Shown: in pieces, positions 1-64,000 of the stretch
How the letters are laid out: each line of letters opens with the position of its first letter
Position numbering within the stretch: the stretch's first letter is position 1
Origin: Candidatus Woesearchaeota archaeon
GTDB taxonomy: Archaea > Nanobdellota > Nanobdellia > Woesearchaeales > WJKL01
NCBI GenBank assembly: GCA_019322435.1
Contig: JAHWIR010000008.1
Location: 21,647 to 85,646, forward strand
Length of the DNA: 64,000 nucleotides
Direction: 5' to 3'
Made by a program: the position numbers and the translations under genes
The notes under the pieces: generated by a model
The model's database searches: none
What the model was told of the DNA's origin: nothing
The model's input: only the letters and a program-made list of their open reading frames with translations

Positions 1-806
1 GGTTATTGAAAGATGAAGAGATAATGAAGGCTGTTTCTGAGGACAAGCAATATGATGATGTGCTTGTAAACCTGTTTGACTATACTGACATCAAATCTGA
101 AGAAGATGCAATGGACAGGATTGCTAAGAAGATAGGGATAACCCAGGCAAGGGAAATAAGACTGGAGAGGATGAATGAGATAGTTGACAAGTATCTGATG
201 CCTCATCTTGGAGTTGAAAAAGAAGACAGGCTGTTCAAAGCATATAACTTATGCAAGATGATAAAGAAGTTTGTTGATGTTTCTAACAGAGTATTGCCAA
301 CAGATGACAAAGACCATTATATGAACAAGAAATTGAAATTAAGCGGGGATCTGCTGTCTGATCTGGTAAGGATGAATCTTAAGGTGTTGATTGGGGACTT
401 GCTGTATAATTTCCAGAGGATTGTCAAGAGGGGGAAGTTCCCGTCAATCAAGGTTATTATAAGAGAGAAACTGCTTACTTCAAGGATCTACAGCGCAATG
501 GCAACAGGAAGCTGGGTTGGCGGCAGAAAGGGAATAAGCCAGAGAATCCAAAGACTGAATTTCCTGGATACAATGAGCCATCTGCAGAGAGTTGTAAGCC
601 CGCTGTCTGCTTCGCAGGAGAATTTTGAAGCCAGAGAACTGCATGCTACTCATCTTGGAAGATTATGCCCGATTGAAACGCCTGAAGGAACCAATATCGG
701 ACTGAGAAAGAATCTTGCATTGTTGTGCAAGACATCCCATGACTCTGATGAAGAGGAGTTATTGAAGCATATCAAGAATCTGGGAGCAAATCTTATCACA
801 AAATGA
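1..806 (+). CDS. rpoB2: DNA-directed RNA polymerase subunit B'' (N-terminal half of beta-like subunit), 3' part only; gene starts upstream of window
   Basis: The ORF is open to the window start, and its stop overlaps the start of the B' ORF (803), the arrangement typical of the archaeal split rpoB. The protein resembles RNAP subunit 2 fork/hybrid-binding regions. It sits directly upstream of rpoB'-rpoA'-rpoA''. Confidence 0.85.
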   Translation, partial: LLKDEEIMKAVSEDKQYDDVLVNLFDYTDIKSEEDAMDRIAKKIGITQAREIRLERMNEIVDKYLMPHLGVEKEDRLFKAYNLCKMIKKFVDVSNRVLPTDDKDHYMNKKLKLSGDLLSDLVRMNLKVLIGDLLYNFQRIVKRGKFPSIKVIIREKLLTSRIYSAMATGSWVGGRKGISQRIQRLNFLDTMSHLQRVVSPLSASQENFEARELHATHLGRLCPIETPEGTNIGLRKNLALLCKTSHDSDEEELLKHIKNLGANLITK

Positions 807-2611
807 CAATAACTGAACTTTATTTGAATGGAAAATATGTAGGAGGGGTTGAAGACCCTGTTTTGTTTATTGAGCAGTTCAAGAGCGAGAGAAGAAAAGG
901 GAATGTTTCAGCTAATAATAATATCTATTATGATGATAAATCAAATATAATCAAGATTGAGGGCGGCAAAGGAAGAGCAAGAAGGCCGCTGATCATAGTA
1001 AAAGATGGGATTCCAATGCTGACTGAGAAGCATGTCAAGCAGCTGGAGCAGGGAGAGATCTCCTGGAGCGACCTCATGCACCAGGGTGTTATCGAGTTCT
1101 TGGATGCGAGTGAAGAAGAAAATGCTCTTATTGCTTTTTCTGAAAAAGAATTGAGAACAGAGCATACTCATCTAGAATTAACTCCAATGGATATGTTTGG
1201 ATTATGCACTTCACTAGTGCCTTTTGCAAATCATACTCCTACTCCAAGGGTCAATATGGGAAGCAAGAACCAGAAGCAGGCTCTTGGATTTTATGCTGCA
1301 AACTATCTTGTAAGGATGGATATGGATGTTAATTTGCTGCACAGCCCGCAGGTGCCTGTTGTCAAGACAATGATGCATGATATCTATGGAGATGAGCATC
1401 ATCCTAGCGGGCAGAATATAATTGTTGCTGTGATGAGCTATGATGGTTATAATATGGAGGATGCTATTGTTGTCAACAAAAGTTCAATTGACAGGGGCTT
1501 TGGCAGGAGCAGCTATTACAGGCCAAGCATTGCTGAAGAGCTGAGATATTCAGGAGGACTGGTGGATGATATCAGCATTCCAGACAAAGATGTCAAAGGA
1601 TATAAAACCGAGCATGATTATAGATTACTGGAAAAGGATGGAATTATCTATCCTGAAGCAAAGATTGCAGAAGGAGATGTCATCATCGGAAAGACCTCTC
1701 CGCCAAGATTCTTGAGCAGCCTGGATGAATATAACTTAGCTGCTGCAACAAGAAGGGAGAGCTCTGTATCTGTAAGCCACGGAGAGCAGGGAGTCATTGA
1801 TTTTGTCCTGATAACTGAAAATGAGGAAGGAAACAAGTTAGTGCAGGTTAGAGTTAGGGACCAAAGAATTCCGGAGATTGGAGACAAGTTCACTTCAAGG
1901 CACGGGCAGAAAGGAGTCATTGGACTGATTGTCCCTTCATCTGACATGCCGTTCAGTGCAGATGGTATAACTCCTGATCTGATCTTCAGCCCTCATGGTA
2001 TTCCTTCTCGTATGACAATTTCCCATATGATTGAATTGCTAGGTGGAAAAGTAGGAGCATTAGGCGGAAGGTATATTGACGGAACTTCTTTCCATTCTGA
2101 GAAAGAAGAAGATCTGAGAAAGGAATTGCTTGCATTTGGATTTAGAGAAGATGGTGTTGAAACATTATATAATGGAAGGACAGGAGAGATGTACAAGGCC
2201 AAGATATTTATTGGAAATATGTATTATCTGAAACTGAAACACATGGTTGCTAACAAGATCCATGCAAGAGCAAGAGGTCCTATACAGCTGCTTACAAGGC
2301 AGCCGACAGAAGGAAGAGCAAAAGAAGGAGGATTGAGATTAGGAGAGATGGAGAAGGATACTTTTGTAGCGCACGGAGCTTCGCTGTTATTGAAAGAAAG
2401 GTTTGATGCAGACAAGACAATGGTGCCGGTGTGCGAGCAGTGCGGATTGATTGCAATCTATGATAGTCATAAGAACAAAAGCTATTGCCCGATATGCGGG
2501 GATAATGTAGAGGTAACAAATGTTGAGATGAGCTATGCATTCAAGCTGATATTGGATGAGTTCAAATCATTGTGCGTGTATCCTAAATTGGGGCTTGCTT
2601 ATAAATATTAA
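803..2611 (+). CDS. rpoB1: DNA-directed RNA polymerase subunit B' (C-terminal half of beta-like subunit)
   Basis: This 602-aa protein contains the conserved active-site/anchor motifs GDKFTSRHGQKGV and NGRTGEMYK and a C-terminal Cys4 Zn motif (CEQCG...CPICG). It lies within the canonical archaeal RNAP operon. Confidence 0.9.
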   Translation: MTITELYLNGKYVGGVEDPVLFIEQFKSERRKGNVSANNNIYYDDKSNIIKIEGGKGRARRPLIIVKDGIPMLTEKHVKQLEQGEISWSDLMHQGVIEFLDASEEENALIAFSEKELRTEHTHLELTPMDMFGLCTSLVPFANHTPTPRVNMGSKNQKQALGFYAANYLVRMDMDVNLLHSPQVPVVKTMMHDIYGDEHHPSGQNIIVAVMSYDGYNMEDAIVVNKSSIDRGFGRSSYYRPSIAEELRYSGGLVDDISIPDKDVKGYKTEHDYRLLEKDGIIYPEAKIAEGDVIIGKTSPPRFLSSLDEYNLAAATRRESSVSVSHGEQGVIDFVLITENEEGNKLVQVRVRDQRIPEIGDKFTSRHGQKGVIGLIVPSSDMPFSADGITPDLIFSPHGIPSRMTISHMIELLGGKVGALGGRYIDGTSFHSEKEEDLRKELLAFGFREDGVETLYNGRTGEMYKAKIFIGNMYYLKLKHMVANKIHARARGPIQLLTRQPTEGRAKEGGLRLGEMEKDTFVAHGASLLLKERFDADKTMVPVCEQCGLIAIYDSHKNKSYCPICGDNVEVTNVEMSYAFKLILDEFKSLCVYPKLGLAYKY

Positions 2612-2658
2612 AACAATGTTGGGCAAAGCCCAACAAGGTTAAAAATAAATTTTTAACA

Positions 2659-5259
2659 ATGGCAGAAGAAATAGAGATTCCACAAGAGTATGTGTACAAA
2701 AAGATAGAGAACATTGTATTCGGGGTAGCGAGCCCGCAGCTGATCAAGAAGATGGCCACTGCAAAGGTAGTTACACCTGAGCTTTATGACAAAGAAGGTT
2801 ATCCTGTTGACGGCGGATTGATGGATATAAGATTGGGAGTAATTGATCCTGGTTTAAGGTGCAAGACTTGCGGAAGCAAGCTGAAGGAATGCATCGGGCA
2901 TTTTGGTTATATTGAATTAGCAAGGCCTGTAATCCATATCAGTTTTGTGGGGGTTATTCTTGATCTGTTGAGAAGCACCTGCAAGGACTGCGGAAAGATA
3001 TTGATTCCAGGGGATAGGATAAACAGGTATAAAGATAAATTAGAGAAAGCTGAAGAAGAAGGGGATTTGGAAGGAAGAAGAGCAGCTGTAAAAGCTATTA
3101 TTGCCAGCCTGAAAACAGTAAACAAGTGCCCTCATTGCAAAGCAAGACAGCAAAAGATTTCACTGGAGAAGCCGACTACTTTCCTTGAGAATGATAAAAA
3201 GATAGGTCCTATTGAAGTAAGGGCAAGGCTGGAGAAGATACCTGATGAAGATTTGGATGTATTTGGATTAAGAGCTGGATATGTAAGGCCTGAATGGATG
3301 GTGCTGACTGTAATGCCGATTCCTCCTGTAACAATGAGGCCTTCTATTACTCTTGAAACTGGTGAGAGATCAGAGGATGATTTGACTCATAAATTAGGAG
3401 ATATAGTAAGGATCAACCAGAGGCTATTTGAGAATATTAATGCAGGAGCTCCTGAGATTATTATAGAGGATTTGTGGGATCTGCTGCAGTATCATATTAC
3501 TACATTCTTTGACAATAATGTTGCGCAATTGCCTCCTGCTAGGCATAGATCTGGGCAGCCGCTTAAGACAATAACTGAGAGAATCAAAAGCAAGGAAGGA
3601 AGAATTAGGCATAACCTTGCTGGAAAGAGAACAAACTTTAGTTCTAGAACTGTCATCAGCCCGGATCCAATGATTGAGCTGAATGAAGTTGGAGTTCCAA
3701 AAGTAGTGGCCAAGAAGCTGACCATACCAGAGAAAATAACTGAGTGGAATATCGATTATCTGAGGAAGTTTGTTGAAAGAGGACCTGCAAAATATCCAGG
3801 AGCTAATTATATAGTAAGGCCTGACGGCAAGAAGAAAAAGATAACAGATGAAACACAAGAAGCACTGCTTGAGGAGCTTGAACCTGGATTTATTGTTGAG
3901 AGGCATCTGATGGACGGAGATATTGCAATATTCAACAGGCAGCCTAGCCTGCACAGGATGAGCATGATGTGCCATAGGGTAAGGGTATTGGCTGGAAGGA
4001 CATTCAGGCTGAATCCTGCTGTATGCCATCCTTATAATGCTGATTTTGACGGGGATGAGATGAACCTGCATATTCCGCAGACAGAGGAATCAAGATCAGA
4101 AGCAGAGATGCTGATGGAAGTGCAGACACAGCTGATTTCTCCAAGATACGGGCTGAGTGTAATCGGCTGCGTGCAAGATGCTATATCTGGCAATTATCTG
4201 CTTACAAGAGGGACTAAATTGAGTAAAGCAGAGGCAGTTGATTTATTGATGGCTATTGGAGTTGATGATTTCTCAAAGCTTCCTTCAAAAGAAGCTATTA
4301 GCGGAAGGGATGTTTTCTCTTGTGTACTGCCTAAGGATTTTAGCTTTAAAGGAAAATCAAGAGGAGCTGACGAGCATGGAGAGAATGATGTTGTGATAAA
4401 GAGCGGCAGATTGGTAAAGGGGGTAATGGACAGGGATAATCTTGGAGAAGGGGCTGGATTGCTGCTGAGAAATATCCATAAAAAGTACGGGCAAAGAAGA
4501 GCTATAAAGATTCTCGGAAGGATATTCAAATTAGGCATAGTGTATCTGACAAGGCACGGATTTACAGCTGCTTTGTCTGACACTGACTTGCCAGAGCCTG
4601 CAAAGATAAAGATAAGAGAGATATTGAACAAGGCTGAGGATGATGTTAATAATCTGATTAATCTCTATCATCAGGGAAAATTAGAGATATTCCCAGGAAG
4701 GACTGCTGAGGAAACACTTGAATTGAAGATTTTAGAATTATTAAACAAAGCTAGGAACGAAACAGGAAAAGTAGTTGCAGAGCATTTGAATAAAAACACA
4801 GGAAGCTCTGTTATGAGTGATTCTGGAAGCAGAGGAGGTCCACTTAACTTAGCTCAAATGGCTGCTTGTGTTGGGCAGCAGGCTATGAGAGGAAAAAGGA
4901 TTGAGAAAGGCTATATTGGAAGAACAATGTCAAGCTTTAAGAGAGGAGATTTGAGTTCAAATGCCCGCGGATTTATAAGAGATGGCTATAAGGGCGGGCT
5001 GACTCCATATGAATTCTTTTTTGGAGCAATAACTGGAAGAGATTCATTGATGGATACTGCCTTAAGGACTCCAAAATCTGGCTATTTGTATCGTAGATTA
5101 GCCAATGCAATGCAGGATTTGAAGGTTGAGTATGATGGCACTGTAAGAGATGCCAGCGGAAAGGTTGTGCAGTTTAATTACGGGGAGGACGGAATTGATG
5201 TCTCAAAATCAGAAAATGGAATATTGAATGTTCAAAGAATAATTGATAATGTGAAATAA
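2659..5259 (+). CDS. rpoA1: DNA-directed RNA polymerase subunit A'
   Basis: This 866-aa protein has N-terminal Zn-binding CxxC pairs and the catalytic [10 protein letters not shown] motif. Its position after rpoB' matches the canonical operon order. Confidence 0.93.
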
Positions 5260-5261
5260 AG

Positions 5262-6389
5262 ATGGCTAAAGAATATCAAAAATACAAAGGAAAGATTCCA
5301 GGAAATATATTAGAAGAGGTTAAAGAGATAACTAAAGGGATGGGAGAAGGAAGAGTCAATAGGGTATTAAAGGAAGTTTATAAGGAATACAAGAAAACAA
5401 AGGTTGAGCCAGGAGAAAGTGTAGGATTAGTCAGTGCTGAATCAATTGGAGAGCCGGGCACGCAGATGACATTGAACACATTCCACTTTGCTGGTGTTGC
5501 AGAGATGAATGTTACAGTGGGGCTGCCTAGGATAATTGAGATTTTGGATGGAAGGAAGAATATCAAGACCCCTATGATGGAGATATTTTTGAAGAAACCG
5601 TGGAGCACTGGAAAGAACATAAGGCAATTAGCGCTTTCTATCAAAGAGACAACAATAAAAGAGGTCCTGGTTGATATTTCTGTAAGTATTGTTGATTCTA
5701 AGATTGAATTAAAGTTAGATAATGAGAAGATGAAAGAGATTGGAATCACCCCTTCACAGATTACAGCTTCTTTAGGCAAGCAATTGAAAGGGATATCTGT
5801 AAAGAAAAAGGATGATATGATTATACTGAAACAAAAAGGAAAAGAAGTTGGTGTAGGAGACATCTACAAGATAAAGGAAAAGATAAAGGATATCTATGTC
5901 AAAGGTGTAAAAGGGATAAAGCAAGTATTGCCTGTTAAAAGAGATGATGAATTTATTATTATTACTGCTGGAAGCAATTTGAATGATATACTCCCATTGA
6001 AAGAAGTTGATGAGACAAGGACTGTGAGTAATGATGTGTTTGAAACAGCTGATATTTTGGGTGTTGAGGCTGCAAGACAGGTTGTCATGAATGAGGTCAA
6101 CAAGGTCATTGAAGCGCAGGGATTGAATGTTGATCTAAGGCATGTCATGCTTGTGGCTGATACAATGTGCTTTAATGGAGAGGTAAAAGGCATCACAAGA
6201 TATGGTATTGTAAGCAAGAAAGCCTCTGTCTTGGCAAGAGCTTCTTTTGAGACTCCAATAAGGCATATAATCAATGCTGCTCTTGTTGGAGAGGTTGATG
6301 AACTGAATTCTGTTGTTGAGAATGTTATGCTGAACCAGCCTGTTCCAGTCGGAACTGGACTTCCTGGATTGATCACAAAGGTGAAATAG
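5262..6389 (+). CDS. rpoA2: DNA-directed RNA polymerase subunit A''
   Basis: This 375-aa protein follows A' directly and shows trigger-loop/jaw region similarity. The split A'/A'' arrangement is archaeal-specific. Confidence 0.9.
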
Positions 6390-6390
6390 C

Positions 6391-6654
6391 ATGGGAGCAA
6401 TAGATGATATTAAAAAAGTTGTAAAAGAAGGAAAAATTGTTATTGGCACTAATAATGTTTTGAAGAATTTGAAATCAGGGAAGTTATCCAAAGTGTTTAT
6501 TACTTCTAATTGCCCTGCTGATGTTAAAGAGAGTGTAAATCATTATGCTGAGCTGGCTAAGGTAGATGTTGTCCAGCTGAAGCAGCCAAATAGTGAATTA
6601 GGAGTTGTCTGCAAAAAACCATTTTCTATTTCTTTGCTAGGAGTAAAGGTGTAA
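6391..6654 (+). CDS. rpl30e: 50S ribosomal protein L30e
   Basis: This 87-aa L7Ae/L30e-fold protein lies between rpoA'' and nusA, its conserved archaeal position. Confidence 0.8.
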   Translation: MGAIDDIKKVVKEGKIVIGTNNVLKNLKSGKLSKVFITSNCPADVKESVNHYAELAKVDVVQLKQPNSELGVVCKKPFSISLLGVKV

Positions 6655-6658
6655 TAAG

Positions 6659-7078
6659 TTGGGAATAAAGATAAAATTTGACATTGATCTGATGAAGTTT
6701 ATTTCTCTTTTTGAGAAAATCACTAAAGTTAATGCAAAGGACTGTTTTAAGCAGCATGAGAAGATTGTCTTTATTGTTCCTGAGGGTAAGGCTGGAATTG
6801 CTGTTGGCAAGAAAGGAATGAATATCAAGAAATTGGAAGGCATATTGAAGAAGAAAGTGAAGATTGTTGAGTACAGTGATGATTTGATTGAGTTTGTCAA
6901 GAATGTAATCCATCCTCTTGGTGCAAAAGAGATAACTGAAGATGATGGTATTGTTACAATAATTCCTCCTGATTCACAGACAAGAGGTTATTTGATTGGC
7001 AGAGAAGCTATTAATTTGCGGGGATTTGAAGATATAGTTAAAAGGTATTTTGATATCAAAGAGATAAAAGTTGTATAA
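6659..7078 (+). CDS. nusA: Transcription termination/antitermination factor NusA (archaeal KH-only form)
   Basis: The 139-aa protein has two KH-like segments with GxxG loops (GKAGIAVGKKGMNIKK). It sits between L30e and S12. Confidence 0.8.
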   Translation: MGIKIKFDIDLMKFISLFEKITKVNAKDCFKQHEKIVFIVPEGKAGIAVGKKGMNIKKLEGILKKKVKIVEYSDDLIEFVKNVIHPLGAKEITEDDGIVTIIPPDSQTRGYLIGREAINLRGFEDIVKRYFDIKEIKVV

Positions 7079-7124
7079 TAGTAAGGTTTTTAAATATATT
7101 ATAAATCAAGAATGATACTAAACA

Positions 7125-7562
7125 ATGGCAAATAAATCAAGAGGATTAGGGTCAGTAAGAAGATTGAAGAAAAGAAGCAGATCTAATAGATGGCATTCTA
7201 GTAAATATACAAAGAGGACGCTTGGGTTGAAGAAAAAGGCTGATCCATTGGAAGGAAGTTCTCAGGCAAAGGGCATTGTTCTTGAGAAGGTTCAATTGGA
7301 GGCAAAACAGCCAAACTCTGCTATGAGGAAGTGTGTCAGAGTGCAGCTTATCAAGAATGGAAAGCAAGTCACTGCTTTTGCTCCTGGTGACGGAGCTACT
7401 AAGCTGATTGATGAGCACGATGAGGTTGTTATTGAGTGTATTGGCGGGAAGATGGGCAGAGCAAAAGGAGATATTCCAGGAGTAAGATGGTGTGTCAAGA
7501 AAGTTAATGATCAAAGCTTGAATGCATTACTAAGGGGAAAGATAGAGAAGGCTAGAAAATGA
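7125..7562 (+). CDS. rps12: 30S ribosomal protein S12 (uS12)
   Basis: Conserved [13 protein letters not shown]...GDGA core. Confidence 0.92.
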
Positions 7563-7608
7563 AATTTTTAAATAAAAATTTCAGTGTTAAAATCGGAGAT
7601 TTGAACAA

Positions 7609-8202
7609 ATGATTAAAGCATTTGACAGATGGGATACAGGAGATATCAAGATTAAAGATAAGGGTTTAATAGAATATATTGTTGTTGAACCAAAGATTGT
7701 TCCTAGGACAGGAGCAAGATATGCTGGAGAAAGATTCCACAAATCCAAAGTTTTTATTATTGAGAGACTGATGAATAAAGTGATGGTTCCAGGGCATAAA
7801 AGCAAGAAACATTTCAGAAGTTCAGGACATATCACTGGAAAAGCTGGAAATGCATACAAGATTGTTGAAAAGGCTCTTTTAAAGATTGAAGCTTTGACAA
7901 AAGAGAATCCAATAAAAGTATTTGTCCAGGCTCTGGAGAATGCTGCTCCAAGAGAAGAGATAATCACAATCGAATACGGAGGAGCAAGGTATCCAAAAGC
8001 AGTTGAGTGCGCTCCACAGAGAAGGATAGATATTGCATTGAGATATTTCTGCCAAGGTGCTTATCAAAAATCTTTTAATTCTAAGAAAGCAATTGAAGAT
8101 GCTCTTGCTGATGAGATAATGAATGCTTACAAGTTAAGCAATAATTCTGCAGCTATTTCTAAAAAGCTTGAGTTAGAAAGACAGGCTGACGCTTCTCGTT
8201 AG
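7609..8202 (+). CDS. rps7: 30S ribosomal protein S7 (uS7)
   Basis: The 197-aa protein sits in the str-operon position after S12 and has a uS7-like sequence. Confidence 0.9.
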   Translation: MIKAFDRWDTGDIKIKDKGLIEYIVVEPKIVPRTGARYAGERFHKSKVFIIERLMNKVMVPGHKSKKHFRSSGHITGKAGNAYKIVEKALLKIEALTKENPIKVFVQALENAAPREEIITIEYGGARYPKAVECAPQRRIDIALRYFCQGAYQKSFNSKKAIEDALADEIMNAYKLSNNSAAISKKLELERQADASR

Positions 8203-8245
8203 AGAAGTCTGTTGAGTTTAGTCAACTTTACTTCTAGATAAATTA

Positions 8246-8872
8246 TTATCCAATCACCACTATATGGTATGTTTTTATTTCTTTGTTGTCTTCATCAATT
8301 CCTGGATAATAAAACACTTCTTTGAACTTTTCAAATGAAATTTTGAGGTTTTCACCTAAATAAGAATCATTGCATATAAAATTAGATTCATCAAAACCTT
8401 TTATCAATATAAAATGTCCTTTGTATCCGCTTCCCCTAGTGAGTATGTTTCGATTAATAACTGCAATCACAAGCTTTTTTTGTTCAATCTGTGATTTGAT
8501 GAAATCAAGTGTTACTTCTCTTTTTTCAAATAGATTATTCTTCAAAACAAAATCAACGCTGGAGTCATAATGTTCTACGTCTACCTCTTCTCTAGGTCCT
8601 CCAACTTTTTTTAGTTCTTCTTCATCATTACCTATCTTCTTTAGGTCTTCGCTACTATGATATTTAGAGTTAATCCCAAATGAAGATAATAATTCAACAA
8701 TATACATCTCAAAGAACCACTTTCCTTTTTTGTATCTCATTCTCTTATAAAGCTCTGAAAAAGATACATCTATATCAAAGAACTTCAATATCATCATCAC
8801 AGTTGGTGGTCCTTGACATGAAGCGTATTCTTCTTTTTTGTCTCCTATAAAAGGAACATTTTTGATAATCAT
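8246..8872 (-). CDS. Papain-like cysteine peptidase, C39-like (Peptidase_C39_2/BtrH-like) domain protein
   Basis: A candidate nucleophile Cys sits in the ASCQGPPTVMMIL context and a candidate catalytic His downstream in GHFILIKGFDE. The gene is last in the minus-strand enzyme operon, separated from the preceding gene by a 95-bp gap. Confidence 0.45.
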   Translation of the reverse strand: MIIKNVPFIGDKKEEYASCQGPPTVMMILKFFDIDVSFSELYKRMRYKKGKWFFEMYIVELLSSFGINSKYHSSEDLKKIGNDEEELKKVGGPREEVDVEHYDSSVDFVLKNNLFEKREVTLDFIKSQIEQKKLVIAVINRNILTRGSGYKGHFILIKGFDESNFICNDSYLGENLKISFEKFKEVFYYPGIDEDNKEIKTYHIVVIG

Positions 8873-8967
8873 ATTAAGAATTATTTTTATTGAGTATATA
8901 AACCTATTTGTATTGTTAATTTTCTTCTATCCTTTTGAGAAAAAACTGAAGATTTATTTGCCATCTT

Positions 8968-10170
8968 TTACCTCAATAAATATTCTTTGGCTATTGGGTG
9001 GCTTAAGAAATTGTTTGCACCCATACTTGAACCATATGCTCCTGACTGATGTACTACAACCAAATCCCCAATATTAGCATTTTTAATCTGGATATCTTTA
9101 GCAAGAATATCTGCAGATAAACATAATGGTCCACCAATATCTATAATTTCGTTCCTTACGGAGGGTTGTCCAGGATGGAGTAATGGTTTTTTCATAGAAA
9201 TTATCTCTACTGGGTGGTTTGTTTCAGTTGCACATGGTCTTCTCTGATGATTGATTCCACCTGCTGTAATGATGTGCTTTTTGCCTTTAGACTCTTTTAT
9301 GTCTAATATTTCAGTAACATAATAACCAGATTCACCAACTATATATCTGCCTAATTCAAGAATTAATTCTTTGTTTTCATATCCTTGTTTTGATATTAGC
9401 TCAGACATGTTTTTTCCTAAAGATACTATATCCAAACTTCTTCCTTCGCCTTTATAATCTATTCCAAAACCACCACCAAGATCGATAATAGGTATGCCCT
9501 CTCCCTTATTTTCTAATCTATTAACCATCCCAAAAATATAATTAAAATAATCTAGAATGATTTCATGATCAAGCACCCCATTTCCAGCAAATACGTGTAT
9601 CCCTTGGAGGGAGATTCCTTCTAGATTAGATATTAATGCAGTTTGTTCTTCTATTCCCTTTTCATCTATTCCAAATTTAGAGGAAAAACCAGACATCAAA
9701 ATATGTGCTTTTTCTGGAGAATAATCAATATTAACTCTTACTAACACATCTACTGGGTGATTTGTAGTTTTTTTAACTATTTCTTTGATTCTTATTGCTT
9801 CAATATAAGACTCAACATTTATTTGTCTAATTCCCTCTTCAATATAGCGTTGAAGTTCATATCTATTCTTTCCAGGGCCTGTTGCAATTATTTCTTTAGG
9901 TTCAAAGAATTCTAAGGCTTTCTCCAGTTCTCCAGCAGAGGATACCTCAATACCATTAACTTTTTGAGATTTTTTCAGGTGGCACAATATTTCCTTATTA
10001 GGGTTAGCTTTCATGGCATAATACAAAGCAACATTTTCAGGAAGATTCTCCTTTAAACCAGAAAGTTGGGTATTGATTTTATCCATAGAATATAAATAAA
10101 AATAAGGCTCTCTATCAAAATCTGCGCTTCTTACAAGTTCTAATATCTTTCTCAATATATTGCTGTTCAT
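8968..10170 (-). CDS. PLP-dependent decarboxylase, Orn/DAP/Arg decarboxylase family (alanine-racemase-like fold III); LysA-like
   Basis: Motifs include YAMKANP with the PLP-binding Lys, a GGGFGIDY glycine-rich loop, an EPGR-like ELGRYIVGESG segment and a CLSAD segment. The 4-nt start overlaps the upstream gene. Confidence 0.8.
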   Translation of the reverse strand: MNSNILRKILELVRSADFDREPYFYLYSMDKINTQLSGLKENLPENVALYYAMKANPNKEILCHLKKSQKVNGIEVSSAGELEKALEFFEPKEIIATGPGKNRYELQRYIEEGIRQINVESYIEAIRIKEIVKKTTNHPVDVLVRVNIDYSPEKAHILMSGFSSKFGIDEKGIEEQTALISNLEGISLQGIHVFAGNGVLDHEIILDYFNYIFGMVNRLENKGEGIPIIDLGGGFGIDYKGEGRSLDIVSLGKNMSELISKQGYENKELILELGRYIVGESGYYVTEILDIKESKGKKHIITAGGINHQRRPCATETNHPVEIISMKKPLLHPGQPSVRNEIIDIGGPLCLSADILAKDIQIKNANIGDLVVVHQSGAYGSSMGANNFLSHPIAKEYLLR

Positions 10171-11387
10171 TTTAAGGAGTCTAAGACATTTCTAAGATTT
10201 AATGTAAATTTTGTAGGATCCATTGACATTGTAGTCCTAAACCAAAGCTCTTCTTCTTTTGTTTGAAATATGTGTCCTGGAGTAATACCTATATTTGTAG
10301 TTTCTAAAATATACTCAAACAATTCATGGGCATTCCCTATACCCTTTCTCCCTGCGTAATCTTTATTTATCTTTAAAAAGAATATATTGCCTGCTTCGGG
10401 TAGACATACTTTTTCAACAACTGGATGATTTTGACATAACTCCAGAGATGAGTTTACTCCTTGCTTAATTTTATTAAAAAAACTATCGAGTTCTTCAGAA
10501 TATTGTAAAGCTTCTGGAGATGTGGCTCCTACATCCATACTTGCTCTCAATCTCATCTCGGCTTTCATTATTTCATCTATTGTTTTTGAAACACAAAAAC
10601 CGGCGACCTCAGATGCTAAATTAAGGCTTTTTACAATGGAGGGGTCTCTAGAAATACTCCAGCCAATTCTAAAATCATTCATATGAGGTCGATCTTTACT
10701 TGGGCCTTTTATCTTTATCAATTTAGAGTAGTTTGATGTTGAAAAGAAATTGTGGCTTCTTGGATTTCTTGTTGCTTCTTCAAAGATAGCATCTAAAACA
10801 ACCACAATACCTGAGGATTCTGCTAAATTAATTACATCTTCCAATGTATTTTGATTAATATAGCTACAACATGGGTTTCCAGGAGATGTGAGAAATATAC
10901 ATGAGGTTTTCTCTGTTATGCAATTTTGAATATCTTTTACATTTGGTTGGAATCTGTTTTCAAAGTAAGTAGAGGTCAATACTGGCTTTAGACCATTATA
11001 AATTACTCCCCTTTCTATCTCTGGATATGCTGGTATTGGAATAATAATTTCATTTTTACCATTATTTTCAGATTCTTTCTTTAAATATCGGAAAATACTA
11101 TCAAAAGAACCAGTTACACCACCAGAATTTACAACTATATCTTCCTTAGAAAAGCCAGTTCCTTCATAATTAGATTCATGCAAGGCTACTAATTCTCTTA
11201 AAGAATAAGACCCTGCAGGATCATCATAACCTAACTCAACTTTGCCAGATTTTAATCTATCAAATGCGTCTTTTATGCAAGTCATAATAGGATATGATTC
11301 CATCCTAAAATTAGATGCATCTAATAGGACTGCTCCTTTTCTTTCTGCAATTTCAAAATAAGTTGACATGTCTGAAATTTTAATCAT
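10167..11387 (-). CDS. Class I/II (fold-type I) PLP aminotransferase; DapL/aspartate-aminotransferase-like
   Basis: LTSPGNPC and VVLDAIF motifs are present, together with SKDRPHMNDFRIGW, which carries the PLP-Lys followed by the conserved Arg-Gly. The protein is 406 aa. Confidence 0.75.
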   Translation of the reverse strand: MIKISDMSTYFEIAERKGAVLLDASNFRMESYPIMTCIKDAFDRLKSGKVELGYDDPAGSYSLRELVALHESNYEGTGFSKEDIVVNSGGVTGSFDSIFRYLKKESENNGKNEIIIPIPAYPEIERGVIYNGLKPVLTSTYFENRFQPNVKDIQNCITEKTSCIFLTSPGNPCCSYINQNTLEDVINLAESSGIVVVLDAIFEEATRNPRSHNFFSTSNYSKLIKIKGPSKDRPHMNDFRIGWSISRDPSIVKSLNLASEVAGFCVSKTIDEIMKAEMRLRASMDVGATSPEALQYSEELDSFFNKIKQGVNSSLELCQNHPVVEKVCLPEAGNIFFLKINKDYAGRKGIGNAHELFEYILETTNIGITPGHIFQTKEEELWFRTTMSMDPTKFTLNLRNVLDSLK

Positions 11388-12327
11388 CCTCCTTTGCTGG
11401 CTGTTTTTTATTTCTTGTAGCAGCTATTATAGGGATATTGCCTCCGCTATCTAATAAGTTTCTTTCATTTTTTCTAAATTTAGATGATAAAAATTCGAAA
11501 ATAAGATTGACTATATGGATACCAGTAACATTATTTGAATCAAATGAAGAGTTATACTCTACAAAATCTATGCCTTTTACATCTCCCTTCTTTCCTAGGT
11601 CGCAAATCAACCTTCTCGCAATACTATAATCAATGCCTGCTGGTTCTGGATAATTTGTCGCTGGTGCAATACTTGGATCTAAAACATCTATATCAAAAGA
11701 TAAATAAATTGGTTCATTTTCTTTAATCTTATCTAATAATGAAGCTGGACCTTTATCTTTCAGCTCAGTAGATGTTATCACTGTATTTTGATCTTTAATG
11801 GAATCTTCAATCCCTGGACCTGTATTGAGATTTCCACGCAGACCACAATGAATTACCTTTTGTACATTAGGTAATTTACTAACATACCTCATTACAGAGC
11901 CATTTGGAAAATTAGGTTCATTAAGATAATCACTATGGGCATCTAATTGAACTACAGTAATCTCGTTTTCATATGCAGACACTGCTGGAAAAGTTATATA
12001 ATGATCTCCTCCTAAAATAAGAGGAAAGCTATTTGAATCTAATATCTTTTTAATTTCCTTCTTTATTGTTTCTTCAATGGGTCTTGAACTAACATCTATA
12101 TTTCCAGTATCATTAAAAGTGATTCCATCTAAGATATATCCTCTTTCAGGATTATACATTTTTATAGGCTGTGCATTACCGTCTATATTAGAATATCTTT
12201 CACTAAGTTTTCTTAATGCGTCTGGACTTTTTTCTAAATTGGATCCTATCCCTACCACAGATACTATCTCACTGCATTTAGACCTATCTTTTAGATATGG
12301 CTGATTCAAGAAAGTTGGCTTAATCAT
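11380..12327 (-). CDS. Arginase/agmatinase/formiminoglutamase-family ureohydrolase
   Basis: The binuclear-Mn motifs GGDHYITFP, DAHSD and SFDIDVLDPS are present. The start is assigned to the internal ATG (MIKPTFL), which has a GAGGT Shine-Dalgarno sequence 7 nt upstream. The ORF track extends instead to an upstream GTG at 12351. Confidence 0.8.
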   Translation of the reverse strand: MIKPTFLNQPYLKDRSKCSEIVSVVGIGSNLEKSPDALRKLSERYSNIDGNAQPIKMYNPERGYILDGITFNDTGNIDVSSRPIEETIKKEIKKILDSNSFPLILGGDHYITFPAVSAYENEITVVQLDAHSDYLNEPNFPNGSVMRYVSKLPNVQKVIHCGLRGNLNTGPGIEDSIKDQNTVITSTELKDKGPASLLDKIKENEPIYLSFDIDVLDPSIAPATNYPEPAGIDYSIARRLICDLGKKGDVKGIDFVEYNSSFDSNNVTGIHIVNLIFEFLSSKFRKNERNLLDSGGNIPIIAATRNKKQPAKEDD

Positions 12328-12343
12328 TTTTACCTCTGAAATT

Positions 12344-13453
12344 TTAATCACCCTCCCCTATTGATTGATTTTTGTTATCCGCAGTAGCTATTAAAACAAT
12401 TATATCGTCCTCTTTTTTGATATTTCCTAATTCCTCTAAAGAAGCGTAAACCGATCTTGAAGAAAATTCTAAGTCAGGAAGTTCTTGTTCATGAGTTGCT
12501 TCTATTTGCTGATCTGTAACAGAAACCGCCACTCCTTTTGTTTTACTTAAAATATCCATTATTTTAAAGAAATTAAAGCAGGTATCTGATGCAATTGCTT
12601 CAGCTTTAGATTCTATTGGGTTCTCAATCACTACAATATCCATCCTATTTTCGATAGTATAGCCTTGTGTAATTGGGTCTGCTCCTTGTATTTGGACTGT
12701 CACAAATTTTGGCATTTTATCAGTCAGACCCATGTCTACCAAATCATTAAACCCATAATATTGAGCAACAATATTGCCACCACTACCTACAGGGATAACA
12801 ACCAAATCTGGAATATCCTGCATTTGAAGGAATATTTCATAAGCAATGGTCTTAAGTCCTTGTGAATAAGGAAGATTAGTAACAGGAAAACCATTATAGA
12901 CTGAATCATCAGATCCACAGAATTCGAAAAAATGTTCATAACTTCTAATTAAGTCTTGATCATATATTACTTCAGATTGTTTTTCTAATTTTTCTTTTTT
13001 TGGTGTGGGGGTGTCTTCAGGAACAAATACTATTGACTCTAATCCTGCTTTGCTTGCATAATATCCTAGAGATATTGCTGCGTTTCCTGTTGAAGGGATT
13101 GCTATTCTATTTTTTCCTGAGCTTAAAGCGTCAGAAACAAGCATAACCATTCCTCTATCTTTAAAACTTTGGGTTGGATTTTTCCCCTCATCTTTTAAGT
13201 AAATACCTTCCCGTAATTTCAATAAGGGCGTGCTTCCTTCTTCATCAGTAATTTTATCTACTATATCAAAAGGGATGCAATTCTTAAATCTCTTAATACC
13301 TTTTTCATCTGAGGTTAATGATTGTGGCAAAGTGTATGATGGAGTCCAAATATTCATTGGAACGCCACCAATAGACAATTCTGGATGCTTGTGTTCATTA
13401 GGATTGTTTGCCCTAAAGCTACAAACATCACAAGATAGATAATCTATTTTCAT
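12344..13453 (-). CDS. Threonine-synthase-like PLP enzyme (fold-type II, Trp-synthase-beta superfamily)
   Basis: The hallmark KDEGKNPTQSFKDRG PLP-lysine motif is present, and the 369-aa protein carries N-terminal CDVC cysteines. Confidence 0.8.
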   Translation of the reverse strand: MKIDYLSCDVCSFRANNPNEHKHPELSIGGVPMNIWTPSYTLPQSLTSDEKGIKRFKNCIPFDIVDKITDEEGSTPLLKLREGIYLKDEGKNPTQSFKDRGMVMLVSDALSSGKNRIAIPSTGNAAISLGYYASKAGLESIVFVPEDTPTPKKEKLEKQSEVIYDQDLIRSYEHFFEFCGSDDSVYNGFPVTNLPYSQGLKTIAYEIFLQMQDIPDLVVIPVGSGGNIVAQYYGFNDLVDMGLTDKMPKFVTVQIQGADPITQGYTIENRMDIVVIENPIESKAEAIASDTCFNFFKIMDILSKTKGVAVSVTDQQIEATHEQELPDLEFSSRSVYASLEELGNIKKEDDIIVLIATADNKNQSIGEGD

Positions 13454-13454
13454 T

Positions 13455-14630
13455 TTATTCTCTTATTAAATCCATTATTCTTTGAGATATTCTTCTTGAA
13501 TCTTTAATTGTAATTGCTGAATTCCAAATCGGTGAGCAATATTCACATTCTTGTTCATCATACAAAATATTGGCATTGTAAGTTTTATTGAATTCTTTTA
13601 TTGCATTGATTATTCTTTCATTGCAATTAGCACAGTTTCCTGAAGTTGTATGTGGGAATAATTCATTTCTTTCAATTCCTGGAGCAACTCCCTGGCTTCC
13701 GCTTAATATTTCTTCATCAAAATAACCACCAAGTCTTAAGTCTCTACCTGCTCCTAATTCCTTAGTTACTCCTCTAACAACTTCTATAACGCTCCACAAC
13801 CAAGGAACCCTATATGATCCTATTTGATATAGATAATCTGCGAGTGAATGTGCTTGTAAAGAAGTTGGCTCAATAGATACTGCATCAGAGCCATTATTGA
13901 AAGCGAATATTGAGGTTTCTACAGCATCATCTATTGCTTCTTTTTCAGTTAAAAAAGGCGGTTTTTGATTTACATAAGTTAAGGCCCTGAAATCATAGTC
14001 GTGCAGTGTTCTAATTGCTTCTAGATAAACATCTAAATTAGGCATATTTTTATGATGACATAGCTCTCTTATATCCGGGTTAGTAGATTCGAGTCCAATG
14101 CCTACTTCAATCAGACCTTTATTCACGCTTTTTATGTTCTCAATAACTTCTGGAGTTACATATTCTGCTCTAGATTCTATGATTGTTTTTTTAATTCCTA
14201 GCAAGGAGTCAATTGAAGAAAATATTTCTTTCATTGCTTCAATTGGAACCTCTTCTGGATTAAGAAAACTTCCCAGATTATATAAGCAAAGAACAGGATA
14301 ATCGTTAATGTCAAAATCAAGATTCCTTTCTATTGAGCTTCCATCAATTACGCTTTTCCATTGAGTAATATACTCTTCTGTAGTTACTGGGGTATCTGTT
14401 GTTCCTTCATAATGCCCGCATGTTGAGCAGCCTTGATTTAATCCATAATGACTGCATCCTGTGGATCTTAGAACAACCATAATCCTATCTATTGTTTTGT
14501 TCTCAAACCAAAATTTATTTATCTCAACTTCGGCAGGTTTGTTATGATCATATTTTCTAGGGGGTGATTGTTTTCTTAATTCTTTTAGCTTTTTTTCCAC
14601 AAGCTCCAAAGCTGTCTTGAATTCATCCAT
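13455..14630 (-). CDS. Fe-S / radical-SAM-like protein with atypical cysteine triad
   Basis: The protein has CSHYGLNQGCSTCGH (CX8CX2C, not the canonical CX3CX2C) near the N-terminus of a TIM-barrel-like region. It also has a C-terminal CANC...CEYC cluster. The assignment is tentative. Confidence 0.4.
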   Translation of the reverse strand: MDEFKTALELVEKKLKELRKQSPPRKYDHNKPAEVEINKFWFENKTIDRIMVVLRSTGCSHYGLNQGCSTCGHYEGTTDTPVTTEEYITQWKSVIDGSSIERNLDFDINDYPVLCLYNLGSFLNPEEVPIEAMKEIFSSIDSLLGIKKTIIESRAEYVTPEVIENIKSVNKGLIEVGIGLESTNPDIRELCHHKNMPNLDVYLEAIRTLHDYDFRALTYVNQKPPFLTEKEAIDDAVETSIFAFNNGSDAVSIEPTSLQAHSLADYLYQIGSYRVPWLWSVIEVVRGVTKELGAGRDLRLGGYFDEEILSGSQGVAPGIERNELFPHTTSGNCANCNERIINAIKEFNKTYNANILYDEQECEYCSPIWNSAITIKDSRRISQRIMDLIRE

Positions 14631-16008
14631 CCTGATCTCCTTGTATTCTGTTTAATAGAGAGATTATGGGCCTATATTTGTCTCCTGTATCTATTGGTGT
14701 TTCTTTAACCAAATGAACATTGACTTCCATATCTCTTGGGATTAATTGATATAGGCTTTCTTTTATTCTCCCTTTTTGAGCAGGACTTAGACCAAATCTA
14801 CCTTTAACTATAAATAAATCTAAGTCTCCTTTTGTATTTTGAACAAGCTGGTATTTCAACCCATGAATAGGAACATCTAATTCCAAATACCAATTATAAG
14901 CCACATCCATAAAACTGCCCGCAGGTATTATTTCTTTATCATTTACAACAATGGAATCCATATATCTCCCTTGAGGAGAATCTATAACCCTAAAATTACT
15001 TCCACAATCGCAGTTATTTGTTCTTTGTATAGATCCAATGTCTCCTTGTGAATAACGTATAATTGGCGTGGCTTCGTTTAGCAAATTTGTACCTATAACA
15101 AGGCCTCTTTTTCCATTTTCTACTACATTTGTTGTTTCTGGATCAACAACTTCAACATAACAAGCGTCTTCTTCCAAGTGATACTTTCTACTTGTACATT
15201 CAAGAGCGATTCTTGTGAGCTCTTCACTACTGAACTCATCCAGTACATTAACCTTAAAGAAATCAGAAAGTTCTTTTCTTTCAGCTTCTGTTGACTGTTC
15301 TGAATGTATAACAATCAGTTCAACCCCTGAATTTTCAAGATTACATCTTCTTCCCATGATTCTTTTCAAATAAGTGGGATAAGTGGATAGCACCTTGGGT
15401 CTTAATTTTTCTATTGTCTTAACAGCTTCCTCGACAGGGATAGTGGTGGGGGAAAATTCTGTAGGATATTCCCCATCAATTGAAGATACCCACCAAGGAC
15501 TTGTATAGATAAACAGAGCTAAATCTGTTGGATTATAATTGCCACCACTTTGAAAATAGAATTGCCTTGCTCCTTGAAGTGTGTCCATGTAAATAGCCTC
15601 AGAAGATACAGCAATAGTAACAAATTTTCCGGTTGATCCTGAACTTCTTGTAGTAAATTCTGTGCTGTGTTTTTTACTGATTGTTTTTTCAGGGAACCCG
15701 CTTATCAGTTCCTCCTTGGTCAATATAGGCAGTTTTTGAAAATCTTTCCATGTCTTAATGTCTTCTGGTTCAAAACCAACAGAAGAATATTTTTCTTTGT
15801 AAAGATCAACTGTCTCAAAAGCATGTTTAACTAATTCCTGGATTCTTTTAAATTGGAGATCTTTAATTTTCTCTAATGGTTGCTTATAGAAATCTCTTAT
15901 TTTTTCCCATCTAAGATTCATTATTCTTCGAAGTTGGGCATGGTCTCTTTCAGTTTCTTTTCTCTTATTGCTTGTTCCTAAATTTAAGTAGATTGATTCA
16001 CTAGTCAT
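14623..16008 (-). CDS. Adenylate-forming enzyme, phenylacetate-CoA ligase (PaaK)/coenzyme F390 synthetase/CapK family
   Basis: The P-loop-like SSGSTGKFVTIA matches the TSGSTGKP AMP-binding motif. The 461-aa length and overall pattern fit the family. Confidence 0.75.
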   Translation of the reverse strand: MTSESIYLNLGTSNKRKETERDHAQLRRIMNLRWEKIRDFYKQPLEKIKDLQFKRIQELVKHAFETVDLYKEKYSSVGFEPEDIKTWKDFQKLPILTKEELISGFPEKTISKKHSTEFTTRSSGSTGKFVTIAVSSEAIYMDTLQGARQFYFQSGGNYNPTDLALFIYTSPWWVSSIDGEYPTEFSPTTIPVEEAVKTIEKLRPKVLSTYPTYLKRIMGRRCNLENSGVELIVIHSEQSTEAERKELSDFFKVNVLDEFSSEELTRIALECTSRKYHLEEDACYVEVVDPETTNVVENGKRGLVIGTNLLNEATPIIRYSQGDIGSIQRTNNCDCGSNFRVIDSPQGRYMDSIVVNDKEIIPAGSFMDVAYNWYLELDVPIHGLKYQLVQNTKGDLDLFIVKGRFGLSPAQKGRIKESLYQLIPRDMEVNVHLVKETPIDTGDKYRPIISLLNRIQGDQDG

Positions 16009-16925
16009 TTTAGATTCACTTTATCTCCATCATTAAGCACATAATCCCTCCCAACCATTTCTCCGTCATGGGTTGTTGAACTTCCAAAGATTTTAGCACC
16101 TTTAATTTTGTCTTTACCTAGACCTATTTTTTTTGCAAAATCTCCTACTGTTACTTCTTGGTTTCTGGGAAATATTAAAGGATCGCCATCTACCTGGCCA
16201 TTTTTGAAACAGTATACCCTCCTGATATTTAGTAATCTATATATTTCATCTCCGATGTCAGTAGGAGAAGATATGTCCACTACATTATATTCTTCATAAT
16301 CAAATTTAGACCATGCAGCCACAAAAGAGGGTTTTTCTATGATATCCTCTTTTGATCTGTATTTATGCTTCTTAGACTCAGAAACATTTCCGGAGATTAT
16401 TATAAGATAATCTTCAAGAGTAGAGATAACAGAACTCAGCTCTTTTTTATCTCTTACAGCAACACAAATAACATCGGAATTTCTTATGAACTGAATTTTA
16501 TTTTTATCATTATCTCCCCCATATAAAGAAGGCACTTCTGCTATTTGTATAGGAACGTCGTTGTATACAAAAATGCCTGCTTCTGGTTTGTATGTAGTAA
16601 AAGGTGCATCAGATATCTTTGGATTTGAATTTGTCAGCATTTGCATTAAGGTACTTTTACCAGAATTTGCTTCACCTACAATTGCAACTTGCCTGTTATA
16701 TTTTATTGAACTGTAAATATTTTGGGGTGGTTGTTTTTTCTTAGAAGATGTTTTCTTTTTTAAGACATCTAATTCTTTTTTGAATTTTGTTCTCAATTCT
16801 AAGTCTCTGGAATCTTTTGGGTTAAGTACGACTAATTCTTCTAATAATCTTATTCTTTCTTGTTCTGTGCTTACATGATTGAGTTTTTGTTTTTTTAGTC
16901 TAAATGCTATATTCTGGTTTTTCAT
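16005..16925 (-). CDS. Divergent Obg/DRG-family GTPase with C-terminal TGS domain
   Basis: G1 is IVGEANSGKSTL and G2 is DAPFTT. The G3 position reads IAEVPSL, a degenerate form of DxxG. The C-terminus (TVGDFAKKIGLG...DGDKVNL) resembles a TGS domain. Confidence 0.65.
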   Translation of the reverse strand: MKNQNIAFRLKKQKLNHVSTEQERIRLLEELVVLNPKDSRDLELRTKFKKELDVLKKKTSSKKKQPPQNIYSSIKYNRQVAIVGEANSGKSTLMQMLTNSNPKISDAPFTTYKPEAGIFVYNDVPIQIAEVPSLYGGDNDKNKIQFIRNSDVICVAVRDKKELSSVISTLEDYLIIISGNVSESKKHKYRSKEDIIEKPSFVAAWSKFDYEEYNVVDISSPTDIGDEIYRLLNIRRVYCFKNGQVDGDPLIFPRNQEVTVGDFAKKIGLGKDKIKGAKIFGSSTTHDGEMVGRDYVLNDGDKVNLK

Positions 16926-16961
16926 ATTAATGCACCATGTTACCCCCGAGAATAATAAGAT

Positions 16962-16982
16962 AATGTACTTTAAAAACCTTCG
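16962..16982 (-). promoter_or_regulatory. Candidate archaeal TATA/BRE promoter element for the minus-strand enzyme operon
   Basis: The minus strand reads AAGGTTTTTAAAGTACATTA about 45 nt upstream of the GTPase ATG. Its T/A-rich box fits the TTTAWA consensus. Confidence 0.3.
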
Positions 16983-16987
16983 TCAAA

Positions 16988-17719
16988 TTACTCAGCCATC
17001 TTCCACAGCATCTCGAAAAAAGCTCTGTAACTATCTGCTACTTCTTTTGATGTTATCAAGAAGACTATTGGGAGTTTTTTAAGGACTAGGATTCCAACGT
17101 GATTTGCATAGATGTCGACTGCTGCTGGTGTTTTCATGTTTTTTGGCATGTATTTTACTTTTGTTAATGGCAAGCTGGAATAGAATTTTCCTGTGGTTTT
17201 TGCATCTGCATTGAAGATCATTCTCATTTTTATGCCTTTTTTGATTCTTCTTCTTGTGTATTGCTTGAAATAAGTCTTTGCCATGAAGGATTCATCCTGG
17301 CCTCTGGCTCCAAACACCAAAATTTCATCTCCTTTTTTTAGTGTTGCAACAATATTATCATAAACATTCCTTACTCCTTTGTAGCCTTCGTAGGTTGTTG
17401 CTTTTTCTTCTGGAAGATGCTCTTTTTCAATTGCTTTTAATCTTGGGATTATTTCCTGGATCTCTCTTTTTTCTTGTTCTAAGAGATTTAAAAGAGTATT
17501 TGGGTCTGCTGCTGAGAAATGTTTTCTGTTTGCTTTTAGATGGAAACTTACCAGTCCTTTTTCTATCAGTTTGTTCAAGGATTCGTATACTCTTGATGTA
17601 TGCAAGCCAGATTTGTGAGTTAGGGGGCCTGTTGTTGTGGTGCCTAATTCTAGCAAAGAAAGATAAATTATTATCTCATTCTTTGTAAGGCCTAGTTTTT
17701 CAAGTATTGGCTGCTCCAT
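16988..17719 (-). CDS. TrmB-family transcriptional regulator (wHTH + C-terminal effector domain)
   Basis: The N-terminal LTKNEIIIYLSLLELGTTTTGPLTHKSGLHTSRVYESLNKLIEKGLV segment is a TrmB-type HTH. The 243-aa length matches the family. Confidence 0.75.
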   Translation of the reverse strand: MEQPILEKLGLTKNEIIIYLSLLELGTTTTGPLTHKSGLHTSRVYESLNKLIEKGLVSFHLKANRKHFSAADPNTLLNLLEQEKREIQEIIPRLKAIEKEHLPEEKATTYEGYKGVRNVYDNIVATLKKGDEILVFGARGQDESFMAKTYFKQYTRRRIKKGIKMRMIFNADAKTTGKFYSSLPLTKVKYMPKNMKTPAAVDIYANHVGILVLKKLPIVFLITSKEVADSYRAFFEMLWKMAE

Positions 17720-17805
17720 AGCAAATATTAATGTTTGTAACTATATAAACTTTCTCCTTTTTAGGAGGAATATTATTTAAGCTAAACACTTCCCATCTAT
17801 ACTGT

Positions 17806-17937
17806 ATGAAGAAATGCCCATTATGCGGAAGGATTTTTGTTGGAGATTTTGATGCCAGCTGCATCGATTGCGGACATGACAATGGCTTAAAAATAAGCCA
17901 TCGAGCACATTTTATCCAAAACGATAAAATGTTTTAA
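17806..17937 (+). CDS. Possible small zinc-ribbon protein (43 aa)
   Basis: The ORF encodes MKKCPLCGRIFVGDFDASCIDCGHDNG..., with two CxxC pairs. It is below the ORF-track size cut-off and lies in the intergenic region between divergent genes. Confidence 0.2.
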   Translation: MKKCPLCGRIFVGDFDASCIDCGHDNGLKISHRAHFIQNDKMF

Positions 17938-18036
17938 ACTTTCACAATAATTTGAGCGGATTTTTTTTGGTTAGGGCTCAGGGCTTGATTTCTGTAAGGT
18001 TTAAATATAGCTAAATATTATTGGAGGTAGATTAAG

Positions 18037-19002
18037 ATGGTTAAAAAGATTTTTTTTAAAGACCCTATCAGAGGGAATCAAGTTGTAAGCGGAAAGCGAT
18101 TGATTTCTGCTAGTAGAAATCTAGTAGACAGAATTTTAGATCTTGAATCTGATGAAGCATTAGTTATTCAAAGAGACAGAGATATTATTCCAGGTGAGTA
18201 TTCTGACTCAAAGAAGTTTATGAAACACGGCAAAGAAGTCAAGCCGAAGAGAACATATACTTTAAGAGAGATGGTAAAGCAGAGAAAGATTCCTGTTAAA
18301 ATAAGGGAAGAGGCATTTGAAACTATTAAAAATCCATATTTCTGCGGATATTCTTTTGTTCCAGCAGGAAGAGACAAAGTAAAGAGAAAAGTAAGCCTTG
18401 TTGCTTGTTTAGAAGGAAACAGGATATACTGCTATGCGCACCAGGTTAGATTCACTGGGATTGACGTAGGACAATATGATGATGCAAGAAGAGTAGAGAT
18501 AGAAGGGGCTACTGTTCCTGTAAGGGTTCCTTCAAGAACAAAAGGCCAGAGAAAACATGAATTTAATTTAAATTCTGTTGCAATAGAGGATACTCCAGAC
18601 AAGTATTCTATTGCTTATGAAATTGAATCTGAAGGGCATCTTTGCAAGCATAAGCAATACATGTTCAGGTATAGGCCAAAGAGGGGCCATGAAAAATCTA
18701 AGATTATAAATATATGCCCTCATGAGATTGCAGCTTATATGGAAGCTGTTGACATGTACTGGAATGAAGACAAGAATATTATTCCTCTGCAGATGTCCCA
18801 GTTTGTTGTTCCGACACAATTCTTTGTTGACCAGTATAAGAAGATCTGCAGGCAGATTGCGTTTGAGAAAGACGGCAATTTAAAGGTTCCAAACTTTGCT
18901 CAAAAGGAGATTTTGCTGTGGGCAATTGTTCAAAGAGAAGGACATGATAAAACCTGCTTTGCTTCAGAAGGAACAAAAGTTAGAAGATATAATTGGTCTT
19001 AA
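18037..19002 (+). CDS. Hypothetical protein (321 aa), no recognisable family
   Basis: It is a long ORF with coding-like composition and a T-rich tract downstream. Confidence 0.5.
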   Translation: MVKKIFFKDPIRGNQVVSGKRLISASRNLVDRILDLESDEALVIQRDRDIIPGEYSDSKKFMKHGKEVKPKRTYTLREMVKQRKIPVKIREEAFETIKNPYFCGYSFVPAGRDKVKRKVSLVACLEGNRIYCYAHQVRFTGIDVGQYDDARRVEIEGATVPVRVPSRTKGQRKHEFNLNSVAIEDTPDKYSIAYEIESEGHLCKHKQYMFRYRPKRGHEKSKIINICPHEIAAYMEAVDMYWNEDKNIIPLQMSQFVVPTQFFVDQYKKICRQIAFEKDGNLKVPNFAQKEILLWAIVQREGHDKTCFASEGTKVRRYNWS

Positions 19003-19043
19003 TTACGAAGCTTTTTTAAACCGCTTTTTCTTTCTTTTTTCTT

Positions 19044-19688
19044 ATGGAGATGCTGTTTATTGAAGCCAAGAGCAAAGCTGATGTTAAGAAAGCTGTAGAG
19101 AAAGCTATGAAGTACTTACCCAAGAAAGTTGGAATAGTGACAACTGCTCAGCACAAGCATAAATTAAAAGAAGTTAAGAAGATATTAGAGGAAAAAGGAA
19201 TCAAAGCTGAGATTGGTGGACAAGTGTTGGGCTGCGATGCTTCTGCTGCTAAAAAGATAAAAGCAGATGTTATTTTATATGTTGGATCAGGAAGATTCCA
19301 TCCAATTGAAGTGCAGTTAGAGACAGGGAAAAAGGTTGTTATGGCAAATCCTTTGACAAATGAAGCAAAAGTGCTGGAGAAAGAGGAAGTTGAGAAATTA
19401 AAAAAACAGCAAAAAGGTGCTTTGATGAAGTTTTTGTCTTCTGATAATATAGGGATAATAGTCAGTACAAAGCCTGGGCAGGAAAAATTGAAAAAAGCAA
19501 TGGAATTAAAGAAAAGATTAAAAGATAAGAACTGCTATATATTCTTGGCTGACACTATAAACCCTGCTGAGTTTGAGAATTTTCCTTTTATCGAGTGCTG
19601 GGTCAATACTGCATGTCCGAGATTTGCAGATGGTAAAAAAGGTGTTGTGAATTATGGGATTGTGGAAAAAACTGTCAAAAAAGGCTAA
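19044..19688 (+). CDS. Dph2-like protein (2-(3-amino-3-carboxypropyl)histidine synthase family), unusually short
   Basis: VGSGRFHPIE resembles the GDGRFH motif of Dph1/Dph2. Several conserved Cys are present (GCDASAA, CWVNTACPR). The protein is only 214 aa, against about 330 aa for typical archaeal Dph2. Confidence 0.45.
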   Translation: MEMLFIEAKSKADVKKAVEKAMKYLPKKVGIVTTAQHKHKLKEVKKILEEKGIKAEIGGQVLGCDASAAKKIKADVILYVGSGRFHPIEVQLETGKKVVMANPLTNEAKVLEKEEVEKLKKQQKGALMKFLSSDNIGIIVSTKPGQEKLKKAMELKKRLKDKNCYIFLADTINPAEFENFPFIECWVNTACPRFADGKKGVVNYGIVEKTVKKG

Positions 19689-19784
19689 GAAGCCTATTGA
19701 ATGGATTGAGATAAAGATTCCTAAGTTTAGGATTCCTGGAATGAAGAACTGGGAGAAGGAAGACGAGAAGCAGAAGGAGGAAGA

Positions 19785-20468
19785 ATGAAGAAAGAGAAAT
19801 ATTTTGATAAATGGGCTGAAACATATTCAAGAGGAGAATATCCTTTGTTTGAACAGTGGAATATTGATAAATTGTTTGAGCAGATTGAGTTAAAAGATGA
19901 TGATGTTGTGCTAGATCTTGGAACTGGGAATGGAAAACTGCTTAGAGAAGTTGGTAAAAGAGATTTTGCATGCAGATTAATTGGTATTGATTTTTCAAAA
20001 GAGATGTTAGATGAAGCCAGGGAAAAACTAAAACAAGAGAATTTAAATGCTCAATTAATCCAAAGAACATTACCTGATATTGGTTTAAAGAAAGAATCTG
20101 TAGATTATGTGATAAGCAATATTGCATTGCATCATGTTAAAGATAAAAAGAAACTGTATTCTGCGATTTATAATGTGTTGAAGAAAGGAGGAAAATTAGT
20201 TTATGTTGATTCTCATGACAAACCAGATGAGTGGTTTGATAAAGCAAAAAAAGAATGGTTAAAGAAAGAAGAAAAGTTTGCTAAAGCTTATAAGAAAAGT
20301 GCTGATGATACATGGCAAGAAATTCCAGCAGAGATAAGAGAAAAACATCCTCCTGAGTATCATATAACAACAGAAGAGGCAAGGGAATTTTTAAGAGAAG
20401 CTGGATTTAAGAATATTGAGATAATACCAAGCCCTTCTTATTTTATAGTTGTTAAAGCAGAAAAATGA
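19785..20468 (+). CDS. Class I SAM-dependent methyltransferase
   Basis: Motif I is VLDLGTGNG and the post-I acidic residue is GIDFS. An LKKGGKLV segment follows. Confidence 0.8.
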   Translation: MKKEKYFDKWAETYSRGEYPLFEQWNIDKLFEQIELKDDDVVLDLGTGNGKLLREVGKRDFACRLIGIDFSKEMLDEAREKLKQENLNAQLIQRTLPDIGLKKESVDYVISNIALHHVKDKKKLYSAIYNVLKKGGKLVYVDSHDKPDEWFDKAKKEWLKKEEKFAKAYKKSADDTWQEIPAEIREKHPPEYHITTEEAREFLREAGFKNIEIIPSPSYFIVVKAEK

Positions 20469-21646
20469 AACCAGAACTGATATCTCCAGCAGGAGATTGG
20501 ATTTCTTTGAGAGCAGGGATTGATGCAGGAGCTGATGCTGTTTATTTTGGGTTGAAAGAGTTCAGCATGAGAGCTAAGGCTAAAAATTTTGATTTGAAAG
20601 AATTGAAAAAAGTTGTTGATGAATGCCATAAGAAAAAGGTCAAAGCATATCTTGCATTGAATACAATAATCTATGAAGATGAATTAGAGAAGATAAAGAA
20701 TATATTGAAGGAAGTTAAGAAAGCAAAGGTTGATGCTATCCATGCATGGGATCTAAGCATAGTGGGAGAAGCTTTGAAATTAAAGATTCCTGTTCATCTT
20801 TCTACACAAGCATCTGTCAGCAATTCAGAAGCTGCGAAATTCTATAAGAAATTAGGGATAAAAAGGATAATTTTGGCAAGGGAGTGCAGTTTAGAGCAGA
20901 TTAAAGAGATAAAGAAAGTCAAAGGATTGGAGATTGAGGTTTTTGTGCATGGAGCAATGTGTGTTTCTATATCAGGAAGGTGTTTTATTTCGCAGTTTGA
21001 GTTTGGAAAGTCTGCAAACAGAGGGGAATGCTTGCAGCCATGCAGAAGAGAGTATACTGTAAGTGATGAAGAAGGAAACAAATTGAAGCTTGGAAACAAT
21101 TATGTGATGTCTCCGAAGGATCTGTGTGCATTGCCTTTTATTGAGAAATTGAAATTTGTTGATGCATTCAAGATAGAAGGAAGGAACAGAAGCCCTGAAT
21201 ATGTCAAGACAGTTACTGAAGTTTACAGAGAGGCAATTGACAAGAAATTGACTAAAGCTAGAATAAAACAACTGATGAAAAAGCTGAAAACTGTGTATAA
21301 CAGAGGATTTAGTTCTGGTTTTTATTTAGGAAAGCCAATGCCAAAGGATTTCACAGATGTTTATGGAAGCAAAGCAACTAGGAAGAAAGTATATGCTGGG
21401 AAAGTGCTGCATTATTATGGAAATATCAAGGTTGCAGAAGTTAAAGTGGAAGCTGGAAGCCTAAAAACAGGGGATGAGATAATGATTCAAGGACCAACAA
21501 CAGGAGTGTATGAGCAGAAGCTGAAGTCAATGGAGATAAAGCATAAGAAAGTAAAAGAAGTAAAGAAAGGAAATGCAGTTGGTATTAAACTAGAGAAAGT
21601 TGTCAGAAAGAATGATAAAGTGTTTGTAATAAAAAAAGAAAAATAA
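20465..21646 (+). CDS. Peptidase U32 family protein (RlhA/TrhP-like RNA hydroxylase family)
   Basis: YFGLKEFSMRA, EVFVHGAMCVSISGRCF and KIEGR segments are characteristic of U32. Confidence 0.85.
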   Translation: MKPELISPAGDWISLRAGIDAGADAVYFGLKEFSMRAKAKNFDLKELKKVVDECHKKKVKAYLALNTIIYEDELEKIKNILKEVKKAKVDAIHAWDLSIVGEALKLKIPVHLSTQASVSNSEAAKFYKKLGIKRIILARECSLEQIKEIKKVKGLEIEVFVHGAMCVSISGRCFISQFEFGKSANRGECLQPCRREYTVSDEEGNKLKLGNNYVMSPKDLCALPFIEKLKFVDAFKIEGRNRSPEYVKTVTEVYREAIDKKLTKARIKQLMKKLKTVYNRGFSSGFYLGKPMPKDFTDVYGSKATRKKVYAGKVLHYYGNIKVAEVKVEAGSLKTGDEIMIQGPTTGVYEQKLKSMEIKHKKVKEVKKGNAVGIKLEKVVRKNDKVFVIKKEK

Positions 21647-21657
21647 AAAAAGGATTT

Positions 21658-23481
21658 TTATGATTTCCTTCTTCTTGTCATCAAATACCCGCCAATAGCA
21701 ACTACAGCTATGACCAAAGCCATTCCTATTGTTGAGAACTCTGGGATGACTCCTGGAGCTGGGATTACGACTCTGTTATCATAGGGGTCTGATGGAACAG
21801 GGGTTGTGCCACAGTAAGGAGCTTGGCCTGTACAGAACGTGAAAAACCAGGCTTCTATTGGATAATTTATCGGAGCGGTCACACTTATGGTAGCACTTCC
21901 TAAGGAAGCTGGTCCATTCCAAGAGCCAATAACATCTCCATAATCATCAATAACAAAGATATATACCTGCATCTCGGGGCATTCATTTACACCAATAGTC
22001 CAACCAGCATTTAGTTCTAATTCTTCTTCATCAAACTCAGCAGAAACACTGGACAGGCTCATTTCAGGGCATTCTTCCTCTGTAATAGTAACCTTATAGT
22101 CTTCTACTTCTCCGTTAGGCCAATAACCTACAGGAGTTAATCCTCCTTCAATGCTAATTCTAAATCTTGCATAAGTAGGACCTAATTCTGCGTCGCATGG
22201 CACCATAAAACTCAGATTGATTACTCCTGCTACTGGCTGACTAGCAAAAATCTGCTCTGCAGGATGATCAAAAACACCATTTTGATTAAAATCAATCCAA
22301 GCATCAAGTAATCCTCCTTGTGGTGCTGTAACTGTTATGATTGCTTGTTGACATGGTATCAAAGGTGTATTGAATACAACACCATCTTCGTCATCAAGAT
22401 TATTAATATCGTCTCCGTCTGCATTTGCTGTAGGTTGTCCATCCGGTTCAACATCTCTCTGATTCCCTAAGAAAGGTCCTATTGCAAGATGTCTTGCTCC
22501 ATCGCTTGCTAACAATGTTGAATAGCTGTCTGGTGCATCTCCGAAGTCAAGTTCTTCTTCAGGCGGTGGCAGTATACACTGCTCCTTGTATATCTCGTCC
22601 AAAGCAGTTATTGTATACAAGTGTCCATCAGTTCCGTCAAAATTATCACCTATGATAATTGGTTCTGAACAAGAAGTGTGTTTTGTTGCAGTTGCTATCA
22701 GCTGTCCGTTTCTCCATACTTCTATTTTTGTCTCTGGACTTATCTTGTCCTTAAAGTTTCCTTTTGCGTCGCTGTTGCTGACTGAATTTATAGTCATGCT
22801 GATTCCTGTTGTAGTTAATGAGTCTATTATCAAATCATGCTGGCCGACATTATTATCCACATTAGAAGATGAAACTGTTGCTGTCTCAGAGTCCTTTAAT
22901 TTTGTCTTTCCTGCGCCATATACCTTAACTTCAACTGAGTCTCCTTCAGTAAAGGAGTAATCAAAATCAACGCTGAGCGAGTTTAGTCCTTTGCACTCAG
23001 TACATACTGCTCCAGGAGGAGAATGATGAACATCTATGCAGACTTCATCTCCAGAGGATGGTTCTGGTATTGTTGCTGTATAGATTATTGGATTGTATTC
23101 AAGGTCAGCAGGATAGCCTGTTAATGTTATTTCTGGATCTTGGTCTCCGCCATAAACAATCCAGTCATATGATAAAGCTCCATTAATATAAATCCATTCG
23201 CCATCGCTTCTTAATTCATCAGCTTCAACTGTTCCATCACCATCATTGTCATGCTCTCCATATGATATATATGGCTTTGCTACTGAATCTAAAGTGGTCT
23301 TTATTTCGATGGTGGTTCCTTGGTCTGTAACTTCTACTTCACTGTGGTATCCTAATACAGAGTTATGGAGATAATAAACAGCATCTCCTGCATAATTAAA
23401 ACAAACAGAAGACTGGTCTCCACCAGCTAAAACAATAGTGCTTAATAATGCCAGCACAAGGGCGTATAAGAAAATTTTCAT
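21658..23481 (-). CDS. Secreted cell-surface protein with C-terminal PEF-CTERM-type archaeal sorting signal
   Basis: An N-terminal signal peptide is present. The C-terminus reads PEFSTIGMALVIAVVAIGGYLMTRRRKS, a PEF motif followed by a TM helix and a basic tail. GDAPDSY and Asp/Gly-rich segments are also present. Confidence 0.6.
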   Translation of the reverse strand: MKIFLYALVLALLSTIVLAGGDQSSVCFNYAGDAVYYLHNSVLGYHSEVEVTDQGTTIEIKTTLDSVAKPYISYGEHDNDGDGTVEADELRSDGEWIYINGALSYDWIVYGGDQDPEITLTGYPADLEYNPIIYTATIPEPSSGDEVCIDVHHSPPGAVCTECKGLNSLSVDFDYSFTEGDSVEVKVYGAGKTKLKDSETATVSSSNVDNNVGQHDLIIDSLTTTGISMTINSVSNSDAKGNFKDKISPETKIEVWRNGQLIATATKHTSCSEPIIIGDNFDGTDGHLYTITALDEIYKEQCILPPPEEELDFGDAPDSYSTLLASDGARHLAIGPFLGNQRDVEPDGQPTANADGDDINNLDDEDGVVFNTPLIPCQQAIITVTAPQGGLLDAWIDFNQNGVFDHPAEQIFASQPVAGVINLSFMVPCDAELGPTYARFRISIEGGLTPVGYWPNGEVEDYKVTITEEECPEMSLSSVSAEFDEEELELNAGWTIGVNECPEMQVYIFVIDDYGDVIGSWNGPASLGSATISVTAPINYPIEAWFFTFCTGQAPYCGTTPVPSDPYDNRVVIPAPGVIPEFSTIGMALVIAVVAIGGYLMTRRRKS

Positions 23482-23543
23482 TTTTTATCTCACCTTTAAA
23501 GTTTGAGTATTATTTAGGCTATACTCTCTAATCTTATTTAAAT

Positions 23544-24383
23544 TTATCTTTTTAGTTTGTTATACATCTTATAGAGATATAGGGAATCTTTGATTTGCTC
23601 TCTTTCCCAGCCTTTTTTTATTAGGATAGTTATAATTTGTTTTTCTGTTTTTCCTTTGCGCTTTAATTTTCTTACTTTGGAGAGCAGTATTTTTCTTGAC
23701 ATAATCCTTAATAAGCTTCTCTTTTTCATTACTGAAGAAAAGAAAGATGGTTCGGTTTCTTTTTCATCTTTTTCAGCCAGGTATTTGTCATATCTGTGGA
23801 GGGCATCAATCACATGCCTTTCTTGCCAGCCTTTTTCTATCAATAATTTCTTTATTTTTCTATTTTCCAGTTTTTTGCGCTTTAATTTTCTTATCCTGGT
23901 GAACAATAGCTGCCTTCTGAATTTTCTCCTTATCCTTCTGAAATGTTTCTTTTTTAGTGGCAGGACAAGCGCAGGGATCTCTTCCTCTTGTTTTTTGATC
24001 TCAGCATCATACCTGTAGATTGCATCAATCTCGTGTTTTTTCTTCCAGCCTTTTTTTAGCAGTATTGATTTAATCTCGGTGTTTTTCAGTTTTTTGCGCT
24101 TTAGTTTTCTTATCCTTGCAAACAATAATCTTCTTCTAAATTTCCTTCTTATCTTGTGGAAAAAACCTGATTCTCTTGGCGGAATAATTATAGCAGGGGT
24201 TTTATCTTCTTTTTTTAGATGACGTTTCTTATACCTATGGAGGGCATCACCTACATGTTTTGCATGCCACCCTTTAATAATCAGTAATTTTTTAATTTCC
24301 CTTTCAGGAAGGCCTTTTTTGGTTAATTTTATTATGCGGTTGAACAATACCTGCCTTCTTATTTTTCTTTTTATCTTATGAAG
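23544..24383. repeat. Intragenic tandem DNA repeat, ~220-bp period x4
   Basis: The TTTTTTGCGCTTTAATTTTCTTA core recurs near 23648, 23874, 24090 and 24330. Confidence 0.7.
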
Positions 24384-24716
24384 GAGCTTTCCCTTTTTCA
24401 ACACCAGGAAAAATAAGATGATGATGACAGCTGGAGGCAGTATCAATGCCCACCACTCTATTCTTTTTCTTTTCTCTTCTTCAATCTTTAACTCTATTTC
24501 TTTTTCTGCTTTCTTTGCTTTCAGGTATTCATTAAGAGCTTTTAGTACTGCTTCAGGGATTTCAGTTTGGTTATAATCTTCTTGAGAATCATCATAGACA
24601 CTGATTGTTTCTGCTTCTAGCTGGGGCTCATCTTGTATTGTTTCTTCCTGCGCAGCAGCTGGCATAATCAAAAGAAACAGCAATACAGTTAAGGATATCG
24701 CCTCTTTTTTACTCAT
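23544..24716 (-). CDS. Basic single-pass membrane protein with four tandem ~70-aa repeats ('KGW' module)
   Basis: The protein has a signal peptide, one TM helix and then four copies of an RRKFRRxLLFxRIRKLKRKKL...IKxLLIxKGWxxxHVIDALHRY module. The underlying DNA has a period of about 220 bp. Confidence 0.6.
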   Translation of the reverse strand: MSKKEAISLTVLLFLLIMPAAAQEETIQDEPQLEAETISVYDDSQEDYNQTEIPEAVLKALNEYLKAKKAEKEIELKIEEEKRKRIEWWALILPPAVIIILFFLVLKKGKLLHKIKRKIRRQVLFNRIIKLTKKGLPEREIKKLLIIKGWHAKHVGDALHRYKKRHLKKEDKTPAIIIPPRESGFFHKIRRKFRRRLLFARIRKLKRKKLKNTEIKSILLKKGWKKKHEIDAIYRYDAEIKKQEEEIPALVLPLKKKHFRRIRRKFRRQLLFTRIRKLKRKKLENRKIKKLLIEKGWQERHVIDALHRYDKYLAEKDEKETEPSFFSSVMKKRSLLRIMSRKILLSKVRKLKRKGKTEKQIITILIKKGWEREQIKDSLYLYKMYNKLKR

Positions 24717-24877
24717 TTTGAGGGTGATATGTATAGTATAGTATTTAAGCTTTTTTATAAATTCATTTTAAATATTTCCGACGAGAAGTAATCGATAGAT
24801 TTAAATACTAGTTCGATTTTAGACGAGAAATAAGACAAATTCTAGTCTTAATAAACATAAAACGGGGGTAAATTAAA

Positions 24878-25183
24878 ATGGCAACTAAATGTGCAAAAGT
24901 TGGTGTTAAGAAAGAAAAAGGCTTTCTTTACTTTGTTGACAAGAAAGGAAATGTAGCAAGAGCAAAGATGGCAAGAGGAAAGAAGAAAGGCAAAGCAAAG
25001 ATACAAGTTGTAGCTAAAGTTGGTGTTAAGAAGAAAGCTGGATTCTTGTACTTCATTGACAAGAAAGGAGATATTAGCTGTGCAAAGATGGTAAGAGGCG
25101 GCAAGAAGAAAAAGAAGAAAGCTGCTAAGAAGAAAAAGCCAGCTAAGAAAAAAGCTAAAAAGAAAGCAAAGAAAAAGCGATAA
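24878..25183 (+). CDS. Small lysine-rich basic protein with internally duplicated ~45-aa domain and histone H1-like KKAKKK tail
   Basis: Two copies of K(V)GVKKxxGFLYF(V/I)DKKG...AKM(A/V)RG are followed by a (K/A)-rich tail. A T-rich terminator-like tract lies downstream. Confidence 0.6.
   Translation: MATKCAKVGVKKEKGFLYFVDKKGNVARAKMARGKKKGKAKIQVVAKVGVKKKAGFLYFIDKKGDISCAKMVRGGKKKKKKAAKKKKPAKKKAKKKAKKKR
24893..25095. repeat. Intragenic direct duplication (~85 bp x2, spaced 120 bp)
   Basis: gcaaaagttggtgttaagaaagaaaaaggctttctttactttgttgacaagaaaggaaatg is near-repeated as gctaaagttggtgttaagaagaaagctggattcttgtacttcattgacaagaaaggagata. Confidence 0.6.
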
Positions 25184-25243
25184 ATTCTTTTTTTTATTTC
25201 TTTTATTTTTACAAAAATAAAAGTTTGAAAGCTTTTGCTTTCT

Positions 25244-26128
25244 TTATATTTTTTTTATTATTACTACTTCTTCAAGAAGTTTTTCAGCACTAGATATTAT
25301 TCTGGCTAATGCTCTTTCAAGTGATTTTTCTGTTGCAGAAAGTTTTTCTTCTATTCTTGCTGCTGCTGAGGATTCAACCAGATAAAGATCATTTCTTATT
25401 ACAGCCAATTGTTTTTTTAGTTCAGGGATAAGCGTGGAAACAGCAAGCTCTATTCTTTGAAGATCACGAAGTTCTTTTTCGATGTTTTTGGTTATTTCAT
25501 TGATATTTGCTATTTTCAGCCTGTCTAGTATCTTGTCCAGAGCTTCTATCTCCTTTCCCAGCAAAAAGATATTTTTAGAGACTTCAATCTTTTCTTTTGC
25601 AAGTGGTCTTTTGAGTATTTCAGGGGCTCCTGCTGTCTCGTACAGACGCCTGGCTGTTGTCTTGATCTCTTGTTTCAAAAGATTAAGCTGATTTGCTATC
25701 TGCGCTGATTGTTTTTTATCAGCCAACTTGTCTACTTCTCTGTGGAACTGGTCCAATGCTCTGGATTCCCGGTAGAGGATTGTGTCTGCGTCCAGGCAGA
25801 TGTTCTTTAGGTCTGATATGATGGAATCAATCTGTTTCAGCAGGTCAATTGTGTCATGCCTGATTATAGCAGAGAGCTCTTTAACAGTTGAGCTTTGTCT
25901 TGCGTATGTATCTCCAAGTTGAGGCTGCTTTTGTCTTAGTTTTACTTTTTGCACTGAAAGTTTTGATAATTCAGAATTTGCTTTTTTCAGTTTTTGAAAA
26001 TTTGGCTGAAGTCTTTTGCTTATCCTTGCAATCTCGTTCCTGGATTTCAGGATAGTTGCTGCATTTTCCTGGATAGACCTTGATAAAGAAGTGGAGGTTG
26101 CTAATCTGAGCTTGTATTGAGCAGCCAT
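25244..26128 (-). CDS. Hypothetical coiled-coil protein (294 aa)
   Basis: It is a long ORF encoding a heptad-rich, Lys/Glu/Leu-rich sequence. Confidence 0.5.
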   Translation of the reverse strand: MAAQYKLRLATSTSLSRSIQENAATILKSRNEIARISKRLQPNFQKLKKANSELSKLSVQKVKLRQKQPQLGDTYARQSSTVKELSAIIRHDTIDLLKQIDSIISDLKNICLDADTILYRESRALDQFHREVDKLADKKQSAQIANQLNLLKQEIKTTARRLYETAGAPEILKRPLAKEKIEVSKNIFLLGKEIEALDKILDRLKIANINEITKNIEKELRDLQRIELAVSTLIPELKKQLAVIRNDLYLVESSAAARIEEKLSATEKSLERALARIISSAEKLLEEVVIIKKI

Positions 26129-26129
26129 T

Positions 26130-27050
26130 TTAGGTCATGATTTTCAGTTCTTTTTGCGTGTTTTTTAATTCAGAGCCGATTCCCTTGCCTATTAAGAAGG
26201 ATTGCGGAGCAATGACTCCTGACAGCATATCTAAGATTGTTTTTTCTCTTTTGTATTCTGCAAATTCTATATCTTCTAATTCTAAGTTTGTTATCAGCCA
26301 TTGTTTTGCTGTTTCCTTGTCTCCTGTTGCATCAATCAATCCAAATTCCAAAGCTTCGATGCCTAGATAAAATTCTCCTGTTGAGAGATGTTTTGCTTTT
26401 TCATAATCCATGTTCCTGTTTTCTGCAACTGCTTTTATAAAGATTTCATGTATCTTATTTATCTTTGACTGTAGGATAGCTCTTTCATCCAAGCCTAATG
26501 GTTTGAATGGGTCTCCAATGTCTTTATATGCTCCTCCAACTAATCTTTGATAAGTCATATTGTATCTTTCTAACAATCCTGCGAATTCAATGTATGAGGA
26601 ATAGACACCAATAGAGCCTGTTACTGACATTTCATTTGCAATGATATAGTCTGTTGCAGAAGCAATCCAATAGCCTCCTGATGCGCCTACTTCTCTGATA
26701 ACTGCAACAGTTGTCTTGTTTACTCTTTTGACTACATCTGCTATCTCTTTTGAAGCTACTGCAGAGCCGCCAGGAGAGTTGATGTCGAGTACAATTGCTT
26801 CTATTGCTGGATTTTTATCTGCTTTTTGTATCTGCTCGATGATGTCTGTTGAGCTTGCTGCTTGTGTGCCAAATGAAGAAGCTCCTTCAACTGTGATCAC
26901 TCCCTTTATTGGAATTACAGCAACATTGCCAAATGGCTCCATGTCAATAAAAAAGATAGAGATAATAGAAACAAAGAAGAAACTTATTATTGCAAATAGG
27001 ATTAGTGCTATTATTACTGCTGTTAACCTCTTTTTTGGCTGCTGCTCCAT
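26130..27050 (-). CDS. sppA: Signal peptide peptidase SppA (peptidase S49), membrane-anchored
   Basis: An N-terminal TM helix is followed by an S49 core with GGSAVAS and GASGGYWIA segments. Confidence 0.8.
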   Translation of the reverse strand: MEQQPKKRLTAVIIALILFAIISFFFVSIISIFFIDMEPFGNVAVIPIKGVITVEGASSFGTQAASSTDIIEQIQKADKNPAIEAIVLDINSPGGSAVASKEIADVVKRVNKTTVAVIREVGASGGYWIASATDYIIANEMSVTGSIGVYSSYIEFAGLLERYNMTYQRLVGGAYKDIGDPFKPLGLDERAILQSKINKIHEIFIKAVAENRNMDYEKAKHLSTGEFYLGIEALEFGLIDATGDKETAKQWLITNLELEDIEFAEYKREKTILDMLSGVIAPQSFLIGKGIGSELKNTQKELKIMT

Positions 27051-27082
27051 CTTTATTTAATTTGTTTAGATTGTATATAAAA

Positions 27083-27574
27083 CTATCTAATCTTATATTT
27101 CTGTATAACAGTGATGTGGTTTAATTTTTGCATAAGTCTTTGATTTTTTGGGGAAGTGAGCATATAGAAAAAATCAACTGCCCACAGGATGATGAATATC
27201 TTTGCTGCAATAAATGTTATGTTGCTGAACAGATAGTTCCGGTAAGATGCTTTTCCTTCAGGCACAACATAGATCCCGAACAGTATCTGGCCTGGTGTCT
27301 GCTGGATCTTATACTGCAGGTAAGTAAAATAAAGCACTGCAATGAAACTCATCATAATCAAGACCGAATATAATCTAGAGACTATCAAGGGATTGCTTTG
27401 TATATAAGCCTGCTGCTGGGAAAATGTTCCTGGCGGGATGATCTTCCTGACTAGCCTGTCAAAAGGGAACAAGACAAAGAGGTCTAGGATTAAGATATCT
27501 ATTATGAAAGCAAAGATTCTTTTTGGAATTGATGCTGGTGCTAAGAAGAATTTATTACTACCTCTTTTTTTCAT
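27083..27574 (-). CDS. RDD-family membrane protein
   Basis: The KRIFAFIIDILILD RDD signature and TM helices are present. The start is placed at the internal Met so that the gene does not overlap the aIF-1A gene. Confidence 0.6.
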   Translation of the reverse strand: MKKRGSNKFFLAPASIPKRIFAFIIDILILDLFVLFPFDRLVRKIIPPGTFSQQQAYIQSNPLIVSRLYSVLIMMSFIAVLYFTYLQYKIQQTPGQILFGIYVVPEGKASYRNYLFSNITFIAAKIFIILWAVDFFYMLTSPKNQRLMQKLNHITVIQKYKIR

Positions 27575-27655
27575 AGAGATAGAGGGAGGGTATTTGTTTA
27601 AAAAAGTTGTTATTTTCGCAATGCTTATAAAGAAATCAGGGTTTTTAGAGGTAGT

Positions 27656-28000
27656 ATGAGCAAAAAGAAAGAAGAAGCTGCAAGGCAGGCTGCGATTGAG
27701 CGGCAGATTTCTAGAATCAGGCTTCCTAGAGGGAAGCAGACATTTGGCATTGTTGACCAAAGATTAGGCGGCAGCAGGATGAAGGTTAGATGCTTAGATG
27801 GAAAGACAAGGGTCTGCAGGATTCCTGGAAGGATGAAGAGATATTTGTGGGTGAGAGAAGGAGATGTCATCATTGTTGAGCCATGGGAATTGGGCGGAGA
27901 TGACAAAGGAGACGTCATCTACAAATATACAAAGAGCCAATTACAGTATATCAAAAGAAAAGGTTATCTAAAAAAGCTGGAAGAGTTTGAAGAGTTCTAA
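27656..28000 (+). CDS. eif1a: Translation initiation factor aIF-1A (S1/OB fold)
   Basis: The protein has an RLPRGKQ..G.V N-terminus, [38 protein letters not shown] and a C-terminal acidic end. Confidence 0.9.
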
Positions 28001-28054
28001 TTTACTACTCTAGAATAAAAATATTTAAATAAGAGTTCTTTTTTTGTATTTGAT

Positions 28055-28585
28055 ATGGGGGAAAACAAAGGTTCATTTATAATAACACTGATAGTGATGT
28101 TCATACTTTTCTTAAGCTGGATAGCTATTGTGTTCAACCTAGGCGGAAGATTCTATAAAGGAGAGCTGATATTGCTGGTATTATTCTTATTAGTGAGCCT
28201 TAAGCTGACTTTTGGCAGCAACCAATGGAGAGGGCTTATCAAGTTCTATTCATTAATATGGGTTAATTTTCTTTTTATCTATTTCATGAGATTCAGCATA
28301 AAAGAGGTTGTTTTGCCATTTGCAGTGAGCTTTATTGGATGGCTTGTTGCTATTGTCAAACTAGATTCAGATGATTTTGAAGAAGGTGATTGGGGAGAAG
28401 GGGAAAGTTTAGAAGTCAAAAAAGAGTTCAGTCCTGGAAAGTATGTTGCAAGCAAAACAGGAAAAAAGTTTCATGCGCCTAAATGCGACTGGGCAAAGAA
28501 GATAAAAAAAGACAATCAGATATGGTTTGAGAGCAAAGAAGAAGCTGAAACAGAGAATTTAAAGGCTTGTGATTGTGTTAATTAA
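28055..28585 (+). CDS. Membrane protein with C-terminal Ada-like/YHxxxC...CxC zinc-binding domain
   Basis: There are four or five N-terminal TM helices. The C-terminus reads YVASKTGKKFHAPKCDWAKKIKKDNQIWFESKEEAETENLKACDC. Confidence 0.5.
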   Translation: MGENKGSFIITLIVMFILFLSWIAIVFNLGGRFYKGELILLVLFLLVSLKLTFGSNQWRGLIKFYSLIWVNFLFIYFMRFSIKEVVLPFAVSFIGWLVAIVKLDSDDFEEGDWGEGESLEVKKEFSPGKYVASKTGKKFHAPKCDWAKKIKKDNQIWFESKEEAETENLKACDCVN

Positions 28586-28998
28586 GACAGTTTTTTTACC
28601 AATGCTTTAACCTGCTTGAGAATAAAGTCTCTTGTTTTTCTGAAGTCTTCAATTGGGTGGCCTACTACGTCAGGGGTTTGCCATTCGATTATCTTTCCTT
28701 TGGGTATCATTGAGGGAAAATTAGGAAGATGCTTGTTCATCTTGACTATCTTGTGTGCTGAGTCTAGTTCATCAAATTCCAGATGGGTTGGAGCTTTTTT
28801 AGTTACTTTTACTTTGATCTGTTTCAGCACTTCAACTGCATTGGGGTCTACAGTATGGATAGGAAGGGTTCCTGCGCTTGTTGCTCTATAGCCTTTTGGA
28901 GCAAATTTGTTGAAGATTGATTCTGCCATAATGCTTCTGATGGAGTTTCCGTGGCAGACAAATAATATTGTTTTTGACATTTTCTTCGAAAATTTCAA
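28582..28998 (-). CDS. Low-molecular-weight protein-tyrosine phosphatase / ArsC-family arsenate reductase
   Basis: LFVCHGNSIRSIMAE contains the CX5R P-loop. Confidence 0.8.
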   Translation of the reverse strand: MKFSKKMSKTILFVCHGNSIRSIMAESIFNKFAPKGYRATSAGTLPIHTVDPNAVEVLKQIKVKVTKKAPTHLEFDELDSAHKIVKMNKHLPNFPSMIPKGKIIEWQTPDVVGHPIEDFRKTRDFILKQVKALVKKLS

Positions 28999-29023
28999 AC
29001 CTTACTCATTTCATTCGTAAGTT

Positions 29024-29503
29024 TCATTTTTTCATGTTTGTTTTAATCATATATATAATTAACCTTATTACTCCTAATGTTATGGCTATGTCTGCGATAT
29101 TAAAAGCAGGCCATATCCTGAAATCAAGAAAATCAATCACATAGCCAAGATTGATCCTATCAATTAAATTGCCTAAAGTGCCTCCTAAGATTAATGCAGT
29201 TGCTATTTGCACGCATTTGTCATTAGGGACTGCATCATAGAAATAAAGGATAAGGCCTATGACAATTATTGAAAACCAAATCAGCAGGCTGGTGGATTGC
29301 TGGAACAATCCAAATCCAGCTCCTGTATTCTGGATATAGGTCAGATGGAATATATTTTGGATTATTGGGACTGATTGGAATAATTGAAGATTTCTTACTA
29401 CAGAGAATTTTGTTAACTGGTCTAGGAGGACTACTGCGACTGATGTCAGGAGGATTATAAGTGCCTTGTTTTTTTCAGTAGACTTCTTGTTTTTGAGATT
29501 CAT
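29024..29503 (-). CDS. lspA: Lipoprotein signal peptidase II (peptidase A8), bacterial-type
   Basis: Four TM helices are present. Conserved blocks are NTGAGFG, GGTLGNLIDR and FNIADIAI. Confidence 0.8.
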   Translation of the reverse strand: MNLKNKKSTEKNKALIILLTSVAVVLLDQLTKFSVVRNLQLFQSVPIIQNIFHLTYIQNTGAGFGLFQQSTSLLIWFSIIVIGLILYFYDAVPNDKCVQIATALILGGTLGNLIDRINLGYVIDFLDFRIWPAFNIADIAITLGVIRLIIYMIKTNMKK

Positions 29504-29738
29504 GTGCTATTCTCTCTATGTTTGCAAGCCGTTGGTTAATATTGTCTAAGATTGCTTTTAGTGAATCGAGTTTTGCATTAAGTAATTGTATGTCTCTTTC
29601 TACAGCTGCTGGCTGAGGCATAGCTGGCTGAGCCTGCGCATATGCTGATGGTGCAGGGGCTGGTGCTTCTGGCGGTGCTGGAGGAGCTCCTGGAGGAGTC
29701 AAACCTGTTGCTAATCCAGGTTCTGGCTCTACGCCCAA
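29475..29738 (-). CDS. Hypothetical Pro/Ala-rich + coiled-coil small protein; start uncertain (no upstream ATG; possible TTG start or internal ATG giving ~48 aa)
   Basis: The region is GC-rich and encodes PPGAPPAPPEAPAPAP followed by a predicted helix. It overlaps the lspA start by 29 nt. Confidence 0.25.
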   Translation of the reverse strand: MGVEPEPGLATGLTPPGAPPAPPEAPAPAPSAYAQAQPAMPQPAAVERDIQLLNAKLDSLKAILDNINQRLANIERIAHESQKQEVY

Positions 29739-29868
29739 AGCAATATCGCTTTCTTTTCCCAGTCCCAGGTCAACTGTAGGGGCTGGGGTCGACTCTGGCT
29801 CTTTATGCTTCCAGAAGAATAATTTATCTAAGATTGCGATTTTTATTCACCTCTTTTTTGCAATTCTA

Positions 29869-30012
29869 TCATTTTGCTATCAGGTATTTCAATACAAAAA
29901 ACACAACTCCAACAACTGCTAGGAAGAATGCTGTATGGATTAGTTTTTTAGTGAACTTCAGCAATACAAGTGCTATGATTATTGCCAGAATGACTAAAAT
30001 TATTGTTTTCAT
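29869..30012 (-). CDS. Tiny hydrophobic membrane protein (47 aa), paralogue A
   Basis: The ORF encodes MKTIILVILAIIIALVLLKFTKKLIHTAFFLAVVGVVFFVLKYLIAK. It is below the ORF-track cut-off. A tandem paralogue lies downstream. Confidence 0.35.
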   Translation of the reverse strand: MKTIILVILAIIIALVLLKFTKKLIHTAFFLAVVGVVFFVLKYLIAK

Positions 30013-30123
30013 TTTATCACCTGATTTATTATAAATTTACAGACTATATAAGTTTTTCGTAGAAAAACAATACTTGATTTGCTTTGCAAATCAATGTATA
30101 AACTTTTTGCAGAATTTATTATC

Positions 30124-30273
30124 TTACCAGCCTAAGAATAATTTTAATACAAAATAAACAACTGCGGCAATTACAATGAAAATAATCAATCCTATTATCT
30201 TTTTTGTTATCTTCCAGATAATTAAAGCTGCTATGATTGCAGCGATAATATAAATAATTGTTTTGATGTCCAT
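30124..30273 (-). CDS. Tiny hydrophobic membrane protein (49 aa), paralogue B
   Basis: The ORF encodes MDIKTIIYIIAAIIAALIIWKITKKIIGLIIFIVIAAVVYFVLKLFLGW, with the same WK.TKK...YFVLK pattern as paralogue A. Confidence 0.35.
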   Translation of the reverse strand: MDIKTIIYIIAAIIAALIIWKITKKIIGLIIFIVIAAVVYFVLKLFLGW

Positions 30274-30294
30274 TTTATCTTTTATAACCTGCAC

Positions 30295-30915
30295 TTATAT
30301 AAACTTTTTGCAGAATTTATTTATCGGGCAGGTTTTGCAAGAAGGTTTTTTTGTGCAGTTTTGTTTTGCTAGTTCTACTAATAAAGCGTGGTATTCATTG
30401 TAAAGTTTTGGGGATTTTTTTAATGATTTGTGGAATATATTTTGTAATTCATGATATTCGCATCTGTCTTTACACATCCCGATTCTTGAGAATATTCTTT
30501 TTGTGTAAGCGTCAATTACAAAAATAGGCTTATTGAAAGCGTATAATAGGATAGAGTCTGCTGTTTCTGGGCCTATTCCTTTTACAGCTAAGAGTTGCTC
30601 TCTTGTTGGATTTTTGTTTTTGCTGAAGAAGTTTGCTACAATCTTTAATCTCTCTGCTTTTTGGTTGTAATAGCCAGATGGCTTGATTAGTCTTGCTATT
30701 TTGTCTTTTCTTGTTGATTTTATTCTTTCAATTGAGATAAGATGCTCTTTTTCTAAGTTGGATAAAGCTTTTTCAACATTATACCAGGCTGTGTTTTGAG
30801 TTAGGATTGCTCCAATGATTACTTCAAACTGCTTATTGTTTGTTGAAGTCGGCCACCAGTTTTGAGGGCCAAACTTTTTGTGGAGAGCTTTGTAGATAGA
30901 TTGTATCTTGTTCAT
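30295..30915 (-). CDS. HhH-GPD superfamily DNA glycosylase (endonuclease III-like) with C-terminal 4Fe-4S cluster loop
   Basis: The helix-hairpin-helix reads LLAVKGIGPETADSILLYAF. The C-terminal CTKKPSCKTCPINKFC segment has a CX6CX2CX5C spacing. Confidence 0.75.
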   Translation of the reverse strand: MNKIQSIYKALHKKFGPQNWWPTSTNNKQFEVIIGAILTQNTAWYNVEKALSNLEKEHLISIERIKSTRKDKIARLIKPSGYYNQKAERLKIVANFFSKNKNPTREQLLAVKGIGPETADSILLYAFNKPIFVIDAYTKRIFSRIGMCKDRCEYHELQNIFHKSLKKSPKLYNEYHALLVELAKQNCTKKPSCKTCPINKFCKKFI

Positions 30916-30962
30916 ATAAAGAAGTATAAAATAAGTGATTATTATAATTATCTATATTTTGA

Positions 30963-32420
30963 TTAGGATAGAATCTTGGTTACCTTTTTTTTGAGCTTTT
31001 GATAAGAATTCAAACTTTTTTGAACTCCTTTGCCAGTCCAACAATATGTACATAATTTCTCTTTAGGAATGCCTATTGCTTTAACCATATCATCCAATAA
31101 CATATATCTCAAGGAAGTTACATCTATGTCTTTAGCAATCCAGTCAACCATTTTTTTATATTTTTCAGAATTTGGATCAAGGTATTCAGAAACATCTTCA
31201 ATATCCCTGCCTTCTAAAGCTCTTATTGCTCTTCTTGCAACTAACTCGTCAATGCTTCTGGTAGATAAGTTATACATACAGGGAAACATCAAAGGAGGAC
31301 AAGCAGGCCTTATATGAATTTCTTTAGCACCTGCACTTTTTAATTTAGTGACTGTAAAATTTTTGAGTTGTGTGCCTCTAACAATAGAATCATCACATAA
31401 AATTATTCTGTTGTCTTTGATTGTATCTTCGTTAGCTATTAATTTCATTAAAGCAATTCTATCCCTCTCTTCTTGCGATGGCGGGGTGTAGCTCCTGCCA
31501 TAACCCGGGGTGTATTTAAGTAAAACCCTTCTAAATGGTTTTCCAGATTCCATGGAATATCCAATAGCATGGGCTGTTCCTGAATCAGGAACACCTGAAA
31601 CAACATCTATTTCAACATTGTCGCGCATTGCTAAACATTTTCCGCAATTTTCTCTGACTTTCTCTACATTAATGCCTTCATAAGACGAAGCTGGAAATCC
31701 TGTATAAATCCACAAGAATGCACATATCTTGTTAATGTGGTTTCCTTTTTTCTTAATATCAATGCCTTTTTTATCAAGAAAAATTATTTCTCCTGGTTTA
31801 ATAAACTTTTTTATCTTCAAACCCAAATTAGGAAAGGAACATGTTTCACTGGCAATTGCTATTTCATCTTCTTTTTCACCAACAACCAAGGGTGTAACTC
31901 CATTTCTGTCTCTTGCAGCATATATTCCCTCTTTTGTTAATAAAAGCAGAGAGATAGAGCCTTGAATCTTATCATACATTTTTTCAATACCATCTATAAC
32001 AGAATCTCCTTGATTTATTAAGTTGGCAATAAGTTCTGCGCTGTTAACTTCTCCATCAATTACTTCACTAAAAGAAAAACCTTGTTTTATTAATTCTTTA
32101 ACCAACACTTCTTTATTTGTTATAAGACCAGCATAACATATTGAAAAAAACCCAAATCTGCTTTCAAAACTTAATGGCTGAGGATCTTTATCAGATATTA
32201 CGCCTATGCCTAGATTACCTTTTATTTCTTCAATCCATTTATGAAATCTTGATTTAAATTGTGAATTAGAAATAACATGGATCTTTTTAACAGGTTTTCC
32301 ATTTTCATCAATAAAAGCTATTCCTCCATATTCTGTACCTAAGTGAGTATGGTAATCTGTTCCATGGTATAAAGTAGAGATACAGTCATCATTGCTTACA
32401 ACACCAAATATTCCGCTCAT
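30963..32420 (-). CDS. purF: Amidophosphoribosyltransferase-like protein (PurF family) with Ser replacing the N-terminal Cys nucleophile
   Basis: The N-terminus is MSGIFGVVS, where PurF normally has MCGI(V/F)G. An Ntn-GATase-like domain is followed by a PRTase domain with the PRPP loop ILCDDSIVRGTQ. Confidence 0.8.
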   Translation of the reverse strand: MSGIFGVVSNDDCISTLYHGTDYHTHLGTEYGGIAFIDENGKPVKKIHVISNSQFKSRFHKWIEEIKGNLGIGVISDKDPQPLSFESRFGFFSICYAGLITNKEVLVKELIKQGFSFSEVIDGEVNSAELIANLINQGDSVIDGIEKMYDKIQGSISLLLLTKEGIYAARDRNGVTPLVVGEKEDEIAIASETCSFPNLGLKIKKFIKPGEIIFLDKKGIDIKKKGNHINKICAFLWIYTGFPASSYEGINVEKVRENCGKCLAMRDNVEIDVVSGVPDSGTAHAIGYSMESGKPFRRVLLKYTPGYGRSYTPPSQEERDRIALMKLIANEDTIKDNRIILCDDSIVRGTQLKNFTVTKLKSAGAKEIHIRPACPPLMFPCMYNLSTRSIDELVARRAIRALEGRDIEDVSEYLDPNSEKYKKMVDWIAKDIDVTSLRYMLLDDMVKAIGIPKEKLCTYCWTGKGVQKSLNSYQKLKKKVTKILS

Positions 32421-32563
32421 TATTAATACCCCCTAAATAAATCAAATTTTAGGTTATATAAAAAGTTTATTAAAGTGGATTAGTCATATCAGATTGATTT
32501 ACTATTTTAGAATACTAAAGAATAACAATATTTTTATATTAATTATTTATACCAAATATTAAT

Positions 32564-33061
32564 ATGGGGTTGGGGGAAGATCTTAGGGAATTTATGGATG
32601 AGCTTGAAGAGAATATCCCTTTAAGAGCGCCGTTGAGAAACGTAAATTGGACTGATACAATTTCTTTACCATATGGATCATGTCAAGAATGTCAAAAAGA
32701 GCCAGTGAGAGGCAGAATTCGGTTATATGATTTAATTGGTTTAATTGAATTTCATGAAAAAGAAGAAGATAAACCAGGCCTTGCACTTGTGAATTTTGCT
32801 CCTTATCTTGAGATTGCTGCTTGCAACGATCATTTAAAAAGAGCAATAAAAGAGTGTTTTCTTGGAACTTTTGAGTATCATGAAGATGGGAAAGACGCAT
32901 TGCATATAAGGGCTTATGACAATGTACTAATTCGTGTAGATCATTCTGATGGTCTGAGATATATTAAATTATCATATCCCCTTCATCCTTCAATTGATCA
33001 GAAAGCACGTTTTCTAGGGAAAATTTTTGAAGATATAATAATAAAGATAGAAAATATTTAG
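32564..33061 (+). CDS. Hypothetical protein (165 aa)
   Basis: ORF only; a CQEC pair is present. Confidence 0.45.
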   Translation: MGLGEDLREFMDELEENIPLRAPLRNVNWTDTISLPYGSCQECQKEPVRGRIRLYDLIGLIEFHEKEEDKPGLALVNFAPYLEIAACNDHLKRAIKECFLGTFEYHEDGKDALHIRAYDNVLIRVDHSDGLRYIKLSYPLHPSIDQKARFLGKIFEDIIIKIENI

Positions 33062-33084
33062 ACTTAAAAAATAAAAATTAATTT

Positions 33085-34383
33085 TTATTTGATCAAATGT
33101 TTTTCTTTATCCTGCTGTCCTTTCCATTCTGGGAATTGTCTTGTTTTCATCTCTATGTAATGCGCTGCTTTTTCTGCTTTTAGTTTTGCTTCTGCAACTG
33201 TAGATGCTGTTGCAAGAACAAGCCCCATTCTTCTGTTAATATGTGCTTCTGGCTTTCCAAAGGACATGAAGCTTATTCCTTTTCTATTCAAGGCGTTGAA
33301 TATATTGCCAAATGCAGGGTCCCAGCCTTCATAAGGGCTTAAAACAACATGTGTTGCTCCAGCTGTAAGTGATGGGACAACATTATAACCAAGCCGTTCC
33401 TCAGTTGGAACAGGCATTCCTGTTATTGCACGTACGTGCAGAGCTGTTTGTGAATATCCTACCTGGTGTGTTGCAAAAGTTACCATTCCTGTATCATGCG
33501 GTCTTGGAGAACACTCGTTTCCATAGACTTTATCGCCTTTGACAAAAAGCTCGCATCCAAAAAGGCCCATGCCTCCTAGAGCATCTGTTATTTTTTTTGC
33601 TGCTTCATAGATGCCTTTTTCAGCTTTCTCACTTACCTCTGCCATTTGCCAGCTTGAATGATAATCTCCTCCTCTTGTTTGATAATGGCCGACAGGTCTT
33701 GGGAAAGATGTTACGATTTTTCCATTTTCATCAAGATGCCTGACAGCTAGTTCAGTAACTTCAATGTCAAAAGGTATGTGCTGCTCAACAATCATCTTTT
33801 CTCCAGAGCCTCTTGCTTCGTTCTTTGCTTTTTCATAGGCTGCTTTGACGTCTTCTGGACCTTTCACAAAGCTTGAGCCATGGCCTGAGCTGTCCATTAT
33901 TGCCTTGACCCAGCAAGGATAGTTAAGTTTTTCACATGCATCTTTCATTTCATCTAAGGTTGTAGTATAGATGTATTTTGATGTTTCTACACCTGCTCCT
34001 CTTATTAATTCTCTTATTCTTTCACGCTGCATTGCTGCGTGTGTTGCCTTTGCATTTGGAATAATATTCCAGCCTTCTTTTTCCAGATCAAACAGCATGT
34101 CTAGATTTATTGCTTCAATCTCAGGAACAATAAAGTCTGGCTTTTCTTTTTCAATAATAGAACGAAGAAATCCTGCCTCCTTCATATTGCCTGCATAGAA
34201 CTTATGTGCAACCTGGTGACCAGGAGCATTCATATAACGATCAACACCTATTGTGTAGAAACCCATACGCTGCGCTTCAATTATAACTTCTTTTCCAAGC
34301 TCTCCGCAGCCAAGCAGCATTATTTTTGCAGCTTTGCCTGCTGGTTGTGAGAATAATACATTTCTCATCAATAACACCCCCAA
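33085..34383 (-). CDS. purT: Formate-dependent phosphoribosylglycinamide formyltransferase (ATP-grasp)
   Basis: The N-terminal KIMLLGCGELGKEV segment (PurT KVMLLGSGELGKEV) and an ATP-grasp body are present. Confidence 0.85.
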   Translation of the reverse strand: MGVLLMRNVLFSQPAGKAAKIMLLGCGELGKEVIIEAQRMGFYTIGVDRYMNAPGHQVAHKFYAGNMKEAGFLRSIIEKEKPDFIVPEIEAINLDMLFDLEKEGWNIIPNAKATHAAMQRERIRELIRGAGVETSKYIYTTTLDEMKDACEKLNYPCWVKAIMDSSGHGSSFVKGPEDVKAAYEKAKNEARGSGEKMIVEQHIPFDIEVTELAVRHLDENGKIVTSFPRPVGHYQTRGGDYHSSWQMAEVSEKAEKGIYEAAKKITDALGGMGLFGCELFVKGDKVYGNECSPRPHDTGMVTFATHQVGYSQTALHVRAITGMPVPTEERLGYNVVPSLTAGATHVVLSPYEGWDPAFGNIFNALNRKGISFMSFGKPEAHINRRMGLVLATASTVAEAKLKAEKAAHYIEMKTRQFPEWKGQQDKEKHLIK

Positions 34384-34505
34384 ATTTATTTATATTTTGA
34401 ATAGAAAAATATTCATATAAATATTTATTGGTTTTTTTCAATATATGTTTGATATCCACAACAATATTTATATATGAGTTATTTTTCAGTTAATTTGGGG
34501 GGAAG

Positions 34506-35582
34506 ATGCGAATAGTTGATGTTAATGGAGAATGTATAACAGAGGAGTCTTTTTCTTCTAAAAAAGATTTGATTATGGCGATGCATAAGCTTGGAGAAAG
34601 ATACTTGTCTCATGTCTATAGAGCCGGCAAGCTAACTACTGATATGGATGGTGTTATTATATATGATGATGGTGCTATGACTCTTACAAATCTTGTTGGA
34701 GGGGAAGAAGCTGAGAAAAAGTTTAGTGAATATGCTGGATTAAATATCAAAGCTGTTTCCGAAGGGCAAACTTGTTATTGCTGGTATGCTCCTAGTTTGT
34801 TTGGGTCTCAGTTATTAGAAGGGCTGTCTCCTGAGATTAATAGAGAGGTTGGGAAACATCTTCGGCTTATTCCAGGAATTGAAGAGTATATGGACAGACT
34901 TATTGACGGGCTTGGGTATGATGTTAGTGCTGTAACTGCAGGTCATCAGGAAGCTGCAGAAGAGGTTTCTAGAAGAGTAGGTATAGACAAGACAGTTGGA
35001 ATCCAACTTGGAGTTAATTCTAGATGCTATGATGGAACTATAGTAAGATTTATTGGAGGAGAGTATAAGCTTGGTGCTGTTGAAGATATTTTAGTCCATA
35101 ATGGCCGGTGTCTTGGAACACATGTGGGAGATAGCTGGTCTGATATTGAGACCTTAGCTGGAATTCCAAATTCTATTGCATTTAATCCAGGCTGCGAGCT
35201 TGCATTGAAGAATGCAAAGATTTCTATTATGGGTGTTTCTCAATTAGGGCTGCTGCCTTTTTTTGATTATATGGGAAAATATGATGAGGAATTAAAAGAA
35301 GAGGATTTGCCTCAAACAACAATAATAATGCAAGAAGGAAGCAATGGAGAGGGTAATTGGTTATCGGATTTATTGCAGGAGTCAAGGAAAGTAAAAAAAG
35401 AGGTTATTAGAAATATAATTGATCAAAGAGATGGACCTAGTTCAAAAGTAGAAGAAAGGATTAGGCATAGCTTAGTGCAGTCAGGCACAGATTTCCAAAC
35501 TAAACTTGAAAGGTTTATGGATAATGAAGAGTTTGATGCCTATGCAAAGAAAGCTTATGCAGAATTAGAGGGAGAAATATAA
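34506..35582 (+). CDS. HAD-superfamily hydrolase (phosphatase-like)
   Basis: Motif I is TDMDGVIIYDDG (DxDG) and motif IV is HVGDSWSD. Confidence 0.55.
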   Translation: MRIVDVNGECITEESFSSKKDLIMAMHKLGERYLSHVYRAGKLTTDMDGVIIYDDGAMTLTNLVGGEEAEKKFSEYAGLNIKAVSEGQTCYCWYAPSLFGSQLLEGLSPEINREVGKHLRLIPGIEEYMDRLIDGLGYDVSAVTAGHQEAAEEVSRRVGIDKTVGIQLGVNSRCYDGTIVRFIGGEYKLGAVEDILVHNGRCLGTHVGDSWSDIETLAGIPNSIAFNPGCELALKNAKISIMGVSQLGLLPFFDYMGKYDEELKEEDLPQTTIIMQEGSNGEGNWLSDLLQESRKVKKEVIRNIIDQRDGPSSKVEERIRHSLVQSGTDFQTKLERFMDNEEFDAYAKKAYAELEGEI

Positions 35583-36484
35583 TGCAAAGAGTTGTTTGTG
35601 TTGGATCATTGAATGTGGATACACAAGTATATGTGGAAAGATTTTGTGAAAATGATGAAGAACAGATTATAAGAGATATGTCTGTGGGCTCTGGAGGGCA
35701 AGCAGGCAATATTGCTGCTGGATTGGGGAAGCTTGGAAAGAAATCTTTTTTCTTTGGGAATATTGGAGAGGATGCATATACTTCGATGCTGACAAAGGAT
35801 TTTGATGACTGTAATGTGGATTACTCTTTTGCTAAAAGAACAAAGAATCCAAACAATGCTGTTGTTTCTTTGATTGACAAAGATGGAGAAAGAAGATTAT
35901 ATGCTTGTAATCATGTTGATCTTTCTCAGGCAGATTTTCCTGACAAACTTTTTGAGAATACAGCATTTATTGTGTTTACAAGTCTTATTAAAGAAGATGT
36001 TATTGAGCTGTATGTTGATATTGCAAAAAAAGCTAAAGAAAAAGGAATAAAGATTGCTCTAGATCCTGGGGGTATCCTTGCTCAGCTTGGTTTTGAAAGA
36101 TTAAGGCCTCTTCTTGAATTGACTGATTATTTTTTTCCAAGCAAAAGAGAGGCAGAATTGTTAGTCGGGGGTATAGGGAATATTGCTAAGATCTGTAAAT
36201 TGATTCTTAATGTTATAATTAGCTGTGGAAAAGAAGGACCAAGGGTTTTTGAGGATGGAGAGGAGATAACTAATTTTGAGGTAAAGCAGGCTAAGAAAAG
36301 AGTAGATACAACAGGAGCAGGTGATTGTTTTGCAGCTGCTTATATTTCAGCAATTATTGATGGGAAGAATAATGCAGAAGCAGCATGCTTTGCTAATTGT
36401 GCTGCAGCACTTTCAATTGAGAAGAAAGGCGCGAGGTCAATGCCAACTCAAAAAGAAGCGGAGGAGTTTATGAATGCAAGATAA
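35582..36484 (+). CDS. PfkB-family carbohydrate/nucleoside kinase (ribokinase-like)
   Basis: A CVGSLNVD N-terminus, a GG dipeptide and the DTTGAGDCFAAAY anion-hole/catalytic motif are present. Confidence 0.8.
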   Translation: MQRVVCVGSLNVDTQVYVERFCENDEEQIIRDMSVGSGGQAGNIAAGLGKLGKKSFFFGNIGEDAYTSMLTKDFDDCNVDYSFAKRTKNPNNAVVSLIDKDGERRLYACNHVDLSQADFPDKLFENTAFIVFTSLIKEDVIELYVDIAKKAKEKGIKIALDPGGILAQLGFERLRPLLELTDYFFPSKREAELLVGGIGNIAKICKLILNVIISCGKEGPRVFEDGEEITNFEVKQAKKRVDTTGAGDCFAAAYISAIIDGKNNAEAACFANCAAALSIEKKGARSMPTQKEAEEFMNAR

Positions 36485-39413
36485 TATCTTTAGAATATCC
36501 ATTGATTCAAAAGAGAAGAGTTCAGAAGCAAAGGTATTGGAAAAAAAGATAAAAAGCCTGGGTTATGATGTATCCTTAGATATTAGCAAGGTTTATACAA
36601 TTCAATATGATTTTGCTGAAGAGCAGATAAAAGAAATAGCTGATGCTTTATTTAATCCTGTTGTTGAAGTTCCGAGAATTAATTCTCCACTTCAAAAAGG
36701 GTTTGACTGGGCATTGGAGCTGGGATTTTTGCCTGGTGTAACTGATAATGTTGCAAACACAGCTGCTGAGATTATTAATGACCTTTTCAAAATCAATATA
36801 GGGAGGAACAAGGTATTTACTACAAAGGTTCTGTTTATTAAATCAGCTAATCTAACAAAAGAAGATATTGAGATTGTTGCCAAGGAGCTTATCAATATCT
36901 TGATAGAAAGATTCCATATAAAACATTATGATGAGTATAGTAGAGGGGATGGCATGGATTATATTGTGCCAAAGGTTAATCTTTCTCAAACACAGGATGT
37001 TATTGAGATTGATCTTGATATAAGTGATGAAGAATTAATTGAGCTAGGAAAAAAAGGAATTCTTGATCCTGAAACAAATACAAGAAGAGGGCCTCTTGCT
37101 TTGGATCTTGATTATTTCAAAGCAGTTCAAGCTTATTTTAGAAAAGAAGGGAGAAAGGCAACTGATATTGAGATCGAATCTATTGCCCAAACCTGGAGCG
37201 AGCATTGCAAGCACACAATATTTGCAGGACAGATGGATGATATTGAAGAAGGGATATACAAGAGATTCATAAGAGCTGCAACAATGAAGGTAAGAGAGGA
37301 GCTAGGAGAAAAGGATTTTTGCTTGTCTGTTTTTAAGGATAATTCCGGAGGCATTGTTTTTGATGATAATTATATGATCACTGATAAGACAGAGACCCAC
37401 AACAGCCCTTCTGCTTTGGATCCTTTTGGAGGATCAATAACTGGAATTGTTGGGGTTAATAGAGATACAATTGGTTTTGGGTTAGGAGCATTGCCTATTG
37501 TTAATAAATATGGTTTTTGTTTTGGGCGGCCTGAAGATAAAAGCATTATCTACAGGGGGCAGAACAAGACAAATGCTGCTCTTACACCAAGAAGGATAAT
37601 GGATGGTGTTGTGCATGGAGTTAATGTTGGAGGAAATTGCAGCGGGATTCCAACACCAGCTGGTTTTGTTTATTTTGATGATTGTTATAAAGGAAAGCCA
37701 TTGATTTTTGTAGGAACAGTTGGATTGATGCCAAGAAAGCTTCCTAATGGCAAAATAAGCCAGGAGAAAAAAGCAATGCCTGAAGATCATGTTGTTGTGA
37801 TTGGAGGCAGGGTTGGAAAAGATGGTATTCATGGAGCTACGTTTTCATCAGAAGCAATGGATGAAGGAAGTCCTGCTACTGCTGTTCAGATTGGAGATCC
37901 AATTACTCAAAAGAAATTATCAGATGCAGTGGTTAAGGAAGCAAGGAATAAGGGGCTTTACAATAGTATAACTGATAATGGGGCTGGCGGATTAAGCTGT
38001 TCTGTTGCAGAGATGGCAGAGGAATGTGGAGGATTTGTTGTTGAGCTAGAAAAGGTTCCTTTAAAATATCCTGGATTGCAGCCATGGGAGACCTGGATCT
38101 CAGAATCTCAGGAGAGAATGACTGTTGCTGTGCCTGATGACAAACTTGAGGAATTTAATAATCTCATGGAAAGCAGAGGTGTTGAATCAACTGTTATAGG
38201 CAAGTTTAATGATACGAGCAGAGCAATTGTTAATTTTAATGGAAAAGAGATATTTAATATTGACATAGATTTTCTGCATAATGGTTTGCCAAAAAGAAAA
38301 TTAGAAACAAAACCTTATCCATATAATACAGAAGAACCAGAGATTATTGTTGATAATCAGCAGGAATTATTTGAAAAAGTGTTGGGCAGCCATAATAATT
38401 GCAGTTTTGAGTTTATTTCAAAACAATATGATCATGAAGTTCAGAATAATTCTGCAATAAAACCTTTGCAAGGAAAAGGAAGAGTCAATGGAGATGCTTG
38501 CGTTGTTAAGCCTTTGTTTAATAGTAATAAATGTTTTGCAATATCACAGAGCTTATATCCAAGATTAAGTGAAATTAGCTGTTATGATACGGCTGCATGT
38601 GCAATTGATACAACAATAAGGAATTGTATTGCTGTTGGAGGAAATATAAATCATCTTGCGCTGCTTGATAATTTCTGCTGGTGCAGTTCAACTGAGCCTG
38701 AAAGATTAGCACAGCTAAAGGATGCTGCAAAAGCATGTTATGATTATGCTACTGTATATAAAACGCCATTTATTTCTGGAAAAGACAGTATGTTTAATGA
38801 TTTCAAAGGATTTGATGAGGAGAATAATCCTGTAAAGATCTCTGTTTTGCCAACATTATTGATTTCTGGCATTGGTGTGATTGAAGATGTAAATAATACA
38901 TGCACTATGGATTTAAAGATTCCAGGAGATGTTGTTTATATTATTGGAGAGACAAAAGATGAATGCGGTGGAAGTGAGTTTTATCATACTCTTGGAAAAA
39001 AAGGCGGAAAAAGTCCAAAAGTTGATGCTGAAAAAGCTAGAAGATTGTATGAAAAGGTATATGAATTGCATAAGAAAGGCATGTTTAGTGCTTGTGCTTC
39101 TGTTGGCAAAGGAGGATTATTGATTACACTGGCGAGGATGGCAATAGCTGGCCAGCTTGGGGTTGATGTTGATGTTAGTGGAGTAGCAGAGCTGCCTGTT
39201 GAGAGAATATTTTATTCAGAATCGCAGTCAAGATTTATTGTAACAATTGATCCTAAGAATAAAAAAGAGTTTGAAGAAGCTATGGATGCTATTGAGATTG
39301 GTGTTGTTAATGACAATGGGAGTGTTGTTGTGAAGAACAGCGGGGATGAGGTTATTAGCAGTGATGTTGAGGAATTGGGGAGAATTTATAGAGAGAGGTT
39401 TAAGGATTATTAG
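36474..39413 (+). CDS. purSL: Phosphoribosylformylglycinamidine synthase, PurS-PurL fusion
   Basis: An N-terminal ~80-aa PurS-like domain is followed by the PurL AIRS/AIRS_C duplicated domains. The protein is 979 aa. Confidence 0.85.
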   Translation: MQDNIFRISIDSKEKSSEAKVLEKKIKSLGYDVSLDISKVYTIQYDFAEEQIKEIADALFNPVVEVPRINSPLQKGFDWALELGFLPGVTDNVANTAAEIINDLFKINIGRNKVFTTKVLFIKSANLTKEDIEIVAKELINILIERFHIKHYDEYSRGDGMDYIVPKVNLSQTQDVIEIDLDISDEELIELGKKGILDPETNTRRGPLALDLDYFKAVQAYFRKEGRKATDIEIESIAQTWSEHCKHTIFAGQMDDIEEGIYKRFIRAATMKVREELGEKDFCLSVFKDNSGGIVFDDNYMITDKTETHNSPSALDPFGGSITGIVGVNRDTIGFGLGALPIVNKYGFCFGRPEDKSIIYRGQNKTNAALTPRRIMDGVVHGVNVGGNCSGIPTPAGFVYFDDCYKGKPLIFVGTVGLMPRKLPNGKISQEKKAMPEDHVVVIGGRVGKDGIHGATFSSEAMDEGSPATAVQIGDPITQKKLSDAVVKEARNKGLYNSITDNGAGGLSCSVAEMAEECGGFVVELEKVPLKYPGLQPWETWISESQERMTVAVPDDKLEEFNNLMESRGVESTVIGKFNDTSRAIVNFNGKEIFNIDIDFLHNGLPKRKLETKPYPYNTEEPEIIVDNQQELFEKVLGSHNNCSFEFISKQYDHEVQNNSAIKPLQGKGRVNGDACVVKPLFNSNKCFAISQSLYPRLSEISCYDTAACAIDTTIRNCIAVGGNINHLALLDNFCWCSSTEPERLAQLKDAAKACYDYATVYKTPFISGKDSMFNDFKGFDEENNPVKISVLPTLLISGIGVIEDVNNTCTMDLKIPGDVVYIIGETKDECGGSEFYHTLGKKGGKSPKVDAEKARRLYEKVYELHKKGMFSACASVGKGGLLITLARMAIAGQLGVDVDVSGVAELPVERIFYSESQSRFIVTIDPKNKKEFEEAMDAIEIGVVNDNGSVVVKNSGDEVISSDVEELGRIYRERFKDY

Positions 39414-39414
39414 A

Positions 39415-41526
39415 ATGATTCCAAAAGTATTAATCATGTCAGGATATGGTATTAATTGTGAAAGAGAAAGCGCTCATGCATTTAACAAAGCAGGAGCTGA
39501 ATGCGAGATTGTTCATATCAATGATCTTATATCAGGGAAAAGAAAGATGTCTGATTATGATATAATCATGTTTCCTGGAGGATTCTCATATGGAGATGAT
39601 ACTGGATCTGGCAATGCTTTTGCAAATAAAATCAAGGATAATCTGTGGGCAGATTTAACTGAGTTTATTGATTCAGGAAAATTAGTGTTTGGAGTATGTA
39701 ATGGATTCCAGGTTATGACTCATCTTGGGTTATTTGCACTGCCTTCAGGAGATTATGGCAAAAGGATAAATGCACTAGAAGCAAACAACAGCAATCGTTA
39801 TGAATGCAGATGGGTATATCTTAAAAATAATTCAGATTGTGTTTTTACAAAAGGAATTTCTTTAACACATCTTCCTGTTGCGCATGGAGAAGGAAGATTT
39901 GTTTGTGATAAAGAAACTTTAGAGGAATTAAAGCAGAATAATCAGATTGTGTTTAGTTATTGTGGTGAAAATGGGGAGAATGCAAATGGAGAGTATCCTG
40001 TAAATCCAAATGGTGCAATGGCTGATATTGCTGGGATATGTGATAAAACTGGAAGGATTATGGGAATGATGCCTCATCCAGAAAGAGCGCTTTATTCAAT
40101 AAGCGAGCCAGAGTTTCACTTGAAAAAGGAGATTGCAAATAGAGATGAGGAAGAAGTGCCTGAGTTGATTGAAACTAATTTTATGATTTTTAAGAATGCT
40201 GTGGATTTTGTTAAAAACAAACAGGGTGTAAAAATGGATAATATTAATGTCTTGATAATTGGAGGAGGCGGAAGAGAGCATGCTTTGGCATTAAAAGTGA
40301 GTGAAAGCGAGCGTCTTAATAAGTTATTTGCTATTCCTGGAAATCCAGGTATTGGAGTGGTTGCAGAATGTGCTGATGTTGATATAGGGGATAATGATGC
40401 TGTTGTGAATTTTGCAAAAGAAAACAAGATTGAGCTTGTTATTGTTGGTCCAGAGGTTCCGCTTGTGAATGGGGTGGCTGATGAACTGGAAAAGAATGGG
40501 ATAAGGGTGTTTGGTCCTAATAAAGTTGCTGCACAGTTTGAAGGCTCAAAGGCATTTGCCAGAAAATTCATGAAGAAATACAATCTTCCAACTGTTGAGT
40601 TTGAGGAGTTTACAGATTTTGAAGAGGCAAAGAGGTACATACGACGAAAAGGAGCTCCAATTGTTGTTAAGGCTGATGGGCTTGCTGCTGGCAAGGGTGT
40701 TTTTGTTGCAAGCAATGAAGAAGATGCAATTAATTTTACAAAGGAATGTTTAGAGAATAATAAGTTTGGAGAAGCGTCATCAAAGGTTGTAATAGAAGGG
40801 TGTTTGGTTGGAGAAGAAGCATCTTATCTGGTGTTTATGGATTCTAAAACATTCAAGCCAATGGTTTATTCCCAAGATCATAAGGCTGTCTATGAAGGAG
40901 ATAAAGGGCCTAATACAGGAGGAATGGGAGCTTATTCTCCTGCACCTATTTTAGATGGGCTGGAAGAGGAGATGGAAGAGAAGATTATCAAGCCATTTTT
41001 AAATGGGATAAAGCAGGAAGGGATTGAATATAAAGGGGTGCTTTATGTTGGGTTGATGAAAACAAAAGACGGGCTTAAGATACTTGAATTTAACTGCAGG
41101 TTTGGTGATCCTGAAACTCAGGTTATACTTCCTAGATTAAGAACTGATATAATCAAAGTGATGAATGCTGTGATTGATGGAAAACTGGAAAGTATTAATA
41201 TTGAATGGTCTGATGAACACTGTGTTTCTGTTGTTCTTGCATCAGGAGGCTATCCTGGGTCTTATGAAAAAGGAAAACTAATAACCGGCCTTGATAAGGT
41301 TGATAGATCACAGGTAATACATGCAGGAACTAAAAAGGATAATGGTAAGATATTGACAAACGGAGGAAGGGTGTTGAATATTGTCTGCCTTGGAAAGAGC
41401 TTAAAGGATGCTGTTGATACAGCTTATTCAAAGATAGATTATATTAATTTTGATGGCATGTATTTTAGGAGGGATATTGCAAAGAAAGAGCTGGATCGAG
41501 GTATGCTAGATGCCGGCAGATTATAA
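39415..41526 (+). CDS. purQD: PurQ (FGAM synthase glutaminase subunit) fused to PurD (phosphoribosylamine-glycine ligase)
   Basis: The N-terminal class-I GATase has GVCNGFQ, HGEGRF and MPHPER. From MDNINVLIIGGGGREHALA onward the sequence is a PurD ATP-grasp domain, with no stop between the two. The start is assigned at the ATG 1 nt after the purSL stop. Confidence 0.85.
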   Translation: MIPKVLIMSGYGINCERESAHAFNKAGAECEIVHINDLISGKRKMSDYDIIMFPGGFSYGDDTGSGNAFANKIKDNLWADLTEFIDSGKLVFGVCNGFQVMTHLGLFALPSGDYGKRINALEANNSNRYECRWVYLKNNSDCVFTKGISLTHLPVAHGEGRFVCDKETLEELKQNNQIVFSYCGENGENANGEYPVNPNGAMADIAGICDKTGRIMGMMPHPERALYSISEPEFHLKKEIANRDEEEVPELIETNFMIFKNAVDFVKNKQGVKMDNINVLIIGGGGREHALALKVSESERLNKLFAIPGNPGIGVVAECADVDIGDNDAVVNFAKENKIELVIVGPEVPLVNGVADELEKNGIRVFGPNKVAAQFEGSKAFARKFMKKYNLPTVEFEEFTDFEEAKRYIRRKGAPIVVKADGLAAGKGVFVASNEEDAINFTKECLENNKFGEASSKVVIEGCLVGEEASYLVFMDSKTFKPMVYSQDHKAVYEGDKGPNTGGMGAYSPAPILDGLEEEMEEKIIKPFLNGIKQEGIEYKGVLYVGLMKTKDGLKILEFNCRFGDPETQVILPRLRTDIIKVMNAVIDGKLESINIEWSDEHCVSVVLASGGYPGSYEKGKLITGLDKVDRSQVIHAGTKKDNGKILTNGGRVLNIVCLGKSLKDAVDTAYSKIDYINFDGMYFRRDIAKKELDRGMLDAGRL

Positions 41527-42640
41527 AAAAGCAGGAGTTAATATTGAGCTGGGAGATGATGCTTCAAAGATCTTGTATGAAGCTGCAAAGCTTAGTTTTG
41601 AAAACAGGCAGGGCAATATAGGAGAGATTATAGTTCCTTTTGATGATTTTTCTGGTGTAAGGGCGATTGATGTTAGCAAATTACCTAAGGGAAGCCTGAT
41701 GTGCATGGGTTTTGATGGAATTGGAACCAAGGTTGAGATTGCCCAGAGAATGAATAATCATAGAACAATTGCTTTTGATCTTTTTGCAATGGTTTGTGAT
41801 GATGCTATTGTAAGGGGGGCAGAGCCTGTTTTGGTTGGAAGTGTTTTGGATGTAAATTCCTTGGGAAGTGATGAAGAGCCTCATATAGAAAAGTTAAAAG
41901 AGCTGGCTGAGGGCTATGTTGCTGCTGCAAAAGCTGCAAATGTTGCTGTTATTAATGGAGAACTTGCTGAATTAGGAAAAGGTGTTGGTGGATTTGGAGA
42001 ATTTAATTATAATTGGTGCTCAGCTGTTGTTTGGTTTGCTAATAAAGACAAACTGTTTACTGGAAAAGAGATCAAAGCAGGAGATTCTATTGTTGTTTTA
42101 GAGGAAAAAGGATTTAGATCAAATGGATTGTCATTAGTTAGAAAGGTTTTTGAGAGTGAGCATGGAGAAGAGTGGCATAATGTTGAGCTTGATGGAGAGA
42201 AATTAGGCAATTTGGTGCTAGAGCCTTCAACAATATATTCTAAAGCTGTTGTTCATATGCATGGTGGTTTTAGGACAGATGGGTGTTGTAAGATAAATGG
42301 TGTTGTGCATATTACTGGAGGAGGGATTCCTGGAAAACTGGGAAGGATATTGAAGCCTTCTGGATTAGGAGCAGAACTTAATGATTTATTTGAACCATGC
42401 AAAGCAATGCAGTACTGCCAGAGATTAGGAGAGGTTAGTGATAAAGAAGCCTATAAAACCTGGAATATGGGGCAGGGCCTTGCTATAATAACACCAGAGC
42501 CTGAGAAGGTTATTCAAGAAGCTGAGAAGTTTGGGATTAAAGCAAAGACTGCTGGAAAGGTTGTTTTGGTTCCTGGAATAAGGATTAAAAGCAAAGGTGC
42601 TTTTGATAAAGGCAGGGATTTGGTTTTTGGGATTGATTAG
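41510..42640 (+). CDS. purM: Phosphoribosylformylglycinamidine cyclo-ligase (AIR synthetase)
   Basis: YKKAGVNIELGDD N-terminus and AIRS domains. Confidence 0.9.
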   Translation: MPADYKKAGVNIELGDDASKILYEAAKLSFENRQGNIGEIIVPFDDFSGVRAIDVSKLPKGSLMCMGFDGIGTKVEIAQRMNNHRTIAFDLFAMVCDDAIVRGAEPVLVGSVLDVNSLGSDEEPHIEKLKELAEGYVAAAKAANVAVINGELAELGKGVGGFGEFNYNWCSAVVWFANKDKLFTGKEIKAGDSIVVLEEKGFRSNGLSLVRKVFESEHGEEWHNVELDGEKLGNLVLEPSTIYSKAVVHMHGGFRTDGCCKINGVVHITGGGIPGKLGRILKPSGLGAELNDLFEPCKAMQYCQRLGEVSDKEAYKTWNMGQGLAIITPEPEKVIQEAEKFGIKAKTAGKVVLVPGIRIKSKGAFDKGRDLVFGID

Positions 42641-42670
42641 TTAATAATTTGCTATCATTATTGATAAAGT

Positions 42671-43411
42671 TTATTCAGAAGGATAGAAGCTTCTTAGTGT
42701 TTCATAATTTTTTTCGTTTTTTGATCTTGTTAGATAGCCAGGCATTTTCTTGAATACAAAAGCAGCGCGGATGAACTTAAGTAATTCTGTATCTAGTTCA
42801 TGTTTTTTCACTTCTGTTCTTTTCCATGTTTTTTCTTTTTCACTTCTTGCTCTTTCTTGCAAATCTCTTAAATCATCCAAAGAGAATCCTCCAATCCTTC
42901 TGTAATCTGGTTCGAATTCTGGTTTGATCTCAATCTCATACATTCTGGATTCTAGGGTCTTTGATGTTTTTAGTGGCTCTTTAAGTTTTTCTTCATCACC
43001 TAGCCAGTGATTGTAATCTTTAACTGCTTCTCTAAATACATTAACAGGAGATGTTCCTAATACATTGCTTTTATAGGTTCTTTTAGCTATGTCGTATTCC
43101 TTTTCAAGAACATCTAATGATATTTTTTCATTGTTTTCAATTCTCTCAGAGATATACTCCTTTAATCCGCGTTTGTCTTTTTTGGGTATTACTTGAGGAT
43201 TTTCTGATATATGTTCTTTAAATGCTTTTTTAACTGTTTCAGAAACATCTGAAAAAGAAGGGCCTTTTTTGAAAGAAGCTACTTTTGGTTCTATTTTTCC
43301 ATATTGCTGTTCAAGAGAACTATATTCAGAGTGAAGTGCCTCTATGTTTAATAACTGTTCTACATTATCTAATACAGTCCAAAAATACCTTGTATTTAAT
43401 GTATCTGCCAT
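42671..43411 (-). CDS. Hypothetical protein (246 aa)
   Basis: ORF only. Confidence 0.45.
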   Translation of the reverse strand: MADTLNTRYFWTVLDNVEQLLNIEALHSEYSSLEQQYGKIEPKVASFKKGPSFSDVSETVKKAFKEHISENPQVIPKKDKRGLKEYISERIENNEKISLDVLEKEYDIAKRTYKSNVLGTSPVNVFREAVKDYNHWLGDEEKLKEPLKTSKTLESRMYEIEIKPEFEPDYRRIGGFSLDDLRDLQERARSEKEKTWKRTEVKKHELDTELLKFIRAAFVFKKMPGYLTRSKNEKNYETLRSFYPSE

Positions 43412-43455
43412 ACAAATATAAGAGAATTTTCCCTTTATAAACTTTTCTATTTTAA

Positions 43456-43842
43456 CTACTTTTCAGTAATTAAAACAGCATTAATTACGCCTTCTTGGCC
43501 TGGTCTAGAAGTAATTCTGGCTTTTCCTTTGTCTGTTTGGATTATAGTGCCTTTAACTAGTATATTTCGCCTTATAAAATGCCTATTTGCTGAAGACTTT
43601 AGAACAGTCTCGATCTTTGCTTTTACTGTTTTTTTTGTGTTAGGGTCAACAAGATTTGCAGTATCAGCTGTCAAAAGCCTGGTTTTTAGTTTTCCAGCTT
43701 TGGTTTTTTCTGTTTTTTGCTTGGATTCTGCTATTCTAGTCAAAGTAGGTCCTTTTCCGCTTTCAAATAGTTTCTTCTTTCTAGCAGCAATATATCTTCC
43801 GCCTGATACCTTTCTCTTTGATCTTGTTTGTGTGAAAACCAT
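43456..43842 (-). CDS. rps8e: 30S ribosomal protein S8e
   Basis: The RSKRKVSGGRYIAARKKK N-terminus is typical of eS8. Confidence 0.85.
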   Translation of the reverse strand: MVFTQTRSKRKVSGGRYIAARKKKLFESGKGPTLTRIAESKQKTEKTKAGKLKTRLLTADTANLVDPNTKKTVKAKIETVLKSSANRHFIRRNILVKGTIIQTDKGKARITSRPGQEGVINAVLITEK

Positions 43843-44020
43843 GTTAAATAGAGAAATTTTAAGTAATTTATAAAGATTTCTATATAAAGTATGTTTTATA
43901 GTAAATAAAGTTGAGCAAGCTCAATAGACTTACTAAAATCCGAGATATTTTAGTAAGTTTTATATATAAACAGGCAATTTAAGTGTTATTTTAATTTAAT
44001 TTATATGGGGGTGTCAATAA

Positions 44021-44251
44021 ATGACTCCAGAAGCATCAAGACCTTTAGACGCACTGAACAAGGCGAAAGGCAAAAGAGTAATAGTAGAATTGAAGAACAA
44101 CAAATCATTGATAGGAACACTAAATGCTTTTGACATACACATTAATGTTGTATTAGAAGAAGCAGAAGAGATAATTGATGGTGAAGTTAAGAGAAAACTA
44201 GGTGTTGTCTTCATAAGGGGAGATACTATTATAATAATCTCACCAGAATAG
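44021..44251 (+). CDS. Sm-like archaeal protein (LSm/SmAP)
   Basis: Sm1 is [43 protein letters not shown] and Sm2 is [17 protein letters not shown]. Confidence 0.85.
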
Positions 44252-44260
44252 AGCATACAA

Positions 44261-44426
44261 AATGGTAAAAGGAACTCCTTCTATGGGGAAGAAGTCTGGA
44301 AAGAAGAATATGATTAGATGTAGAAGGTGCGGTAAATCTACATATCATATCAGAAAAAAGAAGTGTGCTAGCTGCGGTTATGGCAAATCTGCAAAGATGA
44401 GAAGCTATAATTGGCAAAAAAAGTAG
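44261..44426 (+). CDS. rpl37e: 50S ribosomal protein L37e, apparently interrupted by a +1 frameshift (or truncated to start at 44283)
   Basis: Frame A encodes MVKGTPS then runs on to a stop after 18 codons. Frame B from ATG 44283 encodes [47 protein letters not shown]. Removing one C in CCTTCC (~44278-44281) gives a perfect eL37 sequence. Confidence 0.7.
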
Positions 44427-44526
44427 TTCTTTTAGTAACTAAAGTTGAGGCAAGCTCAACAAACTTGCTAAAATTCTTTAAATTTTAGCAAGATTTAAAT
44501 AGAAATTACATACTAGATAAGAATAT

Positions 44527-44629
44527 GCGGAGGTGCCGGAGTGGCCAAACGGGATAGGCTTAGGGCATTTTCAGATGTTAGAAACCTATTGGCTTAGTGC
44601 CTACGAGGGTTCGAACCCCTTCCTCCGCA
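44527..44629 (+). tRNA. tRNA-Leu (anticodon UAG) with a 19-nt intron at the canonical 37/38 position (44565-44583)
   Basis: The acceptor stem is GCGGAGG/CCTCCGC with discriminator A. The 3-bp D stem is class II, the anticodon stem is ATAGG/CCTAT, and the long variable arm is GGCttagtGCC. The T arm reads GAGGG-TTCGAAC-CCCTT. No CCA is encoded, and a T7 tract follows. Confidence 0.8.
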
Positions 44630-45308
44630 TTTTTTTGCTTATTTATAAAGAGATTTTTGGCACAAATCTGCCTTTTTTTATGAAAAATTGAGTTTTATTT
44701 TGTTGATTTTTAGAGCAAATTATTAATTTAATAATAAAATAATAGCGAGAATATAGTTGTTTAGAAGCATAATTATTGTAATATATTATTACTATCAGAA
44801 TACTGATTTTGAAATTTGGTTTTTAGACGGAAGAAAAATCATTTAAAGACGACAAATTGGCAAAAGAGGCGAAAAAGTCACAAAAAACATGGTGTATACC
44901 AGTATACAAAAATCCACAACAACTTTGGGTTTTTGTTGTGAAAACAGTGTAGTTTTTGATTATCTATTTTAAAGTGACAACGTGCTAAAATGCTTGAATT
45001 TGCATAAAAGAGCTGGAAATGGGGGTTTTAAGGGTCAAATATGGGTCTGAGTTGCGAAAAATTTATAAAGAAAATAAGGTATATGATGCTCACCGGTTTA
45101 AAAAAGTCCAAGTTTTGTAGGCCAAAATCAGATGGTATGTACGAATATAGTACACTATATCGTGCATAATTAATGATTCTATAAGGACTTCTTGGACTTA
45201 AAGCGGGATCTTTCGGGATTTCGTGTTGCTGAAATAAGCAACGAAACAGATAGCCTAAAAAAAGATAGCCAAAGAAAACGAAAAAATAAACACGGAGGTG
45301 TTTAGTAT

Positions 45309-47681
45309 ATGAAAGCAATCAAAAAGATTGTGGCTCTTGCAACGGGCGCAACAATGCTCGGAGCAACAATTATGGGCGCAATGGCAGCGGATTTAGCTGA
45401 CTACCCAGCACCATTTGTAGAAGGATGTTCCTTCAGCGGTGCAATTGTAGTTGGTGAAAAAGCGGCTGCTGAAGACGTAGTTGGTGCAGTAGATATTGCA
45501 TCGGCACTTGCAGTGAGTGGTACAACCACAGCCACTACTGGAACTGGAACAATGGTTACTGTAAGTGGAGAAGCTTATAAAATAGAGAGAAGCACTAATA
45601 AGCTAAATCTTGGAGAAGATGTAGCAGATGTGGCTACAAAAGTAGATAGTGGAGATCTCCCAGTTGTTTTAGCAGATGGAACATTCACTAACGACGAAGG
45701 AAAAGACTTTGACTACGAACAAACAATAGATCTAACTAGTGCTACATTTACAGCAATAAGTGACAAAGATCTAAATGACAATGACCCAACAATTGGTGTT
45801 CAGTATGCTGATAGTGCTGGAGTGTTAGTATATGATCTAGAATTCACAACAGCTGCTGAAAGTGATGTAATTACAGATGATGGATTAGAAGACCTTGAAG
45901 ACACAACAATAGTGATGTTAGGCAATACTTATGATATTGTTGAAGCTACTAACGCAAGCGGCGGATACTTTGAAATCATGGGTGGAGCTACAAAAGATGT
46001 TATGGAACAAGGAGAAATAAAATCCTTTACAGTGAATGACAAAGAATATGAAGTTGAAGTAACTTATATTGGAGGCTTAGCTGTTTCAGAAGTTAAGATG
46101 AAAGTCAATGGTGAAGTTACAAAAGCTTTAGAAGAAGGCGACACTTATAAACTAGCAGACGGCACACAAGTTGGTATTAGAGAGATTCTAGAAGAGGAAG
46201 CAGGAGAAGTCACAGCTGACCAAGTAGAATTCTATATTGGAGCTGAAAAGATGACTCTTGAAGATGGTGGAGCAGAACTACAGTTAAATGATGAGGATGT
46301 AGATGACATCACTGTAGAAATTGACTCAACCCAAACAGGAGCCGAGTATGAGCTGAATGGAATAACTCTAACATGGACTGCAGATGATGAATTCTTTGTA
46401 ACAGAAGAAAGCTCTGCACTAATGCCTGGACTAGAAAGTGTAAAGCTTAGCTTTGAAGGATTGACAACACCAGCTGAAGAAATCATTGAAGTTAAAGTTG
46501 ATGGAGATGACACAATTGCATTGAAAGCACCTGTAAAAGGAGATGCAGATGGATTTGAATTTGCTGTGCTTTCTGACAGTGGAGTAGGTGCAGGGTTAGA
46601 TTTCCAAGGAGAAGACAATGAAAGTCAATTAGTAATAACACCTGCTGGAACTGCGGATATTGCATTTGATGGAGACACTGATGATATGATGGTTATCTCT
46701 AACAACGATAGTTATGAAACACACTTCTTGGAAGTAACTGGATATGATGATCCAGATGGTGCAGACTTTGAAGATGTTGTTACAGGAGCAGACTATCTAA
46801 AGAAAAAAGTTGGAGATACATTTGAAATTGCTGACATCACATTTAATGTGACTGCATTCGACAAAGCATTAAAAGAAGTGACTATAACAGCAATTACAAA
46901 TGCAGAAGATTTCCAAGGAGATGCTGTCTTTACACCAGAAGGATTGAAGATAACTCTGGCAACAGTTGCAACACCAACATTTACATTTGATGAAGAAGCA
47001 GACGATACTGACTTAGATAGAGCATCAATCTCATTTGATGTAGAGAGTGATGTACTCAATGGAACTGATGCCACTGTTGATAGTAGTACTATCGCAGGAA
47101 TTTCAGACATCCACGAAATAGGAGACACTGATATAGATGTGTACTATGCTTTGTTGGTTCCTGATGGTTCAGAAGTTGGTACAAGACTAGAGTTAGACAG
47201 AGGAGACACTGACCAGAAAACAGTTAAAATCTTCTATCCAGGTGGAGAAAGCTATGGTAACTTGTATTTAGCAGAAAGTGAAGCTGGATTTGGTACAGCA
47301 GCAGGTGTTAGTGGAGAAGCTGTATGTAAAGTATCTATTCCACCAGCAAAGCTTGACAGCGAAGTATCAAGTGTGAGCGCACAAAACCTAATAGTTGTAG
47401 GTGGACCATGTGCTAACACAGTTGCAGCTGAAGTCATGGGCGTTGCTTCAACAGTTCCTGAGTGTTTAGCAGGATTTGAAGAAGGCAAAGCTATGATTAA
47501 GTTGATGGATACAGGAGCTGGAAAGACTGCTATGCTAGTTGCAGGATACAGTGCAATGGACACTAGAAGAGCAACAAGAGTTGTTGCAAATGCTGGTGAC
47601 TATGACTTATCTGGCGACGAAGTGGAAGTTACTGGAACTACATTAACAGACATCTCAGTTAGTGCTGTTACAGCAGAATAA
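45309..47681 (+). CDS. S-layer-like surface protein (790 aa) with Methanococcales-type S-layer N- and C-terminal regions flanking a ~600-aa acidic insert
   Basis: A signal peptide is followed by ADLADYPAPFVEGCSFSGAIVVGEKAAAEDVVGAVDIASALA. The C-terminal VSAQNLIVVGGPCANTVAAE...DTRRATRVVANAGDYDLSGDEVEVTG segment is shared with two paralogues. A GGAGGTG Shine-Dalgarno lies 8 nt upstream, a long 5' intergenic region precedes the gene, and a hairpin plus T-tract follows it. Confidence 0.6.
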   Translation: MKAIKKIVALATGATMLGATIMGAMAADLADYPAPFVEGCSFSGAIVVGEKAAAEDVVGAVDIASALAVSGTTTATTGTGTMVTVSGEAYKIERSTNKLNLGEDVADVATKVDSGDLPVVLADGTFTNDEGKDFDYEQTIDLTSATFTAISDKDLNDNDPTIGVQYADSAGVLVYDLEFTTAAESDVITDDGLEDLEDTTIVMLGNTYDIVEATNASGGYFEIMGGATKDVMEQGEIKSFTVNDKEYEVEVTYIGGLAVSEVKMKVNGEVTKALEEGDTYKLADGTQVGIREILEEEAGEVTADQVEFYIGAEKMTLEDGGAELQLNDEDVDDITVEIDSTQTGAEYELNGITLTWTADDEFFVTEESSALMPGLESVKLSFEGLTTPAEEIIEVKVDGDDTIALKAPVKGDADGFEFAVLSDSGVGAGLDFQGEDNESQLVITPAGTADIAFDGDTDDMMVISNNDSYETHFLEVTGYDDPDGADFEDVVTGADYLKKKVGDTFEIADITFNVTAFDKALKEVTITAITNAEDFQGDAVFTPEGLKITLATVATPTFTFDEEADDTDLDRASISFDVESDVLNGTDATVDSSTIAGISDIHEIGDTDIDVYYALLVPDGSEVGTRLELDRGDTDQKTVKIFYPGGESYGNLYLAESEAGFGTAAGVSGEAVCKVSIPPAKLDSEVSSVSAQNLIVVGGPCANTVAAEVMGVASTVPECLAGFEEGKAMIKLMDTGAGKTAMLVAGYSAMDTRRATRVVANAGDYDLSGDEVEVTGTTLTDISVSAVTAE

Positions 47682-47683
47682 GG

Positions 47684-47715
47684 CTGAAAAGCCTTTTTTT
47701 CTTTCTTTTTTTTAT
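47684..47715 (+). terminator. Hairpin + T-tract terminator-like element
   Basis: GGCTGAAAAGCC is followed by TTTTTTTCTTTCTTTTTTTT. Confidence 0.4.
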
Positions 47716-47773
47716 TTTAATTCTTTAAAATTAACAAAAACTTTTTAAATTAGGTATTCTAAATCCCTAGTAT

Positions 47774-48301
47774 ATGGTAAATAAGGTATTTTTAGGCATT
47801 TTAGTGATGTTATTGCTAGTTTCACCTGTTCTAGCTGTTGATCTGAGTAATTTTCCAGGGGTTTTTCTGGATGAAGTCAGAGTAGTTGTTGGAAGGTCTG
47901 CAAAAGCAGAGGATGTGCTGGGAGCAATAGATATTGTGGCTGCATTGCAGCAGAGAGTAGGGACATGCAAAAGAGTTGGCGGAGCAGTATTAGATACTGA
48001 AGTAGAGTCCTTGGAATCAATGAATACTATAGTTGTTGGAGGGCCTTGCATTAATTCAGCTGCTGCCAGGTTATTAGGATATCCAGAGAACTGCTTAGAA
48101 GGATTTGAGATGGGAAAAGGCATAATAAGGATATATGAGTTTGATACTGGCAAATACGGGCTGTTGGCTGCTGGAACAACTGCATTAGACACAAGAAGAG
48201 TGACTAGTGTTCTTGCTAATTACAATGATTATGCTCTTAGTGGAGCAGAGATGATGGTGACTGGGCTTAGTATCAGTGATATAGAGATTGATTCTAAATA
48301 A
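47774..48301 (+). CDS. Small secreted protein (175 aa) consisting only of the shared S-layer terminal domain (N- and C-parts contiguous)
   Basis: A signal peptide is followed by DLSNFPGVFLDEVRVVVGRSAKAEDVLGAIDIVAAL...IVVGGPCINSAAARLLG...DTRRVTSVLANYNDYALSG. Confidence 0.55.
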   Translation: MVNKVFLGILVMLLLVSPVLAVDLSNFPGVFLDEVRVVVGRSAKAEDVLGAIDIVAALQQRVGTCKRVGGAVLDTEVESLESMNTIVVGGPCINSAAARLLGYPENCLEGFEMGKGIIRIYEFDTGKYGLLAAGTTALDTRRVTSVLANYNDYALSGAEMMVTGLSISDIEIDSK

Positions 48302-48464
48302 GTGCTGCAGCAAATATATTGTGTTTTTCTCTTATTATTTTTAGTTTTACAGTGGAATTTACAGCTGCATCGGAATTATAGACTGAGATAATTCTGTCTT
48401 TTGCTGTTGCAAGCATCTCATTGTATAATCTTCCAGGAGCAATGATTTTTGCCTTGATTGTATC

Positions 48465-49496
48465 TCATTTTCTGAATGGTTTTGGCAGTTTTTTTGTCTG
48501 TCTTATATTGAAGTCTTCTTTGAAATTGAAAAGAAGGTGTGCATTGTATTTTTCTTCTAAAGCTTTCATTTTATCTATAAATTCTTGCCAAGGCATCTGT
48601 TTTACTGGATTTCTGCCAAATTTATAGTTCAAAAAGTTCTGGATTCCTATTTTGCAGCTTAATTTCTTAGATAATTCTATCAGTTTTGAGATTTCTTTGT
48701 CATTTATACCTGGAATCCAGACAGGAGTTAGGATTAATTCAACATCTTGTTTTGAGATGTAATTAAGAATTTCTAGGATATAATCTAGATTATATGGTTT
48801 ATTTGCTATTTTTTTAGCTAATTTTTGGTCTAAAGCATTGATTGAAAAACAAAATCTTGTTAATCCTGCATTGATTAACTCATCAACTTTCTCTTTTGTT
48901 AGCAATGTTCCGTTTGTGTCTATAGCAATTGTAGAAACTTCTGGCATTGAAGAAAGGTCTTTTATTAGTTCTGCTAAAGGCTGATATAACAAAGGCTCGC
49001 CTTGTGTGCCAATATGGGCTTCTATTTCATTTATTTGCTTATGATTGAGCAGTTTTCTGAATTCTTGAATTAAATAGTCTTTTTCTACAACAAAATCAAC
49101 AGGTCTTTTGTCTTGGCTAACAGAACAATAGATACAATCGATATTGCAGCCTGTTATTGGCCTTACTTCAATTATTGATGTATTCCTGTCAATCAAGCCA
49201 AAAGCATTGTGGCCAATCAAAGGAATTCCTGAATTTTGATGGATATATATTGTTTTTTGTTTTGTTATTTTGTTTTTTAATGATCTGAATGCAGTTGAAA
49301 GCAAAAAATTGAATTTTTTATCTGCTTTTGCTCCAGAAACAGCTGGAAAACTTATTGAATTTTTAGTTATTGTGAATCTTCCAATGCTTTGTAAATCTTT
49401 TTTTGAAATCTCTGCAGAGAAAATTCTAAGGAAACTGATTTTTATCTTGTCTTTTTTATCTTCAAATGAGATATCTTTGAATTTTAATGATGCCAT
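48465..49496 (-). CDS. Radical SAM domain protein (canonical CX3CX2C)
   Basis: The canonical triad lies in ITGCNIDCIYCS at about residue 115. GTQGEPLL fits the SAM-binding 'GGEP' motif. Confidence 0.75.
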   Translation of the reverse strand: MASLKFKDISFEDKKDKIKISFLRIFSAEISKKDLQSIGRFTITKNSISFPAVSGAKADKKFNFLLSTAFRSLKNKITKQKTIYIHQNSGIPLIGHNAFGLIDRNTSIIEVRPITGCNIDCIYCSVSQDKRPVDFVVEKDYLIQEFRKLLNHKQINEIEAHIGTQGEPLLYQPLAELIKDLSSMPEVSTIAIDTNGTLLTKEKVDELINAGLTRFCFSINALDQKLAKKIANKPYNLDYILEILNYISKQDVELILTPVWIPGINDKEISKLIELSKKLSCKIGIQNFLNYKFGRNPVKQMPWQEFIDKMKALEEKYNAHLLFNFKEDFNIRQTKKLPKPFRK

Positions 49497-49566
49497 AGGG
49501 CTGTGAGGTAAACTAGTTTTAAAAAACTAACTGTTTCATTACATAAAAATTTAAATAGATAATTAA

Positions 49567-50208
49567 TTGTTGAATTCTGGGATGGGAGAAGAAATCAATA
49601 TCACTTATGAGACTTTGTTTGAGTTATTAAGACGGGAAAAGAACAGGGATGAGCTGCAGAGATTGGATGAGAAATTCTTTGCAGATGTTGCAGCTTATCT
49701 GAAAGGCAAAGAGGAAGTTCTAGAGCAGCTGAAAACAAAGCAGGACCTGTTTGTGAATGAGGAAAAAGAGAAGGCTGAGAAACAGATTGAGGATATAAGG
49801 GGGATTTTGAAGAGGCTTTATGAAAAAAGAGAGAAAAAGATCATTGAGATGGCGGTTGATGCGTCAAGGACTCCTTCTGTCATAATAGACAAATCAATAA
49901 TGCTTGATGAAGAGAAGATGCTTTATGAAAAGACCTTAAGATTACTGAACAGTTTTAGAGAGGGTATTTTGCTGAATATACAGCATGCCAGGCTGCCTGA
50001 GATTAAAGGGGTACAAGATATTGTGGATAAAGAGCCGGAAGTTGAAGAAAAACCAGAAGAGATATTCAGACCAATCATATTCACTCATGAAGTGCCAAGG
50101 TTTGTAGGCATTGATCTAAAAGAATACGGGCCTTTTGAAGTTGGAGAAAGTGCTGAGCTGCCTTATAAGATAGCTGATGTTCTTATTAATAAGGGAAGGG
50201 CAGAGTAG
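49567..50208 (+). CDS. GINS-like replication protein (Gins51/Gins15-type) - tentative
   Basis: The N-terminal helical A-domain (ITYETLFELLRREKNRDELQRLDEKFFADVAAYL) is followed by a C-terminal beta-rich domain. The 213-aa size fits the family. Confidence 0.45.
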   Translation: MLNSGMGEEINITYETLFELLRREKNRDELQRLDEKFFADVAAYLKGKEEVLEQLKTKQDLFVNEEKEKAEKQIEDIRGILKRLYEKREKKIIEMAVDASRTPSVIIDKSIMLDEEKMLYEKTLRLLNSFREGILLNIQHARLPEIKGVQDIVDKEPEVEEKPEEIFRPIIFTHEVPRFVGIDLKEYGPFEVGESAELPYKIADVLINKGRAE

Positions 50209-50246
50209 AAACCTTTTTAAACCACTTCTAATTTGCATATTCACAG

Positions 50247-50564
50247 ATGAAATTACCTAAAACAGTCAAAAGATACTGTCCTTATTGCAAGAAGCACACT
50301 GAACATAAGATAACTAACTCTAAGAAGAAAACTATGGGAAGTGTACACCCTATGAGTTATGGAAGCAAGAAAAGAGCTAAATTAAGAGGGGCTGCAAGAG
50401 GGCATGGAAATTTAGGAAGGTATTCAAAGCCAGCTATTTCAAAGTGGAAGATGACTGGGAAGAAGACAAGCAAGAAGCTGGATTTAAGATATCAGTGCAA
50501 GGAATGCAAGAAATCCCATGTTCAGAAGAAAGGGGTAAGAGCAAAGAGGGTTGAATTTAAATGA
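50247..50564 (+). CDS. rpl44e: 50S ribosomal protein L44e (eL42)
   Basis: [10 protein letters not shown]...KP...YQCKECKK Zn-ribbon. Confidence 0.9.
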
Positions 50565-50740
50565 AGAAAGAACCTACTAGCAAATTTGTAAAGATAAGAT
50601 GTCCTAAATGCAAGAATGAGCAGATCATATTTGGCAAATCAAGCAGCAATATCAAGTGTTTGGTGTGCGGAAAGATACTAGCAGAGCCTCAAGGAGGGAA
50701 AAGCAGGATAAAAGCAAGGATCCTGGAGGTTCTTGAGTAA
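50561..50740 (+). CDS. rps27e: 30S ribosomal protein S27e
   Basis: The ORF encodes [47 protein letters not shown]. Its ATG overlaps the rpl44e stop in an ATGA pattern. Confidence 0.85.
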
Positions 50741-51520
50741 ATGTTGTATAAAAAAGAAGGCATGCCTGAAGAAAACGAGATAGTTCTTTGTACTGTAACA
50801 AATGTTCAGCACCATTCTGTTTTTGCAAAACTTGATGAATACGGCAAATCTGGAATGATCCATATTTCTGAAGTAAGTCCTGGAAGGATCAGGAATTTGC
50901 GTGATTATGTCCAGGAAGGCAAGAAAGTCATCTGCAAGATTTTAAGAATAGATAGAGTTAAAGGGCATATTGACTTAAGCTTGAGAAGGGTCAGTGAAGG
51001 AAACAGAAGAAAGAAGAATGAAGCGATAAAGCAGGAGCAGAAAGCTGAGAAGATAATTGAGACTGTTGCAAAGAAAAGAGAAAAAACTCTTGAAGAATTG
51101 TATGAAGATGTAAGCAGCAAGGTATTTGAGAAATATGAATATATCTTCCAGTGTTTTAATGATATTGTTGAAAAAGATTATGACCTGAAGAAATTAGGGA
51201 TTGAGGCTGGGTTGGCTGATGAGCTGACAGCTGTTGTCAAGGAAAAGATAAAGCCAGTTGAAGTCTCTATCAGAGGGATATTGAATATCAGTTCTCAGGC
51301 TCCTGATGGAATTGAGGTTGTGAAGAAAACACTGCAGAGAGCCATTACAATTGGGAAAAATAATGTTGATATCAGTTATGCTGGAGCTGGAAAGTATAAT
51401 GTTGTTGTAAAAGCTCCTGATTACAAGACAGCTGAGAAGATTTTGACAAGCTCAACTGAATCTGCGATCAAGTTTGCAGAGAAGAATGAAGGAGAAGCCA
51501 GTTTTCTAAGAGCTGATTAA
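50741..51520 (+). CDS. eif2a: Translation initiation factor 2 alpha subunit (aIF-2alpha)
   Basis: The S1 domain has MIHISEVSPGRIRNLRDYV, and the protein has the eIF2alpha domain order. Confidence 0.9.
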   Translation: MLYKKEGMPEENEIVLCTVTNVQHHSVFAKLDEYGKSGMIHISEVSPGRIRNLRDYVQEGKKVICKILRIDRVKGHIDLSLRRVSEGNRRKKNEAIKQEQKAEKIIETVAKKREKTLEELYEDVSSKVFEKYEYIFQCFNDIVEKDYDLKKLGIEAGLADELTAVVKEKIKPVEVSIRGILNISSQAPDGIEVVKKTLQRAITIGKNNVDISYAGAGKYNVVVKAPDYKTAEKILTSSTESAIKFAEKNEGEASFLRAD

Positions 51521-52128
51521 TTCTTTCTATTTCTGAACCAGTCAATTAACAAGTATAAGACAATAGTGGAAGCTGCTCCTATAAAGAACCACAATGCGAT
51601 GTTTGAATATAATGGGAATTTATCAGCTACAACAGGGACTGTTTCAACTGCAGTAGAAGCTACTCCTGCTGCTGTATCAGCTGATTCTTCTGCAAGCATT
51701 CTTGGAGCTGCTTCTTGGACAGCTGCAAATTTTGCTGTTGTTTTTGTGAAATACTGGATAAAAGCAGTTCCTGCTGCTACAATCAAGGCAACTGGAAGCA
51801 CTGATTTCAGCTTTTCTTTTATTCCATAAGTTGATTTTGGAGCGATTATAATGTATTTATTAGCCAGTTTGTAGTGGTTGACTTCTTTTCCTTTTTCAGA
51901 ATAATGATATTCATCTGCAACAACTAAGTTGCCTTTTTGCAGTTGCTGGAGATTGTAATGTACTGTTGAAATAGGTATGTTTAATTTTTCTGAGAGTTCT
52001 GATTCTGTTGCTTCTTTGTCTGCTAAATAATCTAATATTTTTCTGCATGTTTCATTGGAAATAGCTTGAGCTAATTGTTTTGCTTTATTTTCACTTAATG
52101 AAACTAATAGGAATTTTTCCTTTGCCAT
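51517..52128 (-). CDS. ArsR-type wHTH transcriptional regulator with C-terminal TM segment(s)
   Basis: The HTH reads CRKILDYLADKEATESELSEKLNIPISTVHYNLQQL, and a hydrophobic C-terminus follows. Confidence 0.6.
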   Translation of the reverse strand: MAKEKFLLVSLSENKAKQLAQAISNETCRKILDYLADKEATESELSEKLNIPISTVHYNLQQLQKGNLVVADEYHYSEKGKEVNHYKLANKYIIIAPKSTYGIKEKLKSVLPVALIVAAGTAFIQYFTKTTAKFAAVQEAAPRMLAEESADTAAGVASTAVETVPVVADKFPLYSNIALWFFIGAASTIVLYLLIDWFRNRKN

Positions 52129-52225
52129 GTATTTGAAGAATACTTATATGTTTATAAAGGTTGCAGATAAGTTCAATTTGAGTTGAACCTAAAACTTTTT
52201 ATATAGAGTTGAGATTACAAAGAAA

Positions 52226-52387
52226 ATGAAGCACATTCTAAAGTGTGAGGAGTGCAACCAATATACAATGCAGGCAAAATGTCCTAAGTGCGGAGCTCCC
52301 ACGCAAAATCCGAAGCCTGCAAAATATGATCCTACTGACAGGATGGGAAAATACCGAAGAAAAGCCAAGGAGAAGATGGGAATATGA
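52226..52387 (+). CDS. nop10: H/ACA ribonucleoprotein subunit Nop10
   Basis: The ORF encodes MKHILKCEECNQYTMQAKCPKCGAPTQNPKPAKYDPTDRMGKYRRKAKE. It is below the ORF-track cut-off, and its stop overlaps the next start in an ATGA pattern. Confidence 0.8.
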   Translation: MKHILKCEECNQYTMQAKCPKCGAPTQNPKPAKYDPTDRMGKYRRKAKEKMGI

Positions 52388-53178
52388 GCTGGAAGATAAA
52401 GCTGGTTGGAGAAAAACCAAAACTTAACAAACCAATCCTTATTGAAGGTTTGCCTGGAATAGGCAATGTAGGGAAGGTTGCTGTTGATTTTCTTATTGAT
52501 GAATTAAAAGCTGTTAAACTGTATGAATTATTCTCATATACATTTCCGCATTCTGTTTTTGTCAATGAAAAGAATCTTGTTGAACTGCCAAAGATAGAGA
52601 TATATTACAAGAAGATGGAGAATGGGAATGATTTGCTGCTGTTGGCAGGAGATGTGCAGCCGATTGATGAGGTCAGCTGCTATGAGTTTTCTGATAAAAT
52701 ATTAGAGATAATGGAAGAATTTGCAGGAGCTGAAATAATCACTTTGGGAGGCATTGGGCTGGAAAGTGTTCCTAAAAAACCAAAGGTGTTCTGCACTGGA
52801 AATAATATAAAAATAATTGAAAAATACAAGAAAGATACAATGCTTAATGACAGCATATATGGTGTTGTCGGACCGATAGTGGGTGTTTCTGGGCTGTTGT
52901 TGGGATTGGCTGATAAAAAAAATATTCCTGCTATTGCTATGCTGTCAGAAACCTATGGCCATCCAATGTATTTAGGAGTAAAGGGAGCAAGAGAAATCCT
53001 TAAGATTCTGAACAAGAAAGTAGGTGTTGATGTTAAACTAGAAGATTTGGATAAAGAGATCAAGGATTTAGAAAAAGAGATGATGAAGAGAACTGAAGAT
53101 TTGAGTCAAGTAAGCAAACAGACAGCAAGGAAGAAACTGAAAGGAAGATTAGGCGAAGAAACAAGTTATATAGGATAA
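52384..53178 (+). CDS. PAC2-family proteasome assembly chaperone-like protein
   Basis: ILIEGLPGIGNVGKVAVDFLI matches the family motif. Confidence 0.7.
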   Translation: MSWKIKLVGEKPKLNKPILIEGLPGIGNVGKVAVDFLIDELKAVKLYELFSYTFPHSVFVNEKNLVELPKIEIYYKKMENGNDLLLLAGDVQPIDEVSCYEFSDKILEIMEEFAGAEIITLGGIGLESVPKKPKVFCTGNNIKIIEKYKKDTMLNDSIYGVVGPIVGVSGLLLGLADKKNIPAIAMLSETYGHPMYLGVKGAREILKILNKKVGVDVKLEDLDKEIKDLEKEMMKRTEDLSQVSKQTARKKLKGRLGEETSYIG

Positions 53179-53234
53179 TTCTGCACAACTAACAAAAAGG
53201 TTTATATAGATTATTTCTTAATTTAATAAAAAAG

Positions 53235-54071
53235 ATGGTGTTAGAAAGATTATATTCCTCTAAATGGATTGAGCAGAAAAGCAGGTATGCTTTTTTAATG
53301 GGGTTAAGTTATTCTATAATTGGGATTTTCTCTGCAATGTTTTTGTTTCCTAAGGATCCTGGATTGGTTGCAATTGCTTTTACTTCTTTATTGATACTGC
53401 CTAGTTTGAACAGCTTGTTGTCAGTAGAGGCAAATGAGGCTGCGAGGAGCAATAAGTTTGATATTATTGGATTGTTTAAGGACCATAATGATATCTTTAG
53501 AGTTTATTTGTTTTTGTTTTTAGGGATATTGCTGAGTTTTTCATTCTTTTCAGTTGTATGGCCTTCTATTGCTACAAGCCAGATATTTGCACAGCAGGTT
53601 AATGTTTTAGGATGGGCAACAGGAGAGGCTTATACCAAGGCAGGGTTGTTTGGAGGGCTGCTTACAAATAATCTTAAGGTTTTGGTGTTTTGCTTGCTTG
53701 CTTCTTTTATCTATGGAAGCGGAGCAATATTTATCATAACATGGAATGCTTCTGTATGGGGAACAATATTTGGGATAATTGCAAGGGACAGTGCTGCTGC
53801 TGTTGGGCAGAATCCTTTTGTTTATTTTGGGCTGACATTATTAGCAGTATTTCCTCATCTGATATTAGAAGCTAGCTCTTATTTCTTAGCTGCTATTTCT
53901 GGCGGTGTTGTAAGCAAAGCGGTTTTAAGAGAGAAACCTTTTTCAAAAAGGTTTTCACAGATAATAGAAGATGGATTAATGATGTTTGTTATTGCAATCA
54001 TTGTTTTGGTTATTGCTGTTTATATTGAAGCATATGTAACTGGTTCTATTGTTCGGTTTTTTGGGTTGTGA
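53235..54071 (+). CDS. SpoIIM/DUF95-family membrane protein
   Basis: The protein has multiple TM helices and a FPHLILEASSYFLAAISG segment. Confidence 0.55.
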   Translation: MVLERLYSSKWIEQKSRYAFLMGLSYSIIGIFSAMFLFPKDPGLVAIAFTSLLILPSLNSLLSVEANEAARSNKFDIIGLFKDHNDIFRVYLFLFLGILLSFSFFSVVWPSIATSQIFAQQVNVLGWATGEAYTKAGLFGGLLTNNLKVLVFCLLASFIYGSGAIFIITWNASVWGTIFGIIARDSAAAVGQNPFVYFGLTLLAVFPHLILEASSYFLAAISGGVVSKAVLREKPFSKRFSQIIEDGLMMFVIAIIVLVIAVYIEAYVTGSIVRFFGL

Positions 54072-54098
54072 TTCACGAAGGTTTTTAAAGTAAATAAT

Positions 54099-54992
54099 AT
54101 GTTTTTTTATATGAGATGGAGATATATTGCTTTGGGTTCATTAGTATTGGTCTTAGGAGGAGCGATTTATTTAGAAAATGTTCTAACTAAAAAAAGACTT
54201 GAGAGGCCTGTTGTTAAAGAGCATGGTATTGAGAAGATAATTAAAAAAACAACTATCTCTTTTGAAGAAGCTTGCAGGGATCATGCGAAAAGAGAGAAAT
54301 ATATTTTGGATATTAAAAATAAGATTTCTTTGCCTGAATTTGCTGATCTTGAATATGTGAGTAGAGGTAGATTAGAAGATATTCTGAAATATAATAAGGA
54401 AGCATTAAAGCAGGATGTTAAATTATCTGATAAACTAAACGCTATGACTGCACCTGGCGGCAAGAAGGTTAAAGATTTCTTTGCAAAAAAAATGCATCCA
54501 AAGATATTGGTGTTTTATCATGCTTTTGAAAGTGATAGTGTAAAGAATGAAGCTGATTTAAGAAGCGTTATAATTCAAGAAATAGATCATGCTAGATTTT
54601 ATCATGAAGGTGATGAAAGAATAGATAGTGATAAATTAAGAAAATATCTAAAACAGGATTATGATAGGAAGCCTAAGGATAAATTTGGCCACATAGTAAA
54701 TATTTTTATGGAATTAAGAGGAACTGAGATTCAAATGAAAAAGTTTACAAAGAAAAATTCTCAGAAGTATATGAACCATGTTCTTAATTATAATTTTGAA
54801 AATTATGTTGCATTATGGAGACATGATAAAAAACCCTTGGCTAATGATCTTAAGATGTTATTTTTCAGAAAATATATGTTAACATACCTTGGACAAGATG
54901 AAAAAGGATTTTACCTTGAACCTGTTGAAGAATTTAAACCAATAACAAAGAGACTGTATCTTCCTGAAGGAATTAAGATTGAATTTAAATAA
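54099..54992 (+). CDS. Hypothetical N-terminally anchored protein (297 aa)
   Basis: ORF with an N-terminal TM helix. Confidence 0.45.
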   Translation: MFFYMRWRYIALGSLVLVLGGAIYLENVLTKKRLERPVVKEHGIEKIIKKTTISFEEACRDHAKREKYILDIKNKISLPEFADLEYVSRGRLEDILKYNKEALKQDVKLSDKLNAMTAPGGKKVKDFFAKKMHPKILVFYHAFESDSVKNEADLRSVIIQEIDHARFYHEGDERIDSDKLRKYLKQDYDRKPKDKFGHIVNIFMELRGTEIQMKKFTKKNSQKYMNHVLNYNFENYVALWRHDKKPLANDLKMLFFRKYMLTYLGQDEKGFYLEPVEEFKPITKRLYLPEGIKIEFK

Positions 54993-55116
54993 AAACAATT
55001 ATACAATGTAAGCTGGTAATTGTGAGCGAGTTTATGAGCGCACTCGCAAGTCACTGCTTACAAGCATAAATATTTTGTTAAAACAAAATATTTATATAGT
55101 AGATTATTCTAAATTA

Positions 55117-55131
55117 TTCTGAATATCAGAA
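55117..55131. promoter_or_regulatory. Inverted repeat TTCTGA-N3-TCAGAA, candidate operator upstream of abrB-like gene
   Basis: The half-site TCAGAA recurs at 55183-55188, overlapping the start codon, and in inverted orientation near 55165. Confidence 0.25.
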
Positions 55132-55186
55132 ATATTGATATTTTGATTGATTAATTTACTTATTATCTGATATTCTTATTTTCAGA

Positions 55187-55345
55187 ATGAAGAACTTTAA
55201 AGTAGTACAAGCTGATAAAAGAGGACAGATAGTTATTCCTAAATCTATTAGAAAAGAACTTAAGATAGAGGAAGGTGCTGCATTCTGGATATATAAGACT
55301 GAGGAAGGCATTGTTCTGAAAAAGATTCAAGCTCCTAAAAGGTGA
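55187..55345 (+). CDS. AbrB/MazE/SpoVT-family (swapped-hairpin) small DNA-binding protein, 52 aa
   Basis: The ORF encodes MKNFKVVQADKRGQIVIPKSIRKELKIEEGAAFWIYKTEEGIVLKK. It is below the ORF-track cut-off and ends 5 nt before the giant protein's ATG. Confidence 0.65.
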   Translation: MKNFKVVQADKRGQIVIPKSIRKELKIEEGAAFWIYKTEEGIVLKKIQAPKR

Positions 55346-55350
55346 TACCC

Positions 55351-58300
55351 ATGGCAAAAAAGAAAAAAACTCCTAAAAAAGCTGCTAAAAAACATGTAAT
55401 TCCAAAAGATGTCAAAGGTTTTGTTTTAACTTTGTTGTTTGCAGTTATTGTACTTGTTTTAGTTGTTGGTGTAGTTAGATTAACCAGGCTGGGAGTTGTT
55501 GGAAAGGCATTTGAATATGAAGGAACAGAAGTTGATTTATCTGATTATCCTTATCCTTTTGTTGACGGGTGTGATTTTAATGGAGCTATTGTAGTTGGAG
55601 ATAATGCTCCTGCTGAAGATGTTACTGGTGCTACAGATATTTCTTCAACTCTGGCAGTGAGTGGAGAGATAGATGGTGAAGCTTGTAATGTTGACATGCC
55701 TCCTAATAAGCTGGCTTCTGAAGTAACAGATGTTTCTGCGCAGAATGTAATTTCAGTTGGAAATCCTTGCGATAATGCTATTTCAGGAGAATTGTGGGGG
55801 AATCCTATTGATTGTGATATGGGCTTAAGTGAAGGCCAGGCAAGGATTAAGATGTATAATCTAGGAGGAAATATTCAATTATTAGTTGCAGGGCCTACTA
55901 CTGAAGATACAAGAAGAGCAGCAAGAGTATTGTATAATTATACTGATTTTATTTTAAGCGGAGAAGAGGTTTGTGTTACTGGAACCACTTTAGATGATAT
56001 GGAAGTTAGTGCAGGGGCTTGTGTTGTGGGAGTAAATCCACTTTATTTAGCTGATGGCGAGATTACAGAAGGAATTTTAGTGGATAATTATGACGCAGGA
56101 TGGATAAGTTTGGAACCAGTAACCTCAAATTTAGGCAAGGGTCAAGCAGATTATGCTTATTTCAATGCTCAAGGGGATTTGGTAGGGCTTTTTAATATAA
56201 TTCCAGGTAAAAATTTAAGAGTGCGTACTTTTGAAGAAGAAAGTGAATTTGAAATAGATATAGTTGCTGATGGAAGATCTTTAAGGATATACATGCCTTC
56301 TTCTTCTGCAGAACTAATAAATGGAACAGTAGTTTATGTGGCTGATGATGGATCTACATATTATGATACTGATCTAACACAATCAGCAAGGATTGCTCCA
56401 AAACCAGAGTGCACAGATACTGATGGTGGAATGGACTATTATACAAAAGGCACTTGTGTAGATTCTAATGCATATCCAACTGGCGCAACTGACCATTGTC
56501 AGGTAGATGAGGGAGTAATGCATCTATATGAGATGTATTGTCATTCAGAGTATGAATGCCATAGTGCTGAAGGTTATGAATGTCCAAATGGCTGTGCAGA
56601 TGGTGCTTGTATACCTACAAATGTGGAAGATTGTACTACAGTGCCTTTCCAAGATGCAGACAGGGATGGGTGTCATGCAGGACTTGATTCTGATTGTGGA
56701 GGAATAGAAGGAGTTAATGATCCATCACCAGAAATAACTTGTTTTGATGGTATAGATAATGATTGCGATGGAATGATTGATGGAGATGATGATGATTTAA
56801 GTTGTCAAAAAGAATGCACAGATTCTGATGATGGAAGACAGTACTATAAAGAAGGAAGCATATTTGGATGTTTAGGGACTGGATGTACTGTTCCTGTTGT
56901 AGACAGCTGTGTTGATGGAGTTATTTTAGAAGAAGGGTATTGTGACAAGGAAACAATGAAGTTTGAAGAATATAGCTGTCCAAATGGTTGTGAAGGCACT
57001 GCTTGTGTTTCTGATTTTGCAGTTAATGGCTGCAAAGCAATAGAGTTGAATACAAATGTTGTTGATGGACAAATCTTTTTTGATGTATTAGCAGGAAATG
57101 GAACAGAGTTTACTCAGTTTGGTGAAGCAGATACAACTGATCATATTCCAATGAGTGATGATGAAAATCCAACATTTGTATATGACGCGGATTTGCATGG
57201 GTTGTTTATTGTATCAGATGTATTAGCTAAGAATACTTATTTTATGGAAGTTACTAGAATTAATAATGAAGATGGAATTGATTTCAAAAATGTTGTTACA
57301 GGACTGGTGTGGGATGATGTAAAAGCAGGAGATATATTTAGTGTTGGAGAAAGTATAGTAGAAGTTATTGATTATGATGCTTCTATTGAAAATAGTGTAA
57401 CAATAAAATTATATGATGCTTATATGAACAGAGTTTATACAGCAGATGGAAGAGAGATTTTGCTGACTGCTGGCGGATCCTTACCTAATGAAATATATAA
57501 GATGTGGGTGAATGAGGCAGATGGTGGCCAAACAGTATATTACTTTGAATGGGAAGATGGTTGTGCTGTTATTGAAAATATTGTGAGTGTTCCAGTGCCT
57601 ATTGAAGAATGCACAGATACTGACGGCGGAAGAAATTATTATGAAGCAGGAAGTGTATATACTTGTGCAGGAGATTTATGTGTTATTCCTGTTGCAGACA
57701 GCTGTATAGATGGATTTACTTTACAAGAAGGATTTTGTGATAAGGAAACAATGCAGTTTGAAGAACATACTTGTCCAAACGGCTGTGAAAATGGTGCTTG
57801 TGTTGGGGAATGCACAGATTCTGATGGCGGGTTAAATTATTATGGAAGAGGAACTGTGCATGGCTTAGAATTGCCAGATGTCTGGGATACATGGACTGAT
57901 TACTGCGGTGAGGCAGGTGAAGAAGAAGGCAAGCTTGTAGAGTATGTATGCAGAACAGACGATTATGGAGAAAAAGTTCTTTATGAATGCCCTCAAGGCT
58001 GTGAATATGGTGCCTGTATTGATCCTGAATGTTACGTGACAGGCACATTAGAACAAGGAGAAACTGCAATATATATTATAGGAGAAAAGGAATATGAAGT
58101 TGAAGCAACATTTATTGGTGAAGTAGAAGTTGTTACAATAGCTAAACTTAAAATTAATGGAGAGGTTACAAAAGCATTAGAAGAAGGTGAGTCTTATATA
58201 TTAAATGATGGAACTGAGATTAAGATTCTGACATTAATTGAAAATGATATCCCTCTAATGGATGTAGTGACTTTTTGTTTTATGAAGGCAGAAGGAATTT

Positions 58301-59040
58301 GCACAGATACTGATGATGGAAAGGATTACTATAAAAAAGGAGAGTTTAGTGGTTTTTGGCAAGGGGAATTAATAACAAATACAGATTCTTGTGTAGATGC
58401 TCTTGATGAAACTGGAGATGATGTTTATTCAAGTGATTATTTAGGAGAAGGGTATTGCGAAAATGGAGAACTAAAAGTAGAAAGAATTGTTTGCGAATAC
58501 GGCTGTGAAGATGGCGCTTGCATTATATCTCCAGAACCGCAGGAATTTACAGTTGAGCTTGATGAAGAATGGAATCTTATTTCACTTCCATTGGTATTAG
58601 AAGACAGGGCTGTGGAAGCTGTATTTTCAGGAATAGAGGGTAATGTTAGGGTAGTTTATGCTTATGATCCTTTAGAAGAATGGAAGGTGTGGTATCCTGA
58701 TCCAGATGTGCCAAGCAATCTGGAAACAATAGATCCAGGAAAGGGCTATTGGATTTATATGAAAGAAGAAGATAAACTGACTGTTGAAGGGACAGTGGGA
58801 GAAGGAGATCCTCCAAAACCACCAAGGATTGATGTAAAACCTGGCTGGAATTTGATTGGAGTTCATTCAATAGCACCAAGGCAGATATCTAGTGCGCTTG
58901 CGAGTATTGAAGGAAAGTACATCTCATTATGGGGCTATGGTGTGGAATTGATAAAGTTGGATATAGAGGCTAATCCATACCTAGAGCCAGGAAAGGGGTA
59001 TTGGATTTATATAACTGAAGAAGGAGAGATAATACCATGA
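55351..59040 (+). CDS. Giant (1229 aa) membrane-anchored surface protein with S-layer terminal domain, five Cys-rich CTD(T/S)DGG..YY repeats, a MopE-like metal-binding motif and twin C-terminal 'PGKGYWIY' modules
   Basis: The start is at the ATG after a GGTGA Shine-Dalgarno; the ORF track's GTG lies 9 nt upstream. A Lys-rich N-terminus and a TM helix precede the domains. See findings for the repeat listing. Confidence 0.7.
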   Translation: MAKKKKTPKKAAKKHVIPKDVKGFVLTLLFAVIVLVLVVGVVRLTRLGVVGKAFEYEGTEVDLSDYPYPFVDGCDFNGAIVVGDNAPAEDVTGATDISSTLAVSGEIDGEACNVDMPPNKLASEVTDVSAQNVISVGNPCDNAISGELWGNPIDCDMGLSEGQARIKMYNLGGNIQLLVAGPTTEDTRRAARVLYNYTDFILSGEEVCVTGTTLDDMEVSAGACVVGVNPLYLADGEITEGILVDNYDAGWISLEPVTSNLGKGQADYAYFNAQGDLVGLFNIIPGKNLRVRTFEEESEFEIDIVADGRSLRIYMPSSSAELINGTVVYVADDGSTYYDTDLTQSARIAPKPECTDTDGGMDYYTKGTCVDSNAYPTGATDHCQVDEGVMHLYEMYCHSEYECHSAEGYECPNGCADGACIPTNVEDCTTVPFQDADRDGCHAGLDSDCGGIEGVNDPSPEITCFDGIDNDCDGMIDGDDDDLSCQKECTDSDDGRQYYKEGSIFGCLGTGCTVPVVDSCVDGVILEEGYCDKETMKFEEYSCPNGCEGTACVSDFAVNGCKAIELNTNVVDGQIFFDVLAGNGTEFTQFGEADTTDHIPMSDDENPTFVYDADLHGLFIVSDVLAKNTYFMEVTRINNEDGIDFKNVVTGLVWDDVKAGDIFSVGESIVEVIDYDASIENSVTIKLYDAYMNRVYTADGREILLTAGGSLPNEIYKMWVNEADGGQTVYYFEWEDGCAVIENIVSVPVPIEECTDTDGGRNYYEAGSVYTCAGDLCVIPVADSCIDGFTLQEGFCDKETMQFEEHTCPNGCENGACVGECTDSDGGLNYYGRGTVHGLELPDVWDTWTDYCGEAGEEEGKLVEYVCRTDDYGEKVLYECPQGCEYGACIDPECYVTGTLEQGETAIYIIGEKEYEVEATFIGEVEVVTIAKLKINGEVTKALEEGESYILNDGTEIKILTLIENDIPLMDVVTFCFMKAEGICTDTDDGKDYYKKGEFSGFWQGELITNTDSCVDALDETGDDVYSSDYLGEGYCENGELKVERIVCEYGCEDGACIISPEPQEFTVELDEEWNLISLPLVLEDRAVEAVFSGIEGNVRVVYAYDPLEEWKVWYPDPDVPSNLETIDPGKGYWIYMKEEDKLTVEGTVGEGDPPKPPRIDVKPGWNLIGVHSIAPRQISSALASIEGKYISLWGYGVELIKLDIEANPYLEPGKGYWIYITEEGEIIP

Positions 59041-59903
59041 AGAAATTAGTTTTACTTTTAATTTTTGTATTTATTGGAACAGTTTATGCCCAGCCGCAGT
59101 TTCCAATACAGATTTATGGAGATATAACTCCTGCAATATCAGATGGTTCTGAGATTCGTTTTGAAGTAGATGGATTAGAGGTTGGCTCTGGAGAAATAAT
59201 GGATAATAAATATGGTGATCCTCCTTTATTTATTGAAGTAGATGATACAGCAACAATTGAAAAAGAAGGATATGCTGATGGAGATGTTGTTGATGTTTAT
59301 ATAGAAGATGTCAAGGTAGATGAAATAACTTTAGAAGGAAATCTTGTTGAAAAAGACATAACCATCTCTGGTGATGATTTTGATGAAGTACAAAAGGAGA
59401 CAACCACTGCTGATACTAGAAGAGGAAGTGTTGGAACTAGTATAGCATGTGATCCAAGCTGGGAATGCAGTGATTGGGAAGAATGTATAAATGGAAAGCA
59501 AACAAGAACTTGTATTGATAAATGGGAATGCGGAACTGATGATGGAAAACCTGCTGAGATTCAAACCTGCATTGAACCTGCTGCAGCAGAGCCTAAAATA
59601 ATTCCATCTATAGAAGAACCCCTAGTGATTGAAGAAAAAGGTAGGGCCTGGATTTATATCATAATAACCATAATTGTGTTGGGATTAGCAGGAGGATTAG
59701 GATTTGTAATCTATGAAAGAGAAAGAGCTCATAAATCATTACAGCAAGAAAAACAACAGCCCAAGTTAGAAGATCAATCATTTATTAGGCTGCAAAGCTA
59801 TGTAAAACAAACTTTAGATCAAGGTTATACCCGAGAACAAATTAGGGCTGTGCTTTTAAGAGAAGGATGGTCTCAAAGTGTAATAAACAAGGCATTAAAA
59901 TGA
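59037..59903 (+). CDS. Secreted single-pass membrane protein with Cys-rich CxxWxCxxWxxC...C.D.W.CG module and cytoplasmic 'GW' tail
   Basis: A signal peptide is followed by ACDPSWECSDWEECINGKQTRTCIDKWECGTDDGKP and a TM helix. The tail reads [25 protein letters not shown]. The start ATG overlaps the upstream stop in an ATGA pattern. Confidence 0.55.
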   Translation: MKKLVLLLIFVFIGTVYAQPQFPIQIYGDITPAISDGSEIRFEVDGLEVGSGEIMDNKYGDPPLFIEVDDTATIEKEGYADGDVVDVYIEDVKVDEITLEGNLVEKDITISGDDFDEVQKETTTADTRRGSVGTSIACDPSWECSDWEECINGKQTRTCIDKWECGTDDGKPAEIQTCIEPAAAEPKIIPSIEEPLVIEEKGRAWIYIIITIIVLGLAGGLGFVIYERERAHKSLQQEKQQPKLEDQSFIRLQSYVKQTLDQGYTREQIRAVLLREGWSQSVINKALK

Positions 59904-60643
59904 AAAAAATAATCAAAAATGTGGATTTGGCAGTAAGTTCATCAGTACTGTATATCTTGCTAGTAGGGGCTATACTTGTGTTTGCAATGGGCTATGATCC
60001 CTGGGAAAGCAATGATCTGGTTGGAAAGGCTGCTTATACCCCTGTGCAGGTGTATGGAACAATATTTCCTGACCTTCCTGATGAGACTGATATCAGCTTT
60101 AGGATTAATGGAATTACTATTGCTTCTACAACATTGAAGAACAATTCATATGGCTATGATCCAGAAGTGTATTTTGAAATGGATAATCCTATAACCTCAA
60201 AGATAGAGGGCTATGCAGAAGGATATATTGTAGGAGTCTATATTGAAGGGGTACAAGTTGCTGAATTCTCTTATTTTGACCCGTGGGCTACTGAAAAAAA
60301 TATCAATGTTCCTGCAAGCATAAGAGAAGAAGTGGCTACCAAGGCTGCACAGTCTGATATAGAAAGAGAATGTGCTGCTAATTGGCAATGTGAAGGCTGG
60401 GATGCCTGCATAAGCGGAATCCAGAAAAGAAACTGTATTGACTTGAACGGATGCGGATATGACTGGGACAAGCCTGATGAGGAAAGGGGGTGTACTGTGT
60501 CTCCTACTTTAGAGGCTGCTTTGGCAACTGCAAGCAATATGTTCTCATTTGAAGTCATTGTTTTGATATCACTGATGGTGCTGCTGATTGCATATGTGAT
60601 AATCCTATTGGTTAGAGGCAGAGGCTTAGAACCTGAAAAATGA
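59900..60643 (+). CDS. Paralogue of preceding Cys-rich single-pass membrane protein
   Basis: [36 protein letters not shown] is followed by a C-terminal TM helix. The start ATG overlaps the upstream stop. Confidence 0.55.
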
Positions 60644-61902
60644 TAAAGAATATCAAAGCAAGGGAGATTTTGGATTCAAGAGGAAATCCTACAATAGAAG
60701 TAGAGGTTATCACAAACAAGGCATATGCAAGAGCTGCTGTTCCTTCTGGAGCATCTACTGGAAAGCATGAAGCTTTGGAATTAAGAGATAAGGGGAAAAG
60801 ATATGATGGAAAGGGTGTTTTAAATGCTGTCAATAATGTTAATAGGAAAATTGCTGGGAAGCTTATTAGAATGGATGCAAGGAATCAAAGCGAAATAGAC
60901 AATATAATGCTAGAGTTAGACGGAACTTCTAATAAAAGGAAATTGGGAGCAAATGCTATTTTAGGGGTATCGATGGCTGTGTGCAAAGCAGGAGCACTGG
61001 AAAAAGGAATGCCTTTGTACAAGCATATTGCTAATCTAGCTGGGGTGAAGGAAGCTGTAATGCCTGTTCCTAGCTTTAATGTCATCAATGGTGGAAAGCA
61101 TGCTGGGAATAAATTAGATATCCAAGAATATATGATCTTACCTGTTGGCGCAAAGAGCTTTAAACAAGCAATGCAGATTGGAGCTGAAGTGTATCATGCT
61201 TTGAAAGGGATAATCAAGGCAAAGTATGGTGTTAATGCTGTAAATGTTGGAGATGAAGGTGGGTTTGCTCCTGGATTAAAAACAATTGAAGAGCCTTTGA
61301 AGCTGTTAAAACAGGCAATCAGAAAAGCTGGTTATAGTAATCAGGTTAAGATTGCAATGGATTGCGCTGCTTCTGAGTTTTTTAAAGCTGGAAAGTATAA
61401 TATTGAAGGAAAGAAGTTAAGTGGTGAGAAATTAATTGAGGTTTATAAGAAATTAATCAGGAAATATCCTATTGCAAGCATTGAAGATCCTTTTAATCAG
61501 GATGATTTTAAAAATTGGGGTAAGTTCGCAGGAAAAATAGGTGATAAGGTGCAGATTGTCGGAGATGATCTGCTTTGCACAAATGTAAAAAGAATGGAAA
61601 AAGCAATCAATAAGGATTGCTGCAATGCCCTGCTTTTGAAAGTGAACCAGATAGGAACAGTTTCAGAAGCAATTGAAGCAGCAAGATTAGCGCAGGAAAA
61701 AGAGTGGGGTGTGATGGTCAGCCATAGAAGCGGTGAAACATGCGATGATTTTATCGCTGACCTGGCTGTGGGGTTAAAAGCAGGGCAAATCAAATCAGGA
61801 GCTCCTTGCAGAGGGGAGAGATTGGCAAAATACAACCAACTTCTTAGGATAGAAGAAGAGTCTAAGGCAAGGTATGCTGGGAAAGGATTTAGAAGACCAT
61901 GA
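60640..61902 (+). CDS. eno: Enolase
   Basis: An [20 protein letters not shown]-terminus, an SHRSGET segment and full length at 420 aa. Confidence 0.95.
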
Positions 61903-62564
61903 AATTGCATATTTATCTTTTTAGACATGGACAGACTTATTTTAACAGAGACAAGATATTTACTGGGTGGAAGGATTCCAAGCTAACACCAAAAGGGATA
62001 AGGGATGCAAAGAAAGTTGCTTTGAAATTAAAAAATAAGAAATTCCAGGTTGCTTACCAGACAAGACTTTCTAGGAGCAAAGATACATTAAAGCCTGTGC
62101 TGAAATATCATCCAGAATGCAAAGAAGTTATTACAGATGACAGGATGATAGAAAGAAGCTATGGAAAATTACAAGGGAGATCGCACAAAGCATTTGTAAA
62201 AAAAGAAGGGACAGACACTTACAAGACATTACTGCACTGGCATAAGATTGACCATCTGGCTGGAAGAGAAAAACGAGAATTTATCAAAAAAACAGGAGAA
62301 GCTGAACTGCAGATAATAAGAAGAAGCTATAATGTTGGGCCGCCAGGAGGAGAGAGTGTAAAGATGGTTGAGAAAAGAGTTAATTCTTTTATCAAAGATT
62401 TATTGAAGAAGATGAAAAAAGAGAAAGTAAGTGTTGCAATAAGTGCCCATGGAAATTCAATGAGGCCATTCAGAAGATATTTTGAAAAGCTTACTGTGAA
62501 GGAGATGATGAAGCTGGAGAATCCGTGGGATGATTATTTTCATTATCAGATTGAGGTAAAATAG
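61899..62564 (+). CDS. Histidine phosphatase superfamily protein (phosphoglycerate-mutase-like)
   Basis: [10 protein letters not shown] contains the RHG motif. It sits adjacent to enolase. Confidence 0.75.
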
Positions 62565-62949
62565 GTTGTTCTTTTTCTTTTAATTTTTCTGCTAATAATT
62601 CTTCTTCTTTTATTTTTAATCTAAGATCATCAGTCCTGAATTTGATATAGTCTGGGCTGAGATATCTTGGATCGTCAACGGGCGAGACAATATATTCTTT
62701 TTTCTCAACAATGTTTAGTATTGTGCTATAAAGCTCAAGTGCAGCTAGTTCTATGCCAGCATACTTTTTGGTTTCATTTCTTATTAATGAACTTAATTGG
62801 ATCAAAGCTGTCTTAAGATACTCTGTGTGAGGATTAAGTTCTAATGTGACTCCTAGAGAAGACAAGCGGTTTCTTTGCAAATCCTTCTTCATATGCTTTT
62901 TCTTTAATGTCATGTATTGTTGCCAGACTTCATCTATTCTTTTATCCAT
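62491..62949 (-). CDS. Hypothetical protein; start set at internal Met; C-terminus overlaps convergent gene by ~70 nt
   Basis: ORF only, with a low-complexity C-terminus. Confidence 0.3.
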   Translation of the reverse strand: MDKRIDEVWQQYMTLKKKHMKKDLQRNRLSSLGVTLELNPHTEYLKTALIQLSSLIRNETKKYAGIELAALELYSTILNIVEKKEYIVSPVDDPRYLSPDYIKFRTDDLRLKIKEEELLAEKLKEKEQPILPQSDNENNHPTDSPASSSPSQ

Positions 62950-63081
62950 GAAAAGAGGTGTAGTAGGAGAAATATAAAAAGTTAATGCAAATAACTTTAT
63001 AAAATTTATATACAAAGTTTGATTAGAAAATAACAAAAAGGTTTATATAATTCTTTTAAATAGTCTTGTTGGGTGGTATAA

Positions 63082-63525
63082 ATGTTTGGATTTGGAAAAG
63101 GAAAAATTGAAATCAAATTGAATAAATATGAGTTTGCACCCGGAGAAGTTATAGAAGGGACTTTGGTTCTTACGCTAAAAAAGCCTATGGAAGCAGGCGG
63201 GTTGACTATTGGACTTGTTGGCTATCAAAAAACAGTTCAAGGATTTGGAACTCATAGAAGGTATAGAACTATAAAGGTGTTTGATTTTGAAAAACCAATT
63301 GATGGAGCAAAAGGATATTCTACTCAGCCAATGGAATACAAATTCACATTAAAGATTCCTGCAAACGTAGCAACTGGAAAAATGCCAGAAGGTGCTTTAG
63401 GAGGAGTTGTTAAAGCAGCTCAGTTGTTAACACAAACAAGGAGCAGAGTTGATTGGAGGGTTGTTGGAAGATTAAAAGTAAAGGGGATTGATGTGTCTAA
63501 GAAAGTTAAGGTTAATGTTGCATAA
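63082..63525 (+). CDS. Spo0M/arrestin-N-like domain protein - tentative
   Basis: MFGFGKGKIEIKLNKYEFAPGEVIEGTLVLTL resembles the Spo0M N-terminus. Confidence 0.4.
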   Translation: MFGFGKGKIEIKLNKYEFAPGEVIEGTLVLTLKKPMEAGGLTIGLVGYQKTVQGFGTHRRYRTIKVFDFEKPIDGAKGYSTQPMEYKFTLKIPANVATGKMPEGALGGVVKAAQLLTQTRSRVDWRVVGRLKVKGIDVSKKVKVNVA

Positions 63526-64000
63526 TGAAATTAGATGATATTAAAAAGAATATTCCGCAGCCATTGTATAATTCTTTATTGCCTGACATAGATGAATTAA
63601 GACCTAGCCAAGAGAAGTCAATCAAAAATGGGGTGTTGGAGAGGAAGAATCTGCTTGTCTGCACGCCAACTGCTTCTGGAAAGACATTGATTGCAGAGCT
63701 GGCAATGGTTAAATCAATACTAGAGGGAAATGGCAAAGCTATTTACATTGTTCCTTTGAAGGCTTTGGCTAATGAGAAATTTAAGGATTTCAAAAAAAGA
63801 TATGGTTTATACTTAAGAGTTGCATTATCAATTGGAGATCTGGATTCTGCTGATCCTTATCTAGAAGGATATGATTTGATTGTGTGCACTGCAGAAAAAC
63901 TGGATTCATTGATAAGGCATCATGCTCCTTGGCTAGGCATGGTTGGAACTGTTATTGTTGATGAAGTGCATCTGATGAATGATGCTGGCAGGGGTCCTAC
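63525..64000 (+). CDS. Hel308/Ski2-like superfamily-2 DNA helicase, 5' part (runs off window)
   Basis: LRPSQEKSI (Q-motif region) and LLVCTPTASGKTLIAE (Walker A) are present. The sequence ends at IVDEVH (DEVH box) with no stop before the window end. Confidence 0.8.
   Translation, partial: MKLDDIKKNIPQPLYNSLLPDIDELRPSQEKSIKNGVLERKNLLVCTPTASGKTLIAELAMVKSILEGNGKAIYIVPLKALANEKFKDFKKRYGLYLRVALSIGDLDSADPYLEGYDLIVCTAEKLDSLIRHHAPWLGMVGTVIVDEVHLMNDAGRGP

What the first reader, a model, noticed from the sequence alone, without database searches (positions are those of the whole stretch)
8246..17719. Eight-gene overlapping enzyme operon under a TrmB-type regulator: an uncharacterised amino-acid or polyamine-type tailoring pathway
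Transcribed on the minus strand, the order is TrmB regulator, then a divergent DRG/TGS GTPase and a PaaK/F390-synthetase-like adenylating enzyme. An atypical Fe-S (CX8CX2C) protein, a ThrC-like PLP enzyme and an arginase-family ureohydrolase follow. The operon ends with a class-I aminotransferase, a DapDC/ODC-family decarboxylase and a C39/BtrH-like papain-fold protein. Consecutive genes overlap by 4-8 nt. The mix does not match any single canonical pathway. It combines a decarboxylase-plus-agmatinase-like pair, a DapL/LysA-like pair, an adenylating ligase and a papain-fold enzyme that could act as an acyltransferase. Such a block is unexpected in a reduced archaeal genome and is a candidate for a novel small-molecule or modification pathway. 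Candidates include polyamine-derived conjugates, a modified-amino-acid cofactor or a peptide tailoring system.
Basis: partly seen in the sequence, partly recalled or inferred. Interest (0 to 1): 0.7.

Follow-up and report, generated by a model that had tools for sequence, protein, structure and literature searches.

The report
Cross-domain biosynthetic cluster with ribosome-factor gene
These Woesearchaeota genes are not stray housekeeping enzymes but a gene cluster also found in other archaea, CPR bacteria and gut Firmicutes, which probably makes an unknown amino-acid-derived compound that acts on the ribosome, because it almost always travels with a ribosome-protection-type gene.

Summary
The nine ORFs and their family assignments are real. 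Five of eight junctions overlap by 4-8 nt.

None of the enzymes reaches the curated score of its housekeeping namesake (LysA, ThrC, SpeB, DapL, PaaK, RaSEA).

The block is co-conserved. A PaaK-like ligase sits directly upstream of a RaSEA-like radical SAM enzyme (CX8CX2C) in 36 of 38 species-level loci. These loci come from Woesearchaeota, Aenigmatarchaeota, CPR, and gut Clostridia and Bacilli. ThrC-like, aminotransferase-like, SbnH/BtrK-like decarboxylase, agmatinase-like, ATP-grasp and C39-like genes join in varying combinations.

In bacteria, 30 of 33 loci carry a ribosomal-protection-type ABC-F gene. Bleomycin-resistance-like, GNAT, M20 and exporter genes are also frequent. Archaeal loci usually carry instead the 306-aa DRG-derived NTPase seen here. 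This is a tiny subfamily (11 representatives among 1.84 billion proteins), and wherever flanking DNA was available it lay next to cluster genes or their remnants.

My best reading (about 0.5) is a horizontally spread biosynthetic cluster for a basic, arginine- or lysine-type translation inhibitor. ABC-F (bacteria) or the DRG-like NTPase (archaea) would give self-protection.

TrmB is not conserved with the cluster. The C39-like gene appears to have its own promoter. The product and chemistry are unknown, and I found no prior description.

The parts
16988..17719 (-). TrmB-like HTH protein (243 aa). It is adjacent to the cluster but not a conserved part of it.
   Evidence: PF01978 scores 53 bits, but TrmB/TrmBL1 equivalog scores are only 36-43 bits against cut-offs of 600-650, and no sensor domain is detected. 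No TrmB homologue lies next to the cluster in any other locus.
17741..17750 (-). TATA-like box GTTTATATAG, about 21 nt upstream of the TrmB ATG.
   Evidence: Read directly from the sequence. Consensus match only.
16967..16978 (-). TATA-like box GGTTTTTAAAGT, about 45 nt upstream of the NTPase ATG. Probable operon promoter.
   Evidence: Sequence read. Comparable TTTATA(A/T)A boxes lie 37-60 nt upstream of the orthologous NTPase gene in L048, L049, L050, L056, L059 and L061.
16005..16925 (-). DRG-derived P-loop NTPase with a C-terminal TGS domain (306 aa). It is the first gene of the operon and a candidate ribosome-associated self-protection factor.
   Evidence: - Domains: MMR_HSR1 + TGS.
- Structure: AF2 model pLDDT 85.9. 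Best PDB folds are Rbg1, including the ribosome-bound form 7rr5 (E 2e-13), then HflX/HflXr.
- Motifs: G1 and G2 are kept, the G3 Asp is replaced by Glu, and the NKxD segment is deleted.
- Rarity: 11 representatives at E<=1e-30 among 1.84 billion proteins.
- Context: next to the ligase or the cluster in W, L008, L048, L050, L053, L056, L059 and L061; next to a ligase remnant in L049; next to a C39-like gene on the short contig L066.
14623..16008 (-). PaaK/F390-synthetase-like adenylate-forming ligase (461 aa). Core enzyme.
   Evidence: NCBIfam PaaK scores 122-126 bits against cut-offs of 646-700, and there is no Pfam hit. PDB PaaK matches at E 8e-22. It lies directly upstream of the rSAM in 36 of 38 species-level loci, with gaps mostly between -20 and +17 nt.
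13455..14630 (-). RaSEA-like radical SAM enzyme (391 aa) with CX8CX2C and a C-terminal CxxC...CxxC. Core enzyme.
   Evidence: - TIGR01210 scores 194.6 bits, below the 212.15 cut-off.
- A genuine RaSEA scores 353 bits, whereas five other members of this family score 186-199.
- The family is 49-76% identical across archaea, CPR and Firmicutes.
- The only PDB sequence relative is the radical SAM enzyme queuine lyase 6p78.
12344..13453 (-). ThrC-like fold-type II PLP enzyme (369 aa).
   Evidence: PF00291 scores 141 bits. The best ThrC models score 94-160 bits against cut-offs of 167-421. PDB ThrC matches at E 2e-31. It follows the rSAM in all window-type loci.
11380..12351 (-). Arginase-family ureohydrolase (323 aa), closest to the agmatinase / guanidinobutyrase / proclavaminate amidinohydrolase group.
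   Evidence: - PF00491 scores 166 bits; the agmatinase equivalog scores 108 bits, below the 174 cut-off.
- Nearest PDB neighbours: agmatinase 1wog, guanidinobutyrase 3nio, PAH 1gq6.
- The GGDH, DAHSD and SFDIDVLDP motifs are intact (their role as Mn ligands is from established knowledge).
- Only 29% identical to the canonical agmatinase in the PvlArgDC-agmatinase-DHS operon of a related Woesearchaeote.
10167..11387 (-). Fold-type I PLP enzyme, aminotransferase-like (406 aa).
   Evidence: PF00155 scores 106 bits. The best NCBIfam match is the GntC cyclodehydratase at 108 bits (cut-off 415); LL-DAP aminotransferase scores 58 bits against 593. PDB gives only generic aminotransferases at 61 bits or less. 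It co-occurs with the decarboxylase in 19 of 38 loci.
8968..10170 (-). SbnH/BtrK-like PLP decarboxylase (400 aa).
   Evidence: - PDB: SbnH 6knh scores 196 bits and BtrK 179 bits, against 136 bits or less for true DAP decarboxylases. The identity of 6knh as SbnH is from PMC7139808.
- lysA TIGR01048 scores 237 bits, below the 297.9 cut-off.
- The active-site loop is GPLCLSAD; SbnH has CTPKD and BtrK CTPED.
8940..8945 (-). T6 run 22 nt after the decarboxylase stop codon. Possible archaeal terminator.
   Evidence: Sequence read. Inference only.
8893..8903 (-). TATA-like box GGTTTATATAC, about 20 nt upstream of the C39-like ATG.
   Evidence: Sequence read. Consensus match only.
8246..8872 (-). C39-like papain-fold Cys-His enzyme (208 aa). 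It is linked to the cluster in archaea and probably transcribed on its own.
   Evidence: - PF13529 scores 36 bits. Cys19, His153 and Asp169 are invariant in 15 homologues.
- AF2 model pLDDT 92.4. PDB fold neighbours have TM scores of only 0.37-0.54: PeiR isopeptidase, 3erv, primitive phytochelatin synthase, double-glycine leader peptidases and the CtaG transacylase.
- Small family of 30 proteins.
- Cluster-linked in W, L004, L007, L009, L011, L048, L053-L056, L058, L059 and L061; orphan copies in L057 and L062.

Best explanation
**What it is.** Genes 16925->8968 plus the adjacent C39-like gene form one instance of a horizontally spread biosynthetic gene cluster family. It makes a still-unknown, probably basic, amino-acid-derived small molecule.

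**Shown**
- The invariant core is a PaaK-like adenylating ligase followed directly by a RaSEA-like radical SAM enzyme. In the window-type clusters a ThrC-like PLP enzyme follows.
- Around the core sit interchangeable tailoring genes: an aminotransferase-like PLP enzyme, an SbnH/BtrK-type decarboxylase, an agmatinase-like ureohydrolase, a Ddl-like ATP-grasp ligase, a B12-radical SAM enzyme and a C39-like Cys-His enzyme.
- The cluster nearly always carries protection-type genes.

**Inferred mechanism**
1. The ligase activates a carboxylate, probably of an amino acid, and joins it to an amine or hydroxyl. In two loci it is replaced by an aminoacyl-tRNA-transferase-like protein.
2. By analogy with RaSEA and queuine lyase, the radical SAM enzyme does radical chemistry at an N-linked Lys- or Arg-type side chain.
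3. The ThrC-like enzyme supplies or extends an amino-acid unit by beta- or gamma-replacement.
4. The aminotransferase-like enzyme and the decarboxylase turn a keto-acid or amino-acid end of the conjugate into a primary amine. SbnH and BtrK likewise decarboxylate conjugated amino acids.
5. The ureohydrolase unmasks a guanidino group to an amine, as in the proclavaminate amidinohydrolase step.
6. The C39-like enzyme removes or transfers an acyl or aminoacyl group, serving pro-drug maturation or immunity.

**Proposed target.** The product is proposed to act on the ribosome. Bacterial producers would protect themselves with an in-cluster ABC-F protein. Archaeal producers would use the DRG-derived NTPase encoded as the first gene of this operon.
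For: **Co-conservation**
- The rSAM family occurs in 38 species-level loci from Woesearchaeota, Aenigmatarchaeota, CPR (Shapirobacteria, Microgenomates) and gut Clostridia and Bacilli.
- The ligase is directly upstream in 36 of 38 loci.
- The collinear order ligase-rSAM-PALP-AT-(Arg/DC) is kept across domains at 32-74% identity.

**Not housekeeping**
- Every enzyme falls below its equivalog cut-off.
- A related genome has a separate canonical PvlArgDC-agmatinase-DHS operon.

**Modularity typical of biosynthetic clusters**
- The accessory sets vary between loci.
- A second cluster architecture carries a further radical SAM enzyme, ATP-grasp, GNAT, M20 and an arginine-deiminase-family gene.

**Protection-type genes**
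- ABC-F lies within 9 kb in 30 of 33 bacterial loci. Six of the seven tested pass the 'ribosomal protection-like ABC-F' cut-off (437-475 bits against 380; the CPR one scores 309.5). All seven fail the EttA and Uup cut-offs.
- Bleomycin-resistance-like proteins occur in 16 loci, including archaeal and CPR ones, in different positions.
- EamA, MATE and ABC exporters and an APH-like kinase also occur.

**The NTPase**
- It is a rare subfamily, and every copy with enough flanking DNA lies beside cluster genes or their remnant.
- Its fold is that of ribosome-bound Rbg1, and next of HflX/HflXr.
- It largely replaces ABC-F in archaeal hosts. That swap is expected for a factor that must fit the host's own ribosome.

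**The decarboxylase** is nearest SbnH and BtrK.

**Signs of horizontal acquisition**
- The cluster has 32-34.5% GC against 36-42% in the flanks.
- It is wedged after the RNAP-L30e-NusA-S12-S7 operon.
- A decayed remnant (L049) and orphan C39-like and NTPase genes exist elsewhere.
Against: - No product, no chemistry and no cultured producer are known. All loci come from MAGs or metagenomes.
- The window's cluster has no exporter and no Ble-like gene.
- ABC-F and DRG proteins also have housekeeping roles in translation, so their linkage could mean 'partner' rather than 'protection'.
- The NTPase has a Glu in place of the G3 Asp and lacks NKxD, so it may not be a conventional GTPase.
- Archaeal loci L007/L054/L055, L009 and L011 have neither the NTPase nor ABC-F within reach.
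- The nearest characterised relative of the radical SAM enzyme works on tRNA, not on a free metabolite.
- The substrate assignments for the ligase, ThrC-like and aminotransferase-like enzymes are analogies, not tests.
Confidence: 0.5

Rival explanations
1. The cluster is a translation-machinery modification pathway. The ligase and RaSEA-like enzyme would install or remodel an amino-acid- or polyamine-type group on a tRNA, rRNA or translation factor, as ArcS-RaSEA, TiaS or EpmA/EpmB do. The PLP enzymes, decarboxylase and ureohydrolase would make the donor. ABC-F or the DRG-like NTPase would be functional partners on the ribosome rather than resistance factors.
For: - RaSEA, the closest characterised relative, acts on preQ0-Lys in tRNA in complex with ArcS.
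- Queuine lyase is the only PDB sequence relative.
- ABC-F and DRG are translation factors.
- In the window and in L048 the cluster lies beside ribosomal-protein and EF-2 genes.
- The window's cluster has no exporter.
Against: - The distribution is sporadic (41 matching loci among 185,579 species genomes), with decayed remnants.
- The tailoring sets are highly variable.
- Bleomycin-resistance-like, GNAT, M20, exporter and APH-like genes recur.
- The ABC-Fs match the resistance-type model, not EttA or Uup.
- No TGT, PUA or other RNA-binding domain was detected in the ligase.
- From established knowledge, no known modification needs a six-enzyme donor pathway of its own.
Confidence: 0.17
2. The cluster makes a non-toxic metabolite, such as an unusual polyamine, an opine- or siderophore-like chelator, or a compatible solute. 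The neighbouring ABC-F, NTPase and Ble-like genes would be unrelated or regulatory.
For: - The decarboxylase is nearest the siderophore enzyme SbnH.
- A ureohydrolase plus a decarboxylase recalls polyamine synthesis.
- The glyoxalase/VOC fold also includes ordinary enzymes.
Against: - ABC-F is linked in 30 of 33 bacterial loci. By my rough estimate, chance would give about 3% for a few ABC-F genes per genome in an 18-kb span.
- ABC-F is often embedded between biosynthetic genes.
- The cluster-specific NTPase overlaps the ligase gene by 4 nt in several archaea.
- No NIS synthetase or receptor genes were seen.
Confidence: 0.15
3. The cluster is a RiPP or pearlin-type pathway. A small precursor or scaffold peptide would be modified by the radical SAM enzyme and the ligase and then released by the C39-like leader peptidase.
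For: C39 peptidases and radical SAM enzymes are typical RiPP genes. The C39-like model resembles double-glycine leader peptidases.
Against: - No small ORF of 20-69 aa is conserved between unrelated loci.
- The C39-like gene is absent from all bacterial versions.
- It has no fused ABC transporter.
- Its fold matches are weak (TM about 0.5) and equally good to isopeptidases and transacylases.
Confidence: 0.04
4. These are ordinary lysA, dapL, thrC, speB, paaK and DRG housekeeping genes that happen to be adjacent in a compact genome.
For: The domain families are the same as those of the housekeeping enzymes.
Against: - All scores fall below the equivalog cut-offs.
- The same set is co-conserved and collinear in distant phyla and in both domains.
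- The NTPase is a rare subfamily distinct from canonical DRG.
Confidence: 0.02

Closest known systems
ArcS-RaSEA archaeosine system (TIGR01210 radical SAM enzyme plus a lysine-transferring partner)
   Same: - The radical SAM enzyme is the sister family of RaSEA. It scores 194.6 bits on TIGR01210, is about 29-34% identical, and shares the unusual CX7-8CX2C motif, the YRVPWLWS block and the C-terminal Cys pairs.
- Like RaSEA with ArcS, it is always paired with a partner enzyme encoded next to it.
   Different: - It scores below the RaSEA cut-off, whereas a true RaSEA scores 353 bits.
- It has CX8 rather than CX7, plus an insertion (GGYFDEEVLSGSQG...).
- The partner is an ATP-dependent PaaK-like ligase, not ArcS.
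- No ArcTGT or preQ0 genes are nearby.
- It occurs in bacteria, which to my knowledge do not make archaeosine.
Butirosin side-chain module BtrJ/BtrK/BtrH/BtrG
   Same: - The decarboxylase is close to BtrK (179 bits).
- Several loci combine an ATP-grasp ligase with a papain-fold Cys-His enzyme.
- From established knowledge of this module, an amino acid is decarboxylated while conjugated, and a protecting group is added and later removed.
   Different: - No carrier protein was seen.
- The C39-like protein hits Peptidase_C39_2 and Guanylate_cyc_2, and no BtrH-family Pfam model appears among its hits at E<=0.01.
- No aminoglycoside genes were seen.
- The core here is ligase plus radical SAM enzyme.
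Staphyloferrin B enzymes SbnA/SbnH
   Same: The best solved relative of the decarboxylase is SbnH (196 bits). From established knowledge, SbnH decarboxylates a citryl-conjugated amino acid. A fold-type II PLP enzyme is also present, as SbnA is.
   Different: - No NIS synthetases or SbnB were seen.
- The PALP enzyme is ThrC-like, not CysK/SbnA-like.
- ABC-F and NTPase linkage is not a siderophore trait.
Antibiotic gene clusters protected by ARE-type ABC-F proteins (TlrC/CarA/OleB/SrmB type), and GTPase-type ribosome protection or rescue (HflXr, Tet(M))
   Same: - Six of seven tested in-cluster ABC-Fs pass the NCBIfam ribosomal-protection-like model.
- They are embedded among biosynthetic genes.
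- The archaeal NTPase has the fold of ribosome-binding Rbg1 and, next, HflX/HflXr.
   Different: - The ABC-Fs reach none of the named resistance subfamilies' cut-offs.
- A DRG-derived protein has not, to my knowledge, been described as a resistance factor.
- The biosynthetic chemistry differs from that of macrolide and lincosamide clusters.
Dapdiamide (DdaG PaaK-like ligase + DdaF ATP-grasp + PALP-dependent Dap supply) and clavulanate proclavaminate amidinohydrolase
   Same: Both use a PaaK-like amide-forming ligase together with ATP-grasp and PALP enzymes. An arginase-family enzyme is used to unmask an amine in a secondary-metabolite pathway.
   Different: Sequence similarity is only weak (DdaG E 6e-4, PAH 70 bits). 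Those pathways have no radical SAM partner.

Membership tests
RaSEA (archaeosine radical SAM, TIGR01210 equivalog) | Score at or above the curated cut-off of 212.15 bits | tested here: not met
   The window protein scores 194.6 bits and five other family members score 186-199. A Thermoplasmata RaSEA scores 353.
RaSEA (archaeosine radical SAM, TIGR01210 equivalog) | Partnered with ArcS and ArcTGT and acting on preQ0-Lys in tRNA | tested here: not met
   The neighbour is a PaaK-like ligase in 36 of 38 loci. No ArcS or TGT gene was seen in the window-type loci. Enzyme activity cannot be tested here.
Radical SAM superfamily | Cys triad for the [4Fe-4S]-SAM cluster and the radical SAM core | tested here: met
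   PF04055 scores 29.6 bits (cut-off 29.5). CX8CX2C is invariant in the family.
Phenylacetate-CoA ligase PaaK | Equivalog score (TIGR02155 cut-off 646; NF041878 cut-off 700) | tested here: not met
   Scores are 121.6 and 126.1 bits. The protein resembles the PaaK fold class only (PDB PaaK E 8e-22).
Threonine synthase ThrC | Equivalog score (TIGR00260 cut-off 167; PRK05638 cut-off 421) | tested here: not met
   Scores are 94.4 and 159.6 bits. The PLP-lysine motif SFKDRG is present.
Diaminopimelate decarboxylase LysA | Equivalog score (TIGR01048 cut-off 297.9) and the DAP-type active-site loop | tested here: not met
   The score is 237.3 bits. The protein is closer to SbnH and BtrK than to any solved LysA. 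Its loop is CLSAD, whereas the DAP decarboxylase loop is CESGD (the latter from memory).
Agmatinase SpeB / arginase | Equivalog score (TIGR01230 cut-off 174.3; arginase cut-off 227.6) | tested here: not met
   Scores are 108.1 and 82.8 bits. Superfamily membership is met (PF00491, 166 bits), and the metal-binding motifs are intact.
LL-diaminopimelate aminotransferase DapL | Equivalog score (TIGR03540 cut-off 593) | tested here: not met
   The score is 58.3 bits.
DRG/Rbg1 GTPases | N-terminal helical region + G domain + C-terminal TGS domain | tested here: met
   MMR_HSR1 + TGS domains. The AF2 model's best PDB matches are Rbg1 (4a9a, 7rr5) at E 2e-13 to 5e-12.
DRG/Rbg1 GTPases | Complete G1-G4 motifs (including NKxD) and the S5D2L-type insertion (PF16897) | tested here: not met
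   G1 and G2 are present, the G3 Asp is replaced by Glu, and the NKxD segment is deleted relative to canonical archaeal homologues. PF16897 is not detected.
Biosynthetic gene cluster with ABC-F-type self-resistance | A ribosomal-protection-type ABC-F encoded within the cluster | tested here: met
   Met for the bacterial versions: 30 of 33 loci, with six of seven tested ABC-Fs scoring 437-475 bits against a cut-off of 380. The window itself has no ABC-F and carries the NTPase instead.
Biosynthetic gene cluster with ABC-F-type self-resistance | The product inhibits the ribosome and the factor confers resistance | not testable with these tools
   This needs the metabolite and resistance assays.
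Peptidase C39 (bacteriocin leader peptidases) / BtrH-type transacylases | Papain-fold Cys-His(-Asp) catalytic residues | tested here: met
   PF13529 scores 36 bits. Cys19, His153 and Asp169 are invariant. The fold matches C39 and related papain-fold enzymes.
Peptidase C39 (bacteriocin leader peptidases) / BtrH-type transacylases | A double-glycine precursor peptide and fused or adjacent ABC exporter (C39), or a carrier-protein donor (BtrH) | tested here: not met
   No conserved small ORF. No ABC exporter or carrier protein lies in the window's cluster. PF03412 scores only 19 bits, below its cut-off of 22.
TrmB sugar-sensing regulators | TrmB HTH plus a C-terminal sugar-binding domain; equivalog score of 600-650 | tested here: not met
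   Only the HTH domain is met (PF01978, 53 bits). The equivalog scores are 36-43 bits.

The most novel reading that the evidence does not exclude
This would be a previously undescribed family of translation-targeting natural products. Its gene cluster has moved between DPANN archaea, CPR bacteria and gut Firmicutes, and is built around a PaaK-like ligase and a RaSEA-like radical SAM enzyme. Archaeal producers would be protected by a new kind of ribosome-protection factor, a DRG-derived NTPase lacking the NKxD motif, which would be the archaeal counterpart of bacterial ARE ABC-F proteins.
Probability: 0.35. Interest if true: 0.88.

Novelty: new variant of a known kind. Interest (0 to 1): 0.72.

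Why it matters
If the reading is right, several things follow.
- Ultra-small, uncultured archaea and CPR bacteria, usually seen as metabolically minimal, would carry and exchange with gut Firmicutes the genes for a bioactive compound aimed at the most conserved machine in the cell.
- This would be a new antibiotic scaffold with unusual enzymology: a RaSEA-type radical SAM enzyme working outside tRNA modification.
- It would provide a first candidate for factor-mediated ribosome protection in archaea.
- It would give a clear handle, the ligase-rSAM pair, for mining hundreds of related clusters.

Even if the product turns out not to be an antibiotic, the tight link between this chemistry and ribosome-binding NTPases in both domains needs an explanation.

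Tried and rejected
- **Literature.** Searches for TIGR01210; RaSEA with gene cluster; queuine lyase; DUF6271; PaaK-like with radical SAM and ABC-F; and ABC-F genome mining found no description of this cluster. The library is incomplete, so this is absence of evidence only.
- **RiPP precursor.** No small ORF is conserved between unrelated loci.
- **Riboswitch clue to the ligand.** No Rfam family reached gathering score in seven bacterial loci. An unclassified structured leader was found instead.
- **Phage or plasmid carriage.** There were no relatives in IMG/VR. Phage records gave only distant PaaK-like hits to the ligase. Plasmids gave only distant radical SAM homologues of 33% identity or less, in other contexts.
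- **Housekeeping reading.** Rejected on sub-threshold scores and on co-conservation.
- **TrmB as the cluster regulator.** No conservation with the cluster.
- **Fold search to decide whether the C39-like protein is a hydrolase or a transacylase.** Inconclusive. TM scores are about 0.5 to isopeptidases, gamma-Glu-Cys transpeptidase, leader peptidases and the CtaG transacylase alike.
- **Product identity.** I could not derive the product. Ideas considered and left open for lack of any test: a 7-deazaguanine link (no preQ0 genes in the clusters), a D-cycloserine-like route (arginase + PALP + ATP-grasp), and aminopropyl installation as in Mur24/Mur23.

Full report
**Observation**

The window comes from a Candidatus Woesearchaeota MAG. 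Nine minus-strand ORFs fill 8246-17719 exactly as described.
- a TrmB-type HTH protein;
- an MMR_HSR1 + TGS NTPase;
- a PaaK/F390-like adenylating enzyme (no Pfam hit, NCBIfam PaaK about 125 bits, PDB PaaK E 8e-22);
- a radical SAM protein with C59-X8-C68-X2-C71;
- a ThrC-like PALP enzyme;
- an arginase-family protein;
- a class I/II aminotransferase-like protein;
- an Orn/DAP/Arg-type decarboxylase;
- a Peptidase_C39_2 protein.

Five junctions overlap: 4, 8, 8, 8 and 4 nt. The rSAM and ThrC-like genes are separated by 1 nt. TrmB->NTPase has a 62-nt gap and decarboxylase->C39 a 95-nt gap.

**Not housekeeping genes**

Each enzyme scores far below the curated cut-off of its namesake:

| Model | Score (bits) | Cut-off (bits) |
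|---|---|---|
| lysA | 237 | 298 |
| thrC | 94-160 | 167-421 |
| agmatinase | 108 | 174 |
| LL-DAP aminotransferase | 58 | 593 |
| PaaK | 122-126 | 646-700 |

- The decarboxylase is closer to SbnH (6knh, 196 bits; identity from PMC7139808) and BtrK (179 bits) than to any solved LysA (136 bits or less). Its active-site loop is CLSAD, against CTPKD in SbnH and CTPED in BtrK. From established knowledge, SbnH and BtrK decarboxylate amino acids that are already conjugated.
- The ureohydrolase groups with agmatinase, guanidinobutyrase and proclavaminate amidinohydrolase. Its metal-binding motifs are intact.
- A related Woesearchaeote carries a separate canonical PvlArgDC-agmatinase-DHS operon. That agmatinase is only 29% identical to the cluster enzyme.

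**The radical SAM enzyme**

It scores 194.6 bits on the RaSEA model TIGR01210, whose cut-off is 212. Five other family members score 186-199, whereas a genuine Thermoplasmata RaSEA scores 353. It shares RaSEA's non-canonical motif (CX7CX2C in RaSEA, CX8CX2C here) and the C-terminal Cys pairs. RaSEA converts preQ0-Lys in tRNA to archaeosine and forms a complex with ArcS (PMC11298593). The only solved sequence relative is queuine lyase, another radical SAM enzyme. So this is a sister family of RaSEA, not RaSEA itself.

**Co-conservation**

The rSAM family has more than 500 members, 49-76% identical to the window protein. A scan of one genome per species found 38 loci in this identity range, plus three RaSEA-type outliers at 29-34%. 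The 38 come from Woesearchaeota, Aenigmatarchaeota, other archaeal MAGs, Shapirobacteria, and many gut Clostridia and Bacilli MAGs. I mapped the genes by tblastn and ORF clustering.
- The PaaK-like ligase lies directly upstream of the rSAM in 36 of 38 loci.
- In the other two loci a protein resembling the C-terminal domain of phosphatidylglycerol lysyltransferase (an aminoacyl-tRNA-transferase fold) stands in its place. This hints that the ligase aminoacylates something.

Window-type clusters continue with the ThrC-like gene and then variable subsets:
- AT + DC + Arg in Clostridia, in Bacilli and in L009;
- AT + DC in L011;
- Arg + AT in L050;
- Arg alone in L008;
- a Ddl-like ATP-grasp, with or without Arg, in CPR and in L007;
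- a B12-radical SAM enzyme in L004 and L056.

The minimal versions are NTPase-ligase-rSAM-ThrC-like-C39 (L048, L053, L061).

A second architecture replaces the PLP set with a further radical SAM enzyme, an ATP-grasp, GNAT and M20. Some of these loci also carry a HAD-family hydrolase and an arginine-deiminase-family enzyme. Guanidino chemistry therefore recurs in both types. This modular variation around a fixed core is the pattern of a biosynthetic gene cluster family.

**Protection-type genes**

- Thirty of 33 bacterial loci have an ABC-F gene within 9 kb, often between biosynthetic genes.
- Of seven tested, six pass the NCBIfam 'ribosomal protection-like ABC-F' cut-off (437-475 bits against 380). 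The CPR one scores 309.5. None passes the EttA or Uup cut-offs.
- A bleomycin-resistance-like glyoxalase-fold protein occurs in 16 loci. These include an archaeon (L008), a Shapirobacterium (L010) and Woesearchaeota or other archaea (L050, L011), in different positions.
- EamA, MATE and ABC exporters and an APH-like kinase also appear.

**The NTPase**

A homologue search found only about 22 close relatives (40-72% identity, about 304 aa). There is then a gap to canonical archaeal DRG-like proteins at 29% identity. An exhaustive HMMER scan of 1.84 billion representatives gives only 11 at E<=1e-30.

Every copy with enough flanking DNA lies beside cluster genes or their remnant:
- first gene, overlapping the ligase by 4 nt, in the window, L048 and L050;
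- directly upstream of the ligase in L053, L056, L059 and L061;
- after the ureohydrolase in L008;
- next to a 207-aa ligase remnant in L049, a decayed cluster;
- next to a C39-like gene on the short contig L066.

The AF2 model (pLDDT 85.9) matches Rbg1 best, including its ribosome-bound structure. HflX and the resistance factor HflXr come next. Compared with canonical relatives, the subfamily keeps G1 and G2, has Glu for the G3 Asp, and has lost the NKxD segment.

Bacterial clusters carry ABC-F and most archaeal ones carry this NTPase. One Aenigmatarchaeota locus keeps an ABC-F. I infer that both serve the same role on the host's own ribosome. Self-protection is the most economical reading. 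This is inference, not demonstration.

**The C39-like protein**

The family is small (30 proteins) with invariant Cys19, His153 and Asp169. The confident model (pLDDT 92.4) matches solved structures only loosely, at TM about 0.5. Those matches are pseudomurein isopeptidase PeiR, a C39-like protein, primitive phytochelatin synthase, leader peptidases and the CtaG transacylase. It is therefore a papain-fold hydrolase or transacylase; 'BtrH-like' holds only at fold level. It is cluster-linked in at least 12 archaeal loci. It also occurs alone among housekeeping genes (L057, L062) and beside the NTPase gene on the short contig L066. That pattern is as expected for an immunity or maturation gene.

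**Transcription units (inferred from consensus only)**

TATA-like boxes precede TrmB, the NTPase gene and the C39-like gene. A T6 run follows the decarboxylase. Similar boxes precede the NTPase gene in six other archaeal loci. TrmB is not found with the cluster elsewhere. The likely units are therefore TrmB | NTPase-to-decarboxylase (seven genes) | C39-like.

**Horizontal transfer**

- The cluster has 32-34.5% GC against 36-42% in the flanks.
- It sits immediately after the RNAP-L30e-NusA-S12-S7 operon.
- Its proteins are 50-60% identical to bacterial counterparts.
- It was not found on viral contigs. Plasmid and phage records gave only distant homologues in other contexts.

**Mechanism and confidence**

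Shown:
- a co-inherited, modular enzyme set with a ligase-rSAM core;
- linkage to ribosome-factor and resistance-type genes.

Inferred:
- the ligase joins an amino-acid-type carboxylate to an acceptor;
- the rSAM acts on an N-linked Lys- or Arg-type side chain;
- the ThrC-like enzyme performs a beta- or gamma-replacement;
- AT + DC convert a conjugated keto or amino acid to an amine;
- the ureohydrolase unmasks a guanidine;
- the C39-like enzyme trims or transfers an acyl group;
- the product targets translation.

| Reading | Estimate |
|---|---|
| The genes form one functional, biosynthetic-type cluster | about 0.9 |
| Translation inhibitor with self-protection | about 0.5 |
| Translation-machinery modification pathway | 0.17 |
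| Non-toxic metabolite | 0.15 |
| RiPP | 0.04 |
| Housekeeping genes | 0.02 |

**Novelty**

I found no description in the searchable literature. The kind of system, a gene cluster with embedded resistance, is known. Three things appear new: the enzyme core, the spread across DPANN, CPR and Firmicutes, and the DRG-derived candidate protection factor.

Noticed in passing
L022:8464-8596 and the equivalent stretches of L020, L024, L025, L027, L028, L033, L036, L037 and L042 (not in the window): In the Clostridia versions, the Ble-like gene ends in a terminator hairpin, followed by a TTGACT-17-TATAAT promoter. A conserved leader of about 125 nt then precedes the ligase gene. RNAalifold predicts an outer stem and two hairpins: 19 pairs, 6 with compensatory changes, 95.8% of cells paired, and covariation above all 500 shuffles and above the slid controls. 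No Rfam family matches. It is a candidate new cis-regulatory RNA. However, the second hairpin contains the palindrome TGTAATTACA, so a protein operator is an alternative.
   Followed up: partly
window 12300-12380 and 11336-11416 (minus strand): The ThrC-like/arginase junction and the arginase/AT junction share a near-identical stretch: GGAGG(G/A)TGATTAAAATTTCAGA, plus similar upstream bases. As a result both downstream proteins start MIKIS. The ureohydrolase gene lies between ThrC-like and AT here and in L050 but elsewhere in other loci. This looks like the footprint of a cassette insertion, or else a shared translational-coupling signal.
   Followed up: partly
L049:7814-9462: A related Woesearchaeote keeps only the NTPase gene and the first 207 codons of the ligase (70% identical). 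This is a decayed cluster. The same contig has the canonical PvlArgDC-agmatinase-deoxyhypusine synthase operon.
   Followed up: yes
L062:10001-10654, L057:3865-4491, L066:358-1572: C39-like genes occur alone among housekeeping genes: beside NrdD on a 431-kb contig, and between TatD and Dus. One short contig has the NTPase gene directly followed by a C39-like gene and nothing else. These may be orphan immunity genes.
   Followed up: partly
L004:5612-7216: An Aenigmatarchaeota-type contig (740 kb) carries a bacterial-style ribosomal-protection-like ABC-F (436 bits, cut-off 380). It sits inside its version of the cluster next to a C39-like gene and a B12-radical SAM enzyme. ABC-F proteins of this type are unusual in archaea.
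   Followed up: partly
window 1-8202 (plus strand): The cluster is wedged directly after the conserved RNA polymerase A'/A''-L30e-NusA-S12-S7 gene string and is convergent with it. In L048 the homologous cluster lies next to EF-2, NDK, L24e, S28e and L7Ae. Both insertions are therefore beside translation genes.
   Followed up: no
window 18037-19688 (plus strand): A 321-aa ORF with no Pfam match is followed by a short (214 aa) diphthamide-synthesis Dph2-like protein. That protein covers only profile positions 64-270 of 302, so it may be truncated or split.
   Followed up: no
L052 (B. thuringiensis plasmid NZ_CP009349.1) and L051 (C. acetobutylicum pSOL1): Distant RaSEA-like radical SAM proteins (26-33% identical) exist in cultured Firmicutes. 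One lies inside a PKS/FAS-like cluster with carrier proteins, AsnB, a PPTase and ABC exporters. The other lies beside DUF1659/DUF2922 gene pairs. RaSEA-type enzymes therefore seem to be used outside archaeosine synthesis more widely.
   Followed up: partly

What the first reader, a model, noticed from the sequence alone, without database searches (positions are those of the whole stretch)
13455..14630. Fe-S protein with non-canonical CX8CX2C motif in place of the radical-SAM CX3CX2C
The only N-terminal cysteine cluster reads C-SHYGLNQG-C-ST-C. The protein also has a C-terminal CANC...(21 aa)...CEYC cluster. It lies between an adenylating enzyme and a ThrC-like enzyme. If this is a radical-SAM-type enzyme it uses an unusual cluster-binding spacing. 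Alternatively it is a different Fe-S or Zn enzyme class.
Basis: seen in the sequence. Interest (0 to 1): 0.5.

Follow-up and report, generated by a model that had tools for sequence, protein, structure and literature searches.

The report
RaSEA-like radical SAM enzyme in conserved operon
The odd cysteine spacing is real but normal for this enzyme's family (the archaeosine radical-SAM enzyme RaSEA); what is new is that this copy belongs to an uncharacterised, very conserved subfamily that always sits behind an adenylating ligase, in a gene cluster shared by tiny archaea, candidate-phyla bacteria and gut Firmicutes and linked to ribosome-binding factors.

Summary
The ORF at 13455-14630 (minus strand, 391 aa) does carry C59-X8-C68-X2-C71 and a C-terminal CX2C...CX2C. 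The gap between the C-terminal pairs is 25 residues, not 21.

The long spacing is a family trait. Bona fide RaSEA has CX9CX2C, other relatives have mostly CX7-9, and none of those scored has CX3. The motif itself is therefore not novel.

The gene is not an archaeosine gene. It belongs to a tight subfamily in which all 120 homologues have CX8CX2C. The subfamily occurs in DPANN archaea, CPR bacteria and gut Clostridia/Bacilli. A PaaK-like ligase lies immediately upstream in 37 of 38 loci, where RaSEA would have ArcS. A ThrC-like enzyme, an aminotransferase, an arginase-family enzyme and a decarboxylase usually accompany it.

An ABC-F protein of the ribosomal-protection-like class lies nearby in 31 of 38 loci. 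Woesearchaeota-type loci, including this window, instead carry a cluster-specific DRG-like GTPase.

Best reading: a horizontally spread biosynthetic cluster for a small, probably translation-targeting metabolite, in which this enzyme performs radical C-N bond scission. That function is inferred, not shown.

The parts
13455..14630 (-). RaSEA-like radical SAM enzyme (391 aa), the finding itself
14418..14456 (-). C59-X8-C68-X2-C71, the predicted ligands of the radical SAM [4Fe-4S] cluster
   Evidence: Translation gives CSHYGLNQGCSTC. Invariant in 120/120 close homologues. Aligned with the RaSEA cluster cysteines.
13536..13634 (-). C333-X2-C336 ... (25 aa) ... C362-X2-C365, a second metal site (Zn or auxiliary Fe-S, undecided)
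   Evidence: Translation. Invariant. Close family has NCxxC...CxxC in 119/120. Distant relatives have NCxxC...CxC in 101 and CxxC in 5. High pLDDT in this region.
14623..16008 (-). PaaK-like adenylate-forming ligase (461 aa), the obligate upstream partner
   Evidence: NCBIfam PaaK models E 1e-36 but far below cut-offs. PDB relatives are PaaK, AjiA1 and PaaK-like amide ligases. Immediately upstream on the same strand in 37/38 non-redundant loci. Its homologues sit on the same contigs as the RaSEA-like homologues. Identities of the two proteins to the window copies co-vary across loci, Pearson r 0.80.
16005..16925 (-). DRG/Rbg-like ribosome-binding GTPase with TGS domain (306 aa), first gene of the operon
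   Evidence: Pfam MMR_HSR1 + TGS. Nearest solved structures are yeast Rbg2/Rbg1. pI 9.2. The family is tiny, about 22 close members, and the gene is again the first gene before PaaK-like/RaSEA-like/ThrC-like in L052 and L053. It also occurs in L006 and L011.
12344..13453 (-). ThrC-like fold-type II PLP enzyme (369 aa)
   Evidence: Pfam PALP 8.5e-41. Threonine synthase models below cut-off. PDB relatives are threonine synthases. Present in 26/38 loci.
11380..12351 (-). Arginase-family ureohydrolase (323 aa)
   Evidence: Pfam Arginase 1.9e-48. Nearest PDB entries are agmatinase, guanidinobutyrase and proclavaminate amidinohydrolase. The GGDH, DAHSD and SFDIDVLDP metal motifs can be read in the translation. 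Present in 21/38 loci.
10167..11387 (-). Class I/II aminotransferase-fold PLP enzyme (406 aa)
   Evidence: Pfam Aminotran_1_2 3.6e-30. Best NCBIfam hit is GntC, 108 bits, below cut-off. Present in 20/38 loci.
8968..10170 (-). Orn/DAP/Arg-type PLP decarboxylase (400 aa)
   Evidence: Pfam hits. Nearest solved structures are 6knh and BtrK, an L-glutamyl-[ACP] decarboxylase, ahead of true DAP decarboxylases. Present in 20/38 loci.
8246..8872 (-). Peptidase_C39-like papain-fold protein (208 aa), a cluster neighbour in archaeal loci
   Evidence: Pfam PF13529 1.2e-8. The same family lies next to the cluster in L003, L005, L007, L009 and L052.
16988..17719 (-). TrmB-type HTH regulator directly upstream of the operon; membership not shown
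   Evidence: Pfam TrmB 2.8e-14. Not conserved next to the cluster in other loci.

Best explanation
The ORF encodes a radical SAM enzyme of the RaSEA/TIGR01210 branch. C59, C68 and C71 hold the SAM-cleaving [4Fe-4S] cluster on a long CX8CX2C loop that is typical of this branch. C333/C336/C362/C365 form a second, probably structural, metal site. It is not the archaeosine enzyme. It belongs to a separate, strongly conserved subfamily that works with the PaaK-like ligase encoded just upstream, where RaSEA works with ArcS. The pair is the constant core of a horizontally spread gene cluster. Inferred mechanism: the ligase uses ATP to join a carboxylate to an amine donor built or trimmed by the accessory enzymes (ThrC-like, aminotransferase, decarboxylase, ureohydrolase). 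The radical SAM enzyme then abstracts a hydrogen atom and cleaves an N-C(alkyl) bond. RaSEA does this on preQ0-lysine, MnmL/YhcC on cmnm5U and queuine lyase on queuine, each time leaving the nitrogen on the product. The product is most likely a small amino-acid-derived metabolite with guanidino or amidino chemistry that acts on translation. The producer would then be protected by the linked ABC-F protein in bacteria, or by the cluster-specific DRG-like GTPase in Woesearchaeota such as this one. Shown: the fold, the family, the motif conservation, the partnership and the cluster composition. Inferred: the reaction, the product and the target.
For: Radical SAM identity rests. The spacing is a family trait, with RaSEA representatives at CX9 and relatives mostly at CX7-9. 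The subfamily is distinct. Its score is below the TIGR01210 cut-off. In a library clustered at 50% identity the whole subfamily collapses to one full-length representative (534 bits), and the next full-length relative scores 234 bits. It carries two subfamily-specific inserts, including an invariant SGSQG...RNE.FP loop, and CxxC instead of CxC at the C-terminus. The partner differs: PaaK-like is immediately upstream in 37/38 loci, usually with overlapping or near-abutting reading frames. As a positive control, true RaSEA in Heimdallarchaeota loci L044 and L045 sits directly behind an ArcS-like gene; in L046 only a fragment of the RaSEA gene is held, at the end of the contig. The taxonomic range includes Clostridia, Bacilli and CPR bacteria, which as far as I know do not make tRNA archaeosine. 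The subfamily is acidic (median pI 5.7; window protein 4.9), whereas RaSEA representatives have pI 7.1-9.1, which argues against an RNA substrate. The cluster looks biosynthetic. There are two accessory sets around the same core: type A has ThrC-like, aminotransferase, arginase-like and decarboxylase; type B has a second radical SAM, ATP-grasp, ArgE/DapE-like, GNAT and ADI/DDAH-like. The decarboxylase is nearest to BtrK and 6knh, and the ligase is related to PaaK-like amide ligases. Related RaSEA-like genes sit inside an obvious FAS/PKS-type cluster on B. thuringiensis plasmids and next to a B12 radical SAM and a carbamoyltransferase. For the translation link, an ABC-F lies within 10 kb in 31/38 loci, in varied positions and orientations. 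Of the cluster-linked ABC-F proteins tested, 11 of 12 pass NCBIfam NF000355 'ribosomal protection-like ABC-F' (436-468 bits against 380) and none reaches a housekeeping ABC-F cut-off. A bleomycin-resistance-like VOC protein occurs in 17 loci and a GNAT in 9. The DRG-like GTPase is specific to the cluster. The C-N scission analogy rests on the RaSEA reaction (PMC11298593), the YhcC/MnmL reaction (bioRxiv 10.64898/2026.05.18.725915) and queuine lyase being the best structural match at 21% identity.
Against: No product, substrate or activity is known, and the reaction is an analogy. The closest characterised relatives (RaSEA, MnmL, Elp3, queuine lyase) all act on tRNA or on a tRNA-derived base, not in secondary metabolism. 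The window itself has no ABC-F, VOC protein or exporter. NF000355 is a broad model, and adjacency to an ABC-F does not prove resistance. Hosts with very small genomes (DPANN, CPR, and Bacilli MAGs such as Candidatus Coprovivens and Onthoplasma, which I take from general knowledge to be small-genome lineages) are not typical antibiotic producers. PaaK-like and RaSEA-like identities correlate by Pearson (r 0.80) but only weakly by rank (Spearman 0.28, p 0.10). I found no literature on the cluster, so nothing independent supports the functional reading.
Confidence: 0.55

Rival explanations
1. The cluster installs a new modification on the translation machinery itself (tRNA, rRNA, EF-P/aIF5A or another factor). 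The PaaK-like enzyme would activate or attach a group, the RaSEA-like enzyme would trim it, and the PLP and ureohydrolase enzymes would make the donor amine. The ABC-F or DRG-like factor would be a functional partner rather than a resistance protein.
For: All the nearest characterised relatives are tRNA-modification enzymes: RaSEA, MnmL/YtqA, Elp3, and queuine lyase, which acts on a tRNA-derived base. Every linked non-enzyme gene is a ribosome-binding factor, either an ABC-F or an Rbg/DRG-like GTPase. In the window the operon abuts S12-S7, and in L052 it abuts aEF-2 and ribosomal protein genes. From general knowledge, ABC-F and DRG proteins relieve ribosome stalling.
Against: The RaSEA-like and PaaK-like proteins are acidic (pI 4.9 and 5.6; subfamily median 5.7) while RaSEA representatives are neutral to basic. 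No RNA-binding domain such as PUA or THUMP was found. The accessory genes include bleomycin-resistance-like VOC, GNAT, M20 and C39-like peptidases and ATP-grasp ligases, and two interchangeable accessory sets surround the same core. That pattern is typical of small-molecule pathways. Transfer between archaea and bacteria of a system aimed at a specific macromolecular site is harder to explain.
Confidence: 0.15
2. The operon is a primary-metabolic route, for example an alternative diamine, polyamine or non-standard amino-acid pathway. In that case ThrC-like gamma- or beta-replacement, decarboxylation and ureohydrolase steps would resemble carboxyaminopropylagmatine-type routes. The ABC-F or GTPase neighbourhood would be incidental.
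For: A decarboxylase, an agmatinase-like ureohydrolase and an aminotransferase are classic polyamine and amino-acid enzymes. The hosts are mostly uncultured organisms known only from metagenome-assembled genomes, several of them DPANN and CPR lineages, which I understand from general knowledge to have reduced genomes that mostly keep essential functions. The operon's GC content (0.32-0.35) is close to that of the rest of the window, so there is no sign of recent acquisition.
Against: The constant core is PaaK-like plus RaSEA-like, not the polyamine-type enzymes, which are missing from 11 type-B loci and from several archaeal loci. ABC-F linkage recurs in different arrangements across phyla. 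VOC and GNAT resistance-type genes recur. The distribution is patchy across domains at more than 50% identity, unlike a housekeeping pathway.
Confidence: 0.12
3. It is simply the Woesearchaeota orthologue of RaSEA and makes archaeosine in tRNA.
For: The best family hit is TIGR01210 RaSEA at E 2.3e-57. Some databases label homologues 'archaeosine synthase beta-subunit'.
Against: The score is below the equivalog cut-off, 194.6 against 212.15, and the subfamily representative P0032 scores only 170.9. There is no ArcS-like gene nearby and a PaaK-like gene sits there instead in 37/38 loci, whereas true RaSEA follows ArcS in L044 and L045. Most carriers are bacteria. The pI is acidic. The subfamily has its own inserts and a CxxC variant.
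Confidence: 0.03
4. It is not a radical SAM enzyme but another Zn or Fe-S protein class.
For: The spacing is non-canonical, there is no literal GGE, and the Pfam score only just reaches threshold.
Confidence: 0.01

Closest known systems
RaSEA (radical SAM enzyme for archaeosine formation; archaeosine synthase beta subunit; NCBIfam TIGR01210)
   Same: Homologous over residues 48-377 (E 2.3e-57). Both have a long-spacer C-Xn-C-X2-C cluster motif, CX9 in RaSEA and CX8 here. Both have the same seven aligned cysteines, including the C-terminal NCxxC...C(x)xC pair. Both are encoded directly behind a partner enzyme that presumably prepares the substrate.
   Different: The score is below the equivalog cut-off. 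The partner is a PaaK-like adenylating ligase, not ArcS. The subfamily occurs mostly in bacteria. It is acidic rather than neutral to basic. It has two subfamily-specific inserts and CxxC instead of CxC. It sits among small-molecule enzymes and has no tRNA-guanine transglycosylase-type neighbour.
Queuine lyase (PDB 6p78, Clostridium spiroforme)
   Different: Only 229 residues, lacking the N-terminal extension and the C-terminal four-cysteine module. It is a salvage enzyme acting on a free base and has no adenylating partner.
MnmL / YtqA / YhcC (NCBIfam TIGR01212)
   Same: It is the neighbouring radical SAM family of bona fide RaSEA proteins, which hit it at 32-46 bits. YhcC/MnmL is required to convert cmnm5s2U to nm5s2U, i.e. 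removal of an N-alkyl group (bioRxiv 10.64898/2026.05.18.725915).
   Different: The window protein itself does not reach significance against TIGR01212. MnmL acts on tRNA and has a positively charged cleft.
Elp3 radical SAM domain
   Same: Best Foldseek match: 8ptx_C E 7.5e-8, plus 6qk7, 8asw, 6iad and 5l7j. From memory, not tested here, Elp3 also has a long first spacer in its cluster motif and a nearby Zn site. One relative of the present family (P0131) even carries a C-terminal GNAT domain as Elp3 does.
   Different: 11-15% identity. Elp3 has a fused acetyltransferase domain and modifies tRNA U34.
Antibiotic biosynthetic clusters that carry an ARE-type ABC-F for self-protection (OleB, CarA, SrmB, TlrC, LmrC, VarM; from general knowledge)
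   Same: A conserved set of biosynthetic enzymes is physically linked to ABC-F proteins that score as 'ribosomal protection-like'. There are sometimes two copies, one of them OptrA-like, and other resistance-type genes (VOC, GNAT) occur as well.
   Different: There is no PKS or NRPS and no known product. The hosts are uncultured anaerobes and symbionts. In Woesearchaeota-type loci the ABC-F is replaced by a DRG-like GTPase, which as far as I know has no precedent as a resistance factor.

Membership tests
Radical SAM superfamily | Three-cysteine motif that binds the SAM-cleaving [4Fe-4S] cluster | tested here: met
   C59-X8-C68-X2-C71 is invariant in 120/120 homologues and aligned with the RaSEA motif. 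The spacing differs from CX3CX2C but matches its own branch.
Radical SAM superfamily | Partial or full (beta/alpha) TIM-barrel core | tested here: met
Radical SAM superfamily | Pfam PF04055 at or above the gathering score | tested here: met
   29.6 bits against 29.5, only just, and only residues 141-216 are matched.
Radical SAM superfamily | GGE-type SAM amino-group binding motif after strand 2 | tested here: inconclusive
   There is no literal GGE. Y117-N118-L-G120-S121 at the end of strand 113-118 is invariant and conserved family-wide as N/S/T-x-G-S-F. The equivalence is positional inference only.
Radical SAM superfamily | Reductive cleavage of SAM to 5'-deoxyadenosine | not testable with these tools
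   Needs anaerobic biochemistry.
RaSEA (TIGR01210 equivalog) | HMM score at or above the curated cut-off of 212.15 bits | tested here: not met
   194.6 bits for the window protein and 170.9 for subfamily representative P0032. True RaSEA representatives score 324-370.
RaSEA (TIGR01210 equivalog) | Genomic and functional pairing with ArcS (archaeosine synthase alpha subunit) | tested here: not met
   No ArcS-like gene lies in the operon, and a PaaK-like ligase is upstream in 37/38 loci. As a positive control, in L044 and L045 an ArcS-like gene (NF040592, 290 bits, scored for L044) directly precedes RaSEA; L046 holds only a fragment of the RaSEA gene at the contig end. The rest of the genome could not be inspected.
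RaSEA (TIGR01210 equivalog) | Restricted to archaea that carry archaeosine at tRNA position 15 | tested here: not met
   The subfamily is found in Clostridia, Bacilli and CPR bacteria as well as DPANN archaea.
RaSEA (TIGR01210 equivalog) | Long-spacer cluster motif plus C-terminal NCxxC...CxC | tested here: inconclusive
   Same architecture and aligned cysteines, but CX8 instead of CX9 and CxxC instead of CxC.
RaSEA (TIGR01210 equivalog) | Converts preQ0-Lys15-tRNA to G+15 | not testable with these tools
   The reaction is described in PMC11298593.
Biosynthetic gene cluster with ABC-F self-resistance | Conserved co-located set of biosynthetic enzymes inherited as a unit | tested here: met
   Seven reading frames are overlapping or abutting in the window. 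The PaaK-like/RaSEA-like core has two alternative accessory sets across 38 loci. Identities to the window proteins co-vary across loci: Pearson r 0.80 with PaaK-like and 0.91 with ThrC-like.
Biosynthetic gene cluster with ABC-F self-resistance | ARE-type ABC-F encoded in or next to the cluster | tested here: inconclusive
   Met in 31/38 loci, with 11 of 12 tested passing NF000355. Not met in the window, which has a DRG-like GTPase instead.
Biosynthetic gene cluster with ABC-F self-resistance | A bioactive product that targets the ribosome | not testable with these tools
   No product is known.

The most novel reading that the evidence does not exclude
A compact gene cluster built around a RaSEA-like radical SAM enzyme and a PaaK-like ligase has moved between DPANN archaea, CPR bacteria and gut Firmicutes. 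It makes a so far unknown small molecule, probably bearing an amidine, guanidine or amide group, that targets the ribosome. Bacterial carriers protect themselves with ARE-type ABC-F proteins. Woesearchaeota carriers use a dedicated DRG/Rbg-like GTPase, which would be the first archaeal ribosome-protection factor of this kind. The enzyme pair would generalise the ArcS/RaSEA logic ('attach an amino-acid amine, then cut it off radically') from tRNA modification to metabolite biosynthesis.
Probability: 0.3. Interest if true: 0.8.

Novelty: new variant of a known kind. Interest (0 to 1): 0.55.

Why it matters
The motif alone does not matter, because it is how this branch of radical SAM enzymes is built. 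The context does matter. Only one TIGR01210-type enzyme, RaSEA, has a described function in the papers I could find. Yet a search of a library clustered at 50% identity finds 1333 cluster representatives of this family at E <= 0.001. They include fusions to TIR, GNAT and DDAH-like domains and members inside plasmid-borne biosynthetic clusters. The subfamily found here is exceptionally conserved, at more than 50% identity between archaea and Firmicutes. It is always paired with an adenylating ligase and is physically tied to ribosome-binding factors. If the biosynthetic reading holds, three things follow. It would point to a new translation-directed metabolite made by gut anaerobes and by ultra-small symbionts. 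It would give radical N-dealkylation a role in metabolite assembly. It would also suggest a new kind of archaeal ribosome protection. All of this is directly testable by expressing a six- or seven-gene operon.

Tried and rejected
- **PDB sequence search** with the protein: no hit even at E 1, so structure prediction was needed.
- **PADLOC defence-system models**: no hit for the RaSEA-like, PaaK-like, ThrC-like, C39-like or type-B enzymes. The ABC-F and GTPase gave only generic ATPase or GTPase hits. I dropped the defence-system reading.
- **Rfam**, on the whole window and on seven related loci: nothing but tRNAs, so no riboswitch such as a guanidine or SAM type points to a ligand.
- **Phage collection**: no homologue.
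- **Plasmid collection**: only distant relatives at 25-33% identity.
- **RiPP reading**: the window operon has overlapping or abutting genes and no room for a precursor peptide. No conserved small ORF family emerged. Rejected for type A. Type B loci do contain a SPASM radical SAM, so it is not fully excluded there.
- **Diphthamide amidation idea**, prompted by the Dph2 gene nearby and aEF-2 next to the cluster in L052: rejected because most carriers are bacteria, which to my knowledge lack diphthamide.
- **7-deazaguanine DNA or tRNA pathway**: no TGT/DpdA/QueC-E-type neighbours were seen among the neighbouring genes I annotated.
- **Literature**: 'TIGR01210' gave zero papers. Other term combinations gave nothing on this cluster. 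The original RaSEA paper (PMID 31740832) is not held, so its statements on the RaSEA clusters could not be checked.
- **AlphaFold database fold search**: not available.
- **C-terminal metal site**: model coordinates could not be read, so its geometry was not measured.
Full report
**Observation.** The ORF at 13455-14630 on the minus strand encodes 391 residues. Its cysteines are at 59, 68, 71, 115, 191, 333, 336, 362 and 365. The N-terminal cluster reads C-SHYGLNQG-C-ST-C, encoded at 14418-14456. The C-terminal cluster reads CANC-(25 residues)-CEYC, encoded at 13536-13634.

**The pattern is not chance.** In 30 homologues of 53-76% identity all seven motif cysteines are invariant. All 120 listed homologues have exactly G-C-X8-C-X2-C-x-H.

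**What the protein is.**
- Pfam Radical_SAM only just reaches its threshold, 29.6 against 29.5 bits, over residues 141-216.
- NCBIfam gives a strong hit to TIGR01210, 'archaeosine biosynthesis radical SAM protein RaSEA'. The E-value is 2.3e-57 and the score 194.6 bits, below the curated 212.15.
- No solved structure is detectable by sequence.
- An AlphaFold2 model built on the 30-sequence alignment is confident (pLDDT 88.7, pTM 0.90) and shows an alternating strand/helix core.
- Foldseek against the PDB puts the Elp3 radical SAM domain and queuine lyase first. AprD4, TsrM, lysine 2,3-aminomutase and PFL-activating enzyme follow.

This is a radical SAM enzyme.

**Is the spacing unusual?** Not for this family.
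- Three representatives that score as true RaSEA (324-370 bits) carry CX9CX2C.
- Of the 90 distant TIGR01210-like representatives in which the motif could be located by pattern search, 24 have X7, 32 have X8 and 17 have X9, with outliers up to X19. None has X3. The few apparent X4-X6 values I inspected come from an extra cysteine inside the loop.
- A joint alignment puts C59, C68 and C71 in the same columns as the RaSEA cysteines.
- The C-terminal cysteines are also family-wide, with one twist. The close subfamily has NCxxC...CxxC in 119 of 120 members, while distant relatives nearly always have NCxxC...CxC.
- No GGE is present. The conserved N/S/T-x-G-S-F element at the end of the strand spanning 113-118 is the likely equivalent, but that is positional inference.

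**It is not the archaeosine enzyme.**
- The window comes from a Candidatus Woesearchaeota MAG, since the protein is 100% identical to KY332_02660. The window carries the archaeal rpoB, split rpoA, S12 and S7 genes.
- The protein belongs to a tight subfamily. In a library clustered at 50% identity the whole subfamily is one full-length representative at 534 bits. The next full-length relative drops to 234 bits, and 1333 cluster representatives match overall at E <= 0.001.
- Members occur in Woesearchaeota and Aenigmatarchaeota, in CPR Shapirobacteria and Microgenomates, and above all in gut Clostridia and Bacilli MAGs. To my knowledge these bacteria do not make tRNA archaeosine.
- In 37 of 38 non-redundant loci the gene directly upstream on the same strand is a PaaK-like adenylate-forming ligase, usually overlapping or within a few bases.
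- In Heimdallarchaeota loci L044 and L045, recovered in the same scan, a true RaSEA directly follows an ArcS-like gene, the canonical pair; L046 holds the ArcS-like gene and only a fragment of RaSEA at the contig end.
- PaaK-like homologues lie on the same contigs as RaSEA-like homologues and diverge in step with them. The Pearson correlation of identities is 0.80 and the rank correlation is weak.
- The subfamily is acidic, with median pI 5.7 and 4.9 for the window protein, against 7.1-9.1 for RaSEA representatives.
- It has two inserts of its own. One is an invariant SGSQG...RNE.FP loop that the model leaves disordered.

**The cluster.** In the window, seven genes from 16925 down to 8968 overlap or abut. 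In order they are:
1. a DRG/Rbg-like GTPase with a TGS domain;
2. the PaaK-like ligase;
3. the RaSEA-like enzyme;
4. a ThrC-like PLP enzyme;
5. an arginase-family ureohydrolase with intact metal motifs;
6. an aminotransferase-fold enzyme;
7. an Orn/DAP/Arg-type decarboxylase.

The decarboxylase's nearest solved relatives are 6knh and BtrK rather than true DAP decarboxylases. A C39-like peptidase follows.

Across loci two accessory sets surround the constant PaaK-like/RaSEA-like core:
- **Type A** has ThrC-like in 26 loci, arginase-like in 21, aminotransferase in 20 and decarboxylase in 20. It often also has a bleomycin-resistance-like VOC protein (17 loci), a Ddl-like ATP-grasp or a B12 radical SAM.
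- **Type B**, in Bacilli-type MAGs and Clostridium sp. CAG:440, has a second 'variant' radical SAM, an ATP-grasp, an ArgE/DapE-type deacylase, a GNAT, a SPASM radical SAM and, in three loci, an ADI/DDAH-like enzyme.

Guanidino-group enzymes thus recur in three independent forms: the arginase fold, the ADI/DDAH fold, and a RaSEA-like/DDAH-like fusion protein, P0140.

**Link to translation.**
- An ABC-F gene lies within 10 kb in 31 of 38 loci. It appears upstream, downstream, inside the operon or on the other strand, and Clostridia often carry a second, OptrA-like copy.
- Eleven of twelve tested copies pass NCBIfam NF000355, 'ribosomal protection-like ABC-F' (436-468 bits against 380). One of these is from an Aenigmatarchaeota contig. 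None reaches the cut-off of a housekeeping ABC-F model.
- The seven loci without an ABC-F are archaeal or truncated.
- The window instead has the GTPase. Its nearest solved relatives are the yeast ribosome-interacting GTPases Rbg2 and Rbg1, and its pI is 9.2.
- That GTPase family is tiny, about 22 close members. Where context could be read it is again tied to the cluster. It is the first gene before PaaK-like/RaSEA-like/ThrC-like in L052 and L053, and it is present in L006 and L011. Several more members share contig lengths with RaSEA-like homologues.

**Mechanism (inferred).**
- RaSEA converts the preQ0-lysine adduct made by ArcS into archaeosine and forms a complex with ArcS (PMC11298593). 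In effect it removes the lysine carbon skeleton and leaves its nitrogen behind.
- YhcC/MnmL is required for converting cmnm5s2U to nm5s2U.
- Queuine lyase, the best structural match, from general knowledge cuts the C-N bond of queuine.
- By analogy I propose the following. The PaaK-like ligase joins a carboxylate to an amine donor; relatives in the PDB include amide- and ester-forming PaaK-like ligases. The RaSEA-like enzyme then performs radical N-C(alkyl) scission.
- The PLP and ureohydrolase enzymes would make or unmask the building blocks.
- The resistance-type neighbours (ABC-F, VOC, GNAT) and the interchangeable accessory sets fit a small bioactive metabolite aimed at the ribosome.
- Related RaSEA-like genes inside an FAS/PKS-type cluster on B. 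thuringiensis plasmids, and next to a B12 radical SAM and a carbamoyltransferase, show that this enzyme family is used in metabolite pathways.

**Rivals.**
- A modification system for tRNA, rRNA or a translation factor remains possible. All characterised relatives act on tRNA or a tRNA base, and all linked factors bind ribosomes. The acidic enzymes, the absence of RNA-binding domains and the accessory gene types argue against it.
- A primary polyamine or amino-acid route is possible for the accessory enzymes. It does not explain the constant core or the ABC-F linkage.
- A plain RaSEA orthologue and a non-radical-SAM metalloprotein are both contradicted by tests run here.

**Checks that led nowhere.** No PADLOC, Rfam or phage signal was found. 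No paper describing this cluster was found.

**Verdict.** The gene is a new variant of a known kind. It is a RaSEA-like enzyme recruited, with a new partner, into a widely transferred and translation-linked cluster of unknown product. That makes it a good experimental target.

Noticed in passing
window 16005-16925 (-); also L006, L011, L052 9001-9954, L053 9001-9915: A small family (about 22 close members) of short DRG/Rbg-like GTPases with a TGS domain. Where context could be read, most members lie within or beside the PaaK-like/RaSEA-like cluster, as its first gene in the window, L052 and L053. They stand where bacterial loci have an ABC-F.
   Followed up: partly
P0153, P0156 (TIR), P0140 (DDAH-like), P0131 (GNAT), P0253 (tandem duplication), P0240 (ABC ATPase plus NMT1-like domain): Distant TIGR01210-like radical SAM proteins occur fused to TIR, DDAH/amidinotransferase-like and GNAT domains. 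The family is far more diverse than its single characterised member suggests.
   Followed up: partly
L051 (B. thuringiensis HD1002 plasmid 1, 8836-9993 of the locus); L050 (C. acetobutylicum pSOL1); L048: RaSEA-like genes at 26-33% identity sit in cultured Firmicutes plasmids. In B. thuringiensis the gene lies inside an adenylate-forming enzyme/ACP/KS/FabZ/FabG/AsnB/PPTase cluster with ABC exporters. In a metagenome contig the neighbours are a B12 radical SAM and a carbamoyltransferase.
   Followed up: partly
window 7125-8202 (+) and 8246-16925 (-); L052 14782-16959: The operon is inserted directly after the S12-S7 genes, where archaea usually continue with aEF-2 (general knowledge). No EF-2 was found among the larger window ORFs I annotated. 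In L052 the same cluster abuts aEF-2 and the L24e/S28e/L7Ae genes.
   Followed up: no
window 18037-19002 (+) and 19044-19688 (+): A 214-aa Dph2-like ORF matches only positions 64-270 of the 302-position diphthamide-synthesis profile. It is preceded by a 321-aa ORF with no Pfam hit. It may be a shortened or split Dph2.
   Followed up: no
window 39346-41526 (+): A single 726-aa ORF combines a PurQ-type glutamine amidotransferase domain (GATase_5) with a complete PurD (GARS N/A/C). It lies within a purine-biosynthesis gene group (PurL-like 36474-39413, PurM-like 41510-42640, PurT-like 33085-34383).
   Followed up: no
window 20465-21646 (+): A Peptidase_U32 family protein carries a C-terminal EF-Tu domain-2-like segment, just at the Pfam threshold.
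   Followed up: no
L054 7814-9462 and 1836-4308: In one Woesearchaeota contig the cluster-type GTPase is followed only by a 248-aa ORF instead of the full ligase/radical SAM pair, possibly a decayed cluster. A PvlArgDC/agmatinase/deoxyhypusine-synthase operon lies nearby.
   Followed up: no
whole window: GC skew follows the coding strand strongly. It is about +0.2 to +0.4 where genes are on the plus strand and -0.11 to -0.16 across the minus-strand operon. GC content is 0.32-0.42, and the operon does not stand out from its surroundings.
   Followed up: no
L003 5612-7216: An Aenigmatarchaeota contig carries an ABC-F that passes the 'ribosomal protection-like' model (436.5 bits) right next to the cluster. 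From general knowledge, ABC-F proteins are not expected in archaea, which suggests it was transferred together with the cluster.
   Followed up: partly

What the first reader, a model, noticed from the sequence alone, without database searches (positions are those of the whole stretch)
23544..24716. Highly basic 4x-repeat membrane protein whose 'KGW' helix module reappears on the tail of a surface-locus protein
Four ~70-aa repeats each contain (I/F)RRKFRRxLLFxRIRKLKRKKL ... (E/K)IKxLLIxKGWxxxHVIDALHRY. The last ~25 aa of each repeat resemble the cytoplasmic tail of the 59037-59903 protein ([24 protein letters not shown]). This suggests a shared intracellular interaction module linking otherwise unrelated envelope proteins. 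The Arg/Lys-rich stretches could bind nucleic acid or membrane.
Basis: seen in the sequence. Interest (0 to 1): 0.55.

Follow-up and report, generated by a model that had tools for sequence, protein, structure and literature searches.

The report
RecX-like cytoplasmic tail repeats, DPANN archaea
The gene encodes a real, very basic single-pass membrane protein of a Woesearchaeota (DPANN) archaeon whose cytoplasmic part is four copies of a small three-helix module related to the repeats of the bacterial recombination regulator RecX. The same module forms the cytoplasmic tail of many other DPANN surface proteins, so it is an uncurated but widespread domain whose partner is still unknown.

Summary
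**Observation: confirmed.**
- 23544..24716(-) encodes a 390-aa protein: signal peptide, ~65-aa acidic ectodomain, one TM helix, then four repeats (period ~73 aa; pI 10.4).
- The similarity to the tail of the 59037..59903 protein is real and longer than reported. It covers about 36-41 aa (three helices), not 25.
- Support: hhalign 94.5%, P 7.7e-8. An HMM built from tails alone scores the 390-aa protein at 21.7 bits; 1000 shuffles reach at most 8.0.

**What the module is.**
- AF2 folds it as a three-helix bundle (pLDDT 94.5).
- A family profile aligns to E. coli RecX repeat 2 (91%, P 9.5e-7). The "GW" glycine falls on RecX G100.
- No Pfam or NCBIfam model reaches its threshold on either window protein.

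**Distribution.**
- An exhaustive profile search finds up to 1420 protein clusters, with 1-13 copies per protein.
- The copies nearly always lie on one side of a single TM anchor, including in giant surface proteins.
- All 12 hits that carry an organism name are DPANN archaea.

**Function: not shown.** My best inference is a membrane-proximal cytoplasmic docking or polyanion-binding array. This protein is the most highly charged member examined.

**Verdict.** New variant of a known fold family; moderate interest.

The parts
23544..24716 (-). Gene for the 390-aa basic repeat protein (type I single-pass membrane protein)
   Evidence: ORF. Orthologues of 31-40% identity share the architecture. 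Synteny is conserved in three Woesearchaeota genomes.
24651..24716 (-). Residues 1-22, MSKKEAISLTVLLFLLIMPAAA: predicted signal peptide (or signal anchor)
   Evidence: N-terminal hydrophobic stretch ending in AAA-Q, conserved in orthologues. No dedicated predictor was run.
24456..24650 (-). Residues 23-87: short acidic ectodomain with the conserved helix EIPEAVLKALNEYL, followed by a K/E-rich stalk
   Evidence: pI 4.6 for residues 1-85. P54, V57 and A60 are nearly invariant in A4. AF2 predicts a helix from residue 55 onward.
24399..24455 (-). Residues 88-106, WWALILPPAVIIILFFLVL: transmembrane helix
   Evidence: Kyte-Doolittle scan. Strongly positive sequence follows it, which places the C-terminus in the cytoplasm.
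24225..24383 (-). Repeat 1 (residues 112-164): Arg-rich extension of helix 1 plus the three-helix module
24003..24161 (-). Repeat 2 (residues 186-238)
23784..23942 (-). Repeat 3 (residues 259-311)
23565..23723 (-). Repeat 4 (residues 332-384), the most divergent copy
59037..59903 (+). Gene for the 288-aa type I membrane protein (NCBI KY332_02910). It lies directly downstream of the S-layer-like gene and overlaps it by 4 nt.
   Evidence: The same gene order is seen in locus L002.
59649..59714 (+). Residues 205-226: TM helix of the 288-aa protein
59778..59900 (+). Residues 248-288, [41 protein letters not shown]: a single cytoplasmic copy of the module
   Evidence: The module (mean pairwise identity 0.60) is more conserved among orthologues than either ectodomain segment (0.49 and 0.31); the signal peptide scores 0.61.
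21658..23481 (-). Context: 607-aa secreted GEVED-domain protein 62 nt downstream on the same strand. It has a PEF-CTERM-like C-terminal anchor.
   Evidence: A comparable surface protein sits in the same position in L001 and L004, and only the C-terminal ~140 aa including PEF...TM...K/R is conserved.

Best explanation
**Shown.**
- The ORF is a real gene of a Woesearchaeota (DPANN) archaeon.
- It encodes a type I single-pass membrane protein with a small acidic ectodomain.
- Its cytoplasmic part is four copies of a ~40-53-aa three-helix module joined by ~20-aa flexible linkers.
- The module belongs to the RecX-type (HTH-like) three-helix repeat superfamily.
- It is a divergent, uncurated family that DPANN archaea place in 1-13 tandem copies directly on the cytoplasmic side of the membrane anchor of surface proteins. 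The 59037..59903 protein is one of these.

**Inferred.**
- The module is a cytoplasmic docking unit that couples envelope proteins to a common intracellular partner.
- By analogy with RecX, which uses conserved basic residues on one face to bind the RecA-DNA filament and also binds DNA, the partner is most likely a polyanionic polymer. Nucleic acid, or a protein filament on nucleic acid, is more likely than lipid.
- The 390-aa protein is a specialised member. It has almost no ectodomain, and each module carries an added, strictly conserved Arg-rich extension of helix 1 (RRKxRRxxLF). The mean is about +12 net charge per 45 aa of module, the highest of the 159 proteins examined.
- I therefore read it as a dedicated membrane tether or adaptor rather than a surface effector. 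It may act together with the PEF-CTERM-like surface protein encoded just downstream.
For: **Gene reality and architecture.**

**Synteny.** The order RDD - S49 peptidase - coiled-coil protein - (small basic protein, opposite strand) - repeat protein - surface protein - U32 is the same in three genomes. Housekeeping proteins there are 57-64% identical; the repeat protein is 35% identical.

**Module homology between the two window proteins.**

**Fold.**
- AF2 on the single module gives pLDDT 94.5 with three helices.
- In the full-length model each repeat has pLDDT ~90 and the linkers are below 50.

**RecX relationship.**
- hhalign of the family profile A5 against verified E. coli RecX gives 91.3%, P 9.5e-7, over residues 77-111. 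The GW glycine aligns with RecX G100.
- G100 is the conserved glycine of the helix II-III turn, and RecX also has a conserved helix-II leucine (PMC2500204). The family L26 is 96% conserved.
- Pfam RecX_HTH1 exceeds its cut-off in multi-copy relatives: 89, 48, 40.6 and 28.1 bits against 26.
- NCBIfam RecX models hit relatives down to E 4e-8.
- IMG names one relative OraA/RecX.

**Distribution and topology.**
- Up to 1420 clusters at E<=1e-3, and 123 at E<=1e-10.
- Among 134 TM-containing hits, 111 have all modules after the last TM and 21 have all modules before the first TM. Only 2 are mixed.
- The opposite side carries S8 peptidase, beta-helix, FN3, LamG or Cys-rich domains.
- 12 of 12 organism-named members are DPANN.

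**Selection on the tail.** In the 59037 family the module (mean identity 0.60) and juxtamembrane segment (0.58) are more conserved than the ectodomain segments (0.49 and 0.31). Several polar residues are invariant.

**Charge.** +12.3 per 45 aa against a family median of +2.4. R191, R194, R195, D157, R161 and others are invariant in the subfamily.
Against: - No binding partner is identified, and no nucleic-acid or protein binding was tested.
- The window proteins themselves stay below every curated RecX threshold: Pfam 11.9-14.3 bits against 26, and NCBIfam 16.4 against 175.
- hhalign of the subfamily profile A1 against RecX is only 37%, P 3.6e-4.
- Foldseek gave no significant PDB match.
- Three-helix bundles are geometrically common. 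The general profile's strongest PDB sequence hits are de novo three-helix designs, followed by a Cbl UBA domain (E 0.009), with RecX at only E 0.26.
- In the general family helix 3 is acidic or neutral, unlike a DNA-recognition helix.
- Moderate basicity may partly reflect the Lys-rich, low-GC proteome (GC 32-42%).
- Contexts of other family members show no recurrent neighbour that could be the partner.
- The repeats here are separated by low-confidence linkers, not packed as in RecX.
Confidence: 0.5

Rival explanations
1. Passive anchor or topology plug. The modules have no specific partner. They are small, stable, positively charged folded units that fix the orientation of a single TM helix and stop large, force-bearing surface proteins from being pulled out of the membrane.
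For: - The modules are always adjacent to the anchor and on the cytoplasmic side.
- Copy number rises with ectodomain length: Spearman 0.34, p 2e-4. Proteins with ectodomains of at least 2000 aa carry 7 copies on average.
- Most family-wide conserved positions are hydrophobic core or turn residues: L5, Y8, I9, G16, I22, L26, G30, W31, V36.
- No conserved partner gene lies nearby.
Against: - The subfamily of the 390-aa protein has 3-5 copies behind an ectodomain of only ~65 aa.
- The cytoplasmic tail is more conserved than the ectodomain and has invariant polar residues.
- Subfamily-invariant Arg, Asp, His and Tyr residues look like a binding surface.
- The copy-number correlation comes from a sample biased towards multi-copy proteins.
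Confidence: 0.25
2. Peripheral membrane binding. The Arg-rich amphipathic first helices lie on the anionic inner leaflet, so the protein forms a sub-membrane carpet that shapes or stiffens the membrane.
For: - Conserved hydrophobic positions 1, 4, 8 and 12 of helix 1 are flanked by Arg/Lys.
- The first repeat starts 5 residues after the TM helix.
- The highest hydrophobic moments in the protein lie in the linker/helix-1 regions at about residues 104-107 and 250-257.
Against: - The helix-1 segments have muH of only 0.20-0.45 at mean hydrophobicity -0.36 to -0.79. That is too polar for classical surface-seeking helices.
- The C-terminal half of helix 1 is part of the bundle core in the AF2 model.
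- The extension is specific to this subfamily, so it cannot explain the family as a whole.
Confidence: 0.15
3. The module is a UBA/CUE-like protein-protein interaction domain (for ubiquitin-like modifiers or similar) and is not related to RecX.
For: - The pattern helix - G[YF] - helix - G - helix over ~40 aa resembles UBA.
- Sequence hits: Cbl UBA at E 0.009 with profile A5, and UBA_6, CUE and UBA in relative P0026.
- One of ten tails hits UBA at E 0.056.
Against: - The UBA alignments cover only helix 1 and the start of helix 2.
- RecX models hit far more relatives and with higher scores.
- hhalign to RecX spans 35 columns in register.
Confidence: 0.06
4. The resemblance is a compositional artefact of K/R/L/I-rich low-complexity or coiled-coil sequence.
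For: The composition is extreme (K+R 28%, L+I 23%) and the genome has low GC.
Against: - Shuffle controls: 21.7 bits against a maximum of 8.0 in 1000 shuffles, and 40.5 against 9.6.
- All copies align in register without gaps.
- AF2 predicts a globular bundle with confidence.
- The module is conserved across up to 1420 clusters.
Confidence: 0.01

Closest known systems
RecX (bacterial RecA regulator; Pfam RecX_HTH1/2/3 = PF21982/PF02631/PF21981; PDB 3C1D, 3E3V, 3DFG)
   Same: - Tandem ~40-50-aa three-helix HTH-like repeats.
- A conserved Gly in the helix II-III turn and a conserved Leu in helix II, both in register with the module.
- Basic character, and aromatic positions equivalent to RecX F78 and Y87.
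   Different: - RecX is a soluble bacterial protein of three (up to five) tightly packed repeats that binds the RecA filament groove.
- Here the repeats are archaeal (DPANN), tethered to a TM helix, and present in 1-13 copies.
- They carry a near-invariant aromatic residue (W) after the glycine.
- In this protein they are separated by flexible linkers and have an Arg-rich extension of helix 1.
- The window proteins do not reach any RecX model threshold.
DUF494 / Smg (PF04361)
   Same: The N-terminal region of the model (positions ~18-59) matches family relatives above the cut-off: P0036 at 45.1 bits and P0057 at 28.4 bits, against 22.6.
   Different: Smg is a soluble bacterial protein of unknown function. 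The window proteins give no hit at E<=1, and only one of the 12 repeats hits at E 0.011.
UBA / CUE three-helix domains
   Same: Similar size, and a G-[YF] loop between helices 1 and 2. Weak partial sequence hits.
   Different: Not among the top structural matches. The alignments are partial. No ubiquitin-system context is seen.
RepB' primase C-terminal helical domain (PF22448)
   Different: For the window tail, the only stretch shown, the match covers 15 residues (GYTREQIRAVLLREG) and scores 16.5 bits, below the 26.1 cut-off. There is no primase context.
Tandem three-helix nucleic-acid-binding repeat proteins (for example mTERF), and basic-repeat membrane receptors such as the ER ribosome receptor p180 (from my own knowledge)
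   Same: These are architectural analogies only. One is tandem small helical repeats forming a polyanion-binding array; the profile even picked up an mTERF protein at its periphery. The other is a single-pass membrane protein with a large, basic, repetitive cytosolic domain.
   Different: Homology is neither shown nor claimed, and the functions are not tested.

Membership tests
RecX family / RecX three-helix repeat superfamily | Repeat unit is a ~40-50-aa three-helix HTH-like bundle | tested here: met
RecX family / RecX three-helix repeat superfamily | Conserved Gly in the helix II-III turn and conserved hydrophobic Leu in helix II, in register (PMC2500204) | tested here: met
   hhalign of A5 against E. 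coli RecX 77-111 places the GW glycine on G100. G is 88% and L26 is 96% conserved in 289 instances.
RecX family / RecX three-helix repeat superfamily | Sequence scores above the curated thresholds of the RecX models | tested here: not met
   - 390-aa protein: RecX_HTH1 11.9 bits against 26.
- 59037 tail: 14.3 bits against 26.
- NCBIfam RecX on the 59037 protein: 16.4 against 175.
- The threshold is met only in multi-copy relatives: P0026 89.4, P0016 48, P0120 40.6 and P0071 28.1 bits.
RecX family / RecX three-helix repeat superfamily | Soluble protein of three tightly packed repeats forming a rigid curved rod | tested here: not met
   The protein has a signal peptide and a TM anchor. It has four repeats separated by ~20-aa linkers with pLDDT below 50, and pTM is 0.27. 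The model was built from a single sequence, so packing cannot be fully excluded.
RecX family / RecX three-helix repeat superfamily | Binds and destabilises RecA/RadA filaments; gene linked to recA | not testable with these tools
   The neighbouring genes are RDD, S49 peptidase, a coiled-coil protein, a surface protein and U32 peptidase, with no recombinase among them. No biochemistry is available.
UBA/CUE | Significant match to UBA/CUE models, and UBA as the best structural neighbour | tested here: not met
DUF494/Smg (PF04361) | Score above the gathering cut-off (22.6 bits) | tested here: not met
   Not listed for the two window proteins at E<=1. One of the 12 repeats hits at E 0.011. The cut-off is met in relatives P0036 (45.1) and P0057 (28.4).
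   See the shuffle controls, the positional conservation and the globular three-helix prediction.
DPANN cytoplasmic tail-module family (defined here, not curated) | Consensus LxxY[IV]xxxLxxG[YF][ST]xxQI[KR]xxLLxxGWxxxx[VI][DN]xA, in 1-13 copies, all on the cytoplasmic side of a membrane anchor | tested here: met
   Both window proteins match profile A5 (E 1.3e-34 with 4 domains; E 2e-14 with 1 domain). For architecture statistics, and for taxonomy.

The most novel reading that the evidence does not exclude
The module is the common cytoplasmic 'plug' of a DPANN-specific system linking the envelope to the cell interior. In this reading, adhesins, proteases and S-layer-associated proteins all dock through RecX-like repeats onto one intracellular polymer, either the chromosome/RNA or a RecA/RadA-like or cytoskeletal filament. 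The highly charged 390-aa protein would then be a dedicated tether, for example holding nucleic acid at the membrane or handling incoming DNA, much as RecX does at the bacterial competence machinery. It would work together with the adjacent PEF-CTERM-type surface protein.
Probability: 0.2. Interest if true: 0.75.

Novelty: new variant of a known kind. Interest (0 to 1): 0.5.

Why it matters
- DPANN archaea live attached to host cells and depend on a diverse, fast-evolving set of surface proteins. How these proteins are anchored, organised or connected to the cell interior is essentially unknown.
- This analysis turns one odd basic protein into a definable domain family. The family has up to 1420 clusters, 1-13 copies per protein, all named members from Woesearchaeota or related DPANN archaea, and no curated model.
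- It also supplies a structural handle (the RecX repeat) and a clear topological rule (cytoplasmic, next to the anchor).
- That gives a concrete bait for finding the intracellular partner and a marker for annotating DPANN membrane proteins.
- If the partner proves to be nucleic acid or a filament, it would be a new way of coupling envelope and cytoplasm in archaea. If the module is only a passive anchor, it is an annotation improvement.

Tried and rejected
- **Word-indexed homologue search with the full protein.** It found only 3 hits because Lys/Arg-rich words saturated the candidate list. The exhaustive profile search was needed.
- **Word-indexed search with the module alignment A3.** It found nothing, and A5 was too short to submit.
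- **The search for related loci with A3 and A4.** With A2 it returned only two loci.
- **phmmer of the full protein against the PDB.** Nothing found.
- **DNA-level tandem repeats.** None.
- **tRNA scan of the window.** None found.
- **Further module copies.** None in the window, and none in ~107 kb of related loci beyond the genes already queried.
- **Conserved partner gene.** None found next to other family members.
- **Literature searches.** Searches for RecX-like domains, cytoplasmic tails of DPANN surface proteins and DUF494 found no description of this module.
- **PEF-CTERM model.** NCBIfam gave no hit for the downstream protein, so that resemblance rests on the sequence only.
- **Amphipathic membrane-helix reading.** It is weakened by the hydrophobic-moment calculation.
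- **Periphery of the profile hits.** It includes unrelated or analogous three-helix repeats such as mTERF protein P0112. The figure of 1420 clusters is therefore an upper bound.
Full report
**1. The observation**

The ORF at 23544..24716 on the minus strand exists and encodes 390 aa. Its layout is as follows:
- an N-terminal hydrophobic signal-like segment (residues 1-22);
- an acidic ~65-aa segment, with pI 4.6 for the first 85 residues;
- one hydrophobic helix (residues 88-106, WWALILPPAVIIILFFLVL);
- a very basic remainder, with pI 11.1.

KGW occurs four times with a period of 73-74 aa. The four 53-aa units (112-164, 186-238, 259-311, 332-384) align without gaps. Repeats 1-3 are 53-66% identical, and repeat 4 is 34-36% identical to them. 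Repeat 4 scores 40.5 bits against an HMM of repeats 1-3, whereas 1000 shuffles of it reach at most 9.6 bits. No tandem repeat is detectable at the DNA level. The duplication is therefore old and has been maintained at the protein level.

**2. The link to the 59037..59903 protein**

I collected three homologues of the repeat protein and twelve of the 288-aa protein. From these I built an alignment of 12 repeats (A1) and one of 10 C-terminal tails (A2).
- Profile-profile comparison gives 94.5% probability, P 7.7e-8, over 36 columns.
- An HMM built only from tails finds the 390-aa ORF as the sole other significant hit in the six-frame translation of the window (E 1e-5; next best 1.6).
- That 21.7-bit score compares with a mean of -1.8, an SD of 3.3 and a maximum of 8.0 for 1000 composition-preserving shuffles of the cytoplasmic region.

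The resemblance is therefore real and is not due to composition. The two sets align without gaps over ~41-45 residues (A3), covering helix 1, a G-[YF] turn, helix 2, the G-W turn and helix 3. GW is not invariant: close homologues show NNY, RKW and GF.

**3. What the module is**

AF2 on the full protein (single sequence) predicts each repeat as three helices with pLDDT about 90, and linkers with pLDDT below 50. With the 12-repeat alignment, the single module reaches pLDDT 94.5, with helices at 2-22, 27-36 and 41-52.

*Structure comparison.*
- Foldseek found nothing significant.

*Sequence models.*
- On the window proteins, no Pfam or NCBIfam model reaches its cut-off. The best are sub-threshold hits to RecX_HTH1, RepB_primase_C and MCM winged helix.
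- In multi-copy relatives, Pfam RecX_HTH1 does exceed its 26-bit cut-off: P0026 89.4, P0016 48, P0120 40.6 and P0071 28.1 bits.
- NCBIfam RecX models hit relatives down to E 4e-8.
- IMG labels one relative OraA/RecX.

*Direct comparison with E. coli RecX.* I wrote down the E. coli RecX sequence from memory and verified it against PDB 3c1d; it is identical except for the two crystallisation mutations.
- A 71-sequence family profile (A5) aligns to RecX residues 77-111 (repeat 2) with 91.3% probability, P 9.5e-7.
- The subfamily profile A1 aligns in the same register, but weakly (37%, P 3.6e-4).
- In this register the glycine of GW corresponds to RecX G100. The structure paper singles out G100 as the conserved glycine of the tight helix II-III turn (PMC2500204).
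- The paper also marks a conserved helix-II leucine (L36, L96, L147). The family's L26 is 96% conserved.

*Caveat.* Three-helix bundles are common. The general profile's best PDB sequence hits are de novo three-helix designs, followed by a partial match to the Cbl UBA domain (E 0.009), with RecX at E 0.26. UBA-like ancestry is therefore a minor rival.

**4. How widespread it is**

An exhaustive HMMER search of profile A3 against 1.84 billion cluster representatives gave 1420 proteins at E<=1e-3, 123 at E<=1e-10 and 11 at E<=1e-30. I mapped modules and hydrophobic helices in the listed hits and in the homologues found earlier, 159 proteins in all.
- 111 have all modules after the last TM helix.
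- 21 have all modules before the first TM helix.
- 2 are mixed.
- 25 have no TM by my crude criterion. Several of these look short or truncated in the sequences I printed.

Copies per protein range from 1 to 13. Carriers include proteins of 5173, 3429 and 2842 aa. The non-module side carries signal peptides and typical extracellular domains: S8 peptidase, right-handed beta-helix/NosD, FN3, LamG and Cys-rich repeats. The modules are therefore cytoplasmic in both orientations.

All 12 hits for which a source gives an organism are DPANN archaea: ten Woesearchaeota, one Nanoarchaeia and one Nanobdellota. The window itself is Woesearchaeota (KY332_02910) and archaeal by content, for example diphthamide synthesis.

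The family consensus from 289 instances is LxxY[IV]xxxLxxG[YF][ST]xxQI[KR]xxLLxxGWxxxx[VI][DN]xA. G is 88%, W is 80% (plus Y 14% and F 3%) and L26 is 96%. The periphery of the hit list includes analogous repeats such as an mTERF protein, so 1420 is an upper bound.

**5. What is special about the 390-aa protein**

Its orthologues (A4) share these features:
- the signal peptide;
- a tiny ectodomain with a conserved helix (EIPEAVxxALxEY; P54, V57 and A60 nearly invariant);
- the TM helix;
- 2-5 repeats.

Each repeat has a subfamily-specific N-terminal extension of helix 1 with invariant arginines (RRKxRRxxL[FY]). Helix 3 carries a conserved polar ridge (H-V-x-D-A-x-x-R-Y; D157, A158 and R161 invariant).

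Its modules are the most basic of all 159 proteins examined: +12.3 net charge per 45 aa, against a median of +2.4. The helix-1 segments have hydrophobic moments of 0.20-0.45 at mean hydrophobicity -0.36 to -0.79. That is too polar for classical in-plane membrane helices and fits electrostatic binding of a polyanion better.

**6. Genomic context**

The gene order is RDD protein - S49 (SppA-like) peptidase - 294-aa coiled-coil protein - (101-aa Lys-rich protein on the opposite strand) - repeat protein - large secreted protein - U32 peptidase - diphthamide synthase. The order is the same in the window, in GCA_014729675.1 (L001) and in a JGI metagenome contig (L004). Between the window and L001, housekeeping proteins are 57-64% identical and the repeat protein is 35% identical.

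The downstream secreted proteins differ in domain content: GEVED in one, MopE/DUF4215 in another and DUF4114/DUF4215 in the third. All end in a PEF...hydrophobic...K/R signal.

The 59037 gene overlaps the stop codon of a 1232-aa S-layer-like gene by 4 nt. It is followed by a paralogue that lacks the module, and the same arrangement appears in L002.

In the 59037 family the cytoplasmic module (mean pairwise identity 0.60) and juxtamembrane segment (0.58) are more conserved than the ectodomain segments (0.49 and 0.31).

Other family members sit in unrelated neighbourhoods with no recurrent neighbour. No additional module genes occur in ~107 kb of fetched flanks.

**7. Mechanism**

*Shown:*
- a membrane-anchored, cytoplasmic array of RecX-type three-helix modules;
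- the same module at the anchor of many unrelated DPANN surface proteins;
- stronger conservation of the tail than of the ectodomain.

*Inferred:*
- The module is a docking unit for a common intracellular partner.
- RecX uses conserved basic residues on one face to bind the RecA-DNA filament, and it binds DNA.
- This protein is extremely Arg-rich, with invariant arginines.
- I therefore favour binding of a polyanionic polymer: nucleic acid, or a filament on nucleic acid.
- On that view the 390-aa protein acts as a dedicated tether or adaptor, possibly for the neighbouring PEF-CTERM-like surface protein.

*Confidence:* about 0.9 for the structural and family statements, and about 0.35 for the partner class. 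The overall figure I give is 0.5.

*Rivals:*
- Passive anchor or topology plug (0.25). Support: adjacency to the TM helix and a modest correlation of copy number with ectodomain length, rho 0.34, p 2e-4, in a biased sample.
- Peripheral lipid binding (0.15).
- UBA-like interaction domain (0.06).
- Compositional artefact (0.01; refuted).

**8. Comparison with known families, and novelty**

The module works like, and is probably homologous to, the RecX repeat. The protein is not a member of the RecX family:
- it fails the curated thresholds;
- it is membrane-anchored;
- its repeats are not packed in the model;
- there is no recombinase context.

No curated Pfam or NCBIfam model covers it. NCBI annotates the members as hypothetical proteins or by their ectodomain. 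Five literature searches found no description.

I classify it as a new variant of a known kind: RecX/HTH-type repeats used as cytoplasmic tails of DPANN envelope proteins. Interest is moderate (0.5). It is a clear, widespread and testable domain family in a poorly understood group, but its function is unknown and its fold is a common one.

Noticed in passing
window 24878..25183 (+): A 101-aa protein made of two ~38-aa repeats, K(V/A)GVKKxxGFLYF(V/I)DKKG(N/D)(V/I)xxAKMxRG, plus a poly-Lys tail. Its orthologue in L001 is 72% identical, and a clearly similar 81-aa protein is encoded at the same position in L004. In all three it is transcribed divergently from the repeat-protein gene. It has no Pfam or NCBIfam hit. 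It could be a small nucleic-acid-binding or chromatin protein.
   Followed up: partly
window 21658..23481 (-); L001 4770-7421; L004 7211-9082: The secreted proteins downstream of the repeat gene differ in domain content (GEVED/DUF7467; MopE/DUF4215; DUF4114/DUF4215). All end in (V/I)PEF(S/T)x(I/M)G + hydrophobic helix + K/R tail, which resembles a PEF-CTERM archaeosortase signal. Between the window protein and its L001 counterpart, only the C-terminal ~140 aa align. NCBIfam gave no PEF-CTERM hit, and I did not look for an archaeosortase.
   Followed up: partly
window 55342..60643 (+); L002 749-7046: An S-layer-like 1232-aa gene (S_layer_C, E 2.3e-9) overlaps by 4 nt the start of the module-bearing 288-aa membrane protein. 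A 258-aa paralogue follows; it has the same ectodomain and TM helix but no cytoplasmic module. Enolase comes next in the window. L002 shows a matching run of ORFs (1476, 355, 286 and 436 aa), which I did not identify individually. The small membrane proteins might be S-layer anchors.
   Followed up: partly
window 25244..27760 (-): An RDD-family membrane protein, an S49 (SppA-like) signal-peptide peptidase and a 294-aa all-helical coiled-coil-like protein with no family hit form a tight same-strand cluster. S49 and the coiled-coil gene abut, with one base between them. The cluster lies upstream of the repeat gene and is conserved in three genomes.
   Followed up: partly
P0036 and P0057 (relatives, not in the window): Pfam DUF494/Smg (bacterial, function unknown) matches module-bearing DPANN proteins above its cut-off, through its N-terminal region. 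This suggests that Smg may itself begin with RecX-type three-helix repeats.
   Followed up: no
window 24003..24161 (-), repeat 2: The Logan-derived copy of the protein (P0001) differs from the window protein at one residue in repeat 2: KKKHVID against KKKHEID.
   Followed up: no
L007 8001-12127 (Nanobdellota archaeon): A protein with two N-terminal modules (P0116) lies immediately upstream of the topoisomerase VI B and A subunit genes, on the same strand. This is a single case and may be coincidence.
   Followed up: no
window 8246..17719 (-): A run of nine same-strand ORFs (208-461 aa) sits in a region of lower GC (32-35%) and reversed GC skew compared with the flanks. I did not annotate them. 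It could be a glycosylation or envelope-biosynthesis island.
   Followed up: no
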